Shown: piece after piece, positions 1 to 64,000 of the stretch | How the letters are laid out: each line of letters starts with the position of its first letter | Numbering within the stretch: the stretch's first letter is position 1 | From: Cyanidioschyzon merolae | Taxonomy: Eukaryota | Assembly: GCA_000091205.1 (NCBI GenBank) | Contig: AP006500.2 | DNA: 64,000 nt | Strand: one strand, 5' to 3' | Made by a program: the position numbers and the translations under genes | Notes under the pieces: model-generated | Seen by the model: only the letters and a program-made list of their open reading frames with translations | Databases searched by the model: none | What the model was told of the DNA's origin: nothing

Positions 1-330
1 GCGGCGTCGAGACAATGCGGTGTCGCGTTTGGGCCTTGAGATGTAGCGAATGGCTGTTCCCGGATGTCGCTGGGCGATAGCGGTGCTCGCTTTTGCTGGC
101 TCCGCAAGGCATCCAGCTGCACTGCCATCCGCGAGAGATGTTCGCGGAGGACCTCGTTTTCCTGATGGGCGGCATCTAACTCCGCAAGAATGCGGGTAGC
201 ACCTGCTGGACTGCCCAAGGCCTCTGAAAGATCCGAAATCTGTGATTCCGATGCAGGCTCGGTTGGGGTATCCCTTGGTTTTGCTGGACGCCTCCTGCGG
301 ATGCCCCGCAGACGGCTGCCAGCGGCGAAG
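1..330 (-). CDS. Partial ORF running off the window start with no Met or stop inside the window. It encodes a low-complexity, coiled-coil-like segment '...RRRRPAKPRDTPTEPASESQISDLSEALGSPAGATRILAELDAAHQENEVLREHLSRMAVQLDALRSQQKRAPLSPSDIREQP...'. Product unknown.
   Basis: Manual reverse-complement translation of 1..330 gives an uninterrupted reading frame with protein-like composition. It is absent from the supplied Met-start ORF track. Confidence 0.2.
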
Positions 331-3300
331 CGGTGATGTGGCGGCATGCGCGGCCTCCGACGCTGCTCCACTGGGGCAGAACCCGGAAGGCCCCCGCTGA
401 TGGACTCCACTGCACGATGCAAGAGACCCCAAATGGGGCTCGAGGCATCTCTACCGATGAACGCTTGTGATGATATACTGAACGGCGATCTCGATAACTG
501 TTCTGAGCGGTCGTGTGGTACGAATCCAACACGACGCAGTCGTGACGCTATAATGCCATCATCTTTCGCGCGTCGGCGCCACACGGGCGCAGCAGCCGGA
601 CTTGTGAGTGGTATAAAAGAGGGTCCCAGCTGCTTAACAGGCGAGTGCGATGGGGAAGCGCTTCTCCTGGGCGTTTCATCAATCTGCATTCCGATTGTTG
701 ATGTACCAGGGATGCTACCGTCCGCTGGGATTGGTTCGTGCTCCAGATTCGGGTGCATCTGGGGGTTTCTGCTGAGCTTCTCGTGGGAGGCGTCAGTGCA
801 TCGCGTGTGCGGATGCAATAGAGGTCGTGTAGGCGCGGTAGACGTTTCGTCTGTGAACGCGCTGGGGTCCTCAAGCAGCCCACCGGCAAGCAAATTCACT
901 GTGGCATCATCGTTCGAGCGGTATTTCGACCGTTGGCCGGATGGACTCGGGCGTGAACTGAGCACCCCATGCTGGGTGAGGTCCTGTTCGAAGGCCCGTC
1001 TTTGAGACGTCGTTTGTCGATTGGGTTGCGGTGACGCTGCAGCGTTACAGGGTGAAGTTCGGTGCTTTGCTCGCTCCGTCTGCGACAAGCCTTGGCTGCC
1101 ACCAGTTAGGATTCGAGGCGCCTGACAAGGCACTGTGGTGGCCGCGAAACCTTCTCGGGAGGCGCTTTCAGCTTGGTCACATCCGCGTTCATCGCCACAG
1201 CGCTTTGGCACCCCGCCCAAGTGTTGCGACGCCAAGACTGTGGCCCGCCGATCTCGGTACGTTGGTGCTTGCAGCGGTGTCATGGCCGAAAGAGCCGGCG
1301 ACGCCTGGCTCCGCACACTGCCATTGTTCTGAGATATTCCTACGTCTGCTGTGGGCAGACGCTCTGCATCCCGTCGCGGTGTTCTGTCTGAAACGAACAC
1401 ATCGTCTTCTTTGGGAATTCGCTCTGCTTGTTCAACCGCCCGTTGCCAAGATGCTGCCCTTGGAGCGCTAAGGCGCTCAGCAAGCCCTGCACCAGCACTG
1501 CGTTGCGTAGCTTGGTTTCCAAGATGCTGTATAGATGGGGCTTGCTTCTTTGGGCTCAAGGCGGTGCTTCCTTTGGGAACCCCGCCATCCTTCAACTTTT
1601 TGAAGCTCCAGAAATAGTTGAAATCACTTAGTCCGGAACGATGGGGGGCTCGTGCATTTCGAGAGGGCGTACCCGGAGAGATGTTCGTGCAGGGCGACTG
1701 CACCTGAATCGCAGCAGGTGCCGCTGTTCCTGGGGAGCTCGTGTGCCGCAGCATCTGCACAGACTCCTCATCGGTCGTAGAATATGTTCTGATTCGTCTC
1801 TCGGTGACTAGCTTTTGCAGGACACGGTGTCGGGGGGACTGTCTTCCACTGAAAGCGTCTTCAGAGGAAGCAGCTTCGGGTAAAGGCGCGATAGGTATGG
1901 CGTCGTCACGGAGTTCGCCCTGTAGCACGGCACGAGGAACAAATTTTCTTTTCTTACGGGTCATTTGATCACCTCGAGGTGTTGCAGAACCGATAACGCC
2001 ACTATGGGTTTTGGATAGGGATGGCGTCAGCGGCTTGGCGTCAAAGCTCTCTGTGTGACGTCCATAGCGCTCCGCGTCGCTTTCCTGGGTGGGCAGCAGC
2101 CCCGTCTGCATTGCTGGTTCGCGAGCCTTTGCATACAGTTCGTGCTCGGCGTCAACTGCACTATCAGTTGAACCGTTAAACTGGGTGTCAACACGCCCTT
2201 TTTGAATCGCACTGTTTCTGCGCATGTATTCGCCAGGAGCCAGTTGGGGTTCGGTGTTAGATCGCACGCTCCGGAGTCGCGCAGGTTGTGAGCAGTTCCA
2301 CGCTTCGTTCTGAACAGACTGCGTAGCTTCTCGAGGACGTACGCCCGGGTCCGCTTCTTTCAAGTTAAAAGGATTCGCATCTTCGCTACTGTTCTCCCAC
2401 GGGGCGACACCCGCCTCCCGCCGTGGCAGACCCGGCGACCAGAGGCTCGCGAGCCAGACAACACCGCACCAACCTAACCATGTTCCCAACATAGAGAACG
2501 TGCCTCGAACCAGATTCTCCTTGAGTTGTCCTTCGCAGCAGGTCACTTGCGCTGCTTATCCCGACACGAAGTGCAGTATCGCGTAGCAACGGCTGGGAAG
2601 CACTCGCTATCGTGCTGGGGTTTCGCGCGTGGCGGGAACGCAGCATCGCAGCATTGCGGGAAATCTGACAGCTTAGTTTCGATTTCTAGAGAGCCATGTT
2701 AGAAAAAATGGGTCAGGTTTGCGCAGCGAACAGGAGCGTCCGCCTTACAGCTCGAGCGTCTCCTGAAGATCCTCAATGCCAGCCTTTTGCAGGCTTTTTC
2801 TGTCAACAGCTTCCTTTTTGTCTCTCTTATCTGGAGTCTGAAATACGCCGGTCTCTGTTTTCCCTTCTGCGGCGTTGCCAGCCTTTAAAGGACACGGATG
2901 GCAGCGGTACACCACCGATTTCGCTGCTTCCGGTCGTTGTCGACGAATTTCAAGTATAAGCGGTAGTTATGGTCTACATTTCGCATGTCATATTCATCTT
3001 CATTGTGTACAACCTTGTTGTGGCCTTGCCAGCCGTGACGCATGACAGTGTTCAGATCTTGCCATATGTCTACAATTAGTCCTCCTTCGCCTCCCTGAGG
3101 CGCCATGTGCCGCATGAAGGAAGGCTTTATCGCCCCGCACATGTCCTTGACGGGCACAGGAGGCTCGCGTTGGTGTCATGTTTCCTTGCAATCGCCGGTG
3201 AGGTACCCTGGGAGCACAAGTTTCTTCTGAGCAATCCACTCGGTAAGTACGCTGTCCGTTGCAAAAACAAGCGCATGTTGCTCCATTTAGTAGAGGATTT

Positions 3301-5174
3301 GTAGAACGCGATGCCGTAGATGATGAGTCATGATCTGTACGGGATACCAAGTCTGGAGATCAAGTGAAAAAATATGGATCCATCTACGCTGCCTTCGTGC
3401 GAATTCGTAACGTGCACTCCATTCGAAGCGAATACCGTGACGCCGCATGTCCGAGCCCATTGCTCTGTTCCATCGAAACAGAAGAGACGGGAATATCTGG
3501 GAGCATATCCCGTGAAAGATATCACGTTGGCATTGAACAAAGTCTCGTCGGTGGTCGGAAAGAGAGGAGGAATTTTCTTTCGAGCGTGATCGATCATTTG
3601 ATCTCAGAAGCTAAGTAGACTTTCGGCATGAGACTGTCAACAAGTAGCGAACGGTAGACGCCGGATTGGCGTCCTCGTCAATCCAGCGGTGCATATTGCT
3701 GCTCCTAAGATTTTCGTTGAAACAGCAAGATCGAGAACTTTAGGCTTACGTGATCCAAACAAGATACACGTCAACAAAGAAGAATCATGGAAGCTACTAG
3801 ATATGACTTGAATGACGATATCGGTCATTTTACGAACCGTTGTTCGAGGGCATTGCGAATCATTTCGACGCCCGCGACGTGACTAATCCTAGCGGCAAAG
3901 AGTCGAACGACACGATCTGGAAAGAGGACAGAAAATCCTCAAACTACGTAGCAACCCGTCGTCCGTTATTGCTATACTTCGAATGTAGAGGCTGTGCATC
4001 TAAAAAAATTTGGAACAAATCGCAGGGCAGTTCCAGTTTGAACGCTAAAGTGTTCCATTCTAATCTGACAAGGACGTAGAGCGCAGTCGGAGCATGGGAC
4101 ACTCGCGAATCGATCCAGTGCCGGCACCCGGTGCTGTGACAAAACGCGGCCATCAATGGTTGCGGCGCCCTTCATATATCCACGGCAGGTGGAAAATGCA
4201 TCGCAGAGCTAGGCGCAGATCGGCGCATATTTCGGAATGTACTCGACGACCTGCGAGTAAATCGCCTCGCGAAAGCTCCGGCAATGACAAGTCGCGATGG
4301 ATTCGCCAATAGACAGACGTCTCTGAATGAAGCCGCATGCGCGCTCAGCGCGGCAGGGTCCTGCGAATCAAGCGCAGATGCTTGCGGAGAGCTCGCTGCA
4401 CACCTATAATCGCGGATTGCCGGCTCCAGTACGTGCTCTTTCTGTATTCGAGGGCGGACGCCATCACCGCACCTCACCAGCGCCTGGAACCGACCCGATA
4501 CACTGGCACCGGTCCCGTGTCCGGCATCGGCTACCTCGAGCCGCTATCCGCGACGCAGTCTTTCGAAACTGATCAGGCTGCGAACGAGATGAGCGCGTCT
4601 TTGTAGCCTGAACCCGCTGCGTACGTGTTCCATGGATTCCGCACTGCTGGAGGATTGCATCCGAGCTGTTGGCAAAGTCGATAGCGAGTCGGGACTGTCC
4701 AAAAGAAACAAAAGAGGTCAGAGCTGGTATTGAAAAGCTGGCAGAGCAGACAGCCGGCCCCGTGCGACCGACGCCTTGGCCTCTACCTACTAGAAGATTG
4801 TCCTGATATTGCCTCCCGGGGCGACGTTGTGCACGGATACGTCTATTCTGCACGATCCCGAGAGCGCTTTGGTGCACTGCCCGATTCCCGCTCGTACATG
4901 CAACAGGGCAGGTCCAAAGCTTGACATTTTTGGATCAGAACAACAGACGCATCGGTGGCGCTCTGTGCATGCGCCACGTGACACCGAAACCTGGACGTCC
5001 AGATGCACTGCTGCACGAAATCGACGTGCGATCGAACGACCTGGGTATCGTTCGAACAATCGAAGCTGGTAACGTAGTTGCACTCAACGGTATGCTGGAC
5101 GTGGTGCAGTAGAGAACATGTTGACGAGAGTTTTATGTAACGAGCGGAATTGCCTTTAAAAGAAAAGGTTTCGT

Positions 5175-7643
5175 TTGCCGCTGACAGCGGAGTTTCTTCG
5201 CATCCTTTTCTACGCTACCCCAGCAAACGACAACTGCACTTCCACGTCGCGCCGTGAGGACGACTCCGCCGAACCGAGTACGTGCACGGGCGCGCACACT
5301 GAATCAGTCGCGATGGGCACTGATACCAATAGCGAGGATTCGGCGAAGCGGTTCCGGAGAGTACGGAGAGGTTCGGCTACTTTTGTCGAGCTGAACCTCG
5401 AGGATCTTCTAGAAGATCCCGGAGAACTTGTCTGCGATGAAGCCGGTTGTCCAGAAGAAGTCCTGTCAGAGCTTCAGACAGGATCTGAGGAGAATCTGGC
5501 TGATGACGTTGGCGAAACGCAAGAAAGCCCACAAGTTGGAGCTGAAGAGGAAAAGCGAAAGAGCACTGGTAGCCAGGGGTCTCGCACTTCGACGGATTCG
5601 GCTGCACTCCGCACAAGCAAGTCTGGCGAGATATCCTCAATGTCCACACAGGATGACTTGAGTACCAAACAGAGTGCCACATCGGCCCGCGGCTTGCGCG
5701 GATTGCCTCCTGCTAGTGGCAGATCAACTCCTTCACCACGGAATCAGAATGGAGTTCGCATCAGTCAGAGTCACGACGATCTCGCAACGAATAGCAGTCG
5801 TGGCGGATCGGGATGGCTTCTCAATGTCAACCGTGCGTCGCGCAACTCTGCGGACAGAGAACGCAGCTCGCATCCGATTACGGAGGCAGTTCGAAGCAAG
5901 TCAGGAGATAACCGTTTCGCGGATATTTTCCAACTGCCGCATACCCAGCGACTGGTTGATCACTTTAGCTGCGGTCTTCAGAAAGCAATCATTCTGCAGG
6001 GAACGCTTTATCTTTTCAAGGACTATGTATGTTTTCGAAGTATTGTCTTAGCGGGAACAAAAATTGTAATGCCTATTCGCGACATTGTTCGAATTCAGCG
6101 CGAACGCAATCTTCTTATAGACAATGCGATTCGTTTCACGTTGCAAGACGGGAGCAGTTATTTGTTCGTCTCTTTCTTGTTTCCGGCTCGCGTGTATCGC
6201 GAATTCAAAGAGAGCGGTTTGTTTGCTCCGGAGGTCTTTGAAGATCGTCCCGAGGCAGAGCGCAAGCCCATGACACGCTCTCCACGGGACCAACGCAGCA
6301 AGGATTCTGCGACCTCTGGATCCGCCTCTCCAGGAGATCAGCAGTCGGAATCCAAGTCTGGAAACAGCATCACAGATGAGGAGGATGAAGGCAGCGAAGA
6401 CGACGAGGAATACGCGCATTCCGTGGAACAGAGCATGGTGATTCGTCTGTTCGCGATCGGTAACTTGCCATACTACCCACACGGAAAGAAGCACCTGCTC
6501 CAGAGTGACCAGTCAGAAATGACCAAGGTTTGTTCCGTAACCTTGCCTTGCAACAATGCGCGTCTTTTCAGAGCCTTTTTCTTGGATTTGAAAGAAGAAG
6601 AGGCGCTGCATCAAAGTATCGGCTTGAACCAGATTAATGGCACCAATAGTGAATCAAAAGCAAACGGCACCAACAGCAAGTCTGAAATCCCAACCAAAGC
6701 CAAGGCCTCGGATTCTGGCCCCGGTAATGCTGCTTCCAGTGAAAGCCGTAGCTCAGAGTCAGACGCACTGGTCTTTAGTGCGAGGAATAATTTTTTGGCG
6801 TTTCAGGCGAAACTTGGGCATCAAGACATGCAGCTCGGCGAATGGCATTTGGATCCTGATCTAGGTTTCGTGCGCGAATTCCGATACCGGAAGCCGCTGG
6901 AGCCTGCGCCAATGAGCCCGAAAGAAACCTGGATGACGGAGCATATGCTATTCTATGTTTCCAAGCAGGAACGTGAGAAACTGCAAACCATTTATCTGGA
7001 AATCAAGGGCACTAGCCACGACGTGCCATTCGGTGACTCTTTTGTAGCCGAGCAGCTCTATGTGTTCCGGCCGGCATCCGAGAATGGACGATTTGAGTGT
7101 GAGTTAGAGATTTACGGTGGAGTTCATTTTTCGCGTTGGAATATGGTTGCCGGTACCATACGGAAACGCACCATTGCTGGTGTCGAACATACTGCCAACG
7201 TGTTCGTTCAAATGGCTCGCGAACTCTGCACAACTTCATTATGTCGCCGCGTGCGAGACCTAGATGCAGCGCGCTACCGGAAGGAAATTGGTGCGTCCGC
7301 CAAGGTGCTGGAAAAAGCAGATACGGCTCGCGAAGAAACCACGGAAGATACCTCGCCAACGGCTTCGGCGGAAATCAAGCCCGAATCTATTTCATTGGAA
7401 TCGCTGCCGCTGCCGACGCGCTACATGCTTCTGCCGTTTTACCGCATCGCACTGGTGGCGACGTCGGCAACTTGCTGGGATGCAACGCTTCTGTCTGCAT
7501 TTTTGATTCTCTGCATAACGCTGCTAACCTTGGTTGTTTTCCGTCTGTACTTGAATAACCAACAGATGACTGTAGAGCTTCGCCATGCCGAAGAACAGGT
7601 CCAGTTTTTACGGAGTCTTCTTAAGAATCATCTTGGCCCATAG
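5175..7643 (+). CDS. GRAM-domain plus VASt-domain membrane protein (LAM/Aster/GRAMD1-like sterol/lipid-transfer family). The true start may be an internal Met.
   Basis: 822-aa ORF. GRAM-like block: 'FADIFQLPHTQRLVDHFSCGLQKAIILQGTLYLFKDYVCFRSIV...KIVMPIRDIVRIQRE'. VASt-like block: 'LGEWHLDPDLGFVREFRYRKPLE...TIYLEIKGTSHDVPFGDSFVAEQLYVFRP...GGVHFSRWNMVAGTIRKRTIAGVEH'. C-terminal hydrophobic anchor: 'LLSAFLILCITLLTLVVF'. N-terminal low-complexity Ser/Asp-rich region. Confidence 0.6.
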   Translation: MPLTAEFLRILFYATPANDNCTSTSRREDDSAEPSTCTGAHTESVAMGTDTNSEDSAKRFRRVRRGSATFVELNLEDLLEDPGELVCDEAGCPEEVLSELQTGSEENLADDVGETQESPQVGAEEEKRKSTGSQGSRTSTDSAALRTSKSGEISSMSTQDDLSTKQSATSARGLRGLPPASGRSTPSPRNQNGVRISQSHDDLATNSSRGGSGWLLNVNRASRNSADRERSSHPITEAVRSKSGDNRFADIFQLPHTQRLVDHFSCGLQKAIILQGTLYLFKDYVCFRSIVLAGTKIVMPIRDIVRIQRERNLLIDNAIRFTLQDGSSYLFVSFLFPARVYREFKESGLFAPEVFEDRPEAERKPMTRSPRDQRSKDSATSGSASPGDQQSESKSGNSITDEEDEGSEDDEEYAHSVEQSMVIRLFAIGNLPYYPHGKKHLLQSDQSEMTKVCSVTLPCNNARLFRAFFLDLKEEEALHQSIGLNQINGTNSESKANGTNSKSEIPTKAKASDSGPGNAASSESRSSESDALVFSARNNFLAFQAKLGHQDMQLGEWHLDPDLGFVREFRYRKPLEPAPMSPKETWMTEHMLFYVSKQEREKLQTIYLEIKGTSHDVPFGDSFVAEQLYVFRPASENGRFECELEIYGGVHFSRWNMVAGTIRKRTIAGVEHTANVFVQMARELCTTSLCRRVRDLDAARYRKEIGASAKVLEKADTAREETTEDTSPTASAEIKPESISLESLPLPTRYMLLPFYRIALVATSATCWDATLLSAFLILCITLLTLVVFRLYLNNQQMTVELRHAEEQVQFLRSLLKNHLGP

Positions 7644-8117
7644 TCTGACGTCGGCAGAATCCGGAACGTCTCCAGAACGCGCCACTGGTACCCGTGGCGA
7701 CAACAGCGGCAGAGCAGGTGCGCTCTTGTGCAGACTGTTCAGTACCGCGGTCGCGATGCTACCGCTGGCGCTAGCCACAGGGTACCCATGTTCATTGAAT
7801 GGAATGAGGGCTTGCGGGCAGTCCTGGCGCCAACTGCCTGCAATCCGCAATGTCGGCTTCGTGCGCACGTATGTCACTTCATGTGCACGGCACGCATGCG
7901 GCCTATCGGCAGACGCGCGTTCTCTGTAGCGGCTCGCTGCCTCCGAAATCTAAAGCCCATGTTTTAGTTTACCTCAAATGATACATAGCTGTCGAGAATG
8001 CTGCGTACCGGAAACATCCAAGTACCTGGAGCGAAAGTCACGGAGCACGTCTTGCATCCCAGTGGCAACCTGGAAGCGTCAACTCCCAGGGGAAAAACCA
8101 CCACACGGGGCACACAC

Positions 8118-8353
8118 CATCACCGCCTTTCGAAAGTCGAACGGCAGCAGTGTACAGTAGTGGCGGCAACCGCGCCCTAGACGAAACGTCTCCAACCGAC
8201 GTGCAGACGCCTCCCGGTTTTTCTCGACCGAGCACCCACTACTGCTTCCAACTTCTTTTCATATAGTTCCACTTTGAAAGGTTATCCAATAAAGTTCTCT
8301 CTTGTCGACTCTGGAGGTCTCTTCTCCAGCACCGCACATTTCCTTATATTGAT
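8118..8353 (-). ncRNA. Candidate omegaRNA scaffold / right-end module of the Fanzor element. It overlaps the last ~23 codons of the nuclease ORF and ~165 bp downstream.
   Basis: A ~235-bp block conserved at roughly 85-90% by eye with 22601..22837; its core is conserved again at 28636..28674. It contains short perfect hairpins (ttcga-aag-tcgaa at 8129..8141; gacg-aaa-cgtc near 8181..8191). Its position relative to the ORF matches the TnpB/Fanzor omegaRNA architecture. Homology stops sharply at 8118 in both copies, as expected for an element end followed by the guide. Confidence 0.45.
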
Positions 8354-10540
8354 AGCGGCATTAAAGTCTCGGTTCACGAATTCCATCCGTTTCTTGCTAT
8401 CACTTGTTGTACTAACCAATGCAAGTAGCCCTCGCACTTTTGCCCTCCTCTCCATTTGCTCCTCCGTCAGCGGTCCGTACTTTGCTATTTCCTCAGGATT
8501 CCGCTGGCACTTTTCCATCCCGACCCTTCGAAGTGTACACCCCAGCTCGTGGTGTGTATAGGACGTTCGGAACTCATCCACAGGTATCGTAAAGAGACGC
8601 CTTGCGCACTCTTTGTACGCTCTCGTCGTTGGAGCTGGCGTAGTTCCTTTTAGGGTCTTCCATCGCCCTGCACCGTACGCTACTACGAGCCTCTGATTTT
8701 CATTCTCCTTGAGCGCGCTCAACTGATTGAAAAAGTTGGCGAACGCCCGCTGCCTCCCACCGTATAGATGCATACACAGACGAGCCCACCGGGGCTTGGT
8801 ATACTCCTCCCACAGCGCATCCCAATGGGCAACACGAACTCCCATGGATTTCCGGAAAGCTTCAAAGTCGGCTCCTCGGCTCGTCACCTCGCTCAACGCT
8901 TCCAGGTGATCCTTCATTCCTGAATTCCAAGTCTCGATTTCCTTCCTCGCATTCATGATTGCCGATTCTCGATAGTATCTCGCTCTCGAGAATCTCAACA
9001 GACGCATATCTTTCTGACGTAAGTTGCCGTCAGTACCATCTTCCGCACGCTTCGGTGCTGCGACGGCTATAATATTCGTATTTCCAGGGTCCGCGCCAAC
9101 GATAAAGTCGTTATCCTGCACTTTCTGCTTCTCAGAGCCCGCCTTGTTGTTTTCTTCATGCTTCGTCGCGTCTACGACAAGGTCGTTATCCTGCACTTTC
9201 TGTGTGGCAGGATCCGCATCCTTCTCATCTCCATGCTTCGTCACGTCAACGATAAAGTCGTTATCCTCCACCTCCTGCGTCGCAGGACCCGCCCCTTTGT
9301 TTTCTTCATGCTTCGCCGCGTCAACGATAAGGTCGTTGTCCTGCACCTCCTGCATCACAGGATCCGCCTCCTTGTTTTCTTCATGCTTCGTCACGAGCGC
9401 AGCCAAGGGCGGAACTGGACGATCTTTCTTCAACCGCCAATAGCGTATACACAAGGCTACTCCATCGGTTTCGATCAACCCAATGAATACCTTCTTCTTG
9501 CTCACTTTGAGACGTTTGAAATCGAAGATGCTCATCCAGTACGTCTCCCGGTTTTCGCCGGTGAAGTCCTCCCTGCTAAAATCGAACTCGGGACTGATCT
9601 CCCTCATGACGCCATGAAGGATTCTGGAGTCGATAGTCACAAAATGTGACTTGATGTTGCCCAACGGAACCACGTTGAAGCGCTTCCCCATTAGGAAAGC
9701 CTTCCGTCTCTCCCACTCTTCATTTGTCTCTTCACTCAGCATCACCTCTGCCTTGCGTTCGATGTCACGATCCAGAAACACGAAATACCGCAGGACGAGG
9801 CGATAGTATCTTTCCTTCTCTTTTTTCAACGCTAATATCTTGTCTGTTGGATTCACCAGCCCCAGTCCCGCACGATCCTCTTGTATAACCGCACGGATCG
9901 TAGAGGCTTCATTGGTGCTCACCTTTGACGTCGTCTTGTCGACAAATTCGACCTCATCTTCACGCTTGCGATCTTTCATGATGCCATTGATAATCGCCCA
10001 TTTCCCATTGCGAGAGATGCCCGAGTAGAGTGCAATCACAGCGCGTCTCATGAAACGTTCGAGGTTCACTGTCAAATGGTTCTTCAGATTCGTGATGTAC
10101 TTCATGGGCCTATATGTGTAAATATCCCGGTCACCCTTGTATCGAGTACCATTGAGGCTGTAAAAGGGATGTTTTTCGTGGAAGACATCCACCCGCTCAT
10201 TTTCCTCCCGCGCTTCCTCTGTACCAAGCGTCAGCTGACGAATAAAAATCTTGTCGAAAAACACGTGTGGAATCTCGACCGTTTCGATGGGCGTCACGTC
10301 GCGATACATCTCCCTCTCCAAATGCATCAGTCCTGACGACGCCTTGAAAATACTCTTGGAGTACGAGTCCACACGTTTTTTGATAGCGTCTCGCAACTTT
10401 TCCTTGTAGGGATCCTTGATATGTCCAAGAAGAAAGGTTTTCACAACCATCTCGTCGTACAGTTGTCTTTCTTGCCGCCTTCGACGTAGGGTATCCCCCT
10501 TTCGGTTCTTCTTCTCTTCCTTTTCTTCTGGACTAGACAC
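8282..10540 (-). CDS. Fanzor (eukaryotic TnpB-like, RuvC-fold RNA-guided endonuclease; OMEGA effector), Fanzor1-like. It has a long N-terminal extension and an internal acidic tandem-repeat insertion.
   Basis: 752-aa ORF. RuvC-I: '[18 protein letters not shown]'. RuvC-II: '[18 protein letters not shown]'. RuvC-III: '[18 protein letters not shown]', which matches the DxNAAxNI signature of TnpB/Fanzor. Spacing is I-to-II ~170 aa and II-to-III ~70 aa. The region between II and III has only 2 Cys (non-canonical zinc finger). It is embedded among eukaryotic housekeeping genes. Confidence 0.75.
9098..9396. repeat. Coding tandem repeat of 4 x ~75 bp inside the Fanzor ORF.
   Basis: Units begin 'acgataaagtcgttatcctgcac...'. 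They encode ~25-aa acidic repeats '[26 protein letters not shown] / [24 protein letters not shown] / [26 protein letters not shown] / [19 protein letters not shown]'. The last unit runs into the RuvC-I motif. Confidence 0.8.
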
Positions 10541-10760
10541 TGTTTTTTGTTTTTTCTGGCAGCCAGCGACACTGGGCCTCCAGGATCGTCGATTTGCTTT
10601 TTCATAACTTTCCTTTTTTTAGTTTTTTTGGAAAAGAACGCTCCCTCAACGCCTCTGATATAAACAGCGAAAGAAAACTTGAAAAAACTAAACTGAGGGT
10701 TGAAATATAACTGAACTGAAAAGTATACTCTGCTGTGACTTTAACGCAAATACAACGTGC
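10541..10760 (-). promoter_or_regulatory. AT-rich 5' flank, the putative promoter/5'UTR of the Fanzor ORF.
   Basis: The local AT content is much higher than the surrounding GC-rich sequence (poly-T/A runs and TATA-like 'ttatattt' on the sense strand). It lies immediately upstream of the ATG at 10540. Confidence 0.3.
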
Positions 10761-10940
10761 ACTTGAGAGCAACACGCTCAAGATCGCGATCCCGTTTCCC
10801 TTCAACAACGACATGCGCGTCGTATTTCATGCCTCCCAGATATGGAGGTGCGCGTATCGACCGCGATGCCCCCTGGCACTCGGACGTGAACTCCAAATAC
10901 CCTCAATAGAAGCATTAGCAGCAGGCTGCCGGGCACGCAT

Positions 10941-11708
10941 ATGGGCCAAAGGGCCCGCCATGCGCACCTGGTTCAGTCGGATTTTCATGCAGACCCCAAC
11001 GCACCGCAAGAACTCTTGGACGAAATCGACGCAGATTTGGCTGAAGCGCCTCTTAGGCGAAAACATTCTCCCCAATCGTTCCCCAGAAATATAGAAGGCT
11101 CCCGCCGCCTGAAGCGAACGGTCCAAACAACAGTACGGGAATGTAGACATGCAGTCAGTCGCGCGAGTAACGCCGGCTTGACTCTATACCGGAACTACAG
11201 CCTAGCCTGTTCATGCACGTACTGGTGGGAGGCGCTGGAGTTCACGGGACTTGCTCGAGGTACACAGTGGCTCGCCAAAATCCGCGTTGGTGGCTTCTGG
11301 CTACCAGCACCGGCTCTAAGCCGTATAGGAACACTGGAATCGCACTGGGAATCACACTGTCCCTGCTATCGAGACGAAATCCCCGAGACCCTGACATATG
11401 TAGGCGTACAGTGCCCGCGCTGGAAGCAGGAGCGCAGCGAGCTCCTTGAAGGACAGCAGCAGCTGGGCATCACCGTGATAGTCGAAGGCCGGACACTCAC
11501 TCTGAGTGTAGCACTGGCAACTGATGGTCCGCTAACCGAGCATCAGCGCTCATCAATGGCGAACAAACGCATATGCTACCTTCTAGGTGGAAGATCCAGC
11601 GGATCGGATGCGCACACGGGCTCAGTGCGCTCTCTGCGCCTACCTTCTGTGGTAGGTTTCAAGCACAAACCCGCATTGCCAACCGACAACAACGCATTCC
11701 ATGCATGA
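10941..11708 (+). CDS. Hypothetical ORF with a zf-RVT-like motif (CPxC...ET...CP...W), as found at the C-terminus of non-LTR retrotransposon ORF2 proteins. It is a possible decayed LINE fragment.
   Basis: Motif 'HWESHCPCYRDEIPETLTYVGVQCPRWKQERSEL'. No RT catalytic motifs were seen. It lies between the Fanzor start and repeat B on the opposite strand. Confidence 0.25.
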   Translation: MGQRARHAHLVQSDFHADPNAPQELLDEIDADLAEAPLRRKHSPQSFPRNIEGSRRLKRTVQTTVRECRHAVSRASNAGLTLYRNYSLACSCTYWWEALEFTGLARGTQWLAKIRVGGFWLPAPALSRIGTLESHWESHCPCYRDEIPETLTYVGVQCPRWKQERSELLEGQQQLGITVIVEGRTLTLSVALATDGPLTEHQRSSMANKRICYLLGGRSSGSDAHTGSVRSLRLPSVVGFKHKPALPTDNNAFHA

Positions 11709-11945
11709 TCACGAAGGAGAGAGGCGGCTCCCAGGATATATCCTAACAGCCAAGTTTCTCCAGCGTGTCGTGCAGCGAAGGCAAGCCTGCATCCGCAGAC
11801 TGTCCAAGCACAAACTGACGACGAGGCCCGATTCTACTTCAGGTGAAGTACGCCTCGAGCCGATGCCCTCTGGGGTATAGAAAAGCAGTTCTAGCTCTAT
11901 GAACTATCTGATCCAGCGGTACAGGTCCAAAGGTGGATACGGAAA

Positions 11946-12139
11946 GGCAGGTACTAGGCACACTCGATAGGACGTATGAAACGACCAGAACATCCGAGAT
12001 GAAGTATATGTACTGTAACTTGGAGGTAGGGTGTTTGATAGATACCTCACCGCGCTCTGAAAAAATATAAAGTAAGAAAAGAAAAATGCGCATAATCGGA
12101 GAACGCTGGCCCAAGTAAACGTCTTGTCAATGAAAAAAA
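11946..12139 (-). repeat. Repeat family B, copy 1. It is the reverse complement of the copy at 22838..23027 and a possible element left-end region.
   Basis: Roughly 85% identical by eye over ~190 bp to the reverse complement of 22838..23027. Homology extends through 'gtcaatgaaaaaaa' (12126..12139). The plus-strand TATA-like 'tataaag' (about 12066..12072) has no counterpart in copy 2. Confidence 0.6.
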
Positions 12140-12181
12140 CCCGCGCCGCCTGGCCGAGATTCATTGATTTTAGTCAGGGCG

Positions 12182-13612
12182 CTACTCGTATCGATAGGTT
12201 CGCTGTAGACGCTCGTGGAGCACCTGCGCTGCGGTGCGCGCGTTCAGTTCATCAACTATGGTTTCATCTAGCGGATGCACGAAGAGCGCTACGGAGAAGC
12301 GTTCTGCCGAATAACGAGCACCGCCTGGGCGGCCTGACAGTTTGGTTGCGTCGTTGCGTGCCGTCTGCTCCGGGCGAGCCACAACGCGGTGCTTTGTTGA
12401 TGAGATCCTGCCTCTGGTCCAGATGGAGAGTACGTCACCTGCATTAAACACGAGTCCCGGGGCACGCGTTGGATCGTGCTCAATGTCCACCCAGTGATCT
12501 CCGATCTTGAGCTGGAGACCACCAACTTCATCCTGGTAAAGCAGGGTGAACGTGCCATAGTCACTATGTGCTCCGGCGAGTACGATTTCGGAGGTTCTCT
12601 CGTTTGAGGTACCGCATGTTGCATGTGGCACCTGTGTTAGCGGAACTGGTGGGTAATGCAGCAGCCTCAGCGTCGTGGCGAGCACGGAGGGTGCTTTGTT
12701 TTCTTCGGGAGGGCCGCGCTCTCCCCGAGCGATGCCTGGTGGTAGCATAGCGCAGTCCAAGGCCAGATTCCGGGAGTCGCTATCCGAAATCTCTCGTATT
12801 TCGCAACCCCGATCAATGGTAGTATGTCCAGCTAGAGCAGGTTGTTTCATGCAGACTCGCAGGTCCGGCGAGACGGTGCCTTTGCTCGTTTGCGTCCGCG
12901 TCTCACGATCGCCTCCTGGCGCTGCCGGAATTTGTTCTTGACACGTCGAAAGCCGCATCATTTCCCCACGCTCCAGCGAACAGCGGGCACCAGCGTCAGG
13001 TGAGTGCTCATGCACCTTCATCAAGGGTGCTGCACTCCGAGCGCCTGTGTCCTCGGAACGCGTGCATCGCGACAAGTCGGGACAGGCGCAACGGTGCTCG
13101 GGTGTATGTCCAGCAGCAAGGTCTACGAATGCATGCGCCCTGCAAAACACCGTAGCAATGGGACCGCAGCCATGTCGCTCAAGCGCTGTGCCCAATCGTT
13201 GCACGAGAAGTGGTACTAACCTACGCAGAACAACACGATCGAAAGCGCGTTTCGCTGAAAGCAGACTGTGCGACAGCGATGCCTCCAACGGCTCGACTCG
13301 TGCCCCGTAGACGAAGTTCAGCGCTTCCTTTGGATCCGAGAGACCCGACTCGGGTGCCAGTGCTTCCACACCAACAGCTACGTATCCCGCGTTAGGAGCC
13401 AACCAGTTGCCGCGAGCGAGTTTGCTCCTGTCCGCTGCTGTTAGTTGACGAAAAAATTCTCGTGCCGCGTCAAGCACACTTTGAAACGCTTCGGTATATA
13501 CGGTCTCATCAGCGACAATATATGCAAAGCCCACTCCCTGTAACGCCTCGTACAAAGATGCACCACTCACGTCTCGCTCTACGTTGACTAGCGGAAGCCG
13601 GAGCTGCATCAA
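12182..13612 (-). CDS. 2-oxoglutarate/Fe(II)-dependent dioxygenase (isopenicillin-N-synthase-like 2OG-FeII_Oxy family) with a ~150-aa atypical internal segment (possible unspliced intron or insertion).
   Basis: N-terminal DIOX_N-like region. C-terminal 'RLLHYPP...GAHSDYGTFTLLYQDEVGGLQLKIGDHWVDI...STKHRVVA' carries the HxD...H iron-binding triad and the RxS motif. The middle 'EHRCACPDLSRCTRSEDTGARSAAPL...' is Cys/Arg-rich and unlike family members. Confidence 0.65.
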   Translation of the reverse strand: MMQLRLPLVNVERDVSGASLYEALQGVGFAYIVADETVYTEAFQSVLDAAREFFRQLTAADRSKLARGNWLAPNAGYVAVGVEALAPESGLSDPKEALNFVYGARVEPLEASLSHSLLSAKRAFDRVVLRRLVPLLVQRLGTALERHGCGPIATVFCRAHAFVDLAAGHTPEHRCACPDLSRCTRSEDTGARSAAPLMKVHEHSPDAGARCSLERGEMMRLSTCQEQIPAAPGGDRETRTQTSKGTVSPDLRVCMKQPALAGHTTIDRGCEIREISDSDSRNLALDCAMLPPGIARGERGPPEENKAPSVLATTLRLLHYPPVPLTQVPHATCGTSNERTSEIVLAGAHSDYGTFTLLYQDEVGGLQLKIGDHWVDIEHDPTRAPGLVFNAGDVLSIWTRGRISSTKHRVVARPEQTARNDATKLSGRPGGARYSAERFSVALFVHPLDETIVDELNARTAAQVLHERLQRTYRYE

Positions 13613-14206
13613 CAGCCGACCCGTAAACTCGTACCTGTCGTTGTCTTGCTGGGTATTGCGTAGAGCAGCGCGTGCCTCTCAGTCGCAACCTCTACACCTC
13701 TATACCTGTGGCCAGATCGGCGACACCAAAAACTCTCTCTGAAGCAGCTTTCAGGTGCTGCTTAAGCCTCCGTCCAGCGAATCGCGGCTGTGGAGCCTTT
13801 CGAGCACCAATTCTCATTGACGGAATCTCTGAATGAGATATATCGCTACAGTGCCAACGTTTGCGCACTCGCGTAGCGCTGTGTGCAGCTTGGCTTGCAG
13901 GTGAGGGTGCAGGTTTGTGTGCGTTTCCTTCGCTACGTCAAGGTAGTTGGTGTGTTGTATTTTGGAGAATACAAAAGCCATTGTGCTCTGCAGCTGGTGA
14001 GGATCGAAGCACTTCACCAGCTGGCACTCGTACAACGACTTTTTCCCACAGCATTTGTCGTGTTCCAAGAAAAGCTCTCGTGTACTTATAGACTACAGCA
14101 GCTGCGACTTTGGCGTGCTACAAGTTCGCAGTGCTGTGAGCACTCTTCGTGCTAACCCCGACTGGTGCGATTTCCGTAGAAAGCAGCGCTCGCACTCGCG
14201 TCTTGC

Positions 14207-14824
14207 GTGGCCGGGAAACGCATTCGTATGTCTTTGGACTGGCCGCCTGATATCCAGTTGTACCGCCACTTAGCCGCTCAGTCTGGTGTTCTTCTAGGGG
14301 ACTACATCTTGCTGCGGTTGCAAATTCAGGAAAGCAGCGGCTTTCTGGGTCGTGATCCGCACGCCGAACAAACTGTTGAAGAGGCGGTGCATCTGTGGGA
14401 GCGCTTGGAGAAATCCGTCGTGCTCTTGGGCCAGATAGTCGACAACGTTCATGGGGAAAGCACTCTGAAAGAGTCCCTGGTATTGGATCTTCGCAGCAAA
14501 CACAGTATTCTTGTCAACCTGAACCGTCTCTGGGACGATCCGCACCCTCAAGAGTGTGCACGGGTTCTACTGGAAGCGTGGAGCGGCTCCCTGTGGCTCG
14601 ATCCCGTCGCGAGCATTCTCTCTTCGTATCGTAGTTTGGTTGAGTCTGCCGACCGCGTATCTACGCCGCAGCGTTCAAAACGCCTAACCGCACCAACAAC
14701 ACCTTCTGCGAGAGCATCGGCATCCGACCTGAATGATTCGTCGAAACAGGCACCGCTGTGGAGTTACCTCCTGGACGACCATGGAACACGTCGTCGATCT
14801 GGCTCTCGAGCGCACCGGCCTTAA
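14207..14824 (+). CDS. Hypothetical protein (205 aa), no recognisable domain.
   Basis: Protein-like, non-repetitive composition: '...LGQIVDNVHGESTLKESLVLDLRSKHSILVNLNRLWDDPHPQECARVLLEAWSGSLWLDP...'. GC-rich codon usage resembles neighbouring genes. It overlaps an alternative minus-strand ORF at 14661..15341, so only one (or neither) is real. Confidence 0.25.
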   Translation: MAGKRIRMSLDWPPDIQLYRHLAAQSGVLLGDYILLRLQIQESSGFLGRDPHAEQTVEEAVHLWERLEKSVVLLGQIVDNVHGESTLKESLVLDLRSKHSILVNLNRLWDDPHPQECARVLLEAWSGSLWLDPVASILSSYRSLVESADRVSTPQRSKRLTAPTTPSARASASDLNDSSKQAPLWSYLLDDHGTRRRSGSRAHRP

Positions 14825-16504
14825 AACATCGTCGGCGTGAGAGAAGCAAAAGGTTGAGCGGCTCAAAAGCATCGAATCTGGTGGACACTTGCGCATTCAC
14901 TTCCCACAGTATGCGTTTGCATGCCGCAGGCGCCGCTGCAACAGTCAGAACTCGCATTTTTGCAGCCGCGTAATCGCTTCCATTTGGCGAATCCAACTTG
15001 ATTGTACCGGAAACCGGCACAGACCTGATTAGACCAGTGAACCTTGAAGATATCGTTCGTCGGAAGCCAGCATTTGCATCGCGATTCGTGTGGGAATGTG
15101 TTTGCTCATTCGCTGGCTCGATCATTCCAGTTAGAACAACGGCAACGACAACAACAGAAGTAGCCCCTGGCTTCTCATGGTATTGGTGATGGCAACGCAG
15201 ACACCGGATGCCGAGCTGCTTTCGCGCACAGTGTTCGTCGAAACGTGTTCCCTCGGCAACGGGACGACAAACGTCGTATCCCCAGGATGGTTGGAGCGTG
15301 ATGTCAGACTTACACGTTTCGTGCACAACTATGGTTTCCACAAAACAGCCCCCAGAACGAAGCAGAAGCCCTCGTCGATTCCGACTGCTCGCGCCTCTCC
15401 AATCGTCTGGTCGATGTGAACCCCACGTGTCACATCAAGATCCATGATATCGCAGGAGGCTCGTCTGCACTGTACGAGACGGCCTCCTCTGTGAGCTACC
15501 GCTGATCTCTGGGAACGAGTAGAACGCGTTCGAACAACATCGCGATAACGAGTAGCGGAGCTCGTTCCAAGCTGCTCGTATATAACGAAGAAATGCAAAG
15601 CAGTTTACGCGGACGAGAGAGTCCCGCGGAGTATCGGTCTGGATGCACTGTGTGTAAACGAGGACACATATCCAAGAGTCGTGCAGCGATGCTCATTTCC
15701 AACCGTTCAACGTAGGTCATGAGAGAGGCTTCGTGAGGCGCGTGAATCTCGCTTTGCAAGGCGTCATCGCTGTCGAAGCACTTCCACATCAGGAAGATGG
15801 AGCCAAATACCTAAACGGAAACCAGATGAAGCTGTTCGACTCTCACAGGCTCTGCTTCATCGAGAGTCGAACGTGATGATCGCCAGGATCGTTACGAAAA
15901 TGGAATAAAAGCGTTAGTGCCCGTCTTATCGTTCCAAGCGTCCTGTCGAGCAGCAAGGAAACGCGCTGCGCGCAACATTCAAAGCAAACATGAGCGTCCT
16001 AATGACTCAGACCGACGATTCCTGGGAAGCGTACATGAGGCTGCGCTGCTGTCGCCAACATATTCGGTCTCACGGAGGCAAGAGGCATGCATTCGCTAAC
16101 ATGCTCAATGATGCGGTTCACGACTTGTTCGGCAACCTATAACAGGGCGAAGTTCTCGCGACCGATGGGATGGCAAGCTGTGCGTCGCGCCAGTGGGGCA
16201 TGGCGTCCAAGCAACTGGGACCCATAGAATGTGCTTCGAATCTTGCACAGTATCAATGGAAAAACAGAAGCGCTTCATGAATCAGTCAGCAAAGGAGTAC
16301 CGCATTCGGATCTCCTCGCATCAGAATCGACTCCTTTCACCCCGCACACCAGTGAAACCCTGCGGTGCAGTGCTCGGGACTTAGCCGAGCCAGAAACCCC
16401 AACTCTTTGCTGTAAGACCTCACTGGCAATGTGCATATGCTGCATCTTGCGGGTCTCTGCATGATGCCGTCCCCGATACATGGAACAGATTGGTTAGCTT
16501 CTCT

Positions 16505-18130
16505 TCAGGTGGAGCGTTCGCCATAACCCATCAAAATGTACTTGAGGTTCGTGTAAGCATCGATACCATATTTGCTGCCTTCACGCCCGTATCCACTCTG
16601 TTTGACACCACCAAAAGGCATAGCCGCATTGCTGATCACGCCTTCGTTGACACCAACCATACCGCTCTCTAACTGCTTCGCACAACGAAAGGCACGACCT
16701 AAATCCCGGGTGTAGACGTAACTCGCAAGGCCGAACTCTGTAGCATTGGCGGCGCGAATGACCTCCTCCTCATCATCAAATACGAGCAGCGGAAGCACCG
16801 GACCGAATGTCTCCTCTCGACAGAGGAGCGCATCGGGAGGCACATCCCGCACCACGGTTGGTTCATAAAACAGTGGACCCAGTTCGGAGAGCACGCGGTT
16901 ACCGACGAGGACCTTGGCGCCTTTCTGAACGGCGTCCTGGACGTGTCGCTGGACTTTGTCAATAGCTGCCTGATTGATGAGTGGACCCACTTCGACTCCG
17001 GAATCGACTCCGGGCCCGACCTTGGCTCTCGACACACGTTTCGCCAGACGCTCCGCGAATGCGTCATAGATCGCTCGCTGGACGTAGATTCGGTTCGGAC
17101 AGACACAGGTCTGGCCGCTGTTTCGCATTTTCGCTGCCCAGAGCCCGGCTACTGCTGCGTCTAGATCAGTATCATCGAAAACAATGAAAGGCGCCAGACC
17201 TCCAAGTTCCATTTCTGTGCGCTTCACGGTGCTTGCACATTGACCCATCAGCAACCGGCCAACACGCGTGCTACCGGTAAACGAAAGCATACGCACATCC
17301 GGGTGTTGTGCTAGACCTTCGCCGAAAAGGCTCGGACGGCTTCCAGATATAACATTGAAGACACCAGCCGGTATACCTGCTTCCCGAGCGAGCTCTGCCA
17401 AAGCAATGGCGGACACCGGGGTCAGTTCACTGGGCCGAGCAACCACCGTGTTCCCGGTTGCGAGCGCTGGAGCAACCTTGCGCGTTAACATCGCTGACGG
17501 GAAGTTCCACGGTGTGATTGCAGCACAAACACCCAAGGGTTCACGAACGACCAGAGCTTGTCGTGGTCCACTGGTCGCTGGGATGACGTCTCCGTAGACG
17601 CGAGGCGCCTCACTCGCAAACCACTCTACGAAAGAGGCTGCGTAGCGCACTTCGCCGATAGCCTCTGAAAGTGGTTTACCGTTCTCGCGCGTGATGACGC
17701 GTCCGAGTGCCTCGCGTTTCTCGATGATGAGATCGTACCACCTGCGAAGAAGTCCAGCACGGGTTTGCGGCGATGTTTCCCGCCACGAAGCAAACGCACT
17801 TTTTGCGGCTTGCACCGCAGCCCCTATGGTTTGTTCGTCACCGTCGGCTACGAAAGCGACGGTCTGCCCATTTGCCGGATCCGTAACTTTGTAGTAAGAG
17901 TCCGAAGAAACCTGCTGTCCATTGATATAGTGTCCAAGGTACAGGTCTTCACCTGAAGGCTGTTCAACGCCAACCGCGAGCGCACTGCTCAGCTTCCCGC
18001 TCTGCAACGCGTGACTCACCGTGCTGCTCATGAGAAACCCGTTTCCCCTGTGCTCCCACACGTTTCCCCAGCGCTGCAATCGTTTCGTTTTCTGGTGTAT
18101 GGTGCGTTGCAGCAACCCGCACCAGTGCAT
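16505..18130 (-). CDS. Succinate-semialdehyde dehydrogenase (NAD(P)+; ALDH5/GabD-like aldehyde dehydrogenase). The true start is probably the internal Met 'MSSTVSHALQ' at ~18031.
   Basis: Full-length ALDH fold: 'ITPWNFPSAMLTRKVAPALATGNTVVARPSELTP', 'EMELGGLAPFIVFDD' (catalytic Glu), 'GQTCVCPNRIYVQ' (catalytic Cys) and 'MPFGGVKQSGYGREGSKYGIDAYTNLKYI'. Confidence 0.85.
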   Translation of the reverse strand: MHWCGLLQRTIHQKTKRLQRWGNVWEHRGNGFLMSSTVSHALQSGKLSSALAVGVEQPSGEDLYLGHYINGQQVSSDSYYKVTDPANGQTVAFVADGDEQTIGAAVQAAKSAFASWRETSPQTRAGLLRRWYDLIIEKREALGRVITRENGKPLSEAIGEVRYAASFVEWFASEAPRVYGDVIPATSGPRQALVVREPLGVCAAITPWNFPSAMLTRKVAPALATGNTVVARPSELTPVSAIALAELAREAGIPAGVFNVISGSRPSLFGEGLAQHPDVRMLSFTGSTRVGRLLMGQCASTVKRTEMELGGLAPFIVFDDTDLDAAVAGLWAAKMRNSGQTCVCPNRIYVQRAIYDAFAERLAKRVSRAKVGPGVDSGVEVGPLINQAAIDKVQRHVQDAVQKGAKVLVGNRVLSELGPLFYEPTVVRDVPPDALLCREETFGPVLPLLVFDDEEEVIRAANATEFGLASYVYTRDLGRAFRCAKQLESGMVGVNEGVISNAAMPFGGVKQSGYGREGSKYGIDAYTNLKYILMGYGERST

Positions 18131-20515
18131 AGCGTCCGGAAGCGCTGGCGTTGAGGCACCGGCTACGACGAAAGCGCTGGTCGTCTAAGCACAGCTCCTG
18201 TGCGAGATGCGCTTCTGTCTCGAGATATTTCCGAACTTTTTTCGATGCACAGTTTCGTCATGAGATTTGCAGCGATTACGGATTACACTTTCTAGATACA
18301 TATAGGATGCTCGGTCGTCTCTTCAGGATGGCGGTATCGACTCTTTGACGCTGGGATTCGGACGGTCCCTCGAAAAAAGAGATGATTTCAGGGGTCCTGG
18401 AACATGAGTTCGTAAAGCCTTCGATAGCATTATCCTGTGCTTGCGCACATGACTCCATTCTTTTCATATCGTTTCGTGTAGCATGCGAAAATCGCTTATG
18501 CTTCAACTGTTAGATCTTTCCGTTTCAGGGAAGCTCGAGGGCGAAGCGATTGACGCTGCCATGGTGCCGAGGAAAAAGTCTGAACGATACCTCTCGACGT
18601 ATTTTTCAGACGCTCGTGTCAAAAGTTATCTGAACTGGTTGCGTTCAATGATCGATACCGCTAGATAGACAAGTTCAGATCTATTTGTGGTCGTGGCAGA
18701 AAGAGTACACTACCGCAGCATGATATTTCGCATAGGGTATGGTTGCGGAGTCTCTCATTTCATCTGTTGCATAGAAAAAGGTGTTAAAGGCGGTCTTGAT
18801 TCATCGCAGCCATCGATCGCAGTGGAGAAAGTGTCACTGCTTTACGTGATGGTAGCGCAAACGGATCCAACTTGGCCGACTTGCTCCTCTACCTCGATTT
18901 TCCTTTCGGTACACGTGTTTATCATGGCATACATCGCGTTCCATAAATCGTCTATCGAATGGAACAGCAAGCCCTTGCGCGTACAGCAGACAGCGTATTC
19001 GATGCGAAGATTGCCTAGAGGAAACGCATGATCGTAAGGTACGGTGCAGGGCGCGGAAACAGATGAGAGTTCCCAAGGAAGACTTCTGTACCCGTCATGC
19101 GCGTAGATCATGCGATGAAGCTAACGTTCTCGCTCATCAGGGCGGTTCTCGGAAAAGGACGTGTGGTGGACGTACGGAAACCTGACCACAATCAAGTGCC
19201 ATCGCTACAAAGTACAACCGAGCGCCGTATATACAGAACGTGAAAATGGAACGCGAAGCCGAAATCGCAAAATCATTCTGTGCTGGAAATGCCTCGGCGA
19301 GAGCTGGAACCTACAAAATCGGGACTTTATGATTGCCTGCTGCATTCTTCGACCACTAAGAACACGGATTTAGACAAGTGAGAAAATGACGTGTTTAAAT
19401 CCGGAGATCAAACAGAAAAAAAAGCAGGCTTCGAAAAAGTCCGCAAAAACTGTTTATGAGAACAGAAAAACGGATCCAACTCTAGCGTACACGCACGAGT
19501 GAAAGAAATGGACAGATTTCATTTCTTTCTGACAGGAACACAGCTGAGCTTCCGCTGACGCGAAGCTTAATCATTTTCATGGGATTTGTCGGCTTTGCTG
19601 CAACCAAGGCATCCGCAGACAACAACAAGTGGTACGGATATAACTGGGTGCTTCGAGAACGGCAGCATCTCATAGAATATTTCGTACAACGCATTTGATG
19701 AGCGTTGCCCGGCAGCTAGGCGTGCTCTACGCCAAGGCGACGATGCACTGCCGCAACAGCATCGTCCAGGAAATGTTACCGCTTTTGCGAAGCACAGCAC
19801 CGACGTTGGATGCAGTTGCATGCTCATCCGATAGCATCATCGCTTCGCAATGTAGTTTAGATCTCAATGCTTCGTGTGACGTGCATAGATTGAGTTTCAA
19901 AGAGAGAATCGAGTGTGATTTGGTTTCGAGGCAATTATTAGAGAACGGGGTGTTCACGAGTTTCATAGCCGTACGCACGTAGTGCTGCGCCGCCCCCTTC
20001 ATGAACCATGCATGTCAAGCTTCTACTACAAAAGTGCGCCTTTTTGAGAAGTACAGACGTACCGCCGGTAAACCGCAGGAAGCATCGTGCTTCTCGCAGC
20101 GCGCCGCACGCAGCGCGCCAGTTTTTGCAGTACAAACAAAAGGTTTCAGTTCTGCACTCTTGCGCGCTGAATCGATCAGCACATCATTTCCAGCGTGCCC
20201 TGATGAATGCTCGACAACTGCAGGTCTGGAATCGTGTTTCCAGGGCAGGTCGGCTCGAGCCTCCTCAAGCTTCAAAGTGCTGCTCCTTCGACGTCGCGGA
20301 GCAGGTTTGCGTTGTTAACCGCGTAGCATGGCGGATGCATCATGGCGATGTCTCCGTGGAACGAACTCAAGTCCAGGGCTGCTGCAGATGCATTGTTCAC
20401 GTAGTGGGGCAGGCTCGTCTACGACATGGCCGGCGCTGGAGAACCCAACTCGCCTACTTAAACGGTTTTCCCTCGTAGAAGCTACACGAGTCTAGATTTG
20501 CTTCGGATGCATCCT

Positions 20516-21697
20516 TCACGTAATGGGGCAGGTTTGTCTACGAGATTGCCGTCGCTGGGGAACCGAGGATGCTTCCTGAACATGGGAACTCTTACTTGTG
20601 TGGTTGTGAAAGCGTCGATTCGCCATACAGGGAGGTTCATCCCGGGACACGTTGTCAGGGAAGTCCTTCAGTGGCTCTGGGGGGATTTTCGCGGTCCAAA
20701 CGCTATAGATATAGCCGTAAAAGTTGCCCAAGTGATATGTTCGGCGACTAGGTGCACATGACACACAACGGAAAGGGCCAAACCCTAGCAGCTGGCTCTC
20801 CGGCTTCAGGAGTCTAATATCCCAAAAGATGGCTCGCCCACGTACTGAGGTGGTCACAGCCCGTCGACCATCGGTGGCTAGGCCCCAGATAGAGTCCCGA
20901 TGCAAGCGAAACTCATACGCGGGTTTGTTGCCCACTCGGGCATCCCAGAGCCGAAGGACATGGTCTTCGCCTCCCGATAGGAACTCATTTCCGCTCTGGT
21001 TTGCGAGCACCTTGACGCAGCGCACTTCACCCTCAACGTCCTTGGAGAAGACGCTCACCGGTTCAGTAGAACCGTGACCCAGATCCCAGAGCTCCACGGA
21101 ACCCCGCTGTGTCGCTGCGATACCAAAGTGCAAACCCGAGCTAGTATATTGCATGAACTCTACATCGTAAACTTCGTTATGCAGGAGATCGCCATCTGGA
21201 GGGACCCTTTTCACGGTGTGTGTGCAACAACACGCCGCACATGACCAAACACGAAGTGTGCCGTCGCTGGATGCACTCAGGAGGCGCTCCTCTGCACGAT
21301 CCGCTGACAGCGCATAGACCGCACCTCGATGACCACGAAGTGTTTCCATGCGGACGCACGTCGTTGGGTCAAACAGCTGAATGGTGCGATCAATGCTACA
21401 AGAGGCAGCTAAACCTGGTCGCACTTCAACAACATCGTTTACGGCAGCTTTGTGACCCGAGAAAGACTGCTTTACTTCACCGGAAGTGAGATGTAGTACC
21501 TCAACATCCGCAAGAGAGCTGGCAAGAAGCGCCAAGCTTTCGTCCGCCTCGAGAATAGCAATGCTGTACGTCGTGGTTTCCCTGTCAAGGCGCACCACCG
21601 ATGAGGGGAACTCCACGGAATTGTCCCCCAGAACTGCCGGAATCGGAGTCTCTAACCGCGAGAGCGGTACGTGCTTCCCACTGATGCAGCATTGCAT
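20516..21697 (-). CDS. WD40-repeat protein. The C-terminal ~100 aa are of doubtful coding quality.
   Basis: Multiple WD-like repeats: 'GHKAAVNDVV...CSIDRTIQLFD', 'GHRGAVYALS...SASSDGTLRVWS', 'LSGGEDHVLRLWD', 'TTSVRGRAIFWDIR'. Confidence 0.6.
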   Translation of the reverse strand: MQCCISGKHVPLSRLETPIPAVLGDNSVEFPSSVVRLDRETTTYSIAILEADESLALLASSLADVEVLHLTSGEVKQSFSGHKAAVNDVVEVRPGLAASCSIDRTIQLFDPTTCVRMETLRGHRGAVYALSADRAEERLLSASSDGTLRVWSCAACCCTHTVKRVPPDGDLLHNEVYDVEFMQYTSSGLHFGIAATQRGSVELWDLGHGSTEPVSVFSKDVEGEVRCVKVLANQSGNEFLSGGEDHVLRLWDARVGNKPAYEFRLHRDSIWGLATDGRRAVTTSVRGRAIFWDIRLLKPESQLLGFGPFRCVSCAPSRRTYHLGNFYGYIYSVWTAKIPPEPLKDFPDNVSRDEPPCMANRRFHNHTSKSSHVQEASSVPQRRQSRRQTCPIT

Positions 21698-22600
21698 TCT
21701 CTTAGTAGTTTGGGCTGCCGCCCGATATCGAACTAGAGCAGAAAGTAGAAAAGCTGCAAGCTTTCGAAACTGTTCGTCCGACTAGGGACCACAGATGTGC
21801 TATCAAGGCAGGCGGCCGCGGAATCTACGCTAGCCAGCGCAGCGGAGCGTTGGCGCACGAGTTCCAACTGCTGGGCAGCAAGTCGAAGGTTATGGCGTTG
21901 ACGGCAACGCAATAGTGACCCAACCGCTTTGTGAATGGAGTGCATCGAAAAGCGTTCATGTCAGTATTCGCGCTGAGCGTGAATTGATTTCGGCTCGGTG
22001 CTGTGCTCTGGATCGAGAGCTGGTCGGTTGCTACGCGGCGAGGCAGCGCCTTGACGGATCTGGAGCGGGAGGTCCTGGTTTGAGTACCAAAGCAAGTTGG
22101 CGAAAGAAATAGGTAAAGTGGCCAAGGTTGTCGGACAGGATTGTGTGACGCGAAGAACAAGGTTGACTGAGCGGGTAGAGGTTGCGCTGCGATGAAGACG
22201 TTAACTTCGAATACAGAGAGTTCCTTGAACCTGTATGGTGCAAAGGCAGGCAGCTATTAGAGCGATCTTGCACGCGCTTGCGACCAGCTCGAGCGTGCGG
22301 TGCGCGTCTATCCGCGAATCGCTGGCTCAATCAGTCTCAATCTTTTGATGTGATGATCCGTGGATACAAATTGAATAGGTGACAGACCGTTATATCGTTT
22401 GCTGCGTGCAGTAGCTCCCGGGCATTGTACACGCAAGCCTGCACTAGGTGCTACAGTGATAAACAGATTCATCTTAGACGAGCATCATCCTCCAGATCAA
22501 TGCACATGCAGGCCTATCATAAAAGAAAAAAGGTGAACGCGCAGGGATTCCCCAGAAACTCCACCTACTGACAAGAAAATTCTGGACTGAAAAGGGTTCG

Positions 22601-23027
22601 CATCACCACCGCCGTTCGAAAGTCGAACGACAGCAGTGTGCAGTCGTGGCGACCGGCGCCCTAGACGAAACGTCTCCAACTGACGTGCAGACGCCTCCCC
22701 GTCTTTTTGGACCGGCCACCTTCTACTGCTTCCAACTTCTTCTCATATAGTTCGACTTTGAGAGGTTGTCCAACAAAGTTCTCTCTTGTCAGCTCTGGAG
22801 GTCTTCTCTCCAGCACCGCACATCTCCTGATACTGATTTTTTTCCATTGACAAAATGTTTACTTAGGCCAGCGTCCTCCGATTCTGCGCATTTTTCTTTT
22901 CTTACTTTTTTTTCAGTGCGCGGTAAGGTATCCATCAAACGCCCTACCTCCAAGTCATATTCCCTATACTTCGTCTCGGATATTCTGGACGTTTCATACG
23001 TCCTACCGTGTGTGCCTAGTGCCTGCC
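22601..23027. mobile_element. Solo composite remnant: module copy 2 (22601..22837, omegaRNA-scaffold/right-end homolog in the same orientation as locus 1) joined directly to repeat B copy 2 (22838..23027). It lacks a Fanzor ORF.
   Basis: The module homology ends at the position equivalent to 8353, inside the Fanzor ORF 3' end. The B homology begins at the very next base. B is inverted relative to its orientation at locus 1. Short overlapping ORFs here are just read-through of the repeat. Confidence 0.55.
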
Positions 23028-24275
23028 GAGAGCGATAGCAATGGCGCCTGTAGCCCCGGTGCGGTCGCTGCACGGAGACAGAACGGCGTTGCCGTACCAC
23101 ACAGAGGGCGTCTGCCCGAGGAAATTGCGGTGAGGACGAGATTCCAACTCGCGCGCTCAAAGAGCATATCCTTGGCAGGCACACCCGTTAACCATGGCGG
23201 TACTTCTGGTGCAGAGGTATCTCCGGCACCTCACCGGTAATCCCCTAGGAAATCCGATAGTTTGGCGATTCTCCTTCCTAAATTTTCGGTAATTTGTATT
23301 GTGTGCCAAGTGCACGAGCCTATCTCAAACCAAATGGATTCGGCTCTGGCTCGAATCCATGACGGTCGAGGGTTCCATCAGTTAGCAGTTCGGATGTTCT
23401 TCTTATTTGTTAGCATTCGTGATGCTAAAGTGGAAAGGCGTCGTGTTCTACGATGATGTGGAAAATGCTTTGCTTGTTCCGATGCCTATTTGCGCGGATC
23501 GTATCCAGCGGAATTTGGCAGGGATGCATAGAGTCTATATCGAGTGAACAAGTCTGCCGCTCGCCCGGTGAACGCCCGCCATCGAGTGATTGCCTTTGTG
23601 CGGAAACCATGGGCCGGCATTTTTCAGCCCATGGGATACGGGCACTCCGCAGAGTTTCAAGTCAGCTGCTGGCTACGCGCGCACGCAGTTCACCCTGGAC
23701 ACAGTCGAGACGACGACGCCCCATGCGGTGACGGACGGGGCGCTCGACAAGGTTTAAAAACGGTGCAGACCGCATGAGGTTTCATACGGACAAACTTTGG
23801 AGAATACAGCACGAAAAAGTCCCCAGAGCAGTGTCGTTCAAACAAGCCGAGCCTTTCCTGGGTGTACTCGTTCAGAAACGGTGCGTCCCAGCGCGTGCTC
23901 ACTCCCTACCCGCTTCCTCGCACGATCAGCCAGCTGTTGCTCCAGAGGCGGCACTGCGCAGATTTTTCCATCATTTTCAGAACTTTGATTGCCACTGTTT
24001 CACAAATGCGCAGAAACCAGCACTCGTAAAGCGCCACTTCGTTGCCATCGCTTCTGCACTTGAGCCCCTACTGCGCTGCAGAGTGGATGCCGGACGGCGC
24101 GGTGAGACGCGGAGCGCGCGTAAAGTACATAGTTCGATGATCAACTACGTTCTTTCATCAAGGCCAACAGTCAACTTCGCTGGTTTCCGGTCTAACTGTT
24201 TCTGAGTGCTGTTCAGAGCGATCATCCCTTGGGTAGCAGGAACTCGAGCAGTTCCCGAAATACAAGCCCTGGACG

Positions 24276-26492
24276 ATGCCAGGTGTCGGGTTTGTTCAAA
24301 TGGCCCCTGGGCGGGCGGCCGCTGCACCAACCCCGCAGCGACACAGTGTGTGCCCGCGTGCACCCTCGAAACGGGAACACGCGAAACTGTGTAGCTATGC
24401 TCTGTGGAACTCTCGTAAGTCAGAGGCAGCGAAAGGTGGGCGACCACGCTCTCGTGCGGCGCAGACGCTGGAGGCGCTCCAACTAGCCCGCCGCCAGTGG
24501 GAACATCAGACCTGGTCCGTTTCCTCACAATCGAATCGCGGACGACAGCGCCGACGAGAATCTTTGGTACTCGTTTTGTTGGCCCCTGGTGTGAACTTCC
24601 GGTTGGATGACAACACTGCCCTGATTGACGGCATCACTCGGGCTAGTCGGTACGGTTCACAGCTGGGCGTCGTGGTGCCGACGGCGGCCGTCGAGCGCTA
24701 CCCGGCGATGGTTCAGGACCTTTACGATCAAGTGCAAAAACGTGGCAGCCAGCTAGGAGTGATCGATAAAGAGCGACTCGCAAAACTTCGCGCAGGGCTA
24801 GGCGAAGGCTTTCCGATCGTCATTCAGGCATGCGTTGGCGCCGAACCCTTTCTTCAGGGACTGGCGCCCTGCCCGGTTTTTTGGAGCACGCCCACAAAAG
24901 CGGGTCAAGAGCCAGTGGATGCGCCCCGATGGATGCCTCCCGCACTTGTATCTCTTGAACCTTTAAAACTGCCGCTGACCCTAGCTAATGGAACCGAGCC
25001 GACGGAACCTGACTTTCGAGAACGCTCCGTATTGCGAGCATTGCGGGAAGCGGCACCCTCGCAGACCCTGCCTGCACTCGAGCAGTGTTTCAAATTGCCG
25101 TTAGAGCTCGCAGTACTTTCGAGGGTGCGGCTACGATTCGAGTGGGAGAAGATGCATCGCCCGCGAGAGCCTGGGCATCTGCAGGCCTGGCTCTGGGGTG
25201 GCGCGATCTGTGCGCGTCTACTCGCCAGGAGTCCCCCAGCGTGCCACGCGATCACCGTATACGATATCCATGGCAATCATATGCGCGAGTTGCGCTGGGA
25301 TAGCCAACATAACCGCTTCAGTTTCCGTGGACACAATGGAGATCATGACTACGAAGCGGCTTTTTGGAGTTTTGCGCGCCGCAAGTGGCTCTGGTTGAAG
25401 CAGTCTTTCATACCCGAGGATGTCACTGCTGACTACTACGAATTCGCCAAATGGCGAGTTTTTCAACGACTCATGTCGAGTACGGTTGGTGTCTTTGGGA
25501 CGCAGGCCCTGCTGCTGGCCCTGGGTATCAAAAGCGGCAACAAAATCAGTCAGGCTGCAACGATCAGTTGGGTCCTCAAAGACGGTCTCAGCCGAGTGGG
25601 TAAAATGCTCTGGGCGAGCCAGCTCGGGCGGGACATGGATGCAGATCCCAAACGCTTTCGATTCGGTAGTGCGTTGCTCTACTCACTGGGAAACGGTCTA
25701 GAAATTGCGACAAGAATCGTTCCGCAGTCTTTTCTCCTCGTGGCCACCTTGGCGAATACCGCAAAACTGTGTTCGATGTTAACGGCTTCTGCTACGCGGA
25801 ACGCCATGTATCGTTCGTTTGCGGACCGCAATGAGAACATCGCTGACATCACGGCCAAGGGAGAGGCACAAATAACAATCGCGGATCTCGGCGGGATGGC
25901 GCTTGGGATTCAGTTATCCAAGATCATTGGAACCTCGCGCCCCAAAGTTGTAGCAACGTACCTGATTCTGAGCACCATTGATCTGTATGCAATCTGGAAG
26001 GAACTTCGAGTGATCGAGTTCCGTACGCTGAACTTGCAACGGTCGTCACTGGTCATCGAGCATTACCTCAAAACGGGATGCGTCCCGACTCCGAAGCAGG
26101 TGAGCGCTGCGGAGCGGGTGGTGCTGCCCGAACCCATTCCCCGCCACGCTTTCGTTGCATTCTCGAAGCTAGTTCGCGACGAGCAGGAGGCCGAGCAGAT
26201 GATCAAACGCTATGGTTCAGCCAGGTTCCTGATGCGCTACGGCGAGGTCCACTGGCCGTGGACGTGCCTCCATTCGAGTCGTGGTGGCATCGTTCTTCAT
26301 CGAGATGCAGACCAACAAGATATCTTCCGGGCGATTCTTTGTTGGAATCTGCGCCGCTTAGGCATCGTCCAAGAAGAAGATGAGGTACTTGCTAGAGCGG
26401 ATGTGGTGATGGAGCCACTACTGAAAGCTGCTCGCGAAGCAGGCTGGCGAACCTTTGTGTACCCAAAGTTCAAGCATCGCGCGTTGTGGTAG
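24276..26492 (+). CDS. RUS (ROOT UV-B SENSITIVE) / DUF647 family protein. The N-terminal ~290 aa of the ORF are probably upstream read-through, with the real start internal (~25150..25250).
   Basis: DUF647-like core: 'FIPEDVTADYYEFAKWRVFQRLMSSTVGVFGTQALLLALGIK...ISWVLKDGLSRVGKMLWASQLGRDMDADPKRFRFGSALLYSLGNGLEIATRIVPQSFLLVATLANTAKLCSMLTASATRNAMYRSFADRNENIADITAKGEAQ...LSTIDLYAIWKELRVIEFRTLNLQRSSLVIEHYLKTGCVPTP'. Confidence 0.6.
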   Translation: MPGVGFVQMAPGRAAAAPTPQRHSVCPRAPSKREHAKLCSYALWNSRKSEAAKGGRPRSRAAQTLEALQLARRQWEHQTWSVSSQSNRGRQRRRESLVLVLLAPGVNFRLDDNTALIDGITRASRYGSQLGVVVPTAAVERYPAMVQDLYDQVQKRGSQLGVIDKERLAKLRAGLGEGFPIVIQACVGAEPFLQGLAPCPVFWSTPTKAGQEPVDAPRWMPPALVSLEPLKLPLTLANGTEPTEPDFRERSVLRALREAAPSQTLPALEQCFKLPLELAVLSRVRLRFEWEKMHRPREPGHLQAWLWGGAICARLLARSPPACHAITVYDIHGNHMRELRWDSQHNRFSFRGHNGDHDYEAAFWSFARRKWLWLKQSFIPEDVTADYYEFAKWRVFQRLMSSTVGVFGTQALLLALGIKSGNKISQAATISWVLKDGLSRVGKMLWASQLGRDMDADPKRFRFGSALLYSLGNGLEIATRIVPQSFLLVATLANTAKLCSMLTASATRNAMYRSFADRNENIADITAKGEAQITIADLGGMALGIQLSKIIGTSRPKVVATYLILSTIDLYAIWKELRVIEFRTLNLQRSSLVIEHYLKTGCVPTPKQVSAAERVVLPEPIPRHAFVAFSKLVRDEQEAEQMIKRYGSARFLMRYGEVHWPWTCLHSSRGGIVLHRDADQQDIFRAILCWNLRRLGIVQEEDEVLARADVVMEPLLKAAREAGWRTFVYPKFKHRALW

Positions 26493-27989
26493 TGTCAGCG
26501 CACGAGGAGCATTCACTTGGCAGCCACATGCTATGCTCTGTCTGGGATCACCGCCGATTCTTCAGAGTGTCTCATGTTCTGTAAATCTCGCTTTTCTAGG
26601 GTAAAGGTCGCCAGGGACGCCCACGAGGAGGCACAGGTTGCATCTGAGCTGACAGACGACCCGGATAGCGGCACGCTCGCTCGAGAGGGTGATACCGCTG
26701 ACAGGCGTCATGGTCGCAGAGTTGTCAGGTTTAAGCGCTGTTTCAATCTCGTGCAACTATAAAAGCGAACCGGAACGAGGGCTGGTGCATATCTGCAGCT
26801 CGGAACTGAAATATTTCATGTACAGAAATTTCGAGCTAAGCACACACACACAAAACGCACTGCATACTGCTCTGCCGAACAGTCATCTTGTTTTTCATCG
26901 AGCGGGGTCAACTAATGCACAAGCCATGGCGCCGTTCTGAGGCAGCGTCGTCGCTGCAGCGCCTGAATCGCTCTGGAGAACACCGGCAGACCAGACATCA
27001 TTGGAGAGCACTGGTGCATAGATCACACACGCATTCCTGCAAGACTCCAGCCAGATGAATGTTCCCGTGAGTACCTCGCACAATCATGTGACACTTTATG
27101 CGACTTTCGTTGCATCAGCCTGGTCCAACTAGCAGCATCGCGACCTGGCTTACAACACGCCCGCTATCATAAGTGTGGACGCTAACACCTGTGTCCAGCA
27201 GCCCAGTACAGATCAAACAAAGCCGAAACCGTATTGTCTCAAATCAGTTTTTGGCGCCAAATTGCCTGCGGAGCGCATGCGTGCCAGGCCGTTGTCAGCT
27301 CACGGTATTTCAGCTTAATTACGTTGCACCCGCGCTGCGGTGCATCGCAGAAGATCGAAAACCTTACGAAACGTATCGTATCCATCGTAGACGAATTGCC
27401 TGTAGGATTCATATTCTTTACTGAACAGTGCATGGAGGACTGCATTCCTCCTCCAGGTCATTCGTAGCTCAGTACTCAGATGCTTGAGGAACACTGAAAG
27501 AAAGAACTATATGCACTTTGCGCCGAAAGCTGGTATTTTTGAAGATTACTCGTTGTAAATTGTAGAAAACGGCCCGCTGATCTTCTTGGGAAAAGCGAAA
27601 TCGACGATATTAGCCGGCACAGATGACTCTGTATCTGACTGGCTTGTTCGTGTGGTCCAGAAATCACGGATATACAGTCGCCAAAAAAGATTCCTAGTTC
27701 AAGCACCGCCGTATTGCGCCGAAATCGAAACTACAACAAAGTTTCTTGAAAGTCACTATCGGTTTGAAGCAGAGGGACGTCGGTTTGTGCTGTCAGTCGA
27801 TGTGACTTGCTCCGGATGAAACGGTCGAAGCGTGTTTGGGTATTCGTATAGAGGGAGCCCGTTGTACGTACAATCGATCTCGTAGAGAACGATGACTTCA
27901 TATGTTACAGATGCAGTGGATTCATTTGGCGGCGTCAGTTTCGCTCGTAGAGGAGGCCCATGAAACAGCACCAACCTCTTTGTCGAATT

Positions 27990-28700
27990 ATTAAAGACTT
28001 TCCCATGATTTCCGGCGATGTCCTTCAACTGGACAGCTTCCCAATTCACCATTCCACTTGCGCTCGAGCTTCTCCCGATTTTGTTGGAGTAGAGCCACTT
28101 CTCATTCCGCCGTACACTCCGTGGGTGAACCGCATCTAAGAGAGAGTTTTCTATTGTGGAGCGCAATGGTCGCTGCACTCGGAGAATCCCTGTGCCATTC
28201 AGCAGTCAGCGACACCGAGACACTTGCCGTCTTTTTCCTGCAAGTCCTTCTTGCTCCGGGAAGGTTCTTACGTGGGGGCATAAGCATGTGCATTGATTTT
28301 CAAAATTAAAGACCCTAAGGCATGCGCCGAGTGTACAGTTCAGAACATCGTTATGGAGAGCAGGCAGCGGAGTGCTGAGGACATAGAAAAGCACGGAGAG
28401 CTGCCGGAGCACCAAACGGCACAGAGGGCGCGAGTTCTTGGACTCCTCGCACTGACCAGTTCAACCAATCGCAAGAAACACATTGAGTTCATGAACTGAG
28501 ACTTTACCGCCGCCATCAATATCAGGAGATGTGCGGCACTGAAGAAGAGACCCGCGGAGCTGATGCGAGCCAGCCTTGTCGGACAACCTCTCAGTGTCGA
28601 GGTGTATAGGAAAAAGCTGAGGCTGATAACAGACAGCCGGTCGAAAAAAAGCTGGGAGGCGTCTGCAAGTCGGTGTATGTATGTGCTCTATGATCGCGAA
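27990..28700 (+). pseudogene. Degraded Fanzor/TnpB-like paralog. It has frameshifts and an in-frame TGA before the RuvC-III motif, has lost its stop, and is followed by a partial copy of the omegaRNA-like module (core 28636..28674).
   Basis: '...TAQRARVLGLLALTSSTNRKKHIEFMN*DFTAAINIRRCAALKKRP...' aligns with the locus 1 C-terminus '[46 protein letters not shown]'. Upstream fragments 'SHFSFRRTL', 'IVERNGRCTRRIPVP', 'DTCRLFPAS' match 'AFANFFNQL', '[19 protein letters not shown]', '[11 protein letters not shown]' in shifted frames. Downstream, 'ccggtcgaaaaaaagctgggaggcgtctgcaagtcgg' matches the reverse complement of 8196..8232. Confidence 0.5.
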
Positions 28701-28741
28701 ACGTTTTATGCCCACCGAGAGGAGTAACGCAGCGTGACTGC

Positions 28742-31312
28742 ATGCGTGCAATGCGTAAAGCAACCGCTTCGCCGCAATCCTTCCATGCCCCACTTTCAAA
28801 ACAGATTCTTGTTGTTCTTATTCGAGGAAGCACTTTGGATCAAACATGCATGGGTGAAAGAGAGTCATATGCTTCGTCTGTACGACGTTGCTTTCACGGG
28901 GAGCCTGCAACTCGGCGACAAGTCTTGAAGCCTGGTTCGAATACGGGTCGCTTCTTTTGGGCCTGTGCTCGCACACTCCGCTCCGGACAGCGTTGCGCGT
29001 ACTTCGTCTGGGACAGCCACTCGGGTGTGTACGAAACAGTTCAGGCTGCGGATGGTGCACGTACGAGCCTTGGAGACCAGGTCCAAGCGGACCCGACAAG
29101 TAAGAAACTGGAGAGCACACGAGGGCGTGTGCCAGGAGCGGCGTCATCACGCACCTGCGGAAGCGGGCCGTTCTGGGAGGCCCTGCGAAACACCAAGCGC
29201 AGTGGAACGTCCCAAGATCAGTTGCCGCAGTTTTCATTGAGCAGTGATCCGCAAGCAGGCAGCGCAGCAATACGCGCTGGCAGTGGGCTGGAGAAGAGGC
29301 CGAGCAAGGAACGCGCCGGCACGCAGTGGCTAGTCGAGATCGGGGACGGAGAACATTTTCACCTCTGGCCTCAGAAGAATAGCGAGGCAAACGCATATAT
29401 GCTTTTTCAGCTTGCGCAGCGAGTTCCGGGTGCAGTGCTGGAACCCTCGAAGGAACGCCTTCGGATACCATTGTCTTCCTGGACTGCAACCTCTGCAGCT
29501 GTCGCAGCGCTTGAGGGAAGCATCCGTGGCCATCCACCGCAGCGGTTGATGCAAAACCTGGTGAATCTTCGCCGTCGGTTGGAGGACCGAAATGGGGAAA
29601 AACAATGCTTCGCGGAGGTCTTGGCCCATGCTCGCGCGTCCTTGGCGTCGATTCAGCTCTGGGAGCAGTTGCTACCTTTTCAACGGACTGGCGTTGAGCG
29701 CGCGATTGTCCAAGGCGGGCGCGTCCTTCTAGCCGATGAAATGGGCCTCGGAAAAACCATCCAAGCAATTGCCATCGCGTGGGTTTTGCGAAAGGACTGG
29801 CCGGTGCTCATTGTTTGTCCAAGTTCACTGCGAGGCGCCTGGTGTCGCGAGTGGAGAGACCGGTTAGCGGGCGCCTCGCTGACACCCTCCGATATTCATG
29901 TTCTGGAGACGGCCACCGACGCGGGAAAACCTCTTCGTGCGGTCAACATCGTGTCGTACGATTTGGTGGGCCGACTTGCCGACGCGCAGCTCCAGCGCGT
30001 CGGTGTCCTGATCCTCGACGAGAGCCATTATATCAAATCAGTGGATGCCAAACGGACACAATTCCTCTTGCCTTGGCTGAAACGGATACCGCGTGTGCTG
30101 CTGCTCACCGGCACCCCGGCGCTATCGCGACCGGCAGAGCTGTTCACGCAGCTACATGGTCTGGCGCCGTCCATATTTAGTGACTGGAAAGAGTTCGCGT
30201 ATCGGTATTGCGGTGCCCGAAGTACTCCGTGGAAAGCCTTGGACACGTCTGGCGCTACCAACCTGTCCGAACTTCATCGCATCTTGACGCAAACCGTTAT
30301 GATTCGCCGTCTCAAGGCGGAGATCCTGGATCAGCTGCCTCGGAAGGAACGCGGGGTCGCGTACGTGGAGCCTGCAGCGTCCACTCCAGAGCAGTTGCAT
30401 GCCGTGCTAGACGAACTCGCGGCGACTGAGCAGAAAGCTAGCACCGGCGATCAACAAGCAGCGAGCAAGGTGAAGGCGCTCATGAGCAAGGCATTCCACC
30501 TGACCGCTGTAGCCAAAGTGCCAGCCGTGCTGGCCCAGTGTGCAGACATTTGGCGAACTGGACACAAATTTTTGCTTTTTGCCTATCACGAACTCATGCT
30601 CGACGCTGTGGAAGGATGGCTACGCGAACAACAAGGTACCTGGATACGGATCGATGGCAAGACACAAGTTACAGAGCGCCAGGCGCTAGTGGATCGGTTC
30701 CAAGATGATCCTCAATGCCGTGTAGCGCTCTTGGCGTTGACAGCAGCCGGAGCTGGTCTCACGCTCACTGCAGCCCACGTGGTACTCTTTGCCGAGCTCT
30801 ACTGGAATCCAGGCACGCTGCGGCAAGCAGAGGATCGCGTTCACCGTATCGGCCAAAAGGAGTCGGTCTCTATCCGTTACCTGATCCTGCCTCGAAGCCT
30901 TGATGATCGCATGTGGCGATCCGTCCAGAACAAGCTCGATATCTTGCATTCATCCCTGGACGGTAAAATCGATCGCGAACGAGTCAATGTGGTGGCTGGA
31001 TCAGCCTGGAATGCCCCAGAGCCAGGCCCATTGGATCGTTTCTTCAAGCGTCGTAGCCAAGGAGTGGTGTCGTCCCCGGAACCAGGTGCAGATGAGCCCA
31101 CAAGCGTACGGAGCTCTTCCGTACCAGATGCATTCGAACAAGATCACGTCCCAGTGATCGAGTCGTTCGAACCAGAGGAACCACCGGAAATTCCGTCGTC
31201 TTTCTTGAATAGTGAGCTGGGCTCGGGATCAAACCGAACGCAATTTCAGCGAGAGGCACGGAAAAGGACCTTTCAGGAAATTGAGCCGAATAACGCTCTA
31301 CCTAGTTCTTAA
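28742..31312 (+). CDS. SMARCAL1-like SNF2-family annealing helicase with a HARP-like domain and an N-terminal GRF-type zinc finger.
   Basis: GRF-like zinc finger: 'CFHGEPATRRQVLKPGSNTGRFFWACARTLRSGQRCAYFVWD'. HARP-like: 'QWLVEIGDGEHFHLWPQKNSEANAYMLFQLAQRVPGAVLEPSKERLRIPLSSW'. SNF2 motifs: 'LLADEMGLGKTIQAIAIA', 'LILDESHYIKS', 'LLLTGTPALSRP'. Helicase-C: 'LLALTAAGAGLTLTAAHVVLFAELYWNPGTLRQAEDRVHRIGQ'. Confidence 0.8.
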   Translation: MRAMRKATASPQSFHAPLSKQILVVLIRGSTLDQTCMGERESYASSVRRCFHGEPATRRQVLKPGSNTGRFFWACARTLRSGQRCAYFVWDSHSGVYETVQAADGARTSLGDQVQADPTSKKLESTRGRVPGAASSRTCGSGPFWEALRNTKRSGTSQDQLPQFSLSSDPQAGSAAIRAGSGLEKRPSKERAGTQWLVEIGDGEHFHLWPQKNSEANAYMLFQLAQRVPGAVLEPSKERLRIPLSSWTATSAAVAALEGSIRGHPPQRLMQNLVNLRRRLEDRNGEKQCFAEVLAHARASLASIQLWEQLLPFQRTGVERAIVQGGRVLLADEMGLGKTIQAIAIAWVLRKDWPVLIVCPSSLRGAWCREWRDRLAGASLTPSDIHVLETATDAGKPLRAVNIVSYDLVGRLADAQLQRVGVLILDESHYIKSVDAKRTQFLLPWLKRIPRVLLLTGTPALSRPAELFTQLHGLAPSIFSDWKEFAYRYCGARSTPWKALDTSGATNLSELHRILTQTVMIRRLKAEILDQLPRKERGVAYVEPAASTPEQLHAVLDELAATEQKASTGDQQAASKVKALMSKAFHLTAVAKVPAVLAQCADIWRTGHKFLLFAYHELMLDAVEGWLREQQGTWIRIDGKTQVTERQALVDRFQDDPQCRVALLALTAAGAGLTLTAAHVVLFAELYWNPGTLRQAEDRVHRIGQKESVSIRYLILPRSLDDRMWRSVQNKLDILHSSLDGKIDRERVNVVAGSAWNAPEPGPLDRFFKRRSQGVVSSPEPGADEPTSVRSSSVPDAFEQDHVPVIESFEPEEPPEIPSSFLNSELGSGSNRTQFQREARKRTFQEIEPNNALPSS

Positions 31313-34300
31313 AGCGCAGTCAACTAGAGAGTAAAGTCGTCGGTTGCTGACACTCGTGTGGCACTCTGCAGAAAGATCCGCGAAGCACCTATCGCCTCGA
31401 TGACTCAAGTTGAGCTCGTATGGTGCCGCATGCGCTGCAGGAAGCTGACGCTGCATCAGCGTGGCCGGTGCTCTCCGCATCAACTCTCCGAAGCGAGCCG
31501 GATGCGTTGCGAACGAGGGTGCAAAGCAGCGCAGGGCACCACATGTGAGCGGGTGTTGCGATGCAAAGCTCGTAAAAGCCAAGACACCAGCGTCGAACCT
31601 AAAATGCCTCGGGCAGAACCTGCAGCCAAGTTCAGTCGTTGCGGGTCCAGAAACGCACATGGAAGCTGTGGCGTCAACACGTGGCCAACAAAGGGAAAAG
31701 TGGCATTTTCATTAGAGATGCGGTCAGCAACGACTGACAATGTCGGCTCGCTTGGGGCTTCGATTCCCTCCTCCAGTTGGATATTCTGCAAGAACTGGTG
31801 CGCCTCTGAACGCAGTCTCGCATACCTTTCTGGGCCTGCACGTCAGCGCTCAAGACCACCGCGAAAGTGTCCCAGGTTTCATATACTGCGTCCAGGGAGG
31901 CTCGGAGGTCGTCGTTGCCGCTGTCGGCCAGCATTCGTGCGCCTCTAGCCTGGCGCGCTGCTCCTCAAAGCGCGCGTCGCAGCGGAGTCCAGCAGGGCTC
32001 GATGGAGAACGCGCTGACATTCCGCTTCGACTTGGGTATCGTTCAAAAACTGGAGAGCTCGAAGCCTCCACGCATGCTTCTCATCCTCAACTGATTCAGC
32101 GATGAAACTCCATGGAAAACTGCTCAGCACTTTCCGACGCTGGTACCAGCCGGACGGTCGTGCAAACAGCTGCTTCCGGCGAGCACGAGCATCCATAGCC
32201 GCTGCAAAAGACTCGTTGAATGCCTTTTCACTTTTTGCGACACGTATGGACGATCGTATTCGCAACGGATTTTCTGCCCGTTTCCACCAAAGAACGCAAG
32301 GCGTTACCGGGCGTTGTCGTCAATAGATAGAAAAGTGTTCTGCAGCAGCTGATGCCCAATAAAGAGCAGGCATCGCGTAGGCAGCAAAGTCGAGAAATGC
32401 CCTGCTTCTGCTAGGTTCTCGTAGGGTACCCTTAGAACTGGGTAGCTCGTTTCCGCGTTTTTTCGATGCTTGTCTACGTCGAGCGGGGCGTCCACGATGC
32501 GGCGCTCGACGCGTTTGTGTTCAATTCAACTAGAGTCCTGAATGACTTGCTCTGTTCCTGCCTTTGTATATTTACAAGGACTTTTTTTAGAGGAAGATTG
32601 TCGACATTCGACGTTCAGCACTGCGGCCTTGCGCATTTATTCGTCGTTTCCGGATTCCTGGTCGTCTCTGTGGGGTACTTGTTCGACGCTTTGTGGCTGG
32701 ATTTGATGACATCATTGAAATCGAGATGTTTCGCGAATCTCTCTAAAAAGTTTCGTAATAGCCAACATTATGCTCGAGTTTATGCGTGCAAGCCTCGACT
32801 CCTTTCCTGTGGTATGTTGCATGTTCAAATCTCGCAAACTTTACGTTTTCGATCTTTCTGTTTCAAGGCAACTCATGGTTCGGCAATTACCGGGCTGCAT
32901 CGGCGCGGAAACCTTCTCGACGTCATCCTTTGACGACTTTTGCACAAGCTCACGCCGAAATCTCGACGAGACTGTCACGTGAACGAATGGATTCCATCCG
33001 AAGGACGAATGCGTCCCTCTGTGTGGCCATCAAACAGGAGGCGTTCCACAGCAGCATGATACCTCTCAGTGAAAACGTGCTCCAAGATGATCCAGTCTCT
33101 TTTGTTTGCACTGAAAGAGGTTTCGGACTCGGACCTAATGTGTAGCAGCGAACGCTTCCGGTACAACATGCGTTACCGCTTTTCGAGCACGCAGCGTCTA
33201 TGGTCTGGAATTTCTCTACTTGGTCTGCAACTTGAATTGGCCTCCCGGTACGCGTTTCCTCATGGAAGACACAACAGTCCACAAATCCGTTGTCCAGTGC
33301 AAGAGCGTGCGCTTGGGCATGCAGCATTCAGAGTACTCGCCGAGCGGATCGCCATGGAGAAGCCCTTGATCCTTGTGCATTGTGCTGGGAGCGGAAACAG
33401 CGACGAGCATGGAAAGTCGCATGCTGTGCCAGACAAGGGCATGTACGGAGCACTGAACCAAGCGTTCACTTGCCACATAGCGGTGCCCGATGGATGAAGA
33501 TGTTCAGCAGACATACGGGAACGCCGGAACACGTGACAAGCGCTCCGCACCGAAGCCGTGCACATAACTATGAAATCTTAATCGAAGCTCAGCTCACAAC
33601 TTCCAGCTGTGCGTGGAATGCGTCAACAATTACCGAAAGCTGCGAAATCGGGATGTGAACACCACCGTCATCATCTTTCGATTACTGGTACCGGAGCTGG
33701 GCGAACATGACAGAACACCGTATTTAGAGCCGGAGATAAACGGGTGAACAAGGAAGTAGTCACAGAAAAAAGACCCGCAAAGACTGCTTCATATGGCTAC
33801 GAGAAGCCAATACCTTTACGACATACGCCCCATTTAGCTAGCCGGAATCGTTCCATTCTATGCTGACATGCTTGAATTCCTTGAGGTTCTACGAGGAACC
33901 GCAGGCGCCCGGGCGATCATGGCGAGGAAACGTCCGCGGATACGCGAGTGCATCAAGTCGCTCTCGAGGCGACCTCAACTGCACTGCACACACACTTCAA
34001 CGTTCTTCCGCCCGCTTGAGACCAGATTTTGCGTTGGGTGTGAAGGCTCGATCCACTCGTATACTTCGTGGATACGAATCCAACCATAAACGACGCACGA
34101 GCACAGAACAGCTTGGCGTTAAACTCGCGGGCCGCGGCTCGAAGCAGCGCAGCTTTGCACCCGCTCCCCAACGCGCTCAGAGGTGGTACTGGTGGTGCTG
34201 GTTGCCAACGTCGTCGTCGTCGTTGTCGTTTGCGGAAGTGTGGAGGCACCTAAATCCCTGGAGCAAACTGATCCAACACGAGGACTTGTCATAATCAAAC

Positions 34301-34313
34301 AAAAAATCGGTTT

Positions 34314-34793
34314 GTGACGGCTTGCAAGCAGGGAGGCTTCCTAGTTTGCGCCCCGTCTTCAGCACTCCCAGTGAGGTCTCGGAAGAAGCGCACGCACCAG
34401 GGCAAGGCTCGCGGGCAGCACAAAGCGCTCATGCTTCGGGTGGTGGACGTCCTTACACCGGAACGAGTCCGGGCTAATCGGCAGCTATATACGGCCTATC
34501 TGCGCTGGGTCGCACGTTATCCGGTAGCAAAGCTGCGGTGCCAGCTGCGTCTCAATATCCAGGAGGCGTTTCGTTTACGACAGGCATATTTTCGAGCGCT
34601 CCTACGTGATGCGCTTCGTAGCCGTCATGCGAACGAGACGCGCATCCGCCAAGTACTCCATAATTTAGACGAACAGCTCCATGGAGAAGCGCGGCAGGCG
34701 CTAGATGCCTTGGAACGCTTTCGTCTCGAGCTGAAGCAGCTACCTGCATGGTCTGCAGACAAACAAGTTGCCGACGACGACCGCGTGCGGTAA
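34314..34793 (+). CDS. Small hypothetical protein, possibly a LYR-motif (Complex1_LYR-like) family member. The start is possibly the internal Met 'MLRVVDVL'.
   Basis: 'RANRQLYTAYLRWVARYP...IQEAFRLRQAYFRALLRD' resembles the LYR/K...(I/V)R..FR signature. Weak. Confidence 0.3.
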   Translation: MTACKQGGFLVCAPSSALPVRSRKKRTHQGKARGQHKALMLRVVDVLTPERVRANRQLYTAYLRWVARYPVAKLRCQLRLNIQEAFRLRQAYFRALLRDALRSRHANETRIRQVLHNLDEQLHGEARQALDALERFRLELKQLPAWSADKQVADDDRVR

Positions 34794-34843
34794 ACCGCGG
34801 CAAGACATTGCCAGTTTCGGCGCTAGTCCGGATGTTGCTCCAT

Positions 34844-35800
34844 CTAGGGGTCCTTGGGAGTTCCCGTCAACGTCATACGCGGTCGATCCATTAGAAGACT
34901 CTTGGTGGCCTCGTAGCCGCCGAAAAAAAGCGCTCCGCCCAGCGAAATCCAGAGAATGCGTGGCGTCGTCCCGCTGAACAGTGTTCCGATGCCCTCTTCA
35001 CGTGCTATCTGTTGCATGGTTCCCCAGATTCCTTGCTGTGTGGCTGCACTAGCTGATCTCGTCATTAACCGAGTCTTGACAACGTCCAGTGGTGTGGTGC
35101 AAGCCGCAGCGATACCGCCTGCTGCGCTACCACACAAAGCGGACTCCCAGGTTTCTAGCGCACGACCTTTGCGTCGGGACCATATCTTTTTAAACGCTTC
35201 GTAGAGGGGAAATTCAAGGATATCGAAAGGCACCTCACGAGCGATCAGTGAGCCCCATCCGCGATACAGGCCGCGAATACCCTCCTTCGAAACGATGGCG
35301 CTTACAGCGTCCACAGAACTTCGATAATAGCCCGCTTGAAGATTCTGCTTCACCACCTCGAAGGGCACCCGCATGAAGGAGCCCGCCAGGTCACCACCAA
35401 CGGCAGCCACCATATGGACCAGCGGCGGTGCACTCTGCGGAAAATTTATCGTGAGGGTTTTCTTCAGCCAATCGTAAGTACCGAAAAATGCCGCAGCTGC
35501 GGGTGCCGATGCAACAATAGCCGGAAGTATACCGTTGTATATGCCCCGAAAGGTCTGAGCACCAAGGCGCGAGCCCGGAACCTGAAGTCTTGTTTTCAGT
35601 GTGTCAAGCGGGAACAAGACCAGGTCAGCGATGGTGCCAGCAGCGGCCCCCGAGATCAGACCAACTCTAAAAGACTCACTCGGCGGTAAACTCCGCTCTG
35701 TTGTACGATGCTTTTTTGGATCATTAGTGCGTGTCTCGTTCATGACAACAGTGATGCTGTAACGACGCCGACAACAACTCGCTAAGCAACGTCGACGCAT
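34844..35800 (-). CDS. Mitochondrial carrier family protein, S-adenosylmethionine carrier-like (SAMC/SLC25A26/Pet8-like). The start is likely the internal Met 'MNETRT' at ~35743.
   Basis: Three carrier repeats with 'LFPLDTLKTRLQ', 'PFEVVKQNLQ', 'TPLDVVKTRLM'. Close resemblance to SAMC 'FPLDTIKTRLQ...GIYAG...AAAFF'. Confidence 0.8.
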   Translation of the reverse strand: MRRRCLASCCRRRYSITVVMNETRTNDPKKHRTTERSLPPSESFRVGLISGAAAGTIADLVLFPLDTLKTRLQVPGSRLGAQTFRGIYNGILPAIVASAPAAAAFFGTYDWLKKTLTINFPQSAPPLVHMVAAVGGDLAGSFMRVPFEVVKQNLQAGYYRSSVDAVSAIVSKEGIRGLYRGWGSLIAREVPFDILEFPLYEAFKKIWSRRKGRALETWESALCGSAAGGIAAACTTPLDVVKTRLMTRSASAATQQGIWGTMQQIAREEGIGTLFSGTTPRILWISLGGALFFGGYEATKSLLMDRPRMTLTGTPKDP

Positions 35801-38035
35801 TGGAGAAGCAGGTGTGGGCGCAGACCTAGCGGTACCAGTGAACGCTTCTCGGTTTGTCCGTATACCTTCAGTTAGTTAGATTGCAGTTGTTGCACGCGAC
35901 AGCGCAGAACAGGTCGCAGTCAACGACTCCGGGTCGCCGGGCGAGACTCGACACCAGCTGCTAAGCGATACGCCCACCTGTACACGCCTTCCAAAAGTGA
36001 GCCCACAAGCGCTGCCGAATAGAACGCGCCGTTCAACCTCAAACTGCAAGATCGCGTCGCAACCCTAAACACTAGGCCTGTTAGAGGTCAAATGCAAGTT
36101 GCAACGTCACCGAGGTCAACGCTGTCGAAGAGGCTCCGAGCTCCGAGTCATTGGCCAAGCACGTCGTCGCCGTCGACGGCCGCTTCTGGGTATCTCCGAA
36201 TGGGAGAAGCGATCGCTGCTGAGGTTATTGCTTCCCCATTATTGCCATCTAGGGGCGTCTGTGAGGGGCTCTTCGGGCTTCCTCTTCCCAGGTCACGTGC
36301 GGCGATGACGTCTCTGGAAGCGTCTGGTTAGATTTTGGGATACTATAGGACTCGTTGGAACCTGGAAGTATTTGCGAATGAACTGACGACTTGACAGTCG
36401 ACGAGAGGTTATCACGCCGACGCCCTAATGTGCGCAAGGTATGTCCCTGGGGGGTTCATTCGCTTACTTCCGTGAAGTGTGGATATTCATCGTGCATCTA
36501 CGAAGCATTGGGTTTTGTGGTTTGTGGACGGGGCTTGATAAGGCCAGTGCCCGTCAAACAAGGTTTCCTGAAAGGCCATAAACCTACATGGTGTCATCGC
36601 TGGGGTTGCACGGGTGTGTGAGCCGCAGAACGCCGCGGCCACGGGTGTCGACGAGCAACCAGCTTGGGCAGGGCTTGTTCAGCGGCTCTGCAGCTGCGTT
36701 TGTTCGGGAATAGCGGTGCATCAGCACCAGTCCTTTGTCTGCGTTTGCCAGTGAATGCCGTTGCACGTAGGGCCGTAGCTGCTGCACGAACTCGTGCCTA
36801 GCGGCTAGCCGGCGGGCAACGGGCAGGTAGCCTCACCGGTAGTATCCAGCTTCTATCCGTGGATACGGCTATGGTGGCAATAGACCGGGTAAGTGTCGAT
36901 GAAAACGTGACGTTGACAGGTCAGGCACTGCCAGCGGACGGACGTCCGGGACGGGTACCCGCTTCCCTGTACCGATTCGAGACCGTAAAGAATCCGTCAG
37001 TCAGACTGGAAAAAAGCGTTCGTAGCATTGAATCCAGTATTTCATGCTTGTTGTCGATAAGATGCGCTCTGCGTCATGAGCATCACGCACGTCCGTTTCA
37101 TCGTATCTGAAGGACGGAGGCGACACCTGGGCCTAGTAGAGAACGCTGCTAGAGGAGCAGGCTGGCTGTATAACTGGTTTAATTTACCCGTTTACAGCGC
37201 ATAGCGTAGAAGTAGCCCCATGCTAAAGGACGCCTCGACATGACTACTGAAAGGATACCACTTCAAGCCAAGCGTATTGGATTGTTCAGTTGTAGAGGTC
37301 TTGGTGAATCCAGACAGATTGATCAAGAGTCTCGTGTGCGACTGAACAGTGTAACATTTATAGAGAGATCCTTTCACAACCCGCGGCTGCGGTATGGCAG
37401 GCATGCAAATAAGCTGGAACCCAAACGAAGGCACAGCAGTGCGCTGATTGGCTCTCATTCGTCCCAATGAGTGATCTGTGACTTTTCACCACGCAGCCTT
37501 GATCCGGTACCGGTAATAAAGCGCGGAGTTCCAGGCGTTTCTGGTCGAGTGTTGCGCTGCGGTACAGGAGGGCGATCTGCGCTCCAGTTACCGCTCGCTT
37601 TACAGAGCAGGATCGCTGAATCCAATCAGATTCTCCTGGAGGCTCCATTGCTGCCGCCAAAGATGCAATAGACCCATTTACTATGCAAGCGCTGCTGCCT
37701 TGCATCAACCAGGTGCGACCGATCGATTCTCGAATGAACGATTGTACAACTACATGAATGCATCTATGAAGGACTGCACAAACTGAGTCCACGCGCGCAG
37801 CCAACGCAAGTGTTTTACAGCTGGACGGCGCTTGGTCGTTCTTAAAAGTCGTTCAGGGTGACGTTCCTCGTCGTGCAGCGCTTTAACCGCGGTTCCAAAG
37901 CGGGTACCTACCCATCGAGCCGCAGCTCGGATTTTAGGCGGTTATCGAGCGCACGGTGCCTTGGTACGGGTGTGACAGCGCACTATCAACGAGTGCGCTC
38001 ACGGACGCCAAAGCAAGTTCTCTCAAACTGAAGCT

Positions 38036-39310
38036 GTGGGTGCAGGTTCCCAGACAGAGAGCCAGTCGAGGCTGCGTTCAATTGTGCTGTGTTGCACTCG
38101 CCGTCGACGCTCTACGGCTAGAGACGTAGCGTTCGTGTTCATGCACGATCCTGTGTGCTTCATACAGCATCCCGCGGCACGAACGGTGCGGCATGCTCTG
38201 TACCAGCGACCCGCTTCTGGTGCGCTGCCGAGGGCGACCCGCTGCTACCGGTGCCGCTCAGTCGTGCGTTACGGCTGGCTGAGGGCCTCCAGTGAGCACT
38301 CGTCGGAGCGACACGTCCTCGTTACTGGTGTGGCGGGTTTTCTGGGTTTCCACGCGGCCCTAAAACTTGCCACCCGAGGCGATCGGATCACTGGTATCGA
38401 CAACTTCAATGCGTACTATGACCCGAGCCTCAAACGAGACCGAGTGCGCTACCTGATGCGGCACGCTCCTGCTATACGCATCATCGAGTTAGACTTGGCG
38501 GATCAAAAAGCTGTCGATGAACTGTTCGCATCGCATCGCTTTACCCATGTGCTCCACTTGGCTGCGCAGGCCGGCGTACGACACTCTATCTCGCACCCGC
38601 ATTGTTATATCCAGAGCAACTGCGTTGGCTTTCTTCACATCCTAGAGGGCGTCCGAAATCACCGCCCGCAGCCACCGGTTCTAGTGTATGCATCCTCGTC
38701 GTCGGTGTACGGCCTGGAGACGCAGCTGCCGTTTCGCGAGTCAATGACCGCCGATGCACCAGCGTCTCTCTACGCAGCCACAAAACGCGCCAACGAACTC
38801 ATGGCTTTCACGTATCATCATCTGTACGGTATCAAGACGACGGGTCTCCGATACTTTACAGTCTATGGCCCGTGGGGTCGACCCGATATGGCCTACTACG
38901 CGTTCGCGAATGCGATGCATTCTGGCAAGCCGATTACCCTCTACCGATCGGGGTCAGCGGAGCCCTCTCGGGATTTCACGTACGTTGATGACGCGATCGA
39001 TGCAACTGTAGCTGCACTTGATCGCGCATATCCGTGGGAAGTTTTCAACGTGGGGAATCATCGCATGGAGCCGCTCAGTGCCCTGGTTACCAGTCTGGAA
39101 GAAGCGTTCGGCATTGAGGCGCTAAAGCAACATACCGGGCTGCAGTCAGGAGATGTACCTGCGACCTATGCTGATATTGGCAAGGCGAAAGAGTTGCTCG
39201 ACTATGATCCGAAAACGAGTCTTCGCGAGGGGATCAAGAAGTTTGCCGCCTGGTATCAGTGGTACCATGTGGAGAACCGGCATGCCGTGGAGGCAGGTCT
39301 GGGAATCTGA
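38036..39310 (+). CDS. UDP-glucuronate 4-epimerase (GAE-type NAD-dependent epimerase/dehydratase).
   Basis: Near-collinear with plant GAE: 'VLVTGVAGFLGFH', 'DNFNAYYDPSLKRDR', 'THVLHLAAQAGVRHS', 'ASSSSVYGLETQLPFRE', 'PASLYAATKRANELMAFTYHHLYGIKTTGLRYFTVYGPWGRPDMAYYAF', 'SRDFTYVDD'. N-terminal extension with a putative signal/anchor. Confidence 0.85.
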   Translation: MGAGSQTESQSRLRSIVLCCTRRRRSTARDVAFVFMHDPVCFIQHPAARTVRHALYQRPASGALPRATRCYRCRSVVRYGWLRASSEHSSERHVLVTGVAGFLGFHAALKLATRGDRITGIDNFNAYYDPSLKRDRVRYLMRHAPAIRIIELDLADQKAVDELFASHRFTHVLHLAAQAGVRHSISHPHCYIQSNCVGFLHILEGVRNHRPQPPVLVYASSSSVYGLETQLPFRESMTADAPASLYAATKRANELMAFTYHHLYGIKTTGLRYFTVYGPWGRPDMAYYAFANAMHSGKPITLYRSGSAEPSRDFTYVDDAIDATVAALDRAYPWEVFNVGNHRMEPLSALVTSLEEAFGIEALKQHTGLQSGDVPATYADIGKAKELLDYDPKTSLREGIKKFAAWYQWYHVENRHAVEAGLGI

Positions 39311-41371
39311 GATGAGTCTCGAGTGCGCTGTCGACAGGGGTTGTGCGATGATGGAACACGGACCTGCTGGCTCTGCTCCTGCATTGCGGTTTTAGTTCCG
39401 AATTTTTATTAGACGAAAAGCGTCGATATTCGAGGGGCAGCAACAGGAACGCACAGATTCACACATCGTTTTAGGATTCTCGGTCGTCTTTCGGGAATGG
39501 GTTACGGTTACGTGAATCGAGATGATTCGGTGCGCTCTAAAACAATTGTCCGTAAAATATCCGATATCATCATCCAGTTTGTATGTGAGAACTTATACGC
39601 TTCTGCTTTCCTTAGGCATTGCATGTTCTGTTCATTCATTCTTCAAGTTTTGGATCAGTCTGCTTCAAGGTAACTGGTGCGCGGACTCTTGTATGCCATT
39701 GGATGGACGAGGAAACGAACTCAACATGGCACCGGAACGACTTGTTCGCGAGCTCTGGCCGAAAGTTCACTGAACTCGTCACCCCTCAACTAATCGATTC
39801 CTTACGAAAGACGAATCCAGTTCTCTGTGTGGCACGCGACCATGCGGCATTCCGCAGGAGCATGATAGCGAGCATGCGCTATGGTACCAGAGGCATCCGT
39901 GCCTTCTGTTTTTGCATGGAAAAGGTTCCTGGACCCGGACTCGAGTCATCACAGCGATTGCTTCGACTAGAGCATGCGTTATTGCCGTATACGATTGAGC
40001 TTCATCAAATCAAAAATGTGCAACTTGCTTTTCTGCCTGAATTTTCGTCGGGTGCTCGTTTTACCTAGGACAAGATTGAATTCGGCAAGTCCCGTACCGA
40101 ATGGAACAGCGTGCGCTTGCAAGTGTAGCTGCCAGACCACTCAACGACTGGGTAGCCCAGAGGATGCCTGTGATTCCAGGGGACGGCATCGGGCGCGGAT
40201 TCAGAGGAGGGCATCGAGTGGGGCGCTCGGTACCCATCGGCGGCATGTATCGAGCGATAAAGCGCGCCTTTAAGCATCATCGAGTTGCCCTCAGAGGCGA
40301 AGCAGGTGCAATGGACATACCTGGGAACACCTGAACACATAAGGGTGTCACCGCTGTACGGGTCGCACCAACGCTGCATAGAAGCTCGATGAAAGTGACG
40401 AGCGATGCGTCGATCGCATGTTGCATTGGGGCATGGAACATGTCGACAACAGCCAGCAACAGCGGCCCAGGGACTTTACCACTACCATCAACATCCTTCG
40501 ATGACTGACCACGGTGCTGGAGAGGCAACATAGACTAGCAGATGTAAACCCTCAGCTAAGAGCGTGGAAAATGGAACAGCAAAACAACAAGCGTGCAAAG
40601 GCTGGTGTTGGCGTCAATGCGAAGAGACCCAGACTTCAGTGTATACGCCCGAGTTCGAGGGCCTGTCCCATATCGTTGTGTCACGGGTGTAACTGTGTTC
40701 TCGTTTATCGCGAGCCTATCCATGGAAACTGCTTTGCCTTCCAAGTCTAGCTGCAAAAGTCGTTGCTGGATGGAAGAGCCCAGACCGCGGCGCCCTCAAG
40801 ACAAAGCCCCAGTCGTTATCGTGTCCATGGATGGAACGACAGCGAAAGCGTGCGACAACATGAGCAGCGGCTGCGCTGAGTGTTTCGGTATCAGCATTTG
40901 CAGCGCCGCGTTGACGACATTAGCGCATCAGTGGTTTCAGTCAATGGAGAGTGTGCATGCCCGGCAGTGTTTGCTCCCCGTAGCCACTGCTTTCTAACTG
41001 GGCACTGATCATTACTAATGATGTATTGGCTTAGTCGCTCACCAACCTGGATGCGATGCGATGCGATGCGCAGCATGTCGTGACGGGATTCGTACCTGAA
41101 ATGCCGCGAGGTCCCGAGCTCGCTTCGCACTTTGAGCAGGTGAACGCAAGTGTACGCCGAGTGTGTCACGTCCAAAACTGATAAGCGAGTGACCGTCGCG
41201 ACTCGGGCGTACCACAAGCAACCGCCGATGAATGAGCGCTCGTCAGCAGCAGGAACCGAGTCAGAGGTCTCGTAACCGTCTGCATACGGGATGTCATCTC
41301 TAAATCGGGTTATATCCGAATGCGTCGCCCACACATACTTGATCTCCAGTCCGAGGTGCCCCGAGACTCTG

Positions 41372-42403
41372 TCAGGATCCCGCTGGAAGCCGCTCTGTAG
41401 ACGTCCGTGCTGCCGATCGAAAAGGAATCAAGATACCGAACGGAATGTGCTGGATAACGGGGAGCTTCGACCATACCTCCGCTTTGTACATTCGCAACAG
41501 ACCAGCGTTGATCCGTGACCAGTTTTCTAGACCGCTGATGTCGTACAAGGTTGGCGAATGTTCCGCAAATGGACCTCTCTTCGTTTCCAGGATGAAGCGG
41601 ATCGTGTCAAAGTACAAATACTTCGGTGCGAGTTCGAGCACCAGCTCTCGGTCGCGAGCTGCCACTGGTGGTACCTCCGTATCTTTTCCGATCAGCTGCG
41701 AAGAACCAAACAAGAACGGAAGGAAAACGTAGTCGTCAAGTCCCCATACGCCGTGCGATCCTGCGGGCTCCAGGGTAAAGCGCTGCTGAAGGTACCGCGT
41801 CGTGGCTAGATACGCAGGGAATACACTGAGCACCAGTTCGGGAAAGTCCTCAGCTCGGAAGAGATGCAGACGGTGCAGACAGAACATAAACAGCAGAAAA
41901 GAGGCCTCGTGTCCTGTGCCATAATCTATTCGCATCGGGTCCCCGAACGCGCCCAAAAAGTATGCTTGCAGGTCGGGGCCGTATCGTTTGGTTTGATCGC
42001 TTTTGACAAGCAGCTCTTCAGTAAAACGCGGCGTACGCTCCTGCAGCTGTGAAAACCACGTCCGAAAAGCTCGGTTTCCGAAGCGTCCAGTTTCCGCCGG
42101 AAGCAGTTCAACCTCCGCTGCTAACTCTTTCAAAGCAGCGAGCTCCGCGGTAACCAGGCTAGTGGCCGGAACTCGGGGCCCGGCTAGGGCGTCCCCCGAG
42201 AGACCACGAACGCTGCAGTTCAGTCGTTCTACAAAGTCCCAGATGTCTTGGAATGCAGATGACTCCAAAAACTCGGCCAGATCTTTGTGGTCGTAGATCT
42301 GGCGTACTGGCTCAGACTCGTCCATGTTTCCGGGAAGAAGACCTCTCGGCAAAGGTAGAAATGCACGCGCCACGCTCAAATGTGCGGTGTTGACGGCGCG
42401 CAC
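41372..42403 (-). CDS. PTPA: Serine/threonine-protein phosphatase 2A activator (PTPA; phosphotyrosyl phosphatase activator).
   Basis: Signature 'GSHGVWGLDDYVFLPFLFGSSQL', 'HEASFLLFMFCLHRL' and other PTPA-conserved blocks. Confidence 0.85.
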   Translation of the reverse strand: MRAVNTAHLSVARAFLPLPRGLLPGNMDESEPVRQIYDHKDLAEFLESSAFQDIWDFVERLNCSVRGLSGDALAGPRVPATSLVTAELAALKELAAEVELLPAETGRFGNRAFRTWFSQLQERTPRFTEELLVKSDQTKRYGPDLQAYFLGAFGDPMRIDYGTGHEASFLLFMFCLHRLHLFRAEDFPELVLSVFPAYLATTRYLQQRFTLEPAGSHGVWGLDDYVFLPFLFGSSQLIGKDTEVPPVAARDRELVLELAPKYLYFDTIRFILETKRGPFAEHSPTLYDISGLENWSRINAGLLRMYKAEVWSKLPVIQHIPFGILIPFRSAARTSTERLPAGS

Positions 42404-43703
42404 CTGCTTCGCATCGCAGAGACATCAAAGAGTACAGTTCACGACACGCCCCATGATCGAGACGTCCAGGAAATCATTTGCAGTGGAGGATCCATGAGTC
42501 GAAGCAGACGATTCCAGAACGCTGAACGCTGCCTCGTGACGATCATATTTCTCGACTTATCTCGCGACTTCTGTGACATCGCATCGCCTCGAGAATGCTG
42601 CTTTTGCGTACAGCAAAAGCGTGGTCGATCTCGCTGCTTCTCAGGCTCCCAGTTGATCCATAATTTTTTTATACAGGCGTTGACGAGCGTAGATTTGTAA
42701 AATGCTCCGGTTTTACCGCGCACTCGGTGGCGTGTACCCTGATCAAGTCCATAAGCCACGCAGATGTTCTGCTCTGCACAGCGCTGTGAACGCAACTCGC
42801 CGGCCGCTCGCGCCACATCGGTAGAGTCAGCATCCGTTTTCTGAGCAATTTTCTGGAGGTATGCAACAACGTTCACATTCTAGTGTATTCCAAGCTGGGT
42901 AGCAAGGCGCCACCGCAATTTCTCTTCCTTTGTGAGCGGAGATATCACGATGCGAACCAGAATTGCTCATGTGTCGTTCCAGATGACATGCTTATTGGAC
43001 AAGGCGCTGGCATGATTTTGGGATAAATGCTATGCATGAACGCCGCACCAAACTCGGGTCGCATGTCGCCAAGTGATGAGGCAGCAGATATCCACTCACG
43101 CACAGACAAAGCAGAAAGAATCTGTACTGTGGTAACATATGCAATTCTTGAACGATTCATATGGGCAACAATGCACATGATCTTCGCCCGCGCGACGTCG
43201 CTTCGAGGAGGCGAACATGCTGCCCGTGCCATCTGCTGCTGACGAACGCCAGCCATGCAGCAGCTCGCCATTGCTCGCCCTATGCGAACTCTTACCCCTC
43301 GGATACACGTAAAAGCTCTGCACCAAATACTTCGCGGACGTGTAGAAGCAACGCAGGTGCGGTACCTCGAGAGACAGACAGACAGAAAGACAGAGAAAGA
43401 GACCCCGTCAGCATGCACGTATCCCAGGAGCCCGCTGCCGACGTGTCCATCGATCCTGCGTGTCCATGGACGCACACAACACGCACACATTCGAGCATCA
43501 AGAAGAGCGCGCTCCGTGCAATCGCACAGGGTTGCGTCTAGTTCTGTACTACAAGTTCTAGTTTCTAGAAGATGCGTGCATGCATGCAGCAATCGAATGC
43601 GTGCGTCACACGCGTCAGACGGATCCAGAGGGAAGCGCTGGTTAGCGCCTTCCCTGCTATCCGCCTGCGTCTACGACTTTGGACCCGTAACTTGCGTTTC
43701 TAG

Positions 43704-46700
43704 GTGGACGCGTGCGGTCGGAACGTTGGTCAAATTTGGTTTTGGGGTTGTTTGGCTCCGGGAACGCTGGTGTTCATGGAGGACGAACATCCTGCGCCTA
43801 ACTCGGATCGCACCTATGCCAGCGACTTGGAGCAGGGGAACGTTTTCGGGAGCAGCCCCTCCGAGCGACACAGTTTCAGCCGCCTTGATGGCAACCGAGC
43901 GGGTTCCATTGGGGATGAGATGGATAGTGATGTAGCTGTTGATGAAGAGGACCGGAATGCGGGTATGGAGGTACTCGGGTTGTTCTCAGTCAGGGCGCGC
44001 TCTCGGGCTCGAGTGCGCAGCGATAACCGCGACGGCAGTGACAGTGGTAGTGCTCTTGACGAGGGCGTCGACGACAACAGCGACGATCATGGCGATGATA
44101 TTGCTGGATTCGGTGAGAGCGACGATCTATCGGGAGACGTGGACAGCAGTGATTGCGGTTTTGAAGACGACCAAAACACCGATGTCGACGCCGCTGGAGA
44201 GAGCGACCTGGAAGAGTTTCCGGACCCAGCTGAAGGAGAGCTGGACTCGTTTCGCCACGACGTGGATGCCACCGATGATGACTTGGGAGAAGAAAACGCC
44301 TCTGATGCGGACGCTTCAACCTTTGGCGATGGCATGGATCACGACGACGACGACGAAGACGAAGACAACGACGACGATGATGATGACGAGGGCGAGGACG
44401 ACGACGACGACAACGATAACGTTGACGAAGAGGAAGACGACGGCGACGACATGCCAAGTGATGATGAGGATGCTGAGTATTCTCAATTTTTCGGCGTTGA
44501 ACAGGAGATGCTTTCCCTCATGGAGCAGCGCGGATCTGCCTGGATGGAGGGTATGCCGGCAGCGCACCTCCAAGCATTGCGCAGAGCCGACATCCAGGCT
44601 CAACGTCTTATGCAGCGCTTTCGGAATGCCGATGATGACATGGAAGTGTTCGTGGTCTGGCGTAATGGACAGGAAGCTGGCGAAATACTCGCAGATCGCG
44701 ATGAGGATGCTTCTCTACCTGGTCTAGGTATACATTTTCTTAACATGACCAACGAACAGCCAGACTGGGCTGAAGGTTTCGGTCTGGGAATCGCCGCAGC
44801 GAATGCGATGTTGCTTAGCGACCCGAGCAGCGAAGCGTTGCGGCCATACGCGCCTGCGCGGCTAGAGCTACCGCAACCGCCGCGCGTTGAGAGCGATTCG
44901 CGATCACCGTCCGAACGTAACTTGTCGGTCGCAGGCAACGTGCTGGACGGCTTGGGCAGTCGCCGACACAGCCCGGGCGCGACTCTGGGCAACATCTTGT
45001 TGTACGGTTCGGGTGCACACTGCCAAAGTTGCCCGAGATCAGCGCGCGAGGCGCTCTCAGCGCTTTGCCGTTCTGACGGCTTGCGCGCCCTGCTGGCGTC
45101 GAGCTCGGCGGTTGCACCGACCGCACTCATGATGCGACGCAATATCAGTTGTGGGGACTGCGGTCTCCGCAATGCGGCGGACGCTCGAATCCATGATTTC
45201 GCGGATCTCGTACTGCGAAGTCCAGCGTTCACAGAGAACCTTGGCCACGGCATCGCAGCTGCATATTTGGTCAGCAAAATGAATCCGCCTCCAAAGGAAT
45301 CCGAGCAGCTGTGGGATCTTGCATCCCTTGGAACCGTGCTCGCTGGAGCGCATTTTCATCCACTCTTTTGGGACGGCGCTCGCGGCAAGAGTTCCGAGTC
45401 GCCACTGCCGGGCTTGTATCGCGCACCACCTGCGCTGTCGATTCGGTTCTCTGAGGATTTGTTGGAAGCGCTGCTGGGGCTGCCTATTGGTCCACTGCTG
45501 GGCATCGATCGTTTCGGAACGCTGGCGGTCACCGGGACGCGCCAAAGGCGGCGAGATGTGCTGCGTCTGTATCGCGCGTTTGGCAGCTGCTCGCTGCGGC
45601 GTGGCGCACCGTACGATGCGCTCAGTGGCCTCGATACCCATGCACGTCATCTGGATACCCAGCAGAAGCGCTTCGCAGCGCTCCACGAGGAAATGCGAAC
45701 ACTCTGGCGCGATGAGCGCGTCCGTAGGGAGCGAGCCCAACTTGACGACGAGTACCGCCGTCTCGTTGACGAAGAGCAAGCGCAGGCCTCGGAATCCTGT
45801 GCGAATGGCAGGCAGGGCGAGCCCGACGTGCCCATGGAACGCTCAGAGCAGCAGGAGCAGGAGCAGGTGCTGCCAGCACCTGGCACGGAGATGGAGGCCG
45901 CTAGCTCATTGACTGGTTCGCTTCTGGAGCATGCGTCTGCTGCGAGTCCGTCACACCCAGCCAGCAGCGGTATGCTTACGGGAGCTGCGGAGACATCAGA
46001 CTCGGCCGTTGTGCTGTCTATGCAAATCGACGATTTGCCGGGCGCTACTCAAGTGCTGGGTCCCGACGCACCTGAACCTGCAGCGAGCGGTGCAGTCGAG
46101 CTCAGTTCGGACGCCGAAGTGCGAGCGCCGCCTGTATCGGACTCTACGACCGATCAAGAGGCAGGGACGCGTTCCATCACCGAGTCCGATATGGAGCACG
46201 TGGCGCGCACTGTCGGCATTGACCCCACGGTGCTCGTCGAGTTACCTCCAGATCTCCGACGAGAAGTCATTCAGCAAAACCTCGCCCAGATTCGGAGCAA
46301 CCCAGCATTTCTGAGCTACCTGCCGGTGAATGTGCGACAGGAAGTTGAGGAGGCAGCTGCCCAGCTTGATCGCCTTCGTGGCTCCGCAGCCGAGATGGAT
46401 AACGCTTCCTTTTTGGCAACGTTGCCCACTGCGCTGCGCGAAGAGATCTATCTAACCTCAGACGAATCGTTTTTGCAGTCATTGCCGCCGCACTTGGCGG
46501 CCGAAGCTCGCGCAGTCCGCGATCGTCGGCGATCATTATCATCAGCATCAGCAGCAGCAGCAGCTGCTGCTGCTTCGGCGTCGTTTCTTGGACCCAATGA
46601 TCTCACTTCTGGTGCGAGCGAAATTTCAGCGCTCATGTCAACGCCGCAAGTCAGCGCGCGAAAAAGCTGTGGCCTTGTCCTGGTCACGCAGTTGGATGTG

Positions 46701-48965
46701 CTGGAGAAGGCGCTGCGCTCGCCCGGAGTCTGCTGCCCGCTGCTCGCGAATACCGTGCGTCTGCTTTGTTACGAGCCAACGACACGGATGCGCATCATTC
46801 GACTAGCCTGGCGGCTCGTGGAATGCCAGCGCCCAGACGATGCGAGCACCGCTGGAAGAAGTGCAGAGCTCGTGGGCAGCTTGCTGCGCTTTAGTCCAAC
46901 GATAGCGCTAGATCTGGTCGCCGCCGATGGCGATCAGCCGTTGATGCACCTGCTCCAGAGCATTCCCAAGGCTGTTCGATTCGGCGGACGCCATTGCCAC
47001 CGTCTGCTGGAGGTGCTGCTTGCGACGACCAGCCTCTTCGTACAACTGTTACGAGGCCAGGTTCCACAGCGTGGTCTGCAATTGGAACCCGCCCAGCCGG
47101 ATGCCTCGATGACGTTGCCAGTCGTTCCGCCGGTGGTCGCTCCGGGGGTGCTCAACGACCTGGCGATTGCCTTGCAGGTTCCGGATCTATCTGCTCGCTC
47201 CTGGGACCGTTTGCTCTCCATCTACGAGTACCTCTATGGCGAAGAGCAGAATCGTGATACTGTCATCCAGTGTCTCGTTCAGATTGCGGGAGCGCTAATC
47301 GAACCGGTGTGTGCTGCCATTCGCGAAGAGCCCGGCTTACGGCCGTGTGAGAGCTTCTTCGTCCAGACAGTGAAGAGTGTTGCGCAGCTGGTGCGTCCGC
47401 ATCTCGAGTGCCTGCAGGTGCTGGAGCCGGTATGGACGTGCCTCGAGGAGCAGTTGGCCGCGGGCGCAGGTGCGGGTCCACCGGTGCGCCTCTCGCGTCT
47501 CATTGAGTGCTACCTTCAGGCGCACAGTATCCGCTTGCCGGACCTGTTAGCGGATCTCAACCAACCGCCAGTGCTGGAGAGCAACCCCTCGCTGCTGGCG
47601 CGTTCGGAGTCTGCGTCAACGTTGCGCTCGTCGACAACGACAACAACAACAACAACGACAAATGGCGTTACGCTGCCCGAGTCGGTCATGGCGATCGACC
47701 GTGAACTCGCAAGCTTCCTGGAGCGGCACACGCTGCAGATCAATCAATTACTGCAATTGAATCCGGCCCTGTTTCGTCAGGGATTTCAATCGACGCTCTT
47801 GCATGCCCGCTTTCTGGAATTCGAAAACAAGAAAGTGTTCTTCCGGCACGTTATCCAGGAACAGCGACGCGCGAGTCGACAATCGCCCGTGCGTCTGCTC
47901 GTGCGCCGCGACTGCGTTTTCGAGGACAGCTATCATCAGTTACGGCCGCGCAGCGCTGCGGAGCTTCGTGGAACCCTCACCGTCCAGTTCGTTGGCGAGG
48001 AAGGCATCGACGCCGGTGGACTTTTGCGCGAATGGTACGTGATCCTGGCTCGCAAGATCTTCGACGAGAATTACGCGCTCTTTCGCCGTTGCGTCGGCAA
48101 AAGCGCTGCATACCATATCAACGAATGTTCGTATATTAACGAGGATCATCTGGGCTTTTTCAAGTTCATCGGACGCTTCATCGGCAAAGCGCTCTGGGAC
48201 GGTCAACTCCTGGATGCCTATTTCGCTCGCTCCGTTTACAAGCACATGATCGGCATAAGGCCTTCGTACCACGATATTGAAGCGATCGACCCGGAATACT
48301 ACGCCAGTCTGGTGTGGATGCTCGAGCATAACATCGCTCACGTGCTGGACTTGACCATGGCGGCGGAGCTGGACCAGTTCGGAGAGCTCAAAGTCGTGGA
48401 TCTGGTACCCGGCGGCCGCCATATTCCCGTAACCGAGGAGAACAAATGGGAATACGTACGACTCATTACCGAACTCAAAATGACCAAAGCCGTGGAGCCC
48501 CAGTTGCAGGCGTTTCTCGAAGGGTTTCACGAAATGGTACCGCGCTCACTCATTGCCATGTTCAGCGATTACGAACTGGAGTTGCTTATCTCCGGTCTGC
48601 CCGAGATCGATACCGCTGATCTCAAGATGCATACCACGTACAGCGGCTACCGACCGTCGAGCCCACAGATCCAGTGGTTCTGGCAAGCGGTTGCCGAGAT
48701 GGATCGTGACGATCGCGCACGTCTCGTGATGTTCGTCACCGGCAGCAGCAAGGTACCGCTGGGCGGCTTTGCGAACCTCCCCGGTATGAATGGCGGTGTT
48801 CAGCGCTTCCAGATCCATCGCGTTGCTGGTGATACCGATCGTCTGCCGAGTGCACATACCTGCTTTAATCAACTTGATCTCCCTGAGTATAGCAGTTATG
48901 AAAAGCTTCGCGAACGCTTATTGACAGCAGTTCGTGAAGGCAACGAGGGTTTCGGGTTTGGTTGA
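43704..48965 (+). CDS. HECT-domain E3 ubiquitin ligase, HUWE1/UPL1-like (UBM-type repeats plus C-terminal HECT). It contains long acidic and low-complexity tracts.
   Basis: HECT: 'LTVQFVGEEGIDAGGLLREWY...', 'YHDIEAIDPEYYASLVWMLEHNI', 'PLGGFANLPGMNGGVQRFQIHRV...LPSAHTCFNQLDLPEYSSYEKLRERLLTAV' (catalytic Cys in 'HTCFNQL'). UBM-like repeats: 'LVELPPDLRREVIQQNL', 'YLPVNVRQEVEEAAAQL', 'FLATLPTALREEIYLTS'. Poly-D/E coded by (GAC/GAT)n at about 44337..44452; poly-T coded by (ACA)n at 47634..47660. Confidence 0.85.
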   Translation: MDACGRNVGQIWFWGCLAPGTLVFMEDEHPAPNSDRTYASDLEQGNVFGSSPSERHSFSRLDGNRAGSIGDEMDSDVAVDEEDRNAGMEVLGLFSVRARSRARVRSDNRDGSDSGSALDEGVDDNSDDHGDDIAGFGESDDLSGDVDSSDCGFEDDQNTDVDAAGESDLEEFPDPAEGELDSFRHDVDATDDDLGEENASDADASTFGDGMDHDDDDEDEDNDDDDDDEGEDDDDDNDNVDEEEDDGDDMPSDDEDAEYSQFFGVEQEMLSLMEQRGSAWMEGMPAAHLQALRRADIQAQRLMQRFRNADDDMEVFVVWRNGQEAGEILADRDEDASLPGLGIHFLNMTNEQPDWAEGFGLGIAAANAMLLSDPSSEALRPYAPARLELPQPPRVESDSRSPSERNLSVAGNVLDGLGSRRHSPGATLGNILLYGSGAHCQSCPRSAREALSALCRSDGLRALLASSSAVAPTALMMRRNISCGDCGLRNAADARIHDFADLVLRSPAFTENLGHGIAAAYLVSKMNPPPKESEQLWDLASLGTVLAGAHFHPLFWDGARGKSSESPLPGLYRAPPALSIRFSEDLLEALLGLPIGPLLGIDRFGTLAVTGTRQRRRDVLRLYRAFGSCSLRRGAPYDALSGLDTHARHLDTQQKRFAALHEEMRTLWRDERVRRERAQLDDEYRRLVDEEQAQASESCANGRQGEPDVPMERSEQQEQEQVLPAPGTEMEAASSLTGSLLEHASAASPSHPASSGMLTGAAETSDSAVVLSMQIDDLPGATQVLGPDAPEPAASGAVELSSDAEVRAPPVSDSTTDQEAGTRSITESDMEHVARTVGIDPTVLVELPPDLRREVIQQNLAQIRSNPAFLSYLPVNVRQEVEEAAAQLDRLRGSAAEMDNASFLATLPTALREEIYLTSDESFLQSLPPHLAAEARAVRDRRRSLSSASAAAAAAAASASFLGPNDLTSGASEISALMSTPQVSARKSCGLVLVTQLDVLEKALRSPGVCCPLLANTVRLLCYEPTTRMRIIRLAWRLVECQRPDDASTAGRSAELVGSLLRFSPTIALDLVAADGDQPLMHLLQSIPKAVRFGGRHCHRLLEVLLATTSLFVQLLRGQVPQRGLQLEPAQPDASMTLPVVPPVVAPGVLNDLAIALQVPDLSARSWDRLLSIYEYLYGEEQNRDTVIQCLVQIAGALIEPVCAAIREEPGLRPCESFFVQTVKSVAQLVRPHLECLQVLEPVWTCLEEQLAAGAGAGPPVRLSRLIECYLQAHSIRLPDLLADLNQPPVLESNPSLLARSESASTLRSSTTTTTTTTTNGVTLPESVMAIDRELASFLERHTLQINQLLQLNPALFRQGFQSTLLHARFLEFENKKVFFRHVIQEQRRASRQSPVRLLVRRDCVFEDSYHQLRPRSAAELRGTLTVQFVGEEGIDAGGLLREWYVILARKIFDENYALFRRCVGKSAAYHINECSYINEDHLGFFKFIGRFIGKALWDGQLLDAYFARSVYKHMIGIRPSYHDIEAIDPEYYASLVWMLEHNIAHVLDLTMAAELDQFGELKVVDLVPGGRHIPVTEENKWEYVRLITELKMTKAVEPQLQAFLEGFHEMVPRSLIAMFSDYELELLISGLPEIDTADLKMHTTYSGYRPSSPQIQWFWQAVAEMDRDDRARLVMFVTGSSKVPLGGFANLPGMNGGVQRFQIHRVAGDTDRLPSAHTCFNQLDLPEYSSYEKLRERLLTAVREGNEGFGFG

Positions 48966-49120
48966 GGCGTATCGAAAGCGTATGTGTTCGGTCTTTGGAA
49001 GCACGTCTCGCTTGAAAGCCGTTGCGAACGGTTATGCCTAGCAGTTCGTAAAGGCAACGAGGCTTTCGGGTTTCGTCCGTAGCGCACCAAAAGCGTACTC
49101 TGGAGCACGTCGTACCCGGT
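48928..49120. repeat. Tandem duplication (~90 bp x2, period ~113 bp) spanning the HECT gene stop codon.
   Basis: Copy 1 (48928..49017) 'gcagttcgtgaaggcaacgagggtttcgggttt...' encodes the last residues 'AVREGNEGFGFG*'. Copy 2 (49041..49120) 'gcagttcgtaaaggcaacgaggctttcgggttt...' is diverged. Confidence 0.6.
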
Positions 49121-50257
49121 CATCTTTTCGTCGGTTCAAACGGAACCGTGTCCCGTAAAGAACGCGAGCACTTGTAGTCGTGAACAAAAAGACGCTGTAC
49201 GCAAACACAAACACACACACCTGCACCTGCACCCCGCTTGACCTGGTCTGCCGGCACTCACACTATCACCAGAAGAGTCACGTTTCAGAAAGTGTCCACT
49301 GGGTTCATGGAGTGGTTGCGTAGCGCACCTGCACCAGAGCGCAACGAACGACGACAGGCGTTCTGGGAAGCTCTCCGCGAACGCCGGACCTACAGCGATG
49401 CCTCTCTACAATGCTGACACGTCCACGCGGCATCAGAGTAGCTGAAGCGTATGCTTCAAGTCTGAGTAGACGCGTCGAATGAAGCTGAACGGTACTAGAG
49501 AGGCGTTATCGTACGCGCAACGCGAACATGGTATCCATGGACTAGGGTCTGCATAGACAAGTACAGACGAGGAAGAAGATCGTGATTTACGGTAGGGGAG
49601 GTCGGAAACCGATAATTGTCGTACGGAATCGCAGAACGCAGGTCATGAGAAACGATCCTGCACCTGGATGTGGAGAAACGAAGCGGACTAGCCAGTGAAA
49701 CGCTATGGAAAGGCGCGTATTCCCCGCTAGCCGCCACAGCACACACATAAGACACGGACACGGACGCAGCGCTGAACCTGCACCCGAGTCCACGAACACC
49801 ATATGTTCATGGGATCTGGGCTGTGCACCATGAACGTATTCGGGTCACTGTTTCGACTCTATCCGTATCTCGATGGTGTCCACTTGATGAACGGAGTGTG
49901 TTTACGGGTGCCTGCGTTGCCTGGTCATGTACAGACACCTGGGCTGGTACCTGTTCAAGCGTTTCTGGCGTGTGGTCTAGCGCGATACACGCAGGCACTG
50001 CACTCGGGCGCAAGCGAATCCAGGATAAACGAAATTGTTACGGGAAGAGGTACGGCTGGTTCTGGTTTCGTGGTCGAAAAGCGCAGCACCGTATTACCAG
50101 TCTGGGACAAGGCATCAGGCGGGTCCATGTCCGTCCAAGTACTTGCCGCTGAACTGCAGCCGTGCTCATGGAGCGCTCACGAACGGGATGCAGGCACCGT
50201 TCGACGCACCGGTACTGGCGTGCATTCTCCTCGGCGATGAGCCGTGACATCGGGATC

Positions 50258-50258
50258 C

Positions 50259-50291
<33 letters not shown>
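50258..50291. repeat. (CAG)11 microsatellite in the 3' flank of the giant minus-strand gene.
   Basis: Perfect cagcag... run. The corresponding protein-coding (CTG/TTG)n at 51727..51780 encodes polyQ inside the giant ORF. Confidence 0.8.
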
Positions 50292-50478
50292 CGACTCGCA
50301 CGAATGCCTTGTGCTGTCCACTCGGTGCAGCACGATCAGTCACAGTCATGTGCCGCGATTCCGCGAATGAATAGAACGGATCAAGCCGCGTTCCGTAACG
50401 CTCGCGGCTACACGATGGCACCCTGCACCCATTCGTGACGTCTCGCGTGCTGTGAATGCTGGAGCGTATCTGAACCCG

Positions 50479-53400
50479 CTAAAATGACGGCGAACGCGAT
50501 ATCGTTTCCTCTGCGTCATCGGTATCCGCAGAGCGCTTGCGTTCAAGCGCTGCGCCAGACCAGGACAGCTCCTGGTTTGGCTCCAACATCGACTCCGGGT
50601 CCAGCACCGGCTCCGGGAGCCGAGCGCGCCCCAGTGCACCCAGCAGGGGTGCATAGTCGAATAGGTCGCTCTTCACGCTCGGCAGACTGCGCAGAAGCTC
50701 ACGCAAGCGATGCGCCTCGAGTGCCGCTCCGTTCTTGAGCAATGGATAGCGACCGGTGCGATCGGGGCCGTACTGCAAGAGGCCCGGCCCGTAGAACACC
50801 GCCAGCTGATACAAACACTCGAGCAGCGTGTTCGCTTGTGTTGGTTCCTGGAAACTGCTTCCGTACAGTTCAAGCAGCAGGTTGGATCCCCCGGTCGTAG
50901 CCATCTGTCGATGAGCGTCGTGCACGACCAGTCGCGTCGTCAATGACGCAAGACGGGCGATGGACTGGGGGCGCTCATGCGTCGCCGTCGACGTCAAAAC
51001 GGCTTCGCTGCGCACACTGACGCCCTCGAAAGCCTGCAGGTCGCGCCAGCGCTGAAGCGCTTCCGTCCAGAGCTCCAGCGCCAGTGCTTGCGGCTCACCA
51101 GCATGGGCGCTCAATTGCACCACAAGCGCCCGAGCGCTTAGATAGCGCCAGTCCACCGCACTTAGAGGATCGGCGGCACCCGCCGCAACGGACGCTTGCA
51201 TGTTTGGTGCCTGGGCGGCCAAGCAGCGCACCAACCAGTCCCGATAACTGGCCGCAGAGGGGCGACGAAGCACGCGCGTGAGCGCCGTCGCAAAGGGTGC
51301 GCCAAACGTGCTCATGCAGCTAGCTAGCGCCCAAACCAGACCCGGCTCCTCGTGACTCATTAACAGCGTCAGCAGATTGCCATCAACTCGGACGGTCTCG
51401 ATCGACGGACAATCGCTATTCAGCTGGTAGCGCGGTTCAGCGCGGCGGTCACGCGTCGCATCCACAGGCCGGAGGCAGCGCATGAGCGAAACGCTTAACG
51501 CCATTGGATGCAGGGCCTGGAGCCGCTCCAGCACTGGATTCAGCGATGCCGCAGTCACAGTGTGCTGATGCTGACCGCTTTGACTGAGGGACTCACGGAA
51601 CGCCTCGCGCAGCACGCGATCAAACGCTGAAATCACCAGTCCAATATCGTGCTCGTAAAAGGCGATGCGAACGTATTCGGCAAGCAGGAGCCAGGCGTGC
51701 AGCATCCGCGCCACCAGAGGCGCTACCTGCTGCTGCTGTTGTTCTTGTTGTTGTTGTTGTTGCTGCTGCTGTTGCTGCTGCGCTCGCAGCGCGTCTATAT
51801 GGCGCTGCATGCGCAAAAACGCCTGCAAAACGGCAGCCGGCGTCGGCGCTGCAACCCGCACCTGCGCATGCGCTGCAGCAACAACCGCCTCCAGGGCACT
51901 CAACTCTAAATCCAATAGCGCCAACCGCTGAGAAGGTTCAGCGGAAGCAGCACCCGCAACCTGATGCGCTTCTATCCAATCCCATAGCGGCCGAATGACG
52001 CCCAGCATTTGTTCGAGCACCGTCGGCAAACGTACCCGCTTCCATCGATACTGCCATAGCGTCCCCAGCGCCTGTCGAGCCAGGAACCGCGGTAAATGAG
52101 CGGTCAGTACACCACGCGGTATATACGGTACCGTCGTTACATAGGACGGTCGTTCAGCAATGCGCCCGGTTGGCTGCGTGGCCCCCGCAGCCGGCTCATG
52201 CACCGAGTGCGCCGTGATCACACGCAGCAGCAGCGCGTAGAGCATCAGGTACGCGGGCATGCGTGCATCCTGCGGAGGACACGTGTCCAGCGAAGCTTCC
52301 AGAATCTCGGCAAGGACACGCAGCATCGACACGCTCGTATCATGGAAGCCGAGGCGTGCGATCCAGTGTACTGCCACAGCCGGTGCCCGCACGACCAGGC
52401 TAGCCAAGGGATGCTCATCGAGAGGGCGTGTTCGTGACGTGCCCGTTGCGTCCATTTGACGGGATGAAAGCAGCGACTTGTCTTCGAGCCATGTCGTCGG
52501 TGGTAACAGACTCCAACACTCAGCAACGAGCGCAGTGTCGAGCGTTTCAGGCGGCGCGCTGAATAGGCGATGCAGCGCTTGTTCCCGTACCCATTTCCGG
52601 AGTTGTTGCTGAAAACTGATCCAGTCCAGCTGCGGCATCCGTTGTCGTCGATGACCAACTTGCAAGAGGCGCAACAGTCGACGACTCCAGGGCAGGAGCA
52701 CATCAATGCGCGCCGGGCGTAGCGGGAAACTGCTGCCTTTGCCGTATGTGTCCACGAAGCGTTCCAAAGCTTCATCCGAATCGAGTAGCAAGTCGGGATG
52801 ACGGTGCATGGGTGCCCGCTCCGAAGATCTCCACCTCAGACCGGCTTCGAGGCCAGCCACGGGCGGTGCTGCGCCGCCGCCACTAGCTAGTAGTGATGAT
52901 GGTGCTGGTGCTGGTGGCGATGCATCCACGGCAAGCAGCAGTCGTACCAGGTTCAGTAGACGGAATACGAACAGACGAGGCCATTGCGACCAGTCGTGCT
53001 CAAGAAGTCGACGCACAAGCACGCTTACCAGTGCCAAATAGGATGTCCGCGTTGCCTGCTCCGCATTCCACGCGTCGTTCGGCGACGCTGCCGCTGCCAT
53101 CGTTGTTGTTGTTGTTGGTGGTGGTGTTGTAGCTGCAACTGCAGATGAACCGCCGCTCATGCCAAAAGCCGCTGCAGTCATCCGCGTCGCAGCGTCGCTG
53201 TCACGTCGCGAGCGCGTTTCGACGCCGACCGCATCCCCAGCAGGTGCCAGACGCGCTGCGGTCGCTTCGCGGCGCTCCGAGCTTGGTGTCGCGTCGCCTA
53301 GCGCTAGGTCTTCGGCGAGCAGCGCAACGACCAACAGGTCAAGCAGTGCATCCAGAGCTCGGCAGGTGTCCAGCGAGACCGGCGGTACCAGCTGACGCAC

Positions 53401-56400
53401 CAGACGAAACAACTCCACTGGCCAGCCGCGAGCGTACAACACCGTCAATAGGCGACGCGCTGTGCGTCGCGGCAACGACGACTCTTGGAGCAGCGCTCGC
53501 AGAGACGAAACCAAGCCCACCAGATAGATACACTGTGCTGGCTCCAGATGAGCGGTTGTCGGTCGTTGCACCAGCTCCCATACGTCCCCCGTGAACAGCG
53601 TCTCGCAGGCAGCCCAGTGACCAACAAGCACGTCAGCTAGGGTGATGTCCAGTTCACTCTCCTGGAGCACACACTGGTAGAATGGACGAACATTCACCCC
53701 GAATATAGCCAAAGCGCGTGCAACGCCAAACACCTCGGTAACATTCTGCTCGGCACGTTCACTGCTCCACTGCATCGTATCGGTTGCCGGGGATGAAGCA
53801 GCCTGCGCCGTACCACCGGAACGCCAGGGCGGTGACTGCAGCGGCCTCGAAGGCACCGCTCTGGTAGCGTTCGACAGTCGACTGGTACGATCCGCCGCGG
53901 TGGACGCTTGCTCAATCATTACCACCTCGATTTCCAGGGATCTCTTCGCTGGAAGCGCGACTGGATACACTGTAACTGCTTCGAAGGCACACTGGGCAAG
54001 CGCGAAACGAGCCAGTCGCTCTAAGCACCCGACTGCCTGCAGAAGCGTTCCGTCGCCTACTGCAGTGTCCGTAGCGGCAGACGCAGCTGCAGCTCTGCCG
54101 CCACTCATACCACGGAGACGAAACTTGTGCTTCAGCTGTTGACCCCAGAGCGCGAGCAGCATCAGAAGCGTTCCGAGTTCACTGGCCAGAGAGAGCGTCT
54201 GCGGCCAGTCAGATTCGAGTATTGCTTCGAAAAGCGGCGGTGCTCGCTGGGCATTGCGACTTGCGTGCGTCGATAACGATGACGATGACGCTCGTTGTGA
54301 GCCAATGGATGACGCTCGGATTCGTGTGCAATGCACCGGGGAGACCTGGTTCAGCACCAGCGGTAGCGCTTGGGCAAGACGCTGGCCAAGCATGGCGCGT
54401 ACACGAGCGGCCTCGATCACCATGCCAGCTCGCAACGCCTGACGACGTACCGATTCCGTCACTTGGATTAGTTGACGAACGCTCGGAACCGCTCGATCTT
54501 CATTCGAGCTGAGCAGGTACAACCCCAGCGGAACAAACAGCGAACGCAAAGCCTCCAGCCACAGCGCGGCCTGCAACTCCTCAAGTCGCTCCCGTGTGAG
54601 TGCAGCAACGCGTCGCTCAGCGGACTGGCGCGATGTAGCAAGCAACGCCTTGCGTAGCAACTCGCAGAACATCATCGCGCTATCCAAGGCAAGCAGCTCT
54701 TCCGTCCGCTGCACCACGAGTACCTCGAGTGATGCACCCGCAGAGGCCGCAGCGCTCTCGTCCACATTGTCGTTCGTGGTGCTAGCGCTGAGTGCTTGAT
54801 GCTGGTCGCGCTCGCGGAGCCAGCTTTGTAGTTCACTGAGCACCACTTGTTCAAAAATCGTCTGCACTGTTGGGCCGCGTTTCCACAGGCCCCTAATGAA
54901 ACTCAAGTCGTAGCCCGAGTGGAATCGAGCACGAGATAGCGCAGGTCGATAGAGCATCACTCGCACGAGACAAGACAGCATACGTCCGAGAATTGAGCTG
55001 GGCGTTGGCCCCGGTCGCAACTGCCCCAACGGGGCTGTTGGTACCTCAGCCAGCTCCGTGCACGTCGATTCCACGGGTTGAAGCAAAGCCTCCAGCTGTT
55101 CCCGTCGGATGCAGAGAGCATCTAGCGCATGCCAGGCGGCTATGTATGCTTCTGCTGTCGCCGGGAGGTCCATCGATGTCGACTGCTCCGCCGCCAGCAC
55201 AGCCAGTAATCCGTCGATGGTGTGTTCCTCCCAGAAAACTGCTGCATTGGCGGGATCATCGTTCATTGCCAAGGCCAAGGTCTGCGTTGCGACGCTCCAG
55301 ACAGCACCACCAAACAGTCTCGGATGGCGCAGGACTTGCTCCAGCAAGTGTCGAATCACAGGTTGATGTAGGGTCAAGGGCTCCGCCGGCGTTCCGGCAG
55401 CAGCGGTAGCATTCCCACCAGAGGTTGCCGGGCCCGAGTGCGCACCTGTCGCTTGCGCGCGTTCTGAAGGTAACCACGCCGTTGGACCAGTTGTGCTCGC
55501 AGCTGGCATCGTACCGGAGAGTGTCGGTGATGCATTCCGTATCAAAGAGGCAGCAGCGGGAGTCCCGTTACCGTTCGATTGACTCTCGTAGCGTAACAGC
55601 AAAAAGTGCCAAGCGATGCGCATCCAGGTGCTCTCCAGCAGCGTCAACGTTCCAAACGTTTCCGAAAGTGCCTCGGCTGCGTCATGGTGTGCCCAGGGGT
55701 ACGCCCGGATGCGTTCTAGGTAGCGTTCGTGTTCCCGATGAGCAGCGGACCTCTCAGAAACGTGCCCGATGAGGTATTGCAGCTGTGCGAGTAGCATCTG
55801 CTGGACGTATGCCATTTCGTGGCGAAGCAATCCGAAAAAAGAGTCATCAGAGCGCGTTTGACGAAACACCATCGTCCAGAACTGCAATGCCCATAGCGAC
55901 AGCAGTGAAGCTGGGGCAACCGCCCCCAGTACACCGGTCAGTTTTTGAAACAAACCCACCAGTTGCAGTTGTAAACGCCCATCGAGATGCTGGAGACGTC
56001 GCTCCCGCCGCAGTAGTCGACTCATGGTGCTCAGATAGAGCTCCAGCCGCTCGGCGTGACTAGAGGATGCATCATTGGGCGTTTCCTGTTGCGTCTGGAG
56101 TGCAGTACACACCGCCTGGAACAGCCAACTGGCTCCGCGGCCATGTAGCATCGATGTGAGCAGCGGTTTCTCCCACTTCCACGTCGCTGCAGCAACAGCT
56201 AGCAGACGCAGCGACGCACGCTCGACAAGAGCCCTGACACTGGGGTGGAGCTCGACGCTCACTGCGTTTCGCGCTCCGTTAGCCAGCGCCGGGCGTTGAC
56301 TGGTTTGAAAGAAGGCACCCCGCAGAGTATCGATCACGTCCTCCCAAAAGTGTGGTTCGCTCATCAACAACTGCTCCAGAGATACTCGCGCCGTGCCCGA

Positions 56401-57594
56401 GCTCGACAGCAGCACCGCCATGGCCTCGAAACGGACCGCCAGACGCAAGAGGCCCCACTCGAGCCGGAAACGACACCAGTGACGCAAGTTCGTTCGTTGC
56501 GAGCGTCGCTGACCCCGTGCAGCATTCACAGTGCTCGCTTTTGGGCACGCTTGGACTCGTTGCTCCGGCGCTGTACGCTCATGATGGATGCTTGCTCGCC
56601 AGTGAGGTGCAAAAGCGTCCTGCAGTGACGCCCACTGGAGCACATCCAAGCAAGGACTTGATCCCTCCGTATCAGGGCGTGTTCGTAGCGCATGAAAAGC
56701 GCTTCTGTAAGCACCGGCTTCGGATGCTGAGTCCAGTGGACTGGTGCGGCACCAGGCGCATGACCTTGAGGCCGCACTAATGTTCTCCTCGAGCGCAGCG
56801 GGAACCACACGATCCCCGGCATTCTCCGCAACGCTCTCTATTTCCATGGACGAATCCGGTGAGCTACGACTTTCCCAGCGCGTAAACTCAAGTCCACTAC
56901 CCGAGAGAGACTGCTCGTCGGTGCTGGTATCGGTGCACGAGGCCACTGCAACCGTCTCGGTGACTGGCTCGGCGGCAGCCTGCGTACGAGCACGCAGAGC
57001 CCGGAACAAGTCATCATAAACAGGATCGTGTCTGCAGAGTTCCAGGAGAGAATCCACGAGACGAGGTCCCAACCAGGCTGCGTCGGCACTCAAGGGTGCG
57101 TAAGCAGCCTCGCTCAGGAACGGCACCCGTGCTACCTGCCACCAAACTTCAAGAGCCTGGATCACAAGAACGAGACAGTCGGTTTCCAATATCTCTTGCA
57201 TAAGATCAAAAGGAAGCACCGACTGGCGGCATTCGGGTGCGAGTTGCGCAGCCAGCCAACCGAGCTTCGTGAGGTCTACCGCCAGTTCGCGGAATACACC
57301 GTTTCGTGCACCAGTCTGTCCAGCTTCGGCGACATCAGCGTCTCTAGTCGATAACGCCCTCATTGCGCGCAAGTTCCGTTCAATCGAAGCCCAAACTTGC
57401 TCAATCCAACCCTTCCACGGAGACGCTAGGCGAAGTAGCGGGTACGTGAGCCACGGACTCGGAGCCGCTGCTGTCACCTTCCAGGTTGTTCCCGTAGGGG
57501 CAGTGCCGGCCTGTGTACCCGTCCAAACACGCTCGAGCCAAGAGTCGAGCTGATCAGGATCAAACCCGAACCAATCATTCGTCTCGTACTCCAT
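50479..57594 (-). CDS. Very large hypothetical protein (2371 aa), no identifiable catalytic domain. It contains polyQ, polyA/T and Ser/Ala-rich low-complexity tracts and is probably a helical-repeat scaffold.
   Basis: Single uninterrupted 7.1-kb ORF with GC-rich codon usage like its neighbours. 'AQQQQQQQQQQQQEQQQQQ', 'TTPPPTTTTTMAAAAS'. Long Leu/Ala-rich predicted helical stretches. Confidence 0.7.
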   Translation of the reverse strand: MEYETNDWFGFDPDQLDSWLERVWTGTQAGTAPTGTTWKVTAAAPSPWLTYPLLRLASPWKGWIEQVWASIERNLRAMRALSTRDADVAEAGQTGARNGVFRELAVDLTKLGWLAAQLAPECRQSVLPFDLMQEILETDCLVLVIQALEVWWQVARVPFLSEAAYAPLSADAAWLGPRLVDSLLELCRHDPVYDDLFRALRARTQAAAEPVTETVAVASCTDTSTDEQSLSGSGLEFTRWESRSSPDSSMEIESVAENAGDRVVPAALEENISAASRSCAWCRTSPLDSASEAGAYRSAFHALRTRPDTEGSSPCLDVLQWASLQDAFAPHWRASIHHERTAPEQRVQACPKASTVNAARGQRRSQRTNLRHWCRFRLEWGLLRLAVRFEAMAVLLSSSGTARVSLEQLLMSEPHFWEDVIDTLRGAFFQTSQRPALANGARNAVSVELHPSVRALVERASLRLLAVAAATWKWEKPLLTSMLHGRGASWLFQAVCTALQTQQETPNDASSSHAERLELYLSTMSRLLRRERRLQHLDGRLQLQLVGLFQKLTGVLGAVAPASLLSLWALQFWTMVFRQTRSDDSFFGLLRHEMAYVQQMLLAQLQYLIGHVSERSAAHREHERYLERIRAYPWAHHDAAEALSETFGTLTLLESTWMRIAWHFLLLRYESQSNGNGTPAAASLIRNASPTLSGTMPAASTTGPTAWLPSERAQATGAHSGPATSGGNATAAAGTPAEPLTLHQPVIRHLLEQVLRHPRLFGGAVWSVATQTLALAMNDDPANAAVFWEEHTIDGLLAVLAAEQSTSMDLPATAEAYIAAWHALDALCIRREQLEALLQPVESTCTELAEVPTAPLGQLRPGPTPSSILGRMLSCLVRVMLYRPALSRARFHSGYDLSFIRGLWKRGPTVQTIFEQVVLSELQSWLRERDQHQALSASTTNDNVDESAAASAGASLEVLVVQRTEELLALDSAMMFCELLRKALLATSRQSAERRVAALTRERLEELQAALWLEALRSLFVPLGLYLLSSNEDRAVPSVRQLIQVTESVRRQALRAGMVIEAARVRAMLGQRLAQALPLVLNQVSPVHCTRIRASSIGSQRASSSSLSTHASRNAQRAPPLFEAILESDWPQTLSLASELGTLLMLLALWGQQLKHKFRLRGMSGGRAAAASAATDTAVGDGTLLQAVGCLERLARFALAQCAFEAVTVYPVALPAKRSLEIEVVMIEQASTAADRTSRLSNATRAVPSRPLQSPPWRSGGTAQAASSPATDTMQWSSERAEQNVTEVFGVARALAIFGVNVRPFYQCVLQESELDITLADVLVGHWAACETLFTGDVWELVQRPTTAHLEPAQCIYLVGLVSSLRALLQESSLPRRTARRLLTVLYARGWPVELFRLVRQLVPPVSLDTCRALDALLDLLVVALLAEDLALGDATPSSERREATAARLAPAGDAVGVETRSRRDSDAATRMTAAAFGMSGGSSAVAATTPPPTTTTTMAAAASPNDAWNAEQATRTSYLALVSVLVRRLLEHDWSQWPRLFVFRLLNLVRLLLAVDASPPAPAPSSLLASGGGAAPPVAGLEAGLRWRSSERAPMHRHPDLLLDSDEALERFVDTYGKGSSFPLRPARIDVLLPWSRRLLRLLQVGHRRQRMPQLDWISFQQQLRKWVREQALHRLFSAPPETLDTALVAECWSLLPPTTWLEDKSLLSSRQMDATGTSRTRPLDEHPLASLVVRAPAVAVHWIARLGFHDTSVSMLRVLAEILEASLDTCPPQDARMPAYLMLYALLLRVITAHSVHEPAAGATQPTGRIAERPSYVTTVPYIPRGVLTAHLPRFLARQALGTLWQYRWKRVRLPTVLEQMLGVIRPLWDWIEAHQVAGAASAEPSQRLALLDLELSALEAVVAAAHAQVRVAAPTPAAVLQAFLRMQRHIDALRAQQQQQQQQQQQQEQQQQQVAPLVARMLHAWLLLAEYVRIAFYEHDIGLVISAFDRVLREAFRESLSQSGQHQHTVTAASLNPVLERLQALHPMALSVSLMRCLRPVDATRDRRAEPRYQLNSDCPSIETVRVDGNLLTLLMSHEEPGLVWALASCMSTFGAPFATALTRVLRRPSAASYRDWLVRCLAAQAPNMQASVAAGAADPLSAVDWRYLSARALVVQLSAHAGEPQALALELWTEALQRWRDLQAFEGVSVRSEAVLTSTATHERPQSIARLASLTTRLVVHDAHRQMATTGGSNLLLELYGSSFQEPTQANTLLECLYQLAVFYGPGLLQYGPDRTGRYPLLKNGAALEAHRLRELLRSLPSVKSDLFDYAPLLGALGRARLPEPVLDPESMLEPNQELSWSGAALERKRSADTDDAEETISRSPSF

Positions 57595-57920
57595 AATGCA
57601 GACGAAACGGTAGTTGCTCTATCAGCAACGCTGAACAGTGCGCGAAAAGCAACTGTGTTTGCGCGCAGGTCCGCTCGCGAAGCCAGACGCCGCAGGCTAT
57701 ACCTTTCCGCAGAACGCGACTTTCGATAACACCTTCCTAGTGCTGTTTGGTACAGCAAAACTGTCCAAGGAATCCAAGAAGCTTCACAGTCCAGTGCCTG
57801 CAGTTGACGCAAACATAACCCCGCACCGTATCGGTCGTGAACACAATGCCTTACGTCCGCAGCTCAAGCGAGCACGCTTTGGGTTCTAGGTATAGGAAGC
57901 GCTTCGCCCTGCATTGTATT

Positions 57921-58440
57921 ACGCTATGAAGTGTTGGATTGTAGTACACTAGGATTTGTTATATAGTTTTACGCTATGAAGTGTTGGATTGTAGTACACT
58001 AGGATTTGTTACATTATTTTACGCTATGAAGTGTTGGATTGTAGTACACTAGGATTTGTTACATTATTTTACGCTATGAAGTGTTGGATTGTAGTACATT
58101 AGGATTGGTTACATTATTTTTAAGCTATGAAGTGTTGGATTGTAGTACATTAGGATTTGTTACATTATTTTTAAGCTATGAAGTGTTGGATTGTAGTACA
58201 CTAGGATTTGTTACATTATTTTACGCTATGAAGTGTTGGATTGTAGTACATTAGGATTTGTTACATAGTTTTACATAATAAAGTGTTGAATTTTAGTACA
58301 CTAGGATTGGTTATATCGTTTTACATTATAAAGTTTTGGATTGTAGTACATTGCACTGCATTGCTTTCATTTGTCACATCGCTTTACACGATGATGTTAT
58401 GGACTGTAGTTCATTGCACTGCATTGCTTTGATGTGCGCG
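57921..58440. repeat. AT-rich minisatellite: ~9 tandem copies of a 50-52-bp unit ('acgctatgaagtgttggattgtagtacactaggatttgttacattatttt'), followed by 2 copies of a related ~50-bp unit ('cattgcactgcattgcttt...').
   Basis: Period read directly from 57971/58021/58071/58122/58174. It lies in the divergent intergenic region between the giant gene (start 57594, minus) and the cyclophilin gene (plus). Confidence 0.85.
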
Positions 58441-59498
58441 ATGTACCGTCGAGCGTAGCACTGGCGTCGACGGCGCCTGCTACGAGTACGGCTCGAGGGC
58501 TGGTTTCGTTGCGCATTCGCCACGTGCTCGGGAAACGGTGCCGGGTCCACAGGTTAGGTCTGAGACGACTGGAAACCTGTCTAGGTTAGAGGGGCGTTCA
58601 TCAAGTACTACTACGTAGGCAACAGGAAGCCGTCGTTCCAGGCGTGAACGGTGTCGCGGGAATAGTCAGCGTGGTGCAGCGCGGGCAAGTTGCTGTACGC
58701 GAGTACGCGCGGCGTTTTTATCCCGGTTTGCAACGCGGCTGCTGCCAGCGTCTGTACCTACACTTTGCCAAAAAAAGCAATTTCCAGATTTTCGGTCACC
58801 TGGAAGGGTTTTATCTGAGCACTACGGACCACACGCCGTTCGGCTATGCTGGCTGCCACCGCATGGAACAGCACACTGCACGGAGAGGCTCCAGCGAGCA
58901 CTTGAGCCGTTCTCGGGGCGTGCGAGCAACAGCACGCAACGCTACGTCCATAAATGGAAACGAGGGTTTTTATGCAGCTACTTGGAACGTCGTCGTGGTG
59001 TGCAAGCGGGTGCCAGTGCCGTGTGCATCAGCTTTGAGCAACTTATGTTGGATTTCACAGCCGCGGCTTTGGATTCAAAGCCACAGCAGCAATCGCGGCT
59101 TTGGCGCGTCCGTTTGCACCCAACCAACGGGCGAGAATCGACATGTGCGCTCGAGTACGCATCCCATGGACTACTGGCTTCGTACTAGGACACATTGCCG
59201 CCAGACTCGGAGGCGTTCCCGCAATCGCGCTCGTTTTCGCGTAGGCGCTGAACCTTTAGCAACCCCAACTCCAAATCGTCAAACTACTCTGTACGGGAGA
59301 TGTGGATGGCAGTGGGCGCATGGGAGCTTCCAGCGCGTTCGAGCTACAAAATTCCAGACCCTGGGCGAGAGCACCTGCCGTTTGGTGCTGGCAACTGACG
59401 GCGATGGACGACCAAAACGATCGCCCTGCCATTGGCAACGAATGCGAATGCTCGGAGAGCCCGCTTCGAAAGGATGCACAGCCGCTGAAACTAGCAGA

Positions 59499-60965
59499 AT
59501 GGGAAGCTTGATGCGGCACTCGCTGACAAACTTGCGGCTCGATGTTCCCAGCCTTGTCGATACTGGTGTGCGCTGGGCATGCGCGCTGGTGATATCCGCC
59601 GGTGTCACCCTCTGTGGTGTCCATCCGGATAGCGTGGCTGTTGGTCGCGCGTCTGCAGCAGAAGGCGCTTCCGACTCCATTGCAGACTTTGCACGAACTG
59701 TTGGTGCTGCCCAGCCACGAACCAGCATCGATCGATTTGGGAACCCGCTGCTCCGTCGATACGTTTCAACGGATGGAGCGGCAGTTTTGCGGTGGTCGCT
59801 CCCGTTGCCAGAAGACTCCCCTTTTTGGGAGATTCAACGCCAGCTAGAACAGGTGGACGTCGAATTGAGCTTACGCGGAAGCTTCCGCCGCGGTCTGCGT
59901 GAGGCGCTGAAGAGTGCTCGCCAGGCGCTCGCTGCTCTGCAACGAGAGCGTCTCGATATTCTGCTCGATGTTGGCCGTGAACAAGTTGTCGTTGACACCC
60001 TCCGAAGAACGGAGCAGGAAATCACCCATCTTGTCGAGTCTCTGGAGCAACTAAACGCGTTGGGCCCGGGCTCAACGCAGCCGACGATACGCAGCGTGGC
60101 GGCAGCCGTGCGAGCGGAAGCATCCGCGTCCCGCTCGGGGGCCTTGGCGGAGCTCGCTCGCCTCGAGGAGGCCAGCATACGCCGTGTGCCTTTTCGCATT
60201 CCTCGTCGATACGATGACGAGGCGCGGCTGCGAGGCCGAGCGCTGGTACGACTCTACCTGGAAGCGCCGAAGACGACCGCCGGCGCTCGCCCAGCCCGCA
60301 GCGATACGGGGCAAACGCGCGGAACACCTGCACCTTGTGTGCTGCAGGTCGTGGTAGACGGCTGGAACGCCCCGCTCACATCCGGCAACTTTGTTCGGCG
60401 AGTGCTTGCCCATGAATACGACGGCATGCCGCTCATCGCGGAAGAGCAGGGCTCCTTCGTTTTCTTCAGCGAAGCCGCGAACGACGGCAAGCCTGCTGAC
60501 ACCGAGCATCTGCTTCCGCTGGAGATCCTGCTCGAGGGCGAGCCCGCTCCCCTGTACGGCGAGTCGATCGATACGGCTATGGTGGCAACCCAGCGGCAGC
60601 CGCCGGTGCTGCCAGTTGGCCCTTTCGGAACCCTGGCAATGGCACATTCCACCGAAGATGTCAACGATGCGCAGCGCGCTTTCTACATCTTTACTTTTGA
60701 TAAGCGATCGCTGGCTGCGAATAATCCCACCGGCAACGCCTTTACTGGCACCGTAGCAGTTTTCGGGTACCTTCCGGATGCATCTTCATTACAGTGCCTC
60801 GCAAATTTGCATCCAGGGTATCGGATTCGAACAGCTGAACTGGTGTACGGCAGGGAACGTTATTTTGGCAATGCTGCCGAGGAAGCGCGAGTGCTTGGCC
60901 CAGCGGGTAGCTTTCCAGATGAAATGCGTTTGGCGCTTCTGGAGCGTCGGCAACCTGAAACCTAA
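59499..60965 (+). CDS. Thylakoid-lumen cyclophilin-type peptidyl-prolyl isomerase (CYP38/TLP40-like), with a helical N-domain plus a C-terminal cyclophilin-like domain. The ORF is open from 58644, but the start is placed at Met 59499 preceding a putative bipartite transit/lumen-targeting peptide.
   Basis: The C-terminal 'VVDGWNAPLTSGNFVRRVLAHEYDGMPL...LPLEILLEGEPAPLYGES...PFGTLAMAHSTEDVNDAQRAFYIF...GTVAVFGYLPDASSLQCL' is collinear with the plant CYP38 '[28 protein letters not shown]...VPLEIMV...PFNAFGTMAMAREEF...GRYAVFGYVTD'. N-terminus: 'MGSLMRHSLTNLRLDVPSLVDTGVRWACALVISAGVTLCGVHPDSVAVGRASAAEG', a hydrophobic stretch followed by AxA. Confidence 0.8.
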   Translation: MGSLMRHSLTNLRLDVPSLVDTGVRWACALVISAGVTLCGVHPDSVAVGRASAAEGASDSIADFARTVGAAQPRTSIDRFGNPLLRRYVSTDGAAVLRWSLPLPEDSPFWEIQRQLEQVDVELSLRGSFRRGLREALKSARQALAALQRERLDILLDVGREQVVVDTLRRTEQEITHLVESLEQLNALGPGSTQPTIRSVAAAVRAEASASRSGALAELARLEEASIRRVPFRIPRRYDDEARLRGRALVRLYLEAPKTTAGARPARSDTGQTRGTPAPCVLQVVVDGWNAPLTSGNFVRRVLAHEYDGMPLIAEEQGSFVFFSEAANDGKPADTEHLLPLEILLEGEPAPLYGESIDTAMVATQRQPPVLPVGPFGTLAMAHSTEDVNDAQRAFYIFTFDKRSLAANNPTGNAFTGTVAVFGYLPDASSLQCLANLHPGYRIRTAELVYGRERYFGNAAEEARVLGPAGSFPDEMRLALLERRQPET

Positions 60966-63900
60966 AGTCTGATATTTTGAGCACCCGAGGACAGCGTCGG
61001 TAAACTTGCTTGAACGTATCCCTGGGAGTCATGCAGAGAGGTGTGCGAAGCGGAGAGAGAGCGACAGGTGCATGCAGGCAATTGAGATGCACGACCCGTT
61101 CAGGCTGTTAAGCAGCATTCTCGAATCGTTTTATATGGTGATCGTTCTGGACCCAGGCAGGAAAATCGTTGCTGACGCATCTGCATGTACAAATGGGGTG
61201 CTCCAGGCATGTAGTGTGCTGAATGGACCAAACTTGTGCCTTGATCCGGTCGGGAAACGAAAGCTCCCTCTTTGTCGCTGAGTTTGCTTTCCGAAAGTCT
61301 CGAACGTAGCAGCGAAATGCCTAGACCGAGTTTGGAAGGATATTCTAAACAGCGTTGCTCGACTTGAAACCGCTGGACGCTCCAGAAGCACAAGCGATTC
61401 CCGACTGTTATTCGAGGTGTTCAAGTCTCGATTTCGAGAGTGCTTGAGCAAATGGCGGCCTGTTGAAGAACACCAAAGCGCAAGCGTCTCATTTTCGATT
61501 ACCTCGTCATCTGATGACCGCTTCATTTACAGTACTCCATCTGACGGAAACGAATCTATTTCACGTTCAGATTTTACACTTATTCCAAGGTGTACTCGTG
61601 CTCGCGATACGTCAATGTCGTCTTGACTGCATCGATGAGCATCGTCGCAAGTCAATTTCTGCAATTGTTCTGCTCTCCGGGTGAAGGAGCAGAAGTGCAG
61701 GCCTTGCGCGCTGCAGCACCTCCAGGCCCATGGGGTACTCCATCAAACGATGCGGGTCATCGGTCATTTGGATTTCGAACTCATGGAACAAGATGGACAA
61801 TGCATGCATCCTTCCTTTGAACAAGCGAAACTGTTGGCGTACCTTGCTGAGTCTCATGTATGCTCGGCACAGGTCCTCTTCGAGAGCCATTTGGACGTTC
61901 GCGTACGCTCACTACAGGAGAAATTCGAAGCATTCGCTTCTTTGCCCAGTGTGGTGCTCAGCGCGTCGAGAATGGTACGGATGCGGTCACGCTGCTTGCT
62001 GGCCTCCATCATGCCCTACTCTTGAAATGAGGACGGGAAGGCGCACGGATTCGGGGCGTCCGCTCTGCGCTGTGGGGCGCTGTTCAGGAACACGTGGCAG
62101 CGCAAGATGCAAAAAAAGTGCAGGGATCACGTTGCACCCAGCCTTTGATGAAGACGTTTGCTGGTCCGAGGCCCGATATCAACTCCATGAGCTTGGGCGC
62201 TCTGGAGTGTCACTTGCCCACGGGCCAAGATCGCTTCCGAACTCGCAAGCACCTCGGTACCTTCCGCCACCAACTCGTCATTTGCCTCCATCGGTATGGT
62301 ACACCAAGAACTCCTTCCATCATTCCCACCTTTTATAGGGCAGTAGGCTAAGCCTTCACCAAGTTCAGCGGCAAAAGGGTACACCTCGTGAAGCGCTCAA
62401 CATTGATTCACATTCGGATTTCGCTTTTGAGCTTGGTTTGATACTTTTGGGCACCTGTGCTGTGTTTAGTATCGTTCCAGCGACGAGGCGCCGCTTCATT
62501 TCCTGGTATGCTGGCGGTCGTCCGTGCAAATCTCTTATCCTGCGAACACGCCGTACCAAATGTAGTGTTCTGGGTACCAGTTGTGTTGTTGCACAACTAT
62601 TGGATAGAAATATCCAGAGGAATATAGACAGCTGGTAGCCGTGCCTCCGGAAACTCTGTGCACCCTTGCTCGGCGTCGTGTCTCGGGACAAGTGAAGCGA
62701 TGCGATCCCTAATAGCGTCCTGCGTCTCTCGGTGGCATCGATGCGAACAACTCGTCTATGGATTCGTGAGTTTCGGAACGATGTTTGACACCAGAAACGA
62801 CACCTTCGTCTGCATTGAACCGGGGAACCTCGGCAGGCACAAACCGCAGCTCCATGGAAACCTCAGCTGCGTACGCCTTTTCGCTTTTGTGCGATCGAAT
62901 GCAATAATGTCCAACAGAGCGACACAAGCATCTGGGATGGAGAAGCCACCAGGAGCGCTTTCATGAAGTATGAGGTGCTGAACGAGCCTGTCCCTACGGT
63001 GATTTACGGATGGTCATTCGATGAAATCACCGCTGGCGCTGACGTACACGGAATGCTCACTTGCCACAACCGTAGGGAGAGCGTTATACCCCTGTTCGAG
63101 CACTCGTATATATCTACCATTCAACTGTTCACAAAGTCTCATCGATTGAGACGAACATCCGTCCATTACGTCATAAGCGTTCGCGTTTTAGTATGGAATC
63201 GATGAAGCCGTGTTCAGCGCGCAACGTGCTCCCGTAAAAGCGCGTGCTTTCTGTGCCCGTCCGTGTCGTTGCTCACCATTCCTATCTCTAGTACAGAAAC
63301 AGCACATCTTTCGACTTGCTCAGCGATATTCATGAGAGCGCGTATCGAGTGGGACGGAGTGACGACGAGACAGTCATATGGACAGTATTTGAAAGGTTTT
63401 GGGTGGCTAACCAACAGAACAAGGTCTAGAAAGCGGCCTCGTCATTCACTTGAACATCGTGGAATACGTGAAATATCTGAGTGAAAACGTTTTGTTGCGT
63501 GACTCCAGTGACAGCATCTGGTCTTTCCGCGACATTGCTCTAATTTTCGGGATACACTGCTCTTGCCGACACCTGCGAGAACGACAATCAAGAACAAAAA
63601 GTGTGTGCTGGTTCAGGCGTTCGCAAATTTACTACTCTGAGATGAACACAACGCCCTGGTCATCTCTCGATGCGTCTGTAAAAACGCGATTTCTCGCTCC
63701 GGAAGGAGCACGCCTCGCACAGCCGTGCGACGCCCCCAAGAACGTTGACAGGAAACGGGATCACTTTCATGACAGCATTCAGCATTCCGTTCCTGCGCGG
63801 CAACAACCAGCCAACCTATCAACCTACCTGCTTGCCTGCCTGCCTCGTCGTCACCAATTGGTGCCAGAGCGGTAGACATAGTGCCTGCCGGACATCTGAG

Positions 63901-64000
63901 CAGGCGCTGCAGTTGCATCCTGATCATCCCCCAGTCCTGCATGAGCGATTGCTTAACGTGTTTCCGGCTCGCTCAGCATTGGCAACCAAGCTACAAGCAG

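Follow-up and report, generated by a model that had tools for sequence, protein, structure and literature searches.

A decayed CMe-1A (Fanzor1) fragment in the 5' spacer of a SMARCAL1/ZRANB3-like helicase gene of Cyanidioschyzon merolae

The window analysed here, the whole stretch of 64,000 nucleotides, is nuclear DNA of Cyanidioschyzon merolae 10D; three proteins encoded in it match C. merolae 10D entries with full identity. Positions 28321–28674 carry a degraded internal piece of the transposable element CMe-1A, which is very probably a dead fragment of one CMe-1A copy that has been tolerated in the 5' spacer of a helicase gene. CMe-1A is a family of ~150 copies that are ~80% identical to a 3169-bp consensus with a 734-aa Fanzor1 ORF; CMe-1 is listed as Fanzor1, and CMe-1A is unclassified, without inverted repeats and without target duplications (Bao & Jurka 2013, Mobile DNA 4:12, PMC3627910). 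The features of the window that are needed below are as follows.

8142–10865, minus strand: near full-length CMe-1A copy (consensus 648–3145; blastn 85–89% identity)
22628–22837, minus strand: short CMe-1A 3' fragment (consensus 2934–3145, 90.6% identity)
27981–28151, plus strand: probable short relic of an IS630/Tc1-mariner-type DDE transposase (…LQLDSFPIHHS…LLIPPYTPWVNRI, stop, E…)
28321–28674, plus strand: internal CMe-1A (Fanzor1) fragment (consensus nt 2736–3092 of 3169 bp)
28497–28499, plus strand: in-frame TGA; CGA in the CMe-1A consensus, the Arg of the RuvC-III 'RD' ('NRD') motif
28500–28526, plus strand: remains of the RuvC-III motif, DFTAAINIR, aligning with DFNAAINIR of the consensus and of the intact copy
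28675–28849, plus strand: proximal 5' flank of the helicase gene, without transposon similarity, holding an in-frame ATG at 28742
28850–31312, plus strand: SMARCAL1/ZRANB3-like SNF2 helicase, 820 aa, BAM82343.1; the open frame reaches up to 28742

Identity and extent of the fragment

The published CMe-1A consensus matches the fragment by blastn with E=6e-64 and 75.9% identity over 348 bp, and in a local alignment of 359 columns the identity is 75.5%, with 5 gap events. The CMe-1 protein finds it by tblastn (E=9e-33), and the family HMM matches its two stop-free pieces (E=1.5e-13 and 4e-9). It spans Fanzor codons ~611–729 of 734, that is, the last ~119 codons. Both ends of the element are missing, so the fragment has the nucleotide similarity of a CMe-1A family member but is not a complete element, which would run from consensus 1 to ~3145–3169. 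In Pfam no usable TnpB/Fanzor match was obtained for the relic peptide or for the 752-aa ORF of the intact copy, and the DUF8286 model, precomputed for the family, gave no match in a local Pfam search.

The preliminary description placed a degraded Fanzor paralog at 27990–28742. Its Fanzor origin, including the profile-search support that it called for, holds for 28321–28674 and fails for 27990–28283. The 'frame-shifted Fanzor fragments' of that upstream part were rejected, as blastn, tblastn (word size 2) and a six-frame family HMM search were empty, with nothing reported even at E<=10. Across the spacer between RUS and the helicase gene, blastn, tblastn, local alignment and the family HMM gave no CMe-1A or Fanzor match beyond 28284–28724. 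Judged by these comparisons, 27990–28320 is not Fanzor-derived. The 'module-like segment' said to follow the Fanzor part is no separate module; it is the part of the consensus ORF that codes for the C-terminal tail (consensus ~2990–3092), and the window's intact copy has lost this part through a premature stop.

Other Fanzor-family pieces in the window

The near full-length copy at 8142–10865 holds a 752-aa Fanzor1 ORF at 8282–10540 and served as the window's reference copy. Both this copy and the 3' fragment at 22628–22837 extend to consensus 3145. The 3' fragment adjoins an inverted TE-N2_CMe-like piece. Three Fanzor insertions had been counted initially, and blastn and the family profile now give five Fanzor-family pieces. 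The C. merolae genome is ~16.5 Mb, and ~150 CMe-1A copies in ~16.5 Mb predict ~0.6 per 64 kb. Three CMe-1A pieces in 64 kb have a nominal Poisson P of ~0.02, but the genome holds ~260 windows of this size and several would reach that value by chance, which leaves little of the supposed 'unusually high local density'.

Decay of the coding sequence

The frame from 27990 does read GLLALTSSTNRKKHIEFMN, a stop and then DFTAAINIRRCAALKKRP, and translation together with alignment to the consensus confirmed that the in-frame TGA sits directly before the RuvC-III Asp. In the 'RD' motif this TGA takes the place of the R codon; the D survives, as does the FTAAINI after it. The loss of the native stop was likewise confirmed. 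The consensus stop (3108–3110) has no counterpart because the similarity ends at consensus 3092, which corresponds to window position 28674. The fragment is not an uninterrupted ORF, with the TGA, 5 gap events and ~119 of 734 codons. The RuvC-I Asp (GxDPG) and the Glu of DE[FY]RTS are encoded upstream of consensus 2736, and the fragment contains nothing equivalent. Because these two residues and most of the protein are absent, the relic is unable to encode a nuclease, and without the other catalytic motifs and the 3' hairpin it would therefore be inert.

Mismatches to the consensus fall on the three codon positions of the relic as 25/22/34 (chi-square p=0.24), and the alignment has 5 gap events. 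The intact copy, over its C-terminal half, shows 22/15/59 (p=2.6e-8) and zero gaps. The relic is presumably neutral and functionless.

The helicase gene and its start

The 820-aa product matches BAM82343.1 exactly, with the NCBI-annotated start at 28850. Pfam finds SNF2-rel_dom, Helicase_C and an N-terminal GRF zinc finger (Zn_ribbon_GRF). The protein has the SNF2 ATPase plus Helicase_C core and its closest homologues lie in the SMARCAL1/ZRANB3 subfamily; outside red algae, the best homologues carry the names SMARCAL1, ZRANB3 or CHR18. The HARP domain (PF07443), typical of SMARCAL1 proper, was not found in it at E<=0.01.

The N-termini of three orthologues align to M37 (28850), which has a conserved GCATG context. 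The start codon is most likely the one at 28850 rather than that at 28742, which had been taken for the helicase ATG and is merely the first in-frame ATG. With the probable start at 28850, the relic ends 176 bp from the start and 68 bp from 28742. These distances replace the ~50 bp first given for ATG 28742.

The helicase spacer in relatives and in the population

As the preliminary description had proposed, the orthologous upstream region was compared in related genomes. The RUS-to-helicase gene order is conserved in three more distant relatives, and CMe-1A similarity is absent from all three. The spacer measures 2249 bp in C. merolae, against ~1300 and 1255 bp in two of the relatives and just 108 bp in Cyanidium caldarium. 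Non-coding conservation with the relatives was not significant in any spacer sub-region when compared with shuffles.

Ten environmental C. merolae contigs are ~99% identical across the whole spacer. An 'empty site' allele was sought, and every environmental contig of the C. merolae type has the relic, which is fixed. Among 11 population sequences, the relic and proximal flank have 4 variable sites in 529 bp (~8 per kb, like coding sequence), and one of these sites is in the 175 bp of 28675–28849. The remaining spacer has 39 in 1828 bp (~21 per kb); these numbers are small, and the sites are linked in a few haplotypes. The fewer variable sites in the relic and proximal flank could reflect some constraint on the region.

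The claim that the relic is 'sitting in the promoter' is correct as to position, since the relic is situated in the 5' flank with 176 bp between its end and the probable ATG, and goes no further than that. It is unlikely that the relic has been co-opted into a putative promoter or 5' UTR of the helicase gene, as the preliminary description suggested; such a role is supported only by weakly reduced polymorphism. The proximity to both ATGs and the fixation of the relic in all population contigs are consistent with co-option, and the polymorphism of 28321–28849 is ~1/3 of that in the upstream spacer (rough Poisson P ~0.01, sites not independent). However, the relic alone has 3 variable sites versus 7.5 expected (P ~0.06), and the 175 bp without transposon similarity between relic and ATG could hold the core promoter. 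The orthologous gene is driven without any relic in the relatives, in C. caldarium from a spacer of only 108 bp. Searching the literature for mapped transcription starts of C. merolae gave nothing usable.

A transposase-like relic upstream of the fragment

The stretch 27981–28151, which the first reading of the DNA mistook for frame-shifted Fanzor pieces, is a probable IS630/Tc1-mariner-like transposase relic, as judged from profile matches. Pfam DDE_3 matches it with E=4e-4 and 20.7 bits (cut-off 28.6) at profile positions 69–127 of 146, and the NCBIfam IS630 transposase model with E=5.8e-4 and 19.4 bits (threshold 100) at positions 224–269 of 299. Each is the single match in its library, but both are under the curated thresholds and are therefore suggestive only. 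Searches of the window, of the fetched loci and, in one scan, of metagenomes gave no further copy apart from syntenic ones. Two TARA matches were rejected as chance, lying inside an unrelated ORF of >1300 aa. Tblastn with the PUl-1 Mariner transposase from the supplement of Bao & Jurka gave non-significant matches only. Inverted or direct repeats marking element ends were found at chance level only, and terminal inverted repeats (TIRs) with TA duplications were not found around 27981–28151. The sole flanking inverted repeat (27729–27753 / 28792–28816) has 25 nt, is 76% complementary and lacks TA flanks.

This relic and the Fanzor fragment might come from opposite ends of a single Mariner-Fanzor element of the PUl-1 and PGv-1 kind that suffered an internal deletion, although we consider this quite improbable. 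Both pieces are on the plus strand, 170 bp apart and in one reading frame, and their order, transposase before Fanzor, matches the published Mariner-Fanzor elements. The classification of CMe-1A is also stated as unknown by Bao & Jurka (2013). Against a common origin, neither transposase match reaches its library's threshold, a transposase is missing from the CMe-1A consensus, a second copy of the transposase-like relic did not turn up in the sequences searched, and the only flanking repeat is at chance level without TA duplications. The transposase-like relic is also far more polymorphic than the Fanzor piece, with 58 versus 8.5 variable sites per kb in the population sequences. If true, a composite element would be the first clue to the transposase and mobilisation of CMe-1A in C. 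merolae.

The 3' part of the fragment

The guide RNA of Fanzor/TnpB systems overlaps the 3' end of the ORF, and the relic keeps consensus 2916–3092, including its best-conserved 60 nt (85%). It is nevertheless hardly credible that this 3' part yields a functional omega-RNA scaffold that intact CMe-1 proteins use in trans, as it lacks consensus 3093–3145, which includes the terminal hairpin and the boundary of the element, where a guide would begin, the final 60 nt of the relic hold three indels, and its folding z-score is −0.05, no better than shuffles, versus −2.99 for the 3' 254 nt of the CMe-1A consensus. The similarity to the consensus breaks off within a consensus hairpin, and Rfam gave zero matches on 26400–28900.

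Discussion

The simplest account of the locus remains a dead, tolerated CMe-1A fragment. After the C. merolae lineage had split from the closest sampled relatives, a CMe-1A sequence would have landed, or been carried, into its spacer between RUS and the SMARCAL1-like helicase gene. The copy would then have lost everything upstream of Fanzor codon ~611 together with the last ~53–77 bp of the element; this order, insertion followed by truncation, is the one we infer. Neutral drift since then would account for the stop within the RuvC-III 'RD' motif, for five indels and for ~24% substitutions. Such a fragment would be unable to supply the complete 3' non-coding RNA end and would do nothing as a Fanzor. 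Its site 176 bp upstream of the helicase start would be most simply explained by a tolerated insertion into an intergenic region that was expanding.

The C. merolae genome is very compact and transposon-poor, and precise deletion by homologous recombination is possible in this organism. In the C. merolae lineage the RUS-helicase spacer has grown from ~0.1 kb to 2.2 kb, at least partly through transposon debris. The relic itself matters little, being one among the many broken members of CMe-1A; the corrected coordinates and helicase start codon are of modest use.

Comparison with known systems

Like transposon-derived promoters, the relic is a transposon fragment <200 bp from a start codon and fixed in the population. 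It differs from them in that orthologues of the helicase gene function without the fragment, and a promoter role here is putative.

The published composites PUl-1 and PGv-1 are Mariner-Fanzor elements (PMC3627910). The locus resembles them in having a transposase-like relic upstream of a Fanzor fragment in matching orientation, and differs from them in its lack of TIRs and TA duplications, the sub-threshold transposase match and the transposase-free CMe-1A consensus.

The parent family is related to an experimentally characterised Fanzor1. A profile of 12 family members had a sole match among 177,635 PDB sequences, the Guillardia theta Fanzor1 (GtFz1, 9CER; E=0.0052), and phmmer with the single intact ORF gave zero PDB matches. 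The family shares with GtFz1 the GxDPG RuvC-I motif, DEFRTS and the RD-x-NAA-x-NI RuvC-III motif, and the relic keeps the context of the RuvC-III Asp. Unlike GtFz1, the relic is no gene; a nonsense codon replaces the conserved Arg, frameshifts are present, and the RuvC-I, WED and REC parts are lacking.

The closest comparison is with CMe-1A itself, found in the same host genome. The homology over consensus 2736–3092 is ~76%, near the ~80% of the family, and the relic is slightly more diverged than the two other CMe-1A pieces in the window (85–91%). It retains 11% of the element and lacks both ends, the TE-N2_CMe-like 5' part and 84% of the ORF. The relic is of a known kind, whose family, copy number, age and Fanzor1 identity were published in 2013.

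The spacer relic is an internal fragment of CMe-1A

CMe-1A of C. merolae exists in about 150 copies with about 80% identity to a 3169-bp consensus, which encodes a 734-aa Fanzor1 ORF (Bao & Jurka 2013, PMC3627910). It has neither inverted repeats nor recognisable target duplications, its classification is unknown, and its 5′ 635 bp are common to TE-N2_CMe (about 70 copies) (PMC3627910). The consensus (Additional file 2 of Bao & Jurka 2013, PMC3627910) was aligned to the window.

CMe-1A and TE-N2_CMe-like pieces in the window
8142-10865, minus: nearly full-length CMe-1A (consensus 648-3145, 85-89% identity)
11839-12030, minus: CMe-1A piece, TE-N2_CMe-like (consensus 84-270, 78% identity)
22628-22837, minus: CMe-1A 3′ piece (consensus 2934-3145, 90.6% identity)
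22943-23123, plus: TE-N2_CMe-like 5′ piece (consensus 84-258, 77% identity)
28331-28674, plus: CMe-1A fragment, the relic (consensus 2747-3092, 75.9% identity)

Within the window, 28331-28674 also matches the 3′ end of the 752-aa ORF at 8282-10540 (minus; 70% nucleotide identity) and the short piece 22679-22837 (minus). Local alignment pairs 28321-28674 with consensus 2736-3092 (75.5% identity, 359 columns). The frame from 27990 gives exactly the peptide reported in the preliminary description, with the in-frame TGA at 28497-28499; this codon lies opposite a consensus CGA, the Arg of the family-defining C-terminal RD motif. The relic starts just downstream of a 10-residue motif also found in the 752-aa ORF; the RuvC-I aspartate and the DEFRTS glutamate are therefore absent, as is 84% of the protein. 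It ends 16 nt short of the consensus stop and 53 nt short of consensus 3145, the end point of the other two CMe-1A copies. The 3′ break sits within a consensus hairpin. The relic is therefore an internal piece of the element, truncated on either side.

Against the consensus, the relic has 5 gap events in 354 bp, and by codon position its 81 mismatches are distributed 25/22/34 (p=0.24). The intact copy is gap-free in its C-terminal half, where mismatches are 22/15/59 (p=2.6e-8). In RNA folding, the 3′-terminal 254 nt of the consensus beat 199 of 200 shuffles (z=-2.99), the intact copy was modestly better (z=-1.21), and the equivalent stretch of the relic was no better (z=-0.05). Rfam gave no match on 26400-28900. 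Judged from its sequence, the relic is incapable of acting as a Fanzor.

A probable transposase relic lies upstream

The preliminary description had read frame-shifted Fanzor fragments from 27990 onwards. The consensus alignment bears this out for 28321-28674 but not for 27990-28283, where blastn with the CMe-1A consensus, tblastn with the CMe-1 protein (E<=10) and the family HMM (38 sequences, filters off, run on every one of the window's 1870 stop-free pieces in six frames) were all blank. For the peptide …ISGDVLQLDSFPIHHSTCARASPDFVGVEPLLIPPYTPWVNRI*ERVF… the sole Pfam match was DDE_3 (E=4e-4, 20.7 bits) and the sole NCBIfam match was IS630 family transposase (E=5.8e-4), both under the curated cut-off and both spanning the C-terminal catalytic region. 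The 27990-28320 stretch thus holds what is probably, though unproven, a relic of an IS630/Tc1-mariner-type transposase. No further copies were found in the window, the fetched loci or a metagenome scan, and the one inverted repeat bracketing the region was at chance level, without TA flanks.

The reference copy and Fanzor density

The 752-aa Fanzor1 ORF is open inside the 8142-10865 copy and carries two family motifs (15 and 10 residues). The protein collection yielded 37 relatives of it, of which most share 65-83% identity and come solely from JGI metagenomes. A profile from 12 family members had Guillardia theta Fanzor1 (9CER) as its sole PDB match (E=0.0052, over the RuvC-I region). A ~76-bp unit stands three times in tandem (consensus 2117-2195; protein form TKHEENKxAxPxxQxVxDNDxxVD) right before the RuvC-I GADPG motif, and the final 34 residues of the consensus are lost through a CAA-to-TAA change. 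Third-position mismatch bias against the consensus is seen in the C-terminal half of the ORF but is absent from the N-terminal one. A JGI metagenome contig (L001) carries a 99% identical copy at the syntenic position. A 255-aa ORF without Pfam match (10941-11708, plus) lies between the body of this copy and the 11839-12030 piece; gene calling on the syntenic metagenome contig also reports it, and it may be an insertion into the element or a host gene. The CMe-1A 3′ end at 22628-22837 (minus) is directly joined to the TE-N2_CMe-like 5′ piece (~22838-23123, plus), an inverted junction that suggests nested insertion or rearrangement and is kept in all environmental contigs covering it.

The family HMM also detected, as co-linear series of weak matches, two Fanzor pseudogenes that are much older and severely decayed.

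Old Fanzor pseudogenes
~15302-16139, plus: four matches, profile 269-534 (best piece 15918-16139, E=9e-9)
~61134-62596, minus: six weak matches, profile 112-679 (best E=1e-3, 3e-3)

The first does not resemble the CMe-1A consensus at the nucleotide level, and is therefore much older or of another subfamily. The earlier count of three Fanzor insertions is accordingly too low, and its description as an unusually high density is weak. The C. merolae genome is about 16.5 Mb, so that about 150 copies give 0.6 expected per 64 kb; three CMe-1A pieces have a nominal P of ~0.02, and such density would be reached by chance in several genome windows, even without the usual transposon clustering.

Host genes and the helicase start

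Window genes with products identical to C. merolae 10D proteins
16505-18130, minus: succinate-semialdehyde dehydrogenase (BAM82340)
20516-21697, minus: WD40 protein (BAM82341)
24276-26492, plus: RUS/UVB-sensitive protein (BAM82342)

The gene 3′ of the relic encodes an SNF2 helicase that carries a GRF zinc finger at its N-terminus and no detected HARP domain; its best homologues outside red algae are named SMARCAL1, ZRANB3 or CHR18. Its start had been placed at 28742, which is just the first ATG of a frame that stays open over the 36 codons preceding the annotated start (28742-28849). The 820-aa product from 28850 is BAM82343.1 (C. merolae 10D), and the 856-aa product from 28742 has no exact 10D record. 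Three orthologues (61%, 57% and, in Cyanidium caldarium, 47% identical) start at a Met aligned with M37, where conservation sets in, and all four helicases share a GCATG start context. The start codon is probably 28850, which puts the relic end 176 bp before it. Prokaryote-style gene callers give the 856-aa helicase on metagenome contigs because the frame is open upstream; 28742 would serve as an upstream initiation codon in the same frame should transcription begin further 5′.

Fixation of the relic in the sampled population and restriction to the C. merolae lineage

Ten environmental contigs cover the spacer in full; their RUS protein is identical to that of the window or nearly so (same 90%-identity cluster). 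Across the spacer they share 98.8-99.4% identity with the window. The sampled C. merolae population is therefore fixed for the relic, and no empty allele was found. RUS-to-helicase gene order is kept in three more distant relatives, with spacers of ~1304, 1255 and 108 bp (Cyanidium caldarium) versus 2249 bp in C. merolae. Comparison of these orthologous 5′ flanks, as the preliminary description proposed, revealed nothing similar to CMe-1A or the C. merolae spacer at either the DNA or the protein level; the insertion therefore belongs to the C. merolae lineage alone, and the helicase orthologues are evidently expressed without it. The two closer relatives' spacers each have an unannotated minus-strand ORF (164-180 aa) without Pfam match. 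The spacer, taken as 26493-28849 in the window, plainly illustrates lineage-specific intergenic growth in otherwise compact genomes.

Variable sites per kb among 11 population sequences
RUS coding sequence: 3.6
Helicase coding sequence: 8.2
Distal spacer: 16.5
Transposase-like relic: 58
Gap between the two relics: 22
CMe-1A fragment: 8.5 (3 sites in 354 bp)
Proximal 175 bp: 5.7 (1 site)

The final 529 bp before the helicase ATG are less variable than the remaining spacer (rough Poisson P ~0.01; P ~0.06 for the relic alone), but the sites are few and are linked within a small number of haplotypes. This low variability is the only observation favouring a regulatory role, and a weak one; the relic possibly contributes to the helicase promoter in a trivial positional sense only. 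The transposase-like relic (27951-28139) is the most polymorphic stretch of the region: its 189 bp have 11 variable sites, and several double substitutions fall at adjacent positions.

On this sequence evidence, the relic is a genuine but ordinary fossil, beside a possible second-transposon relic in a host intergenic region expanded in the C. merolae lineage. It is an internal, neutrally decaying fragment of a Fanzor1 repeat family already published in 2013.
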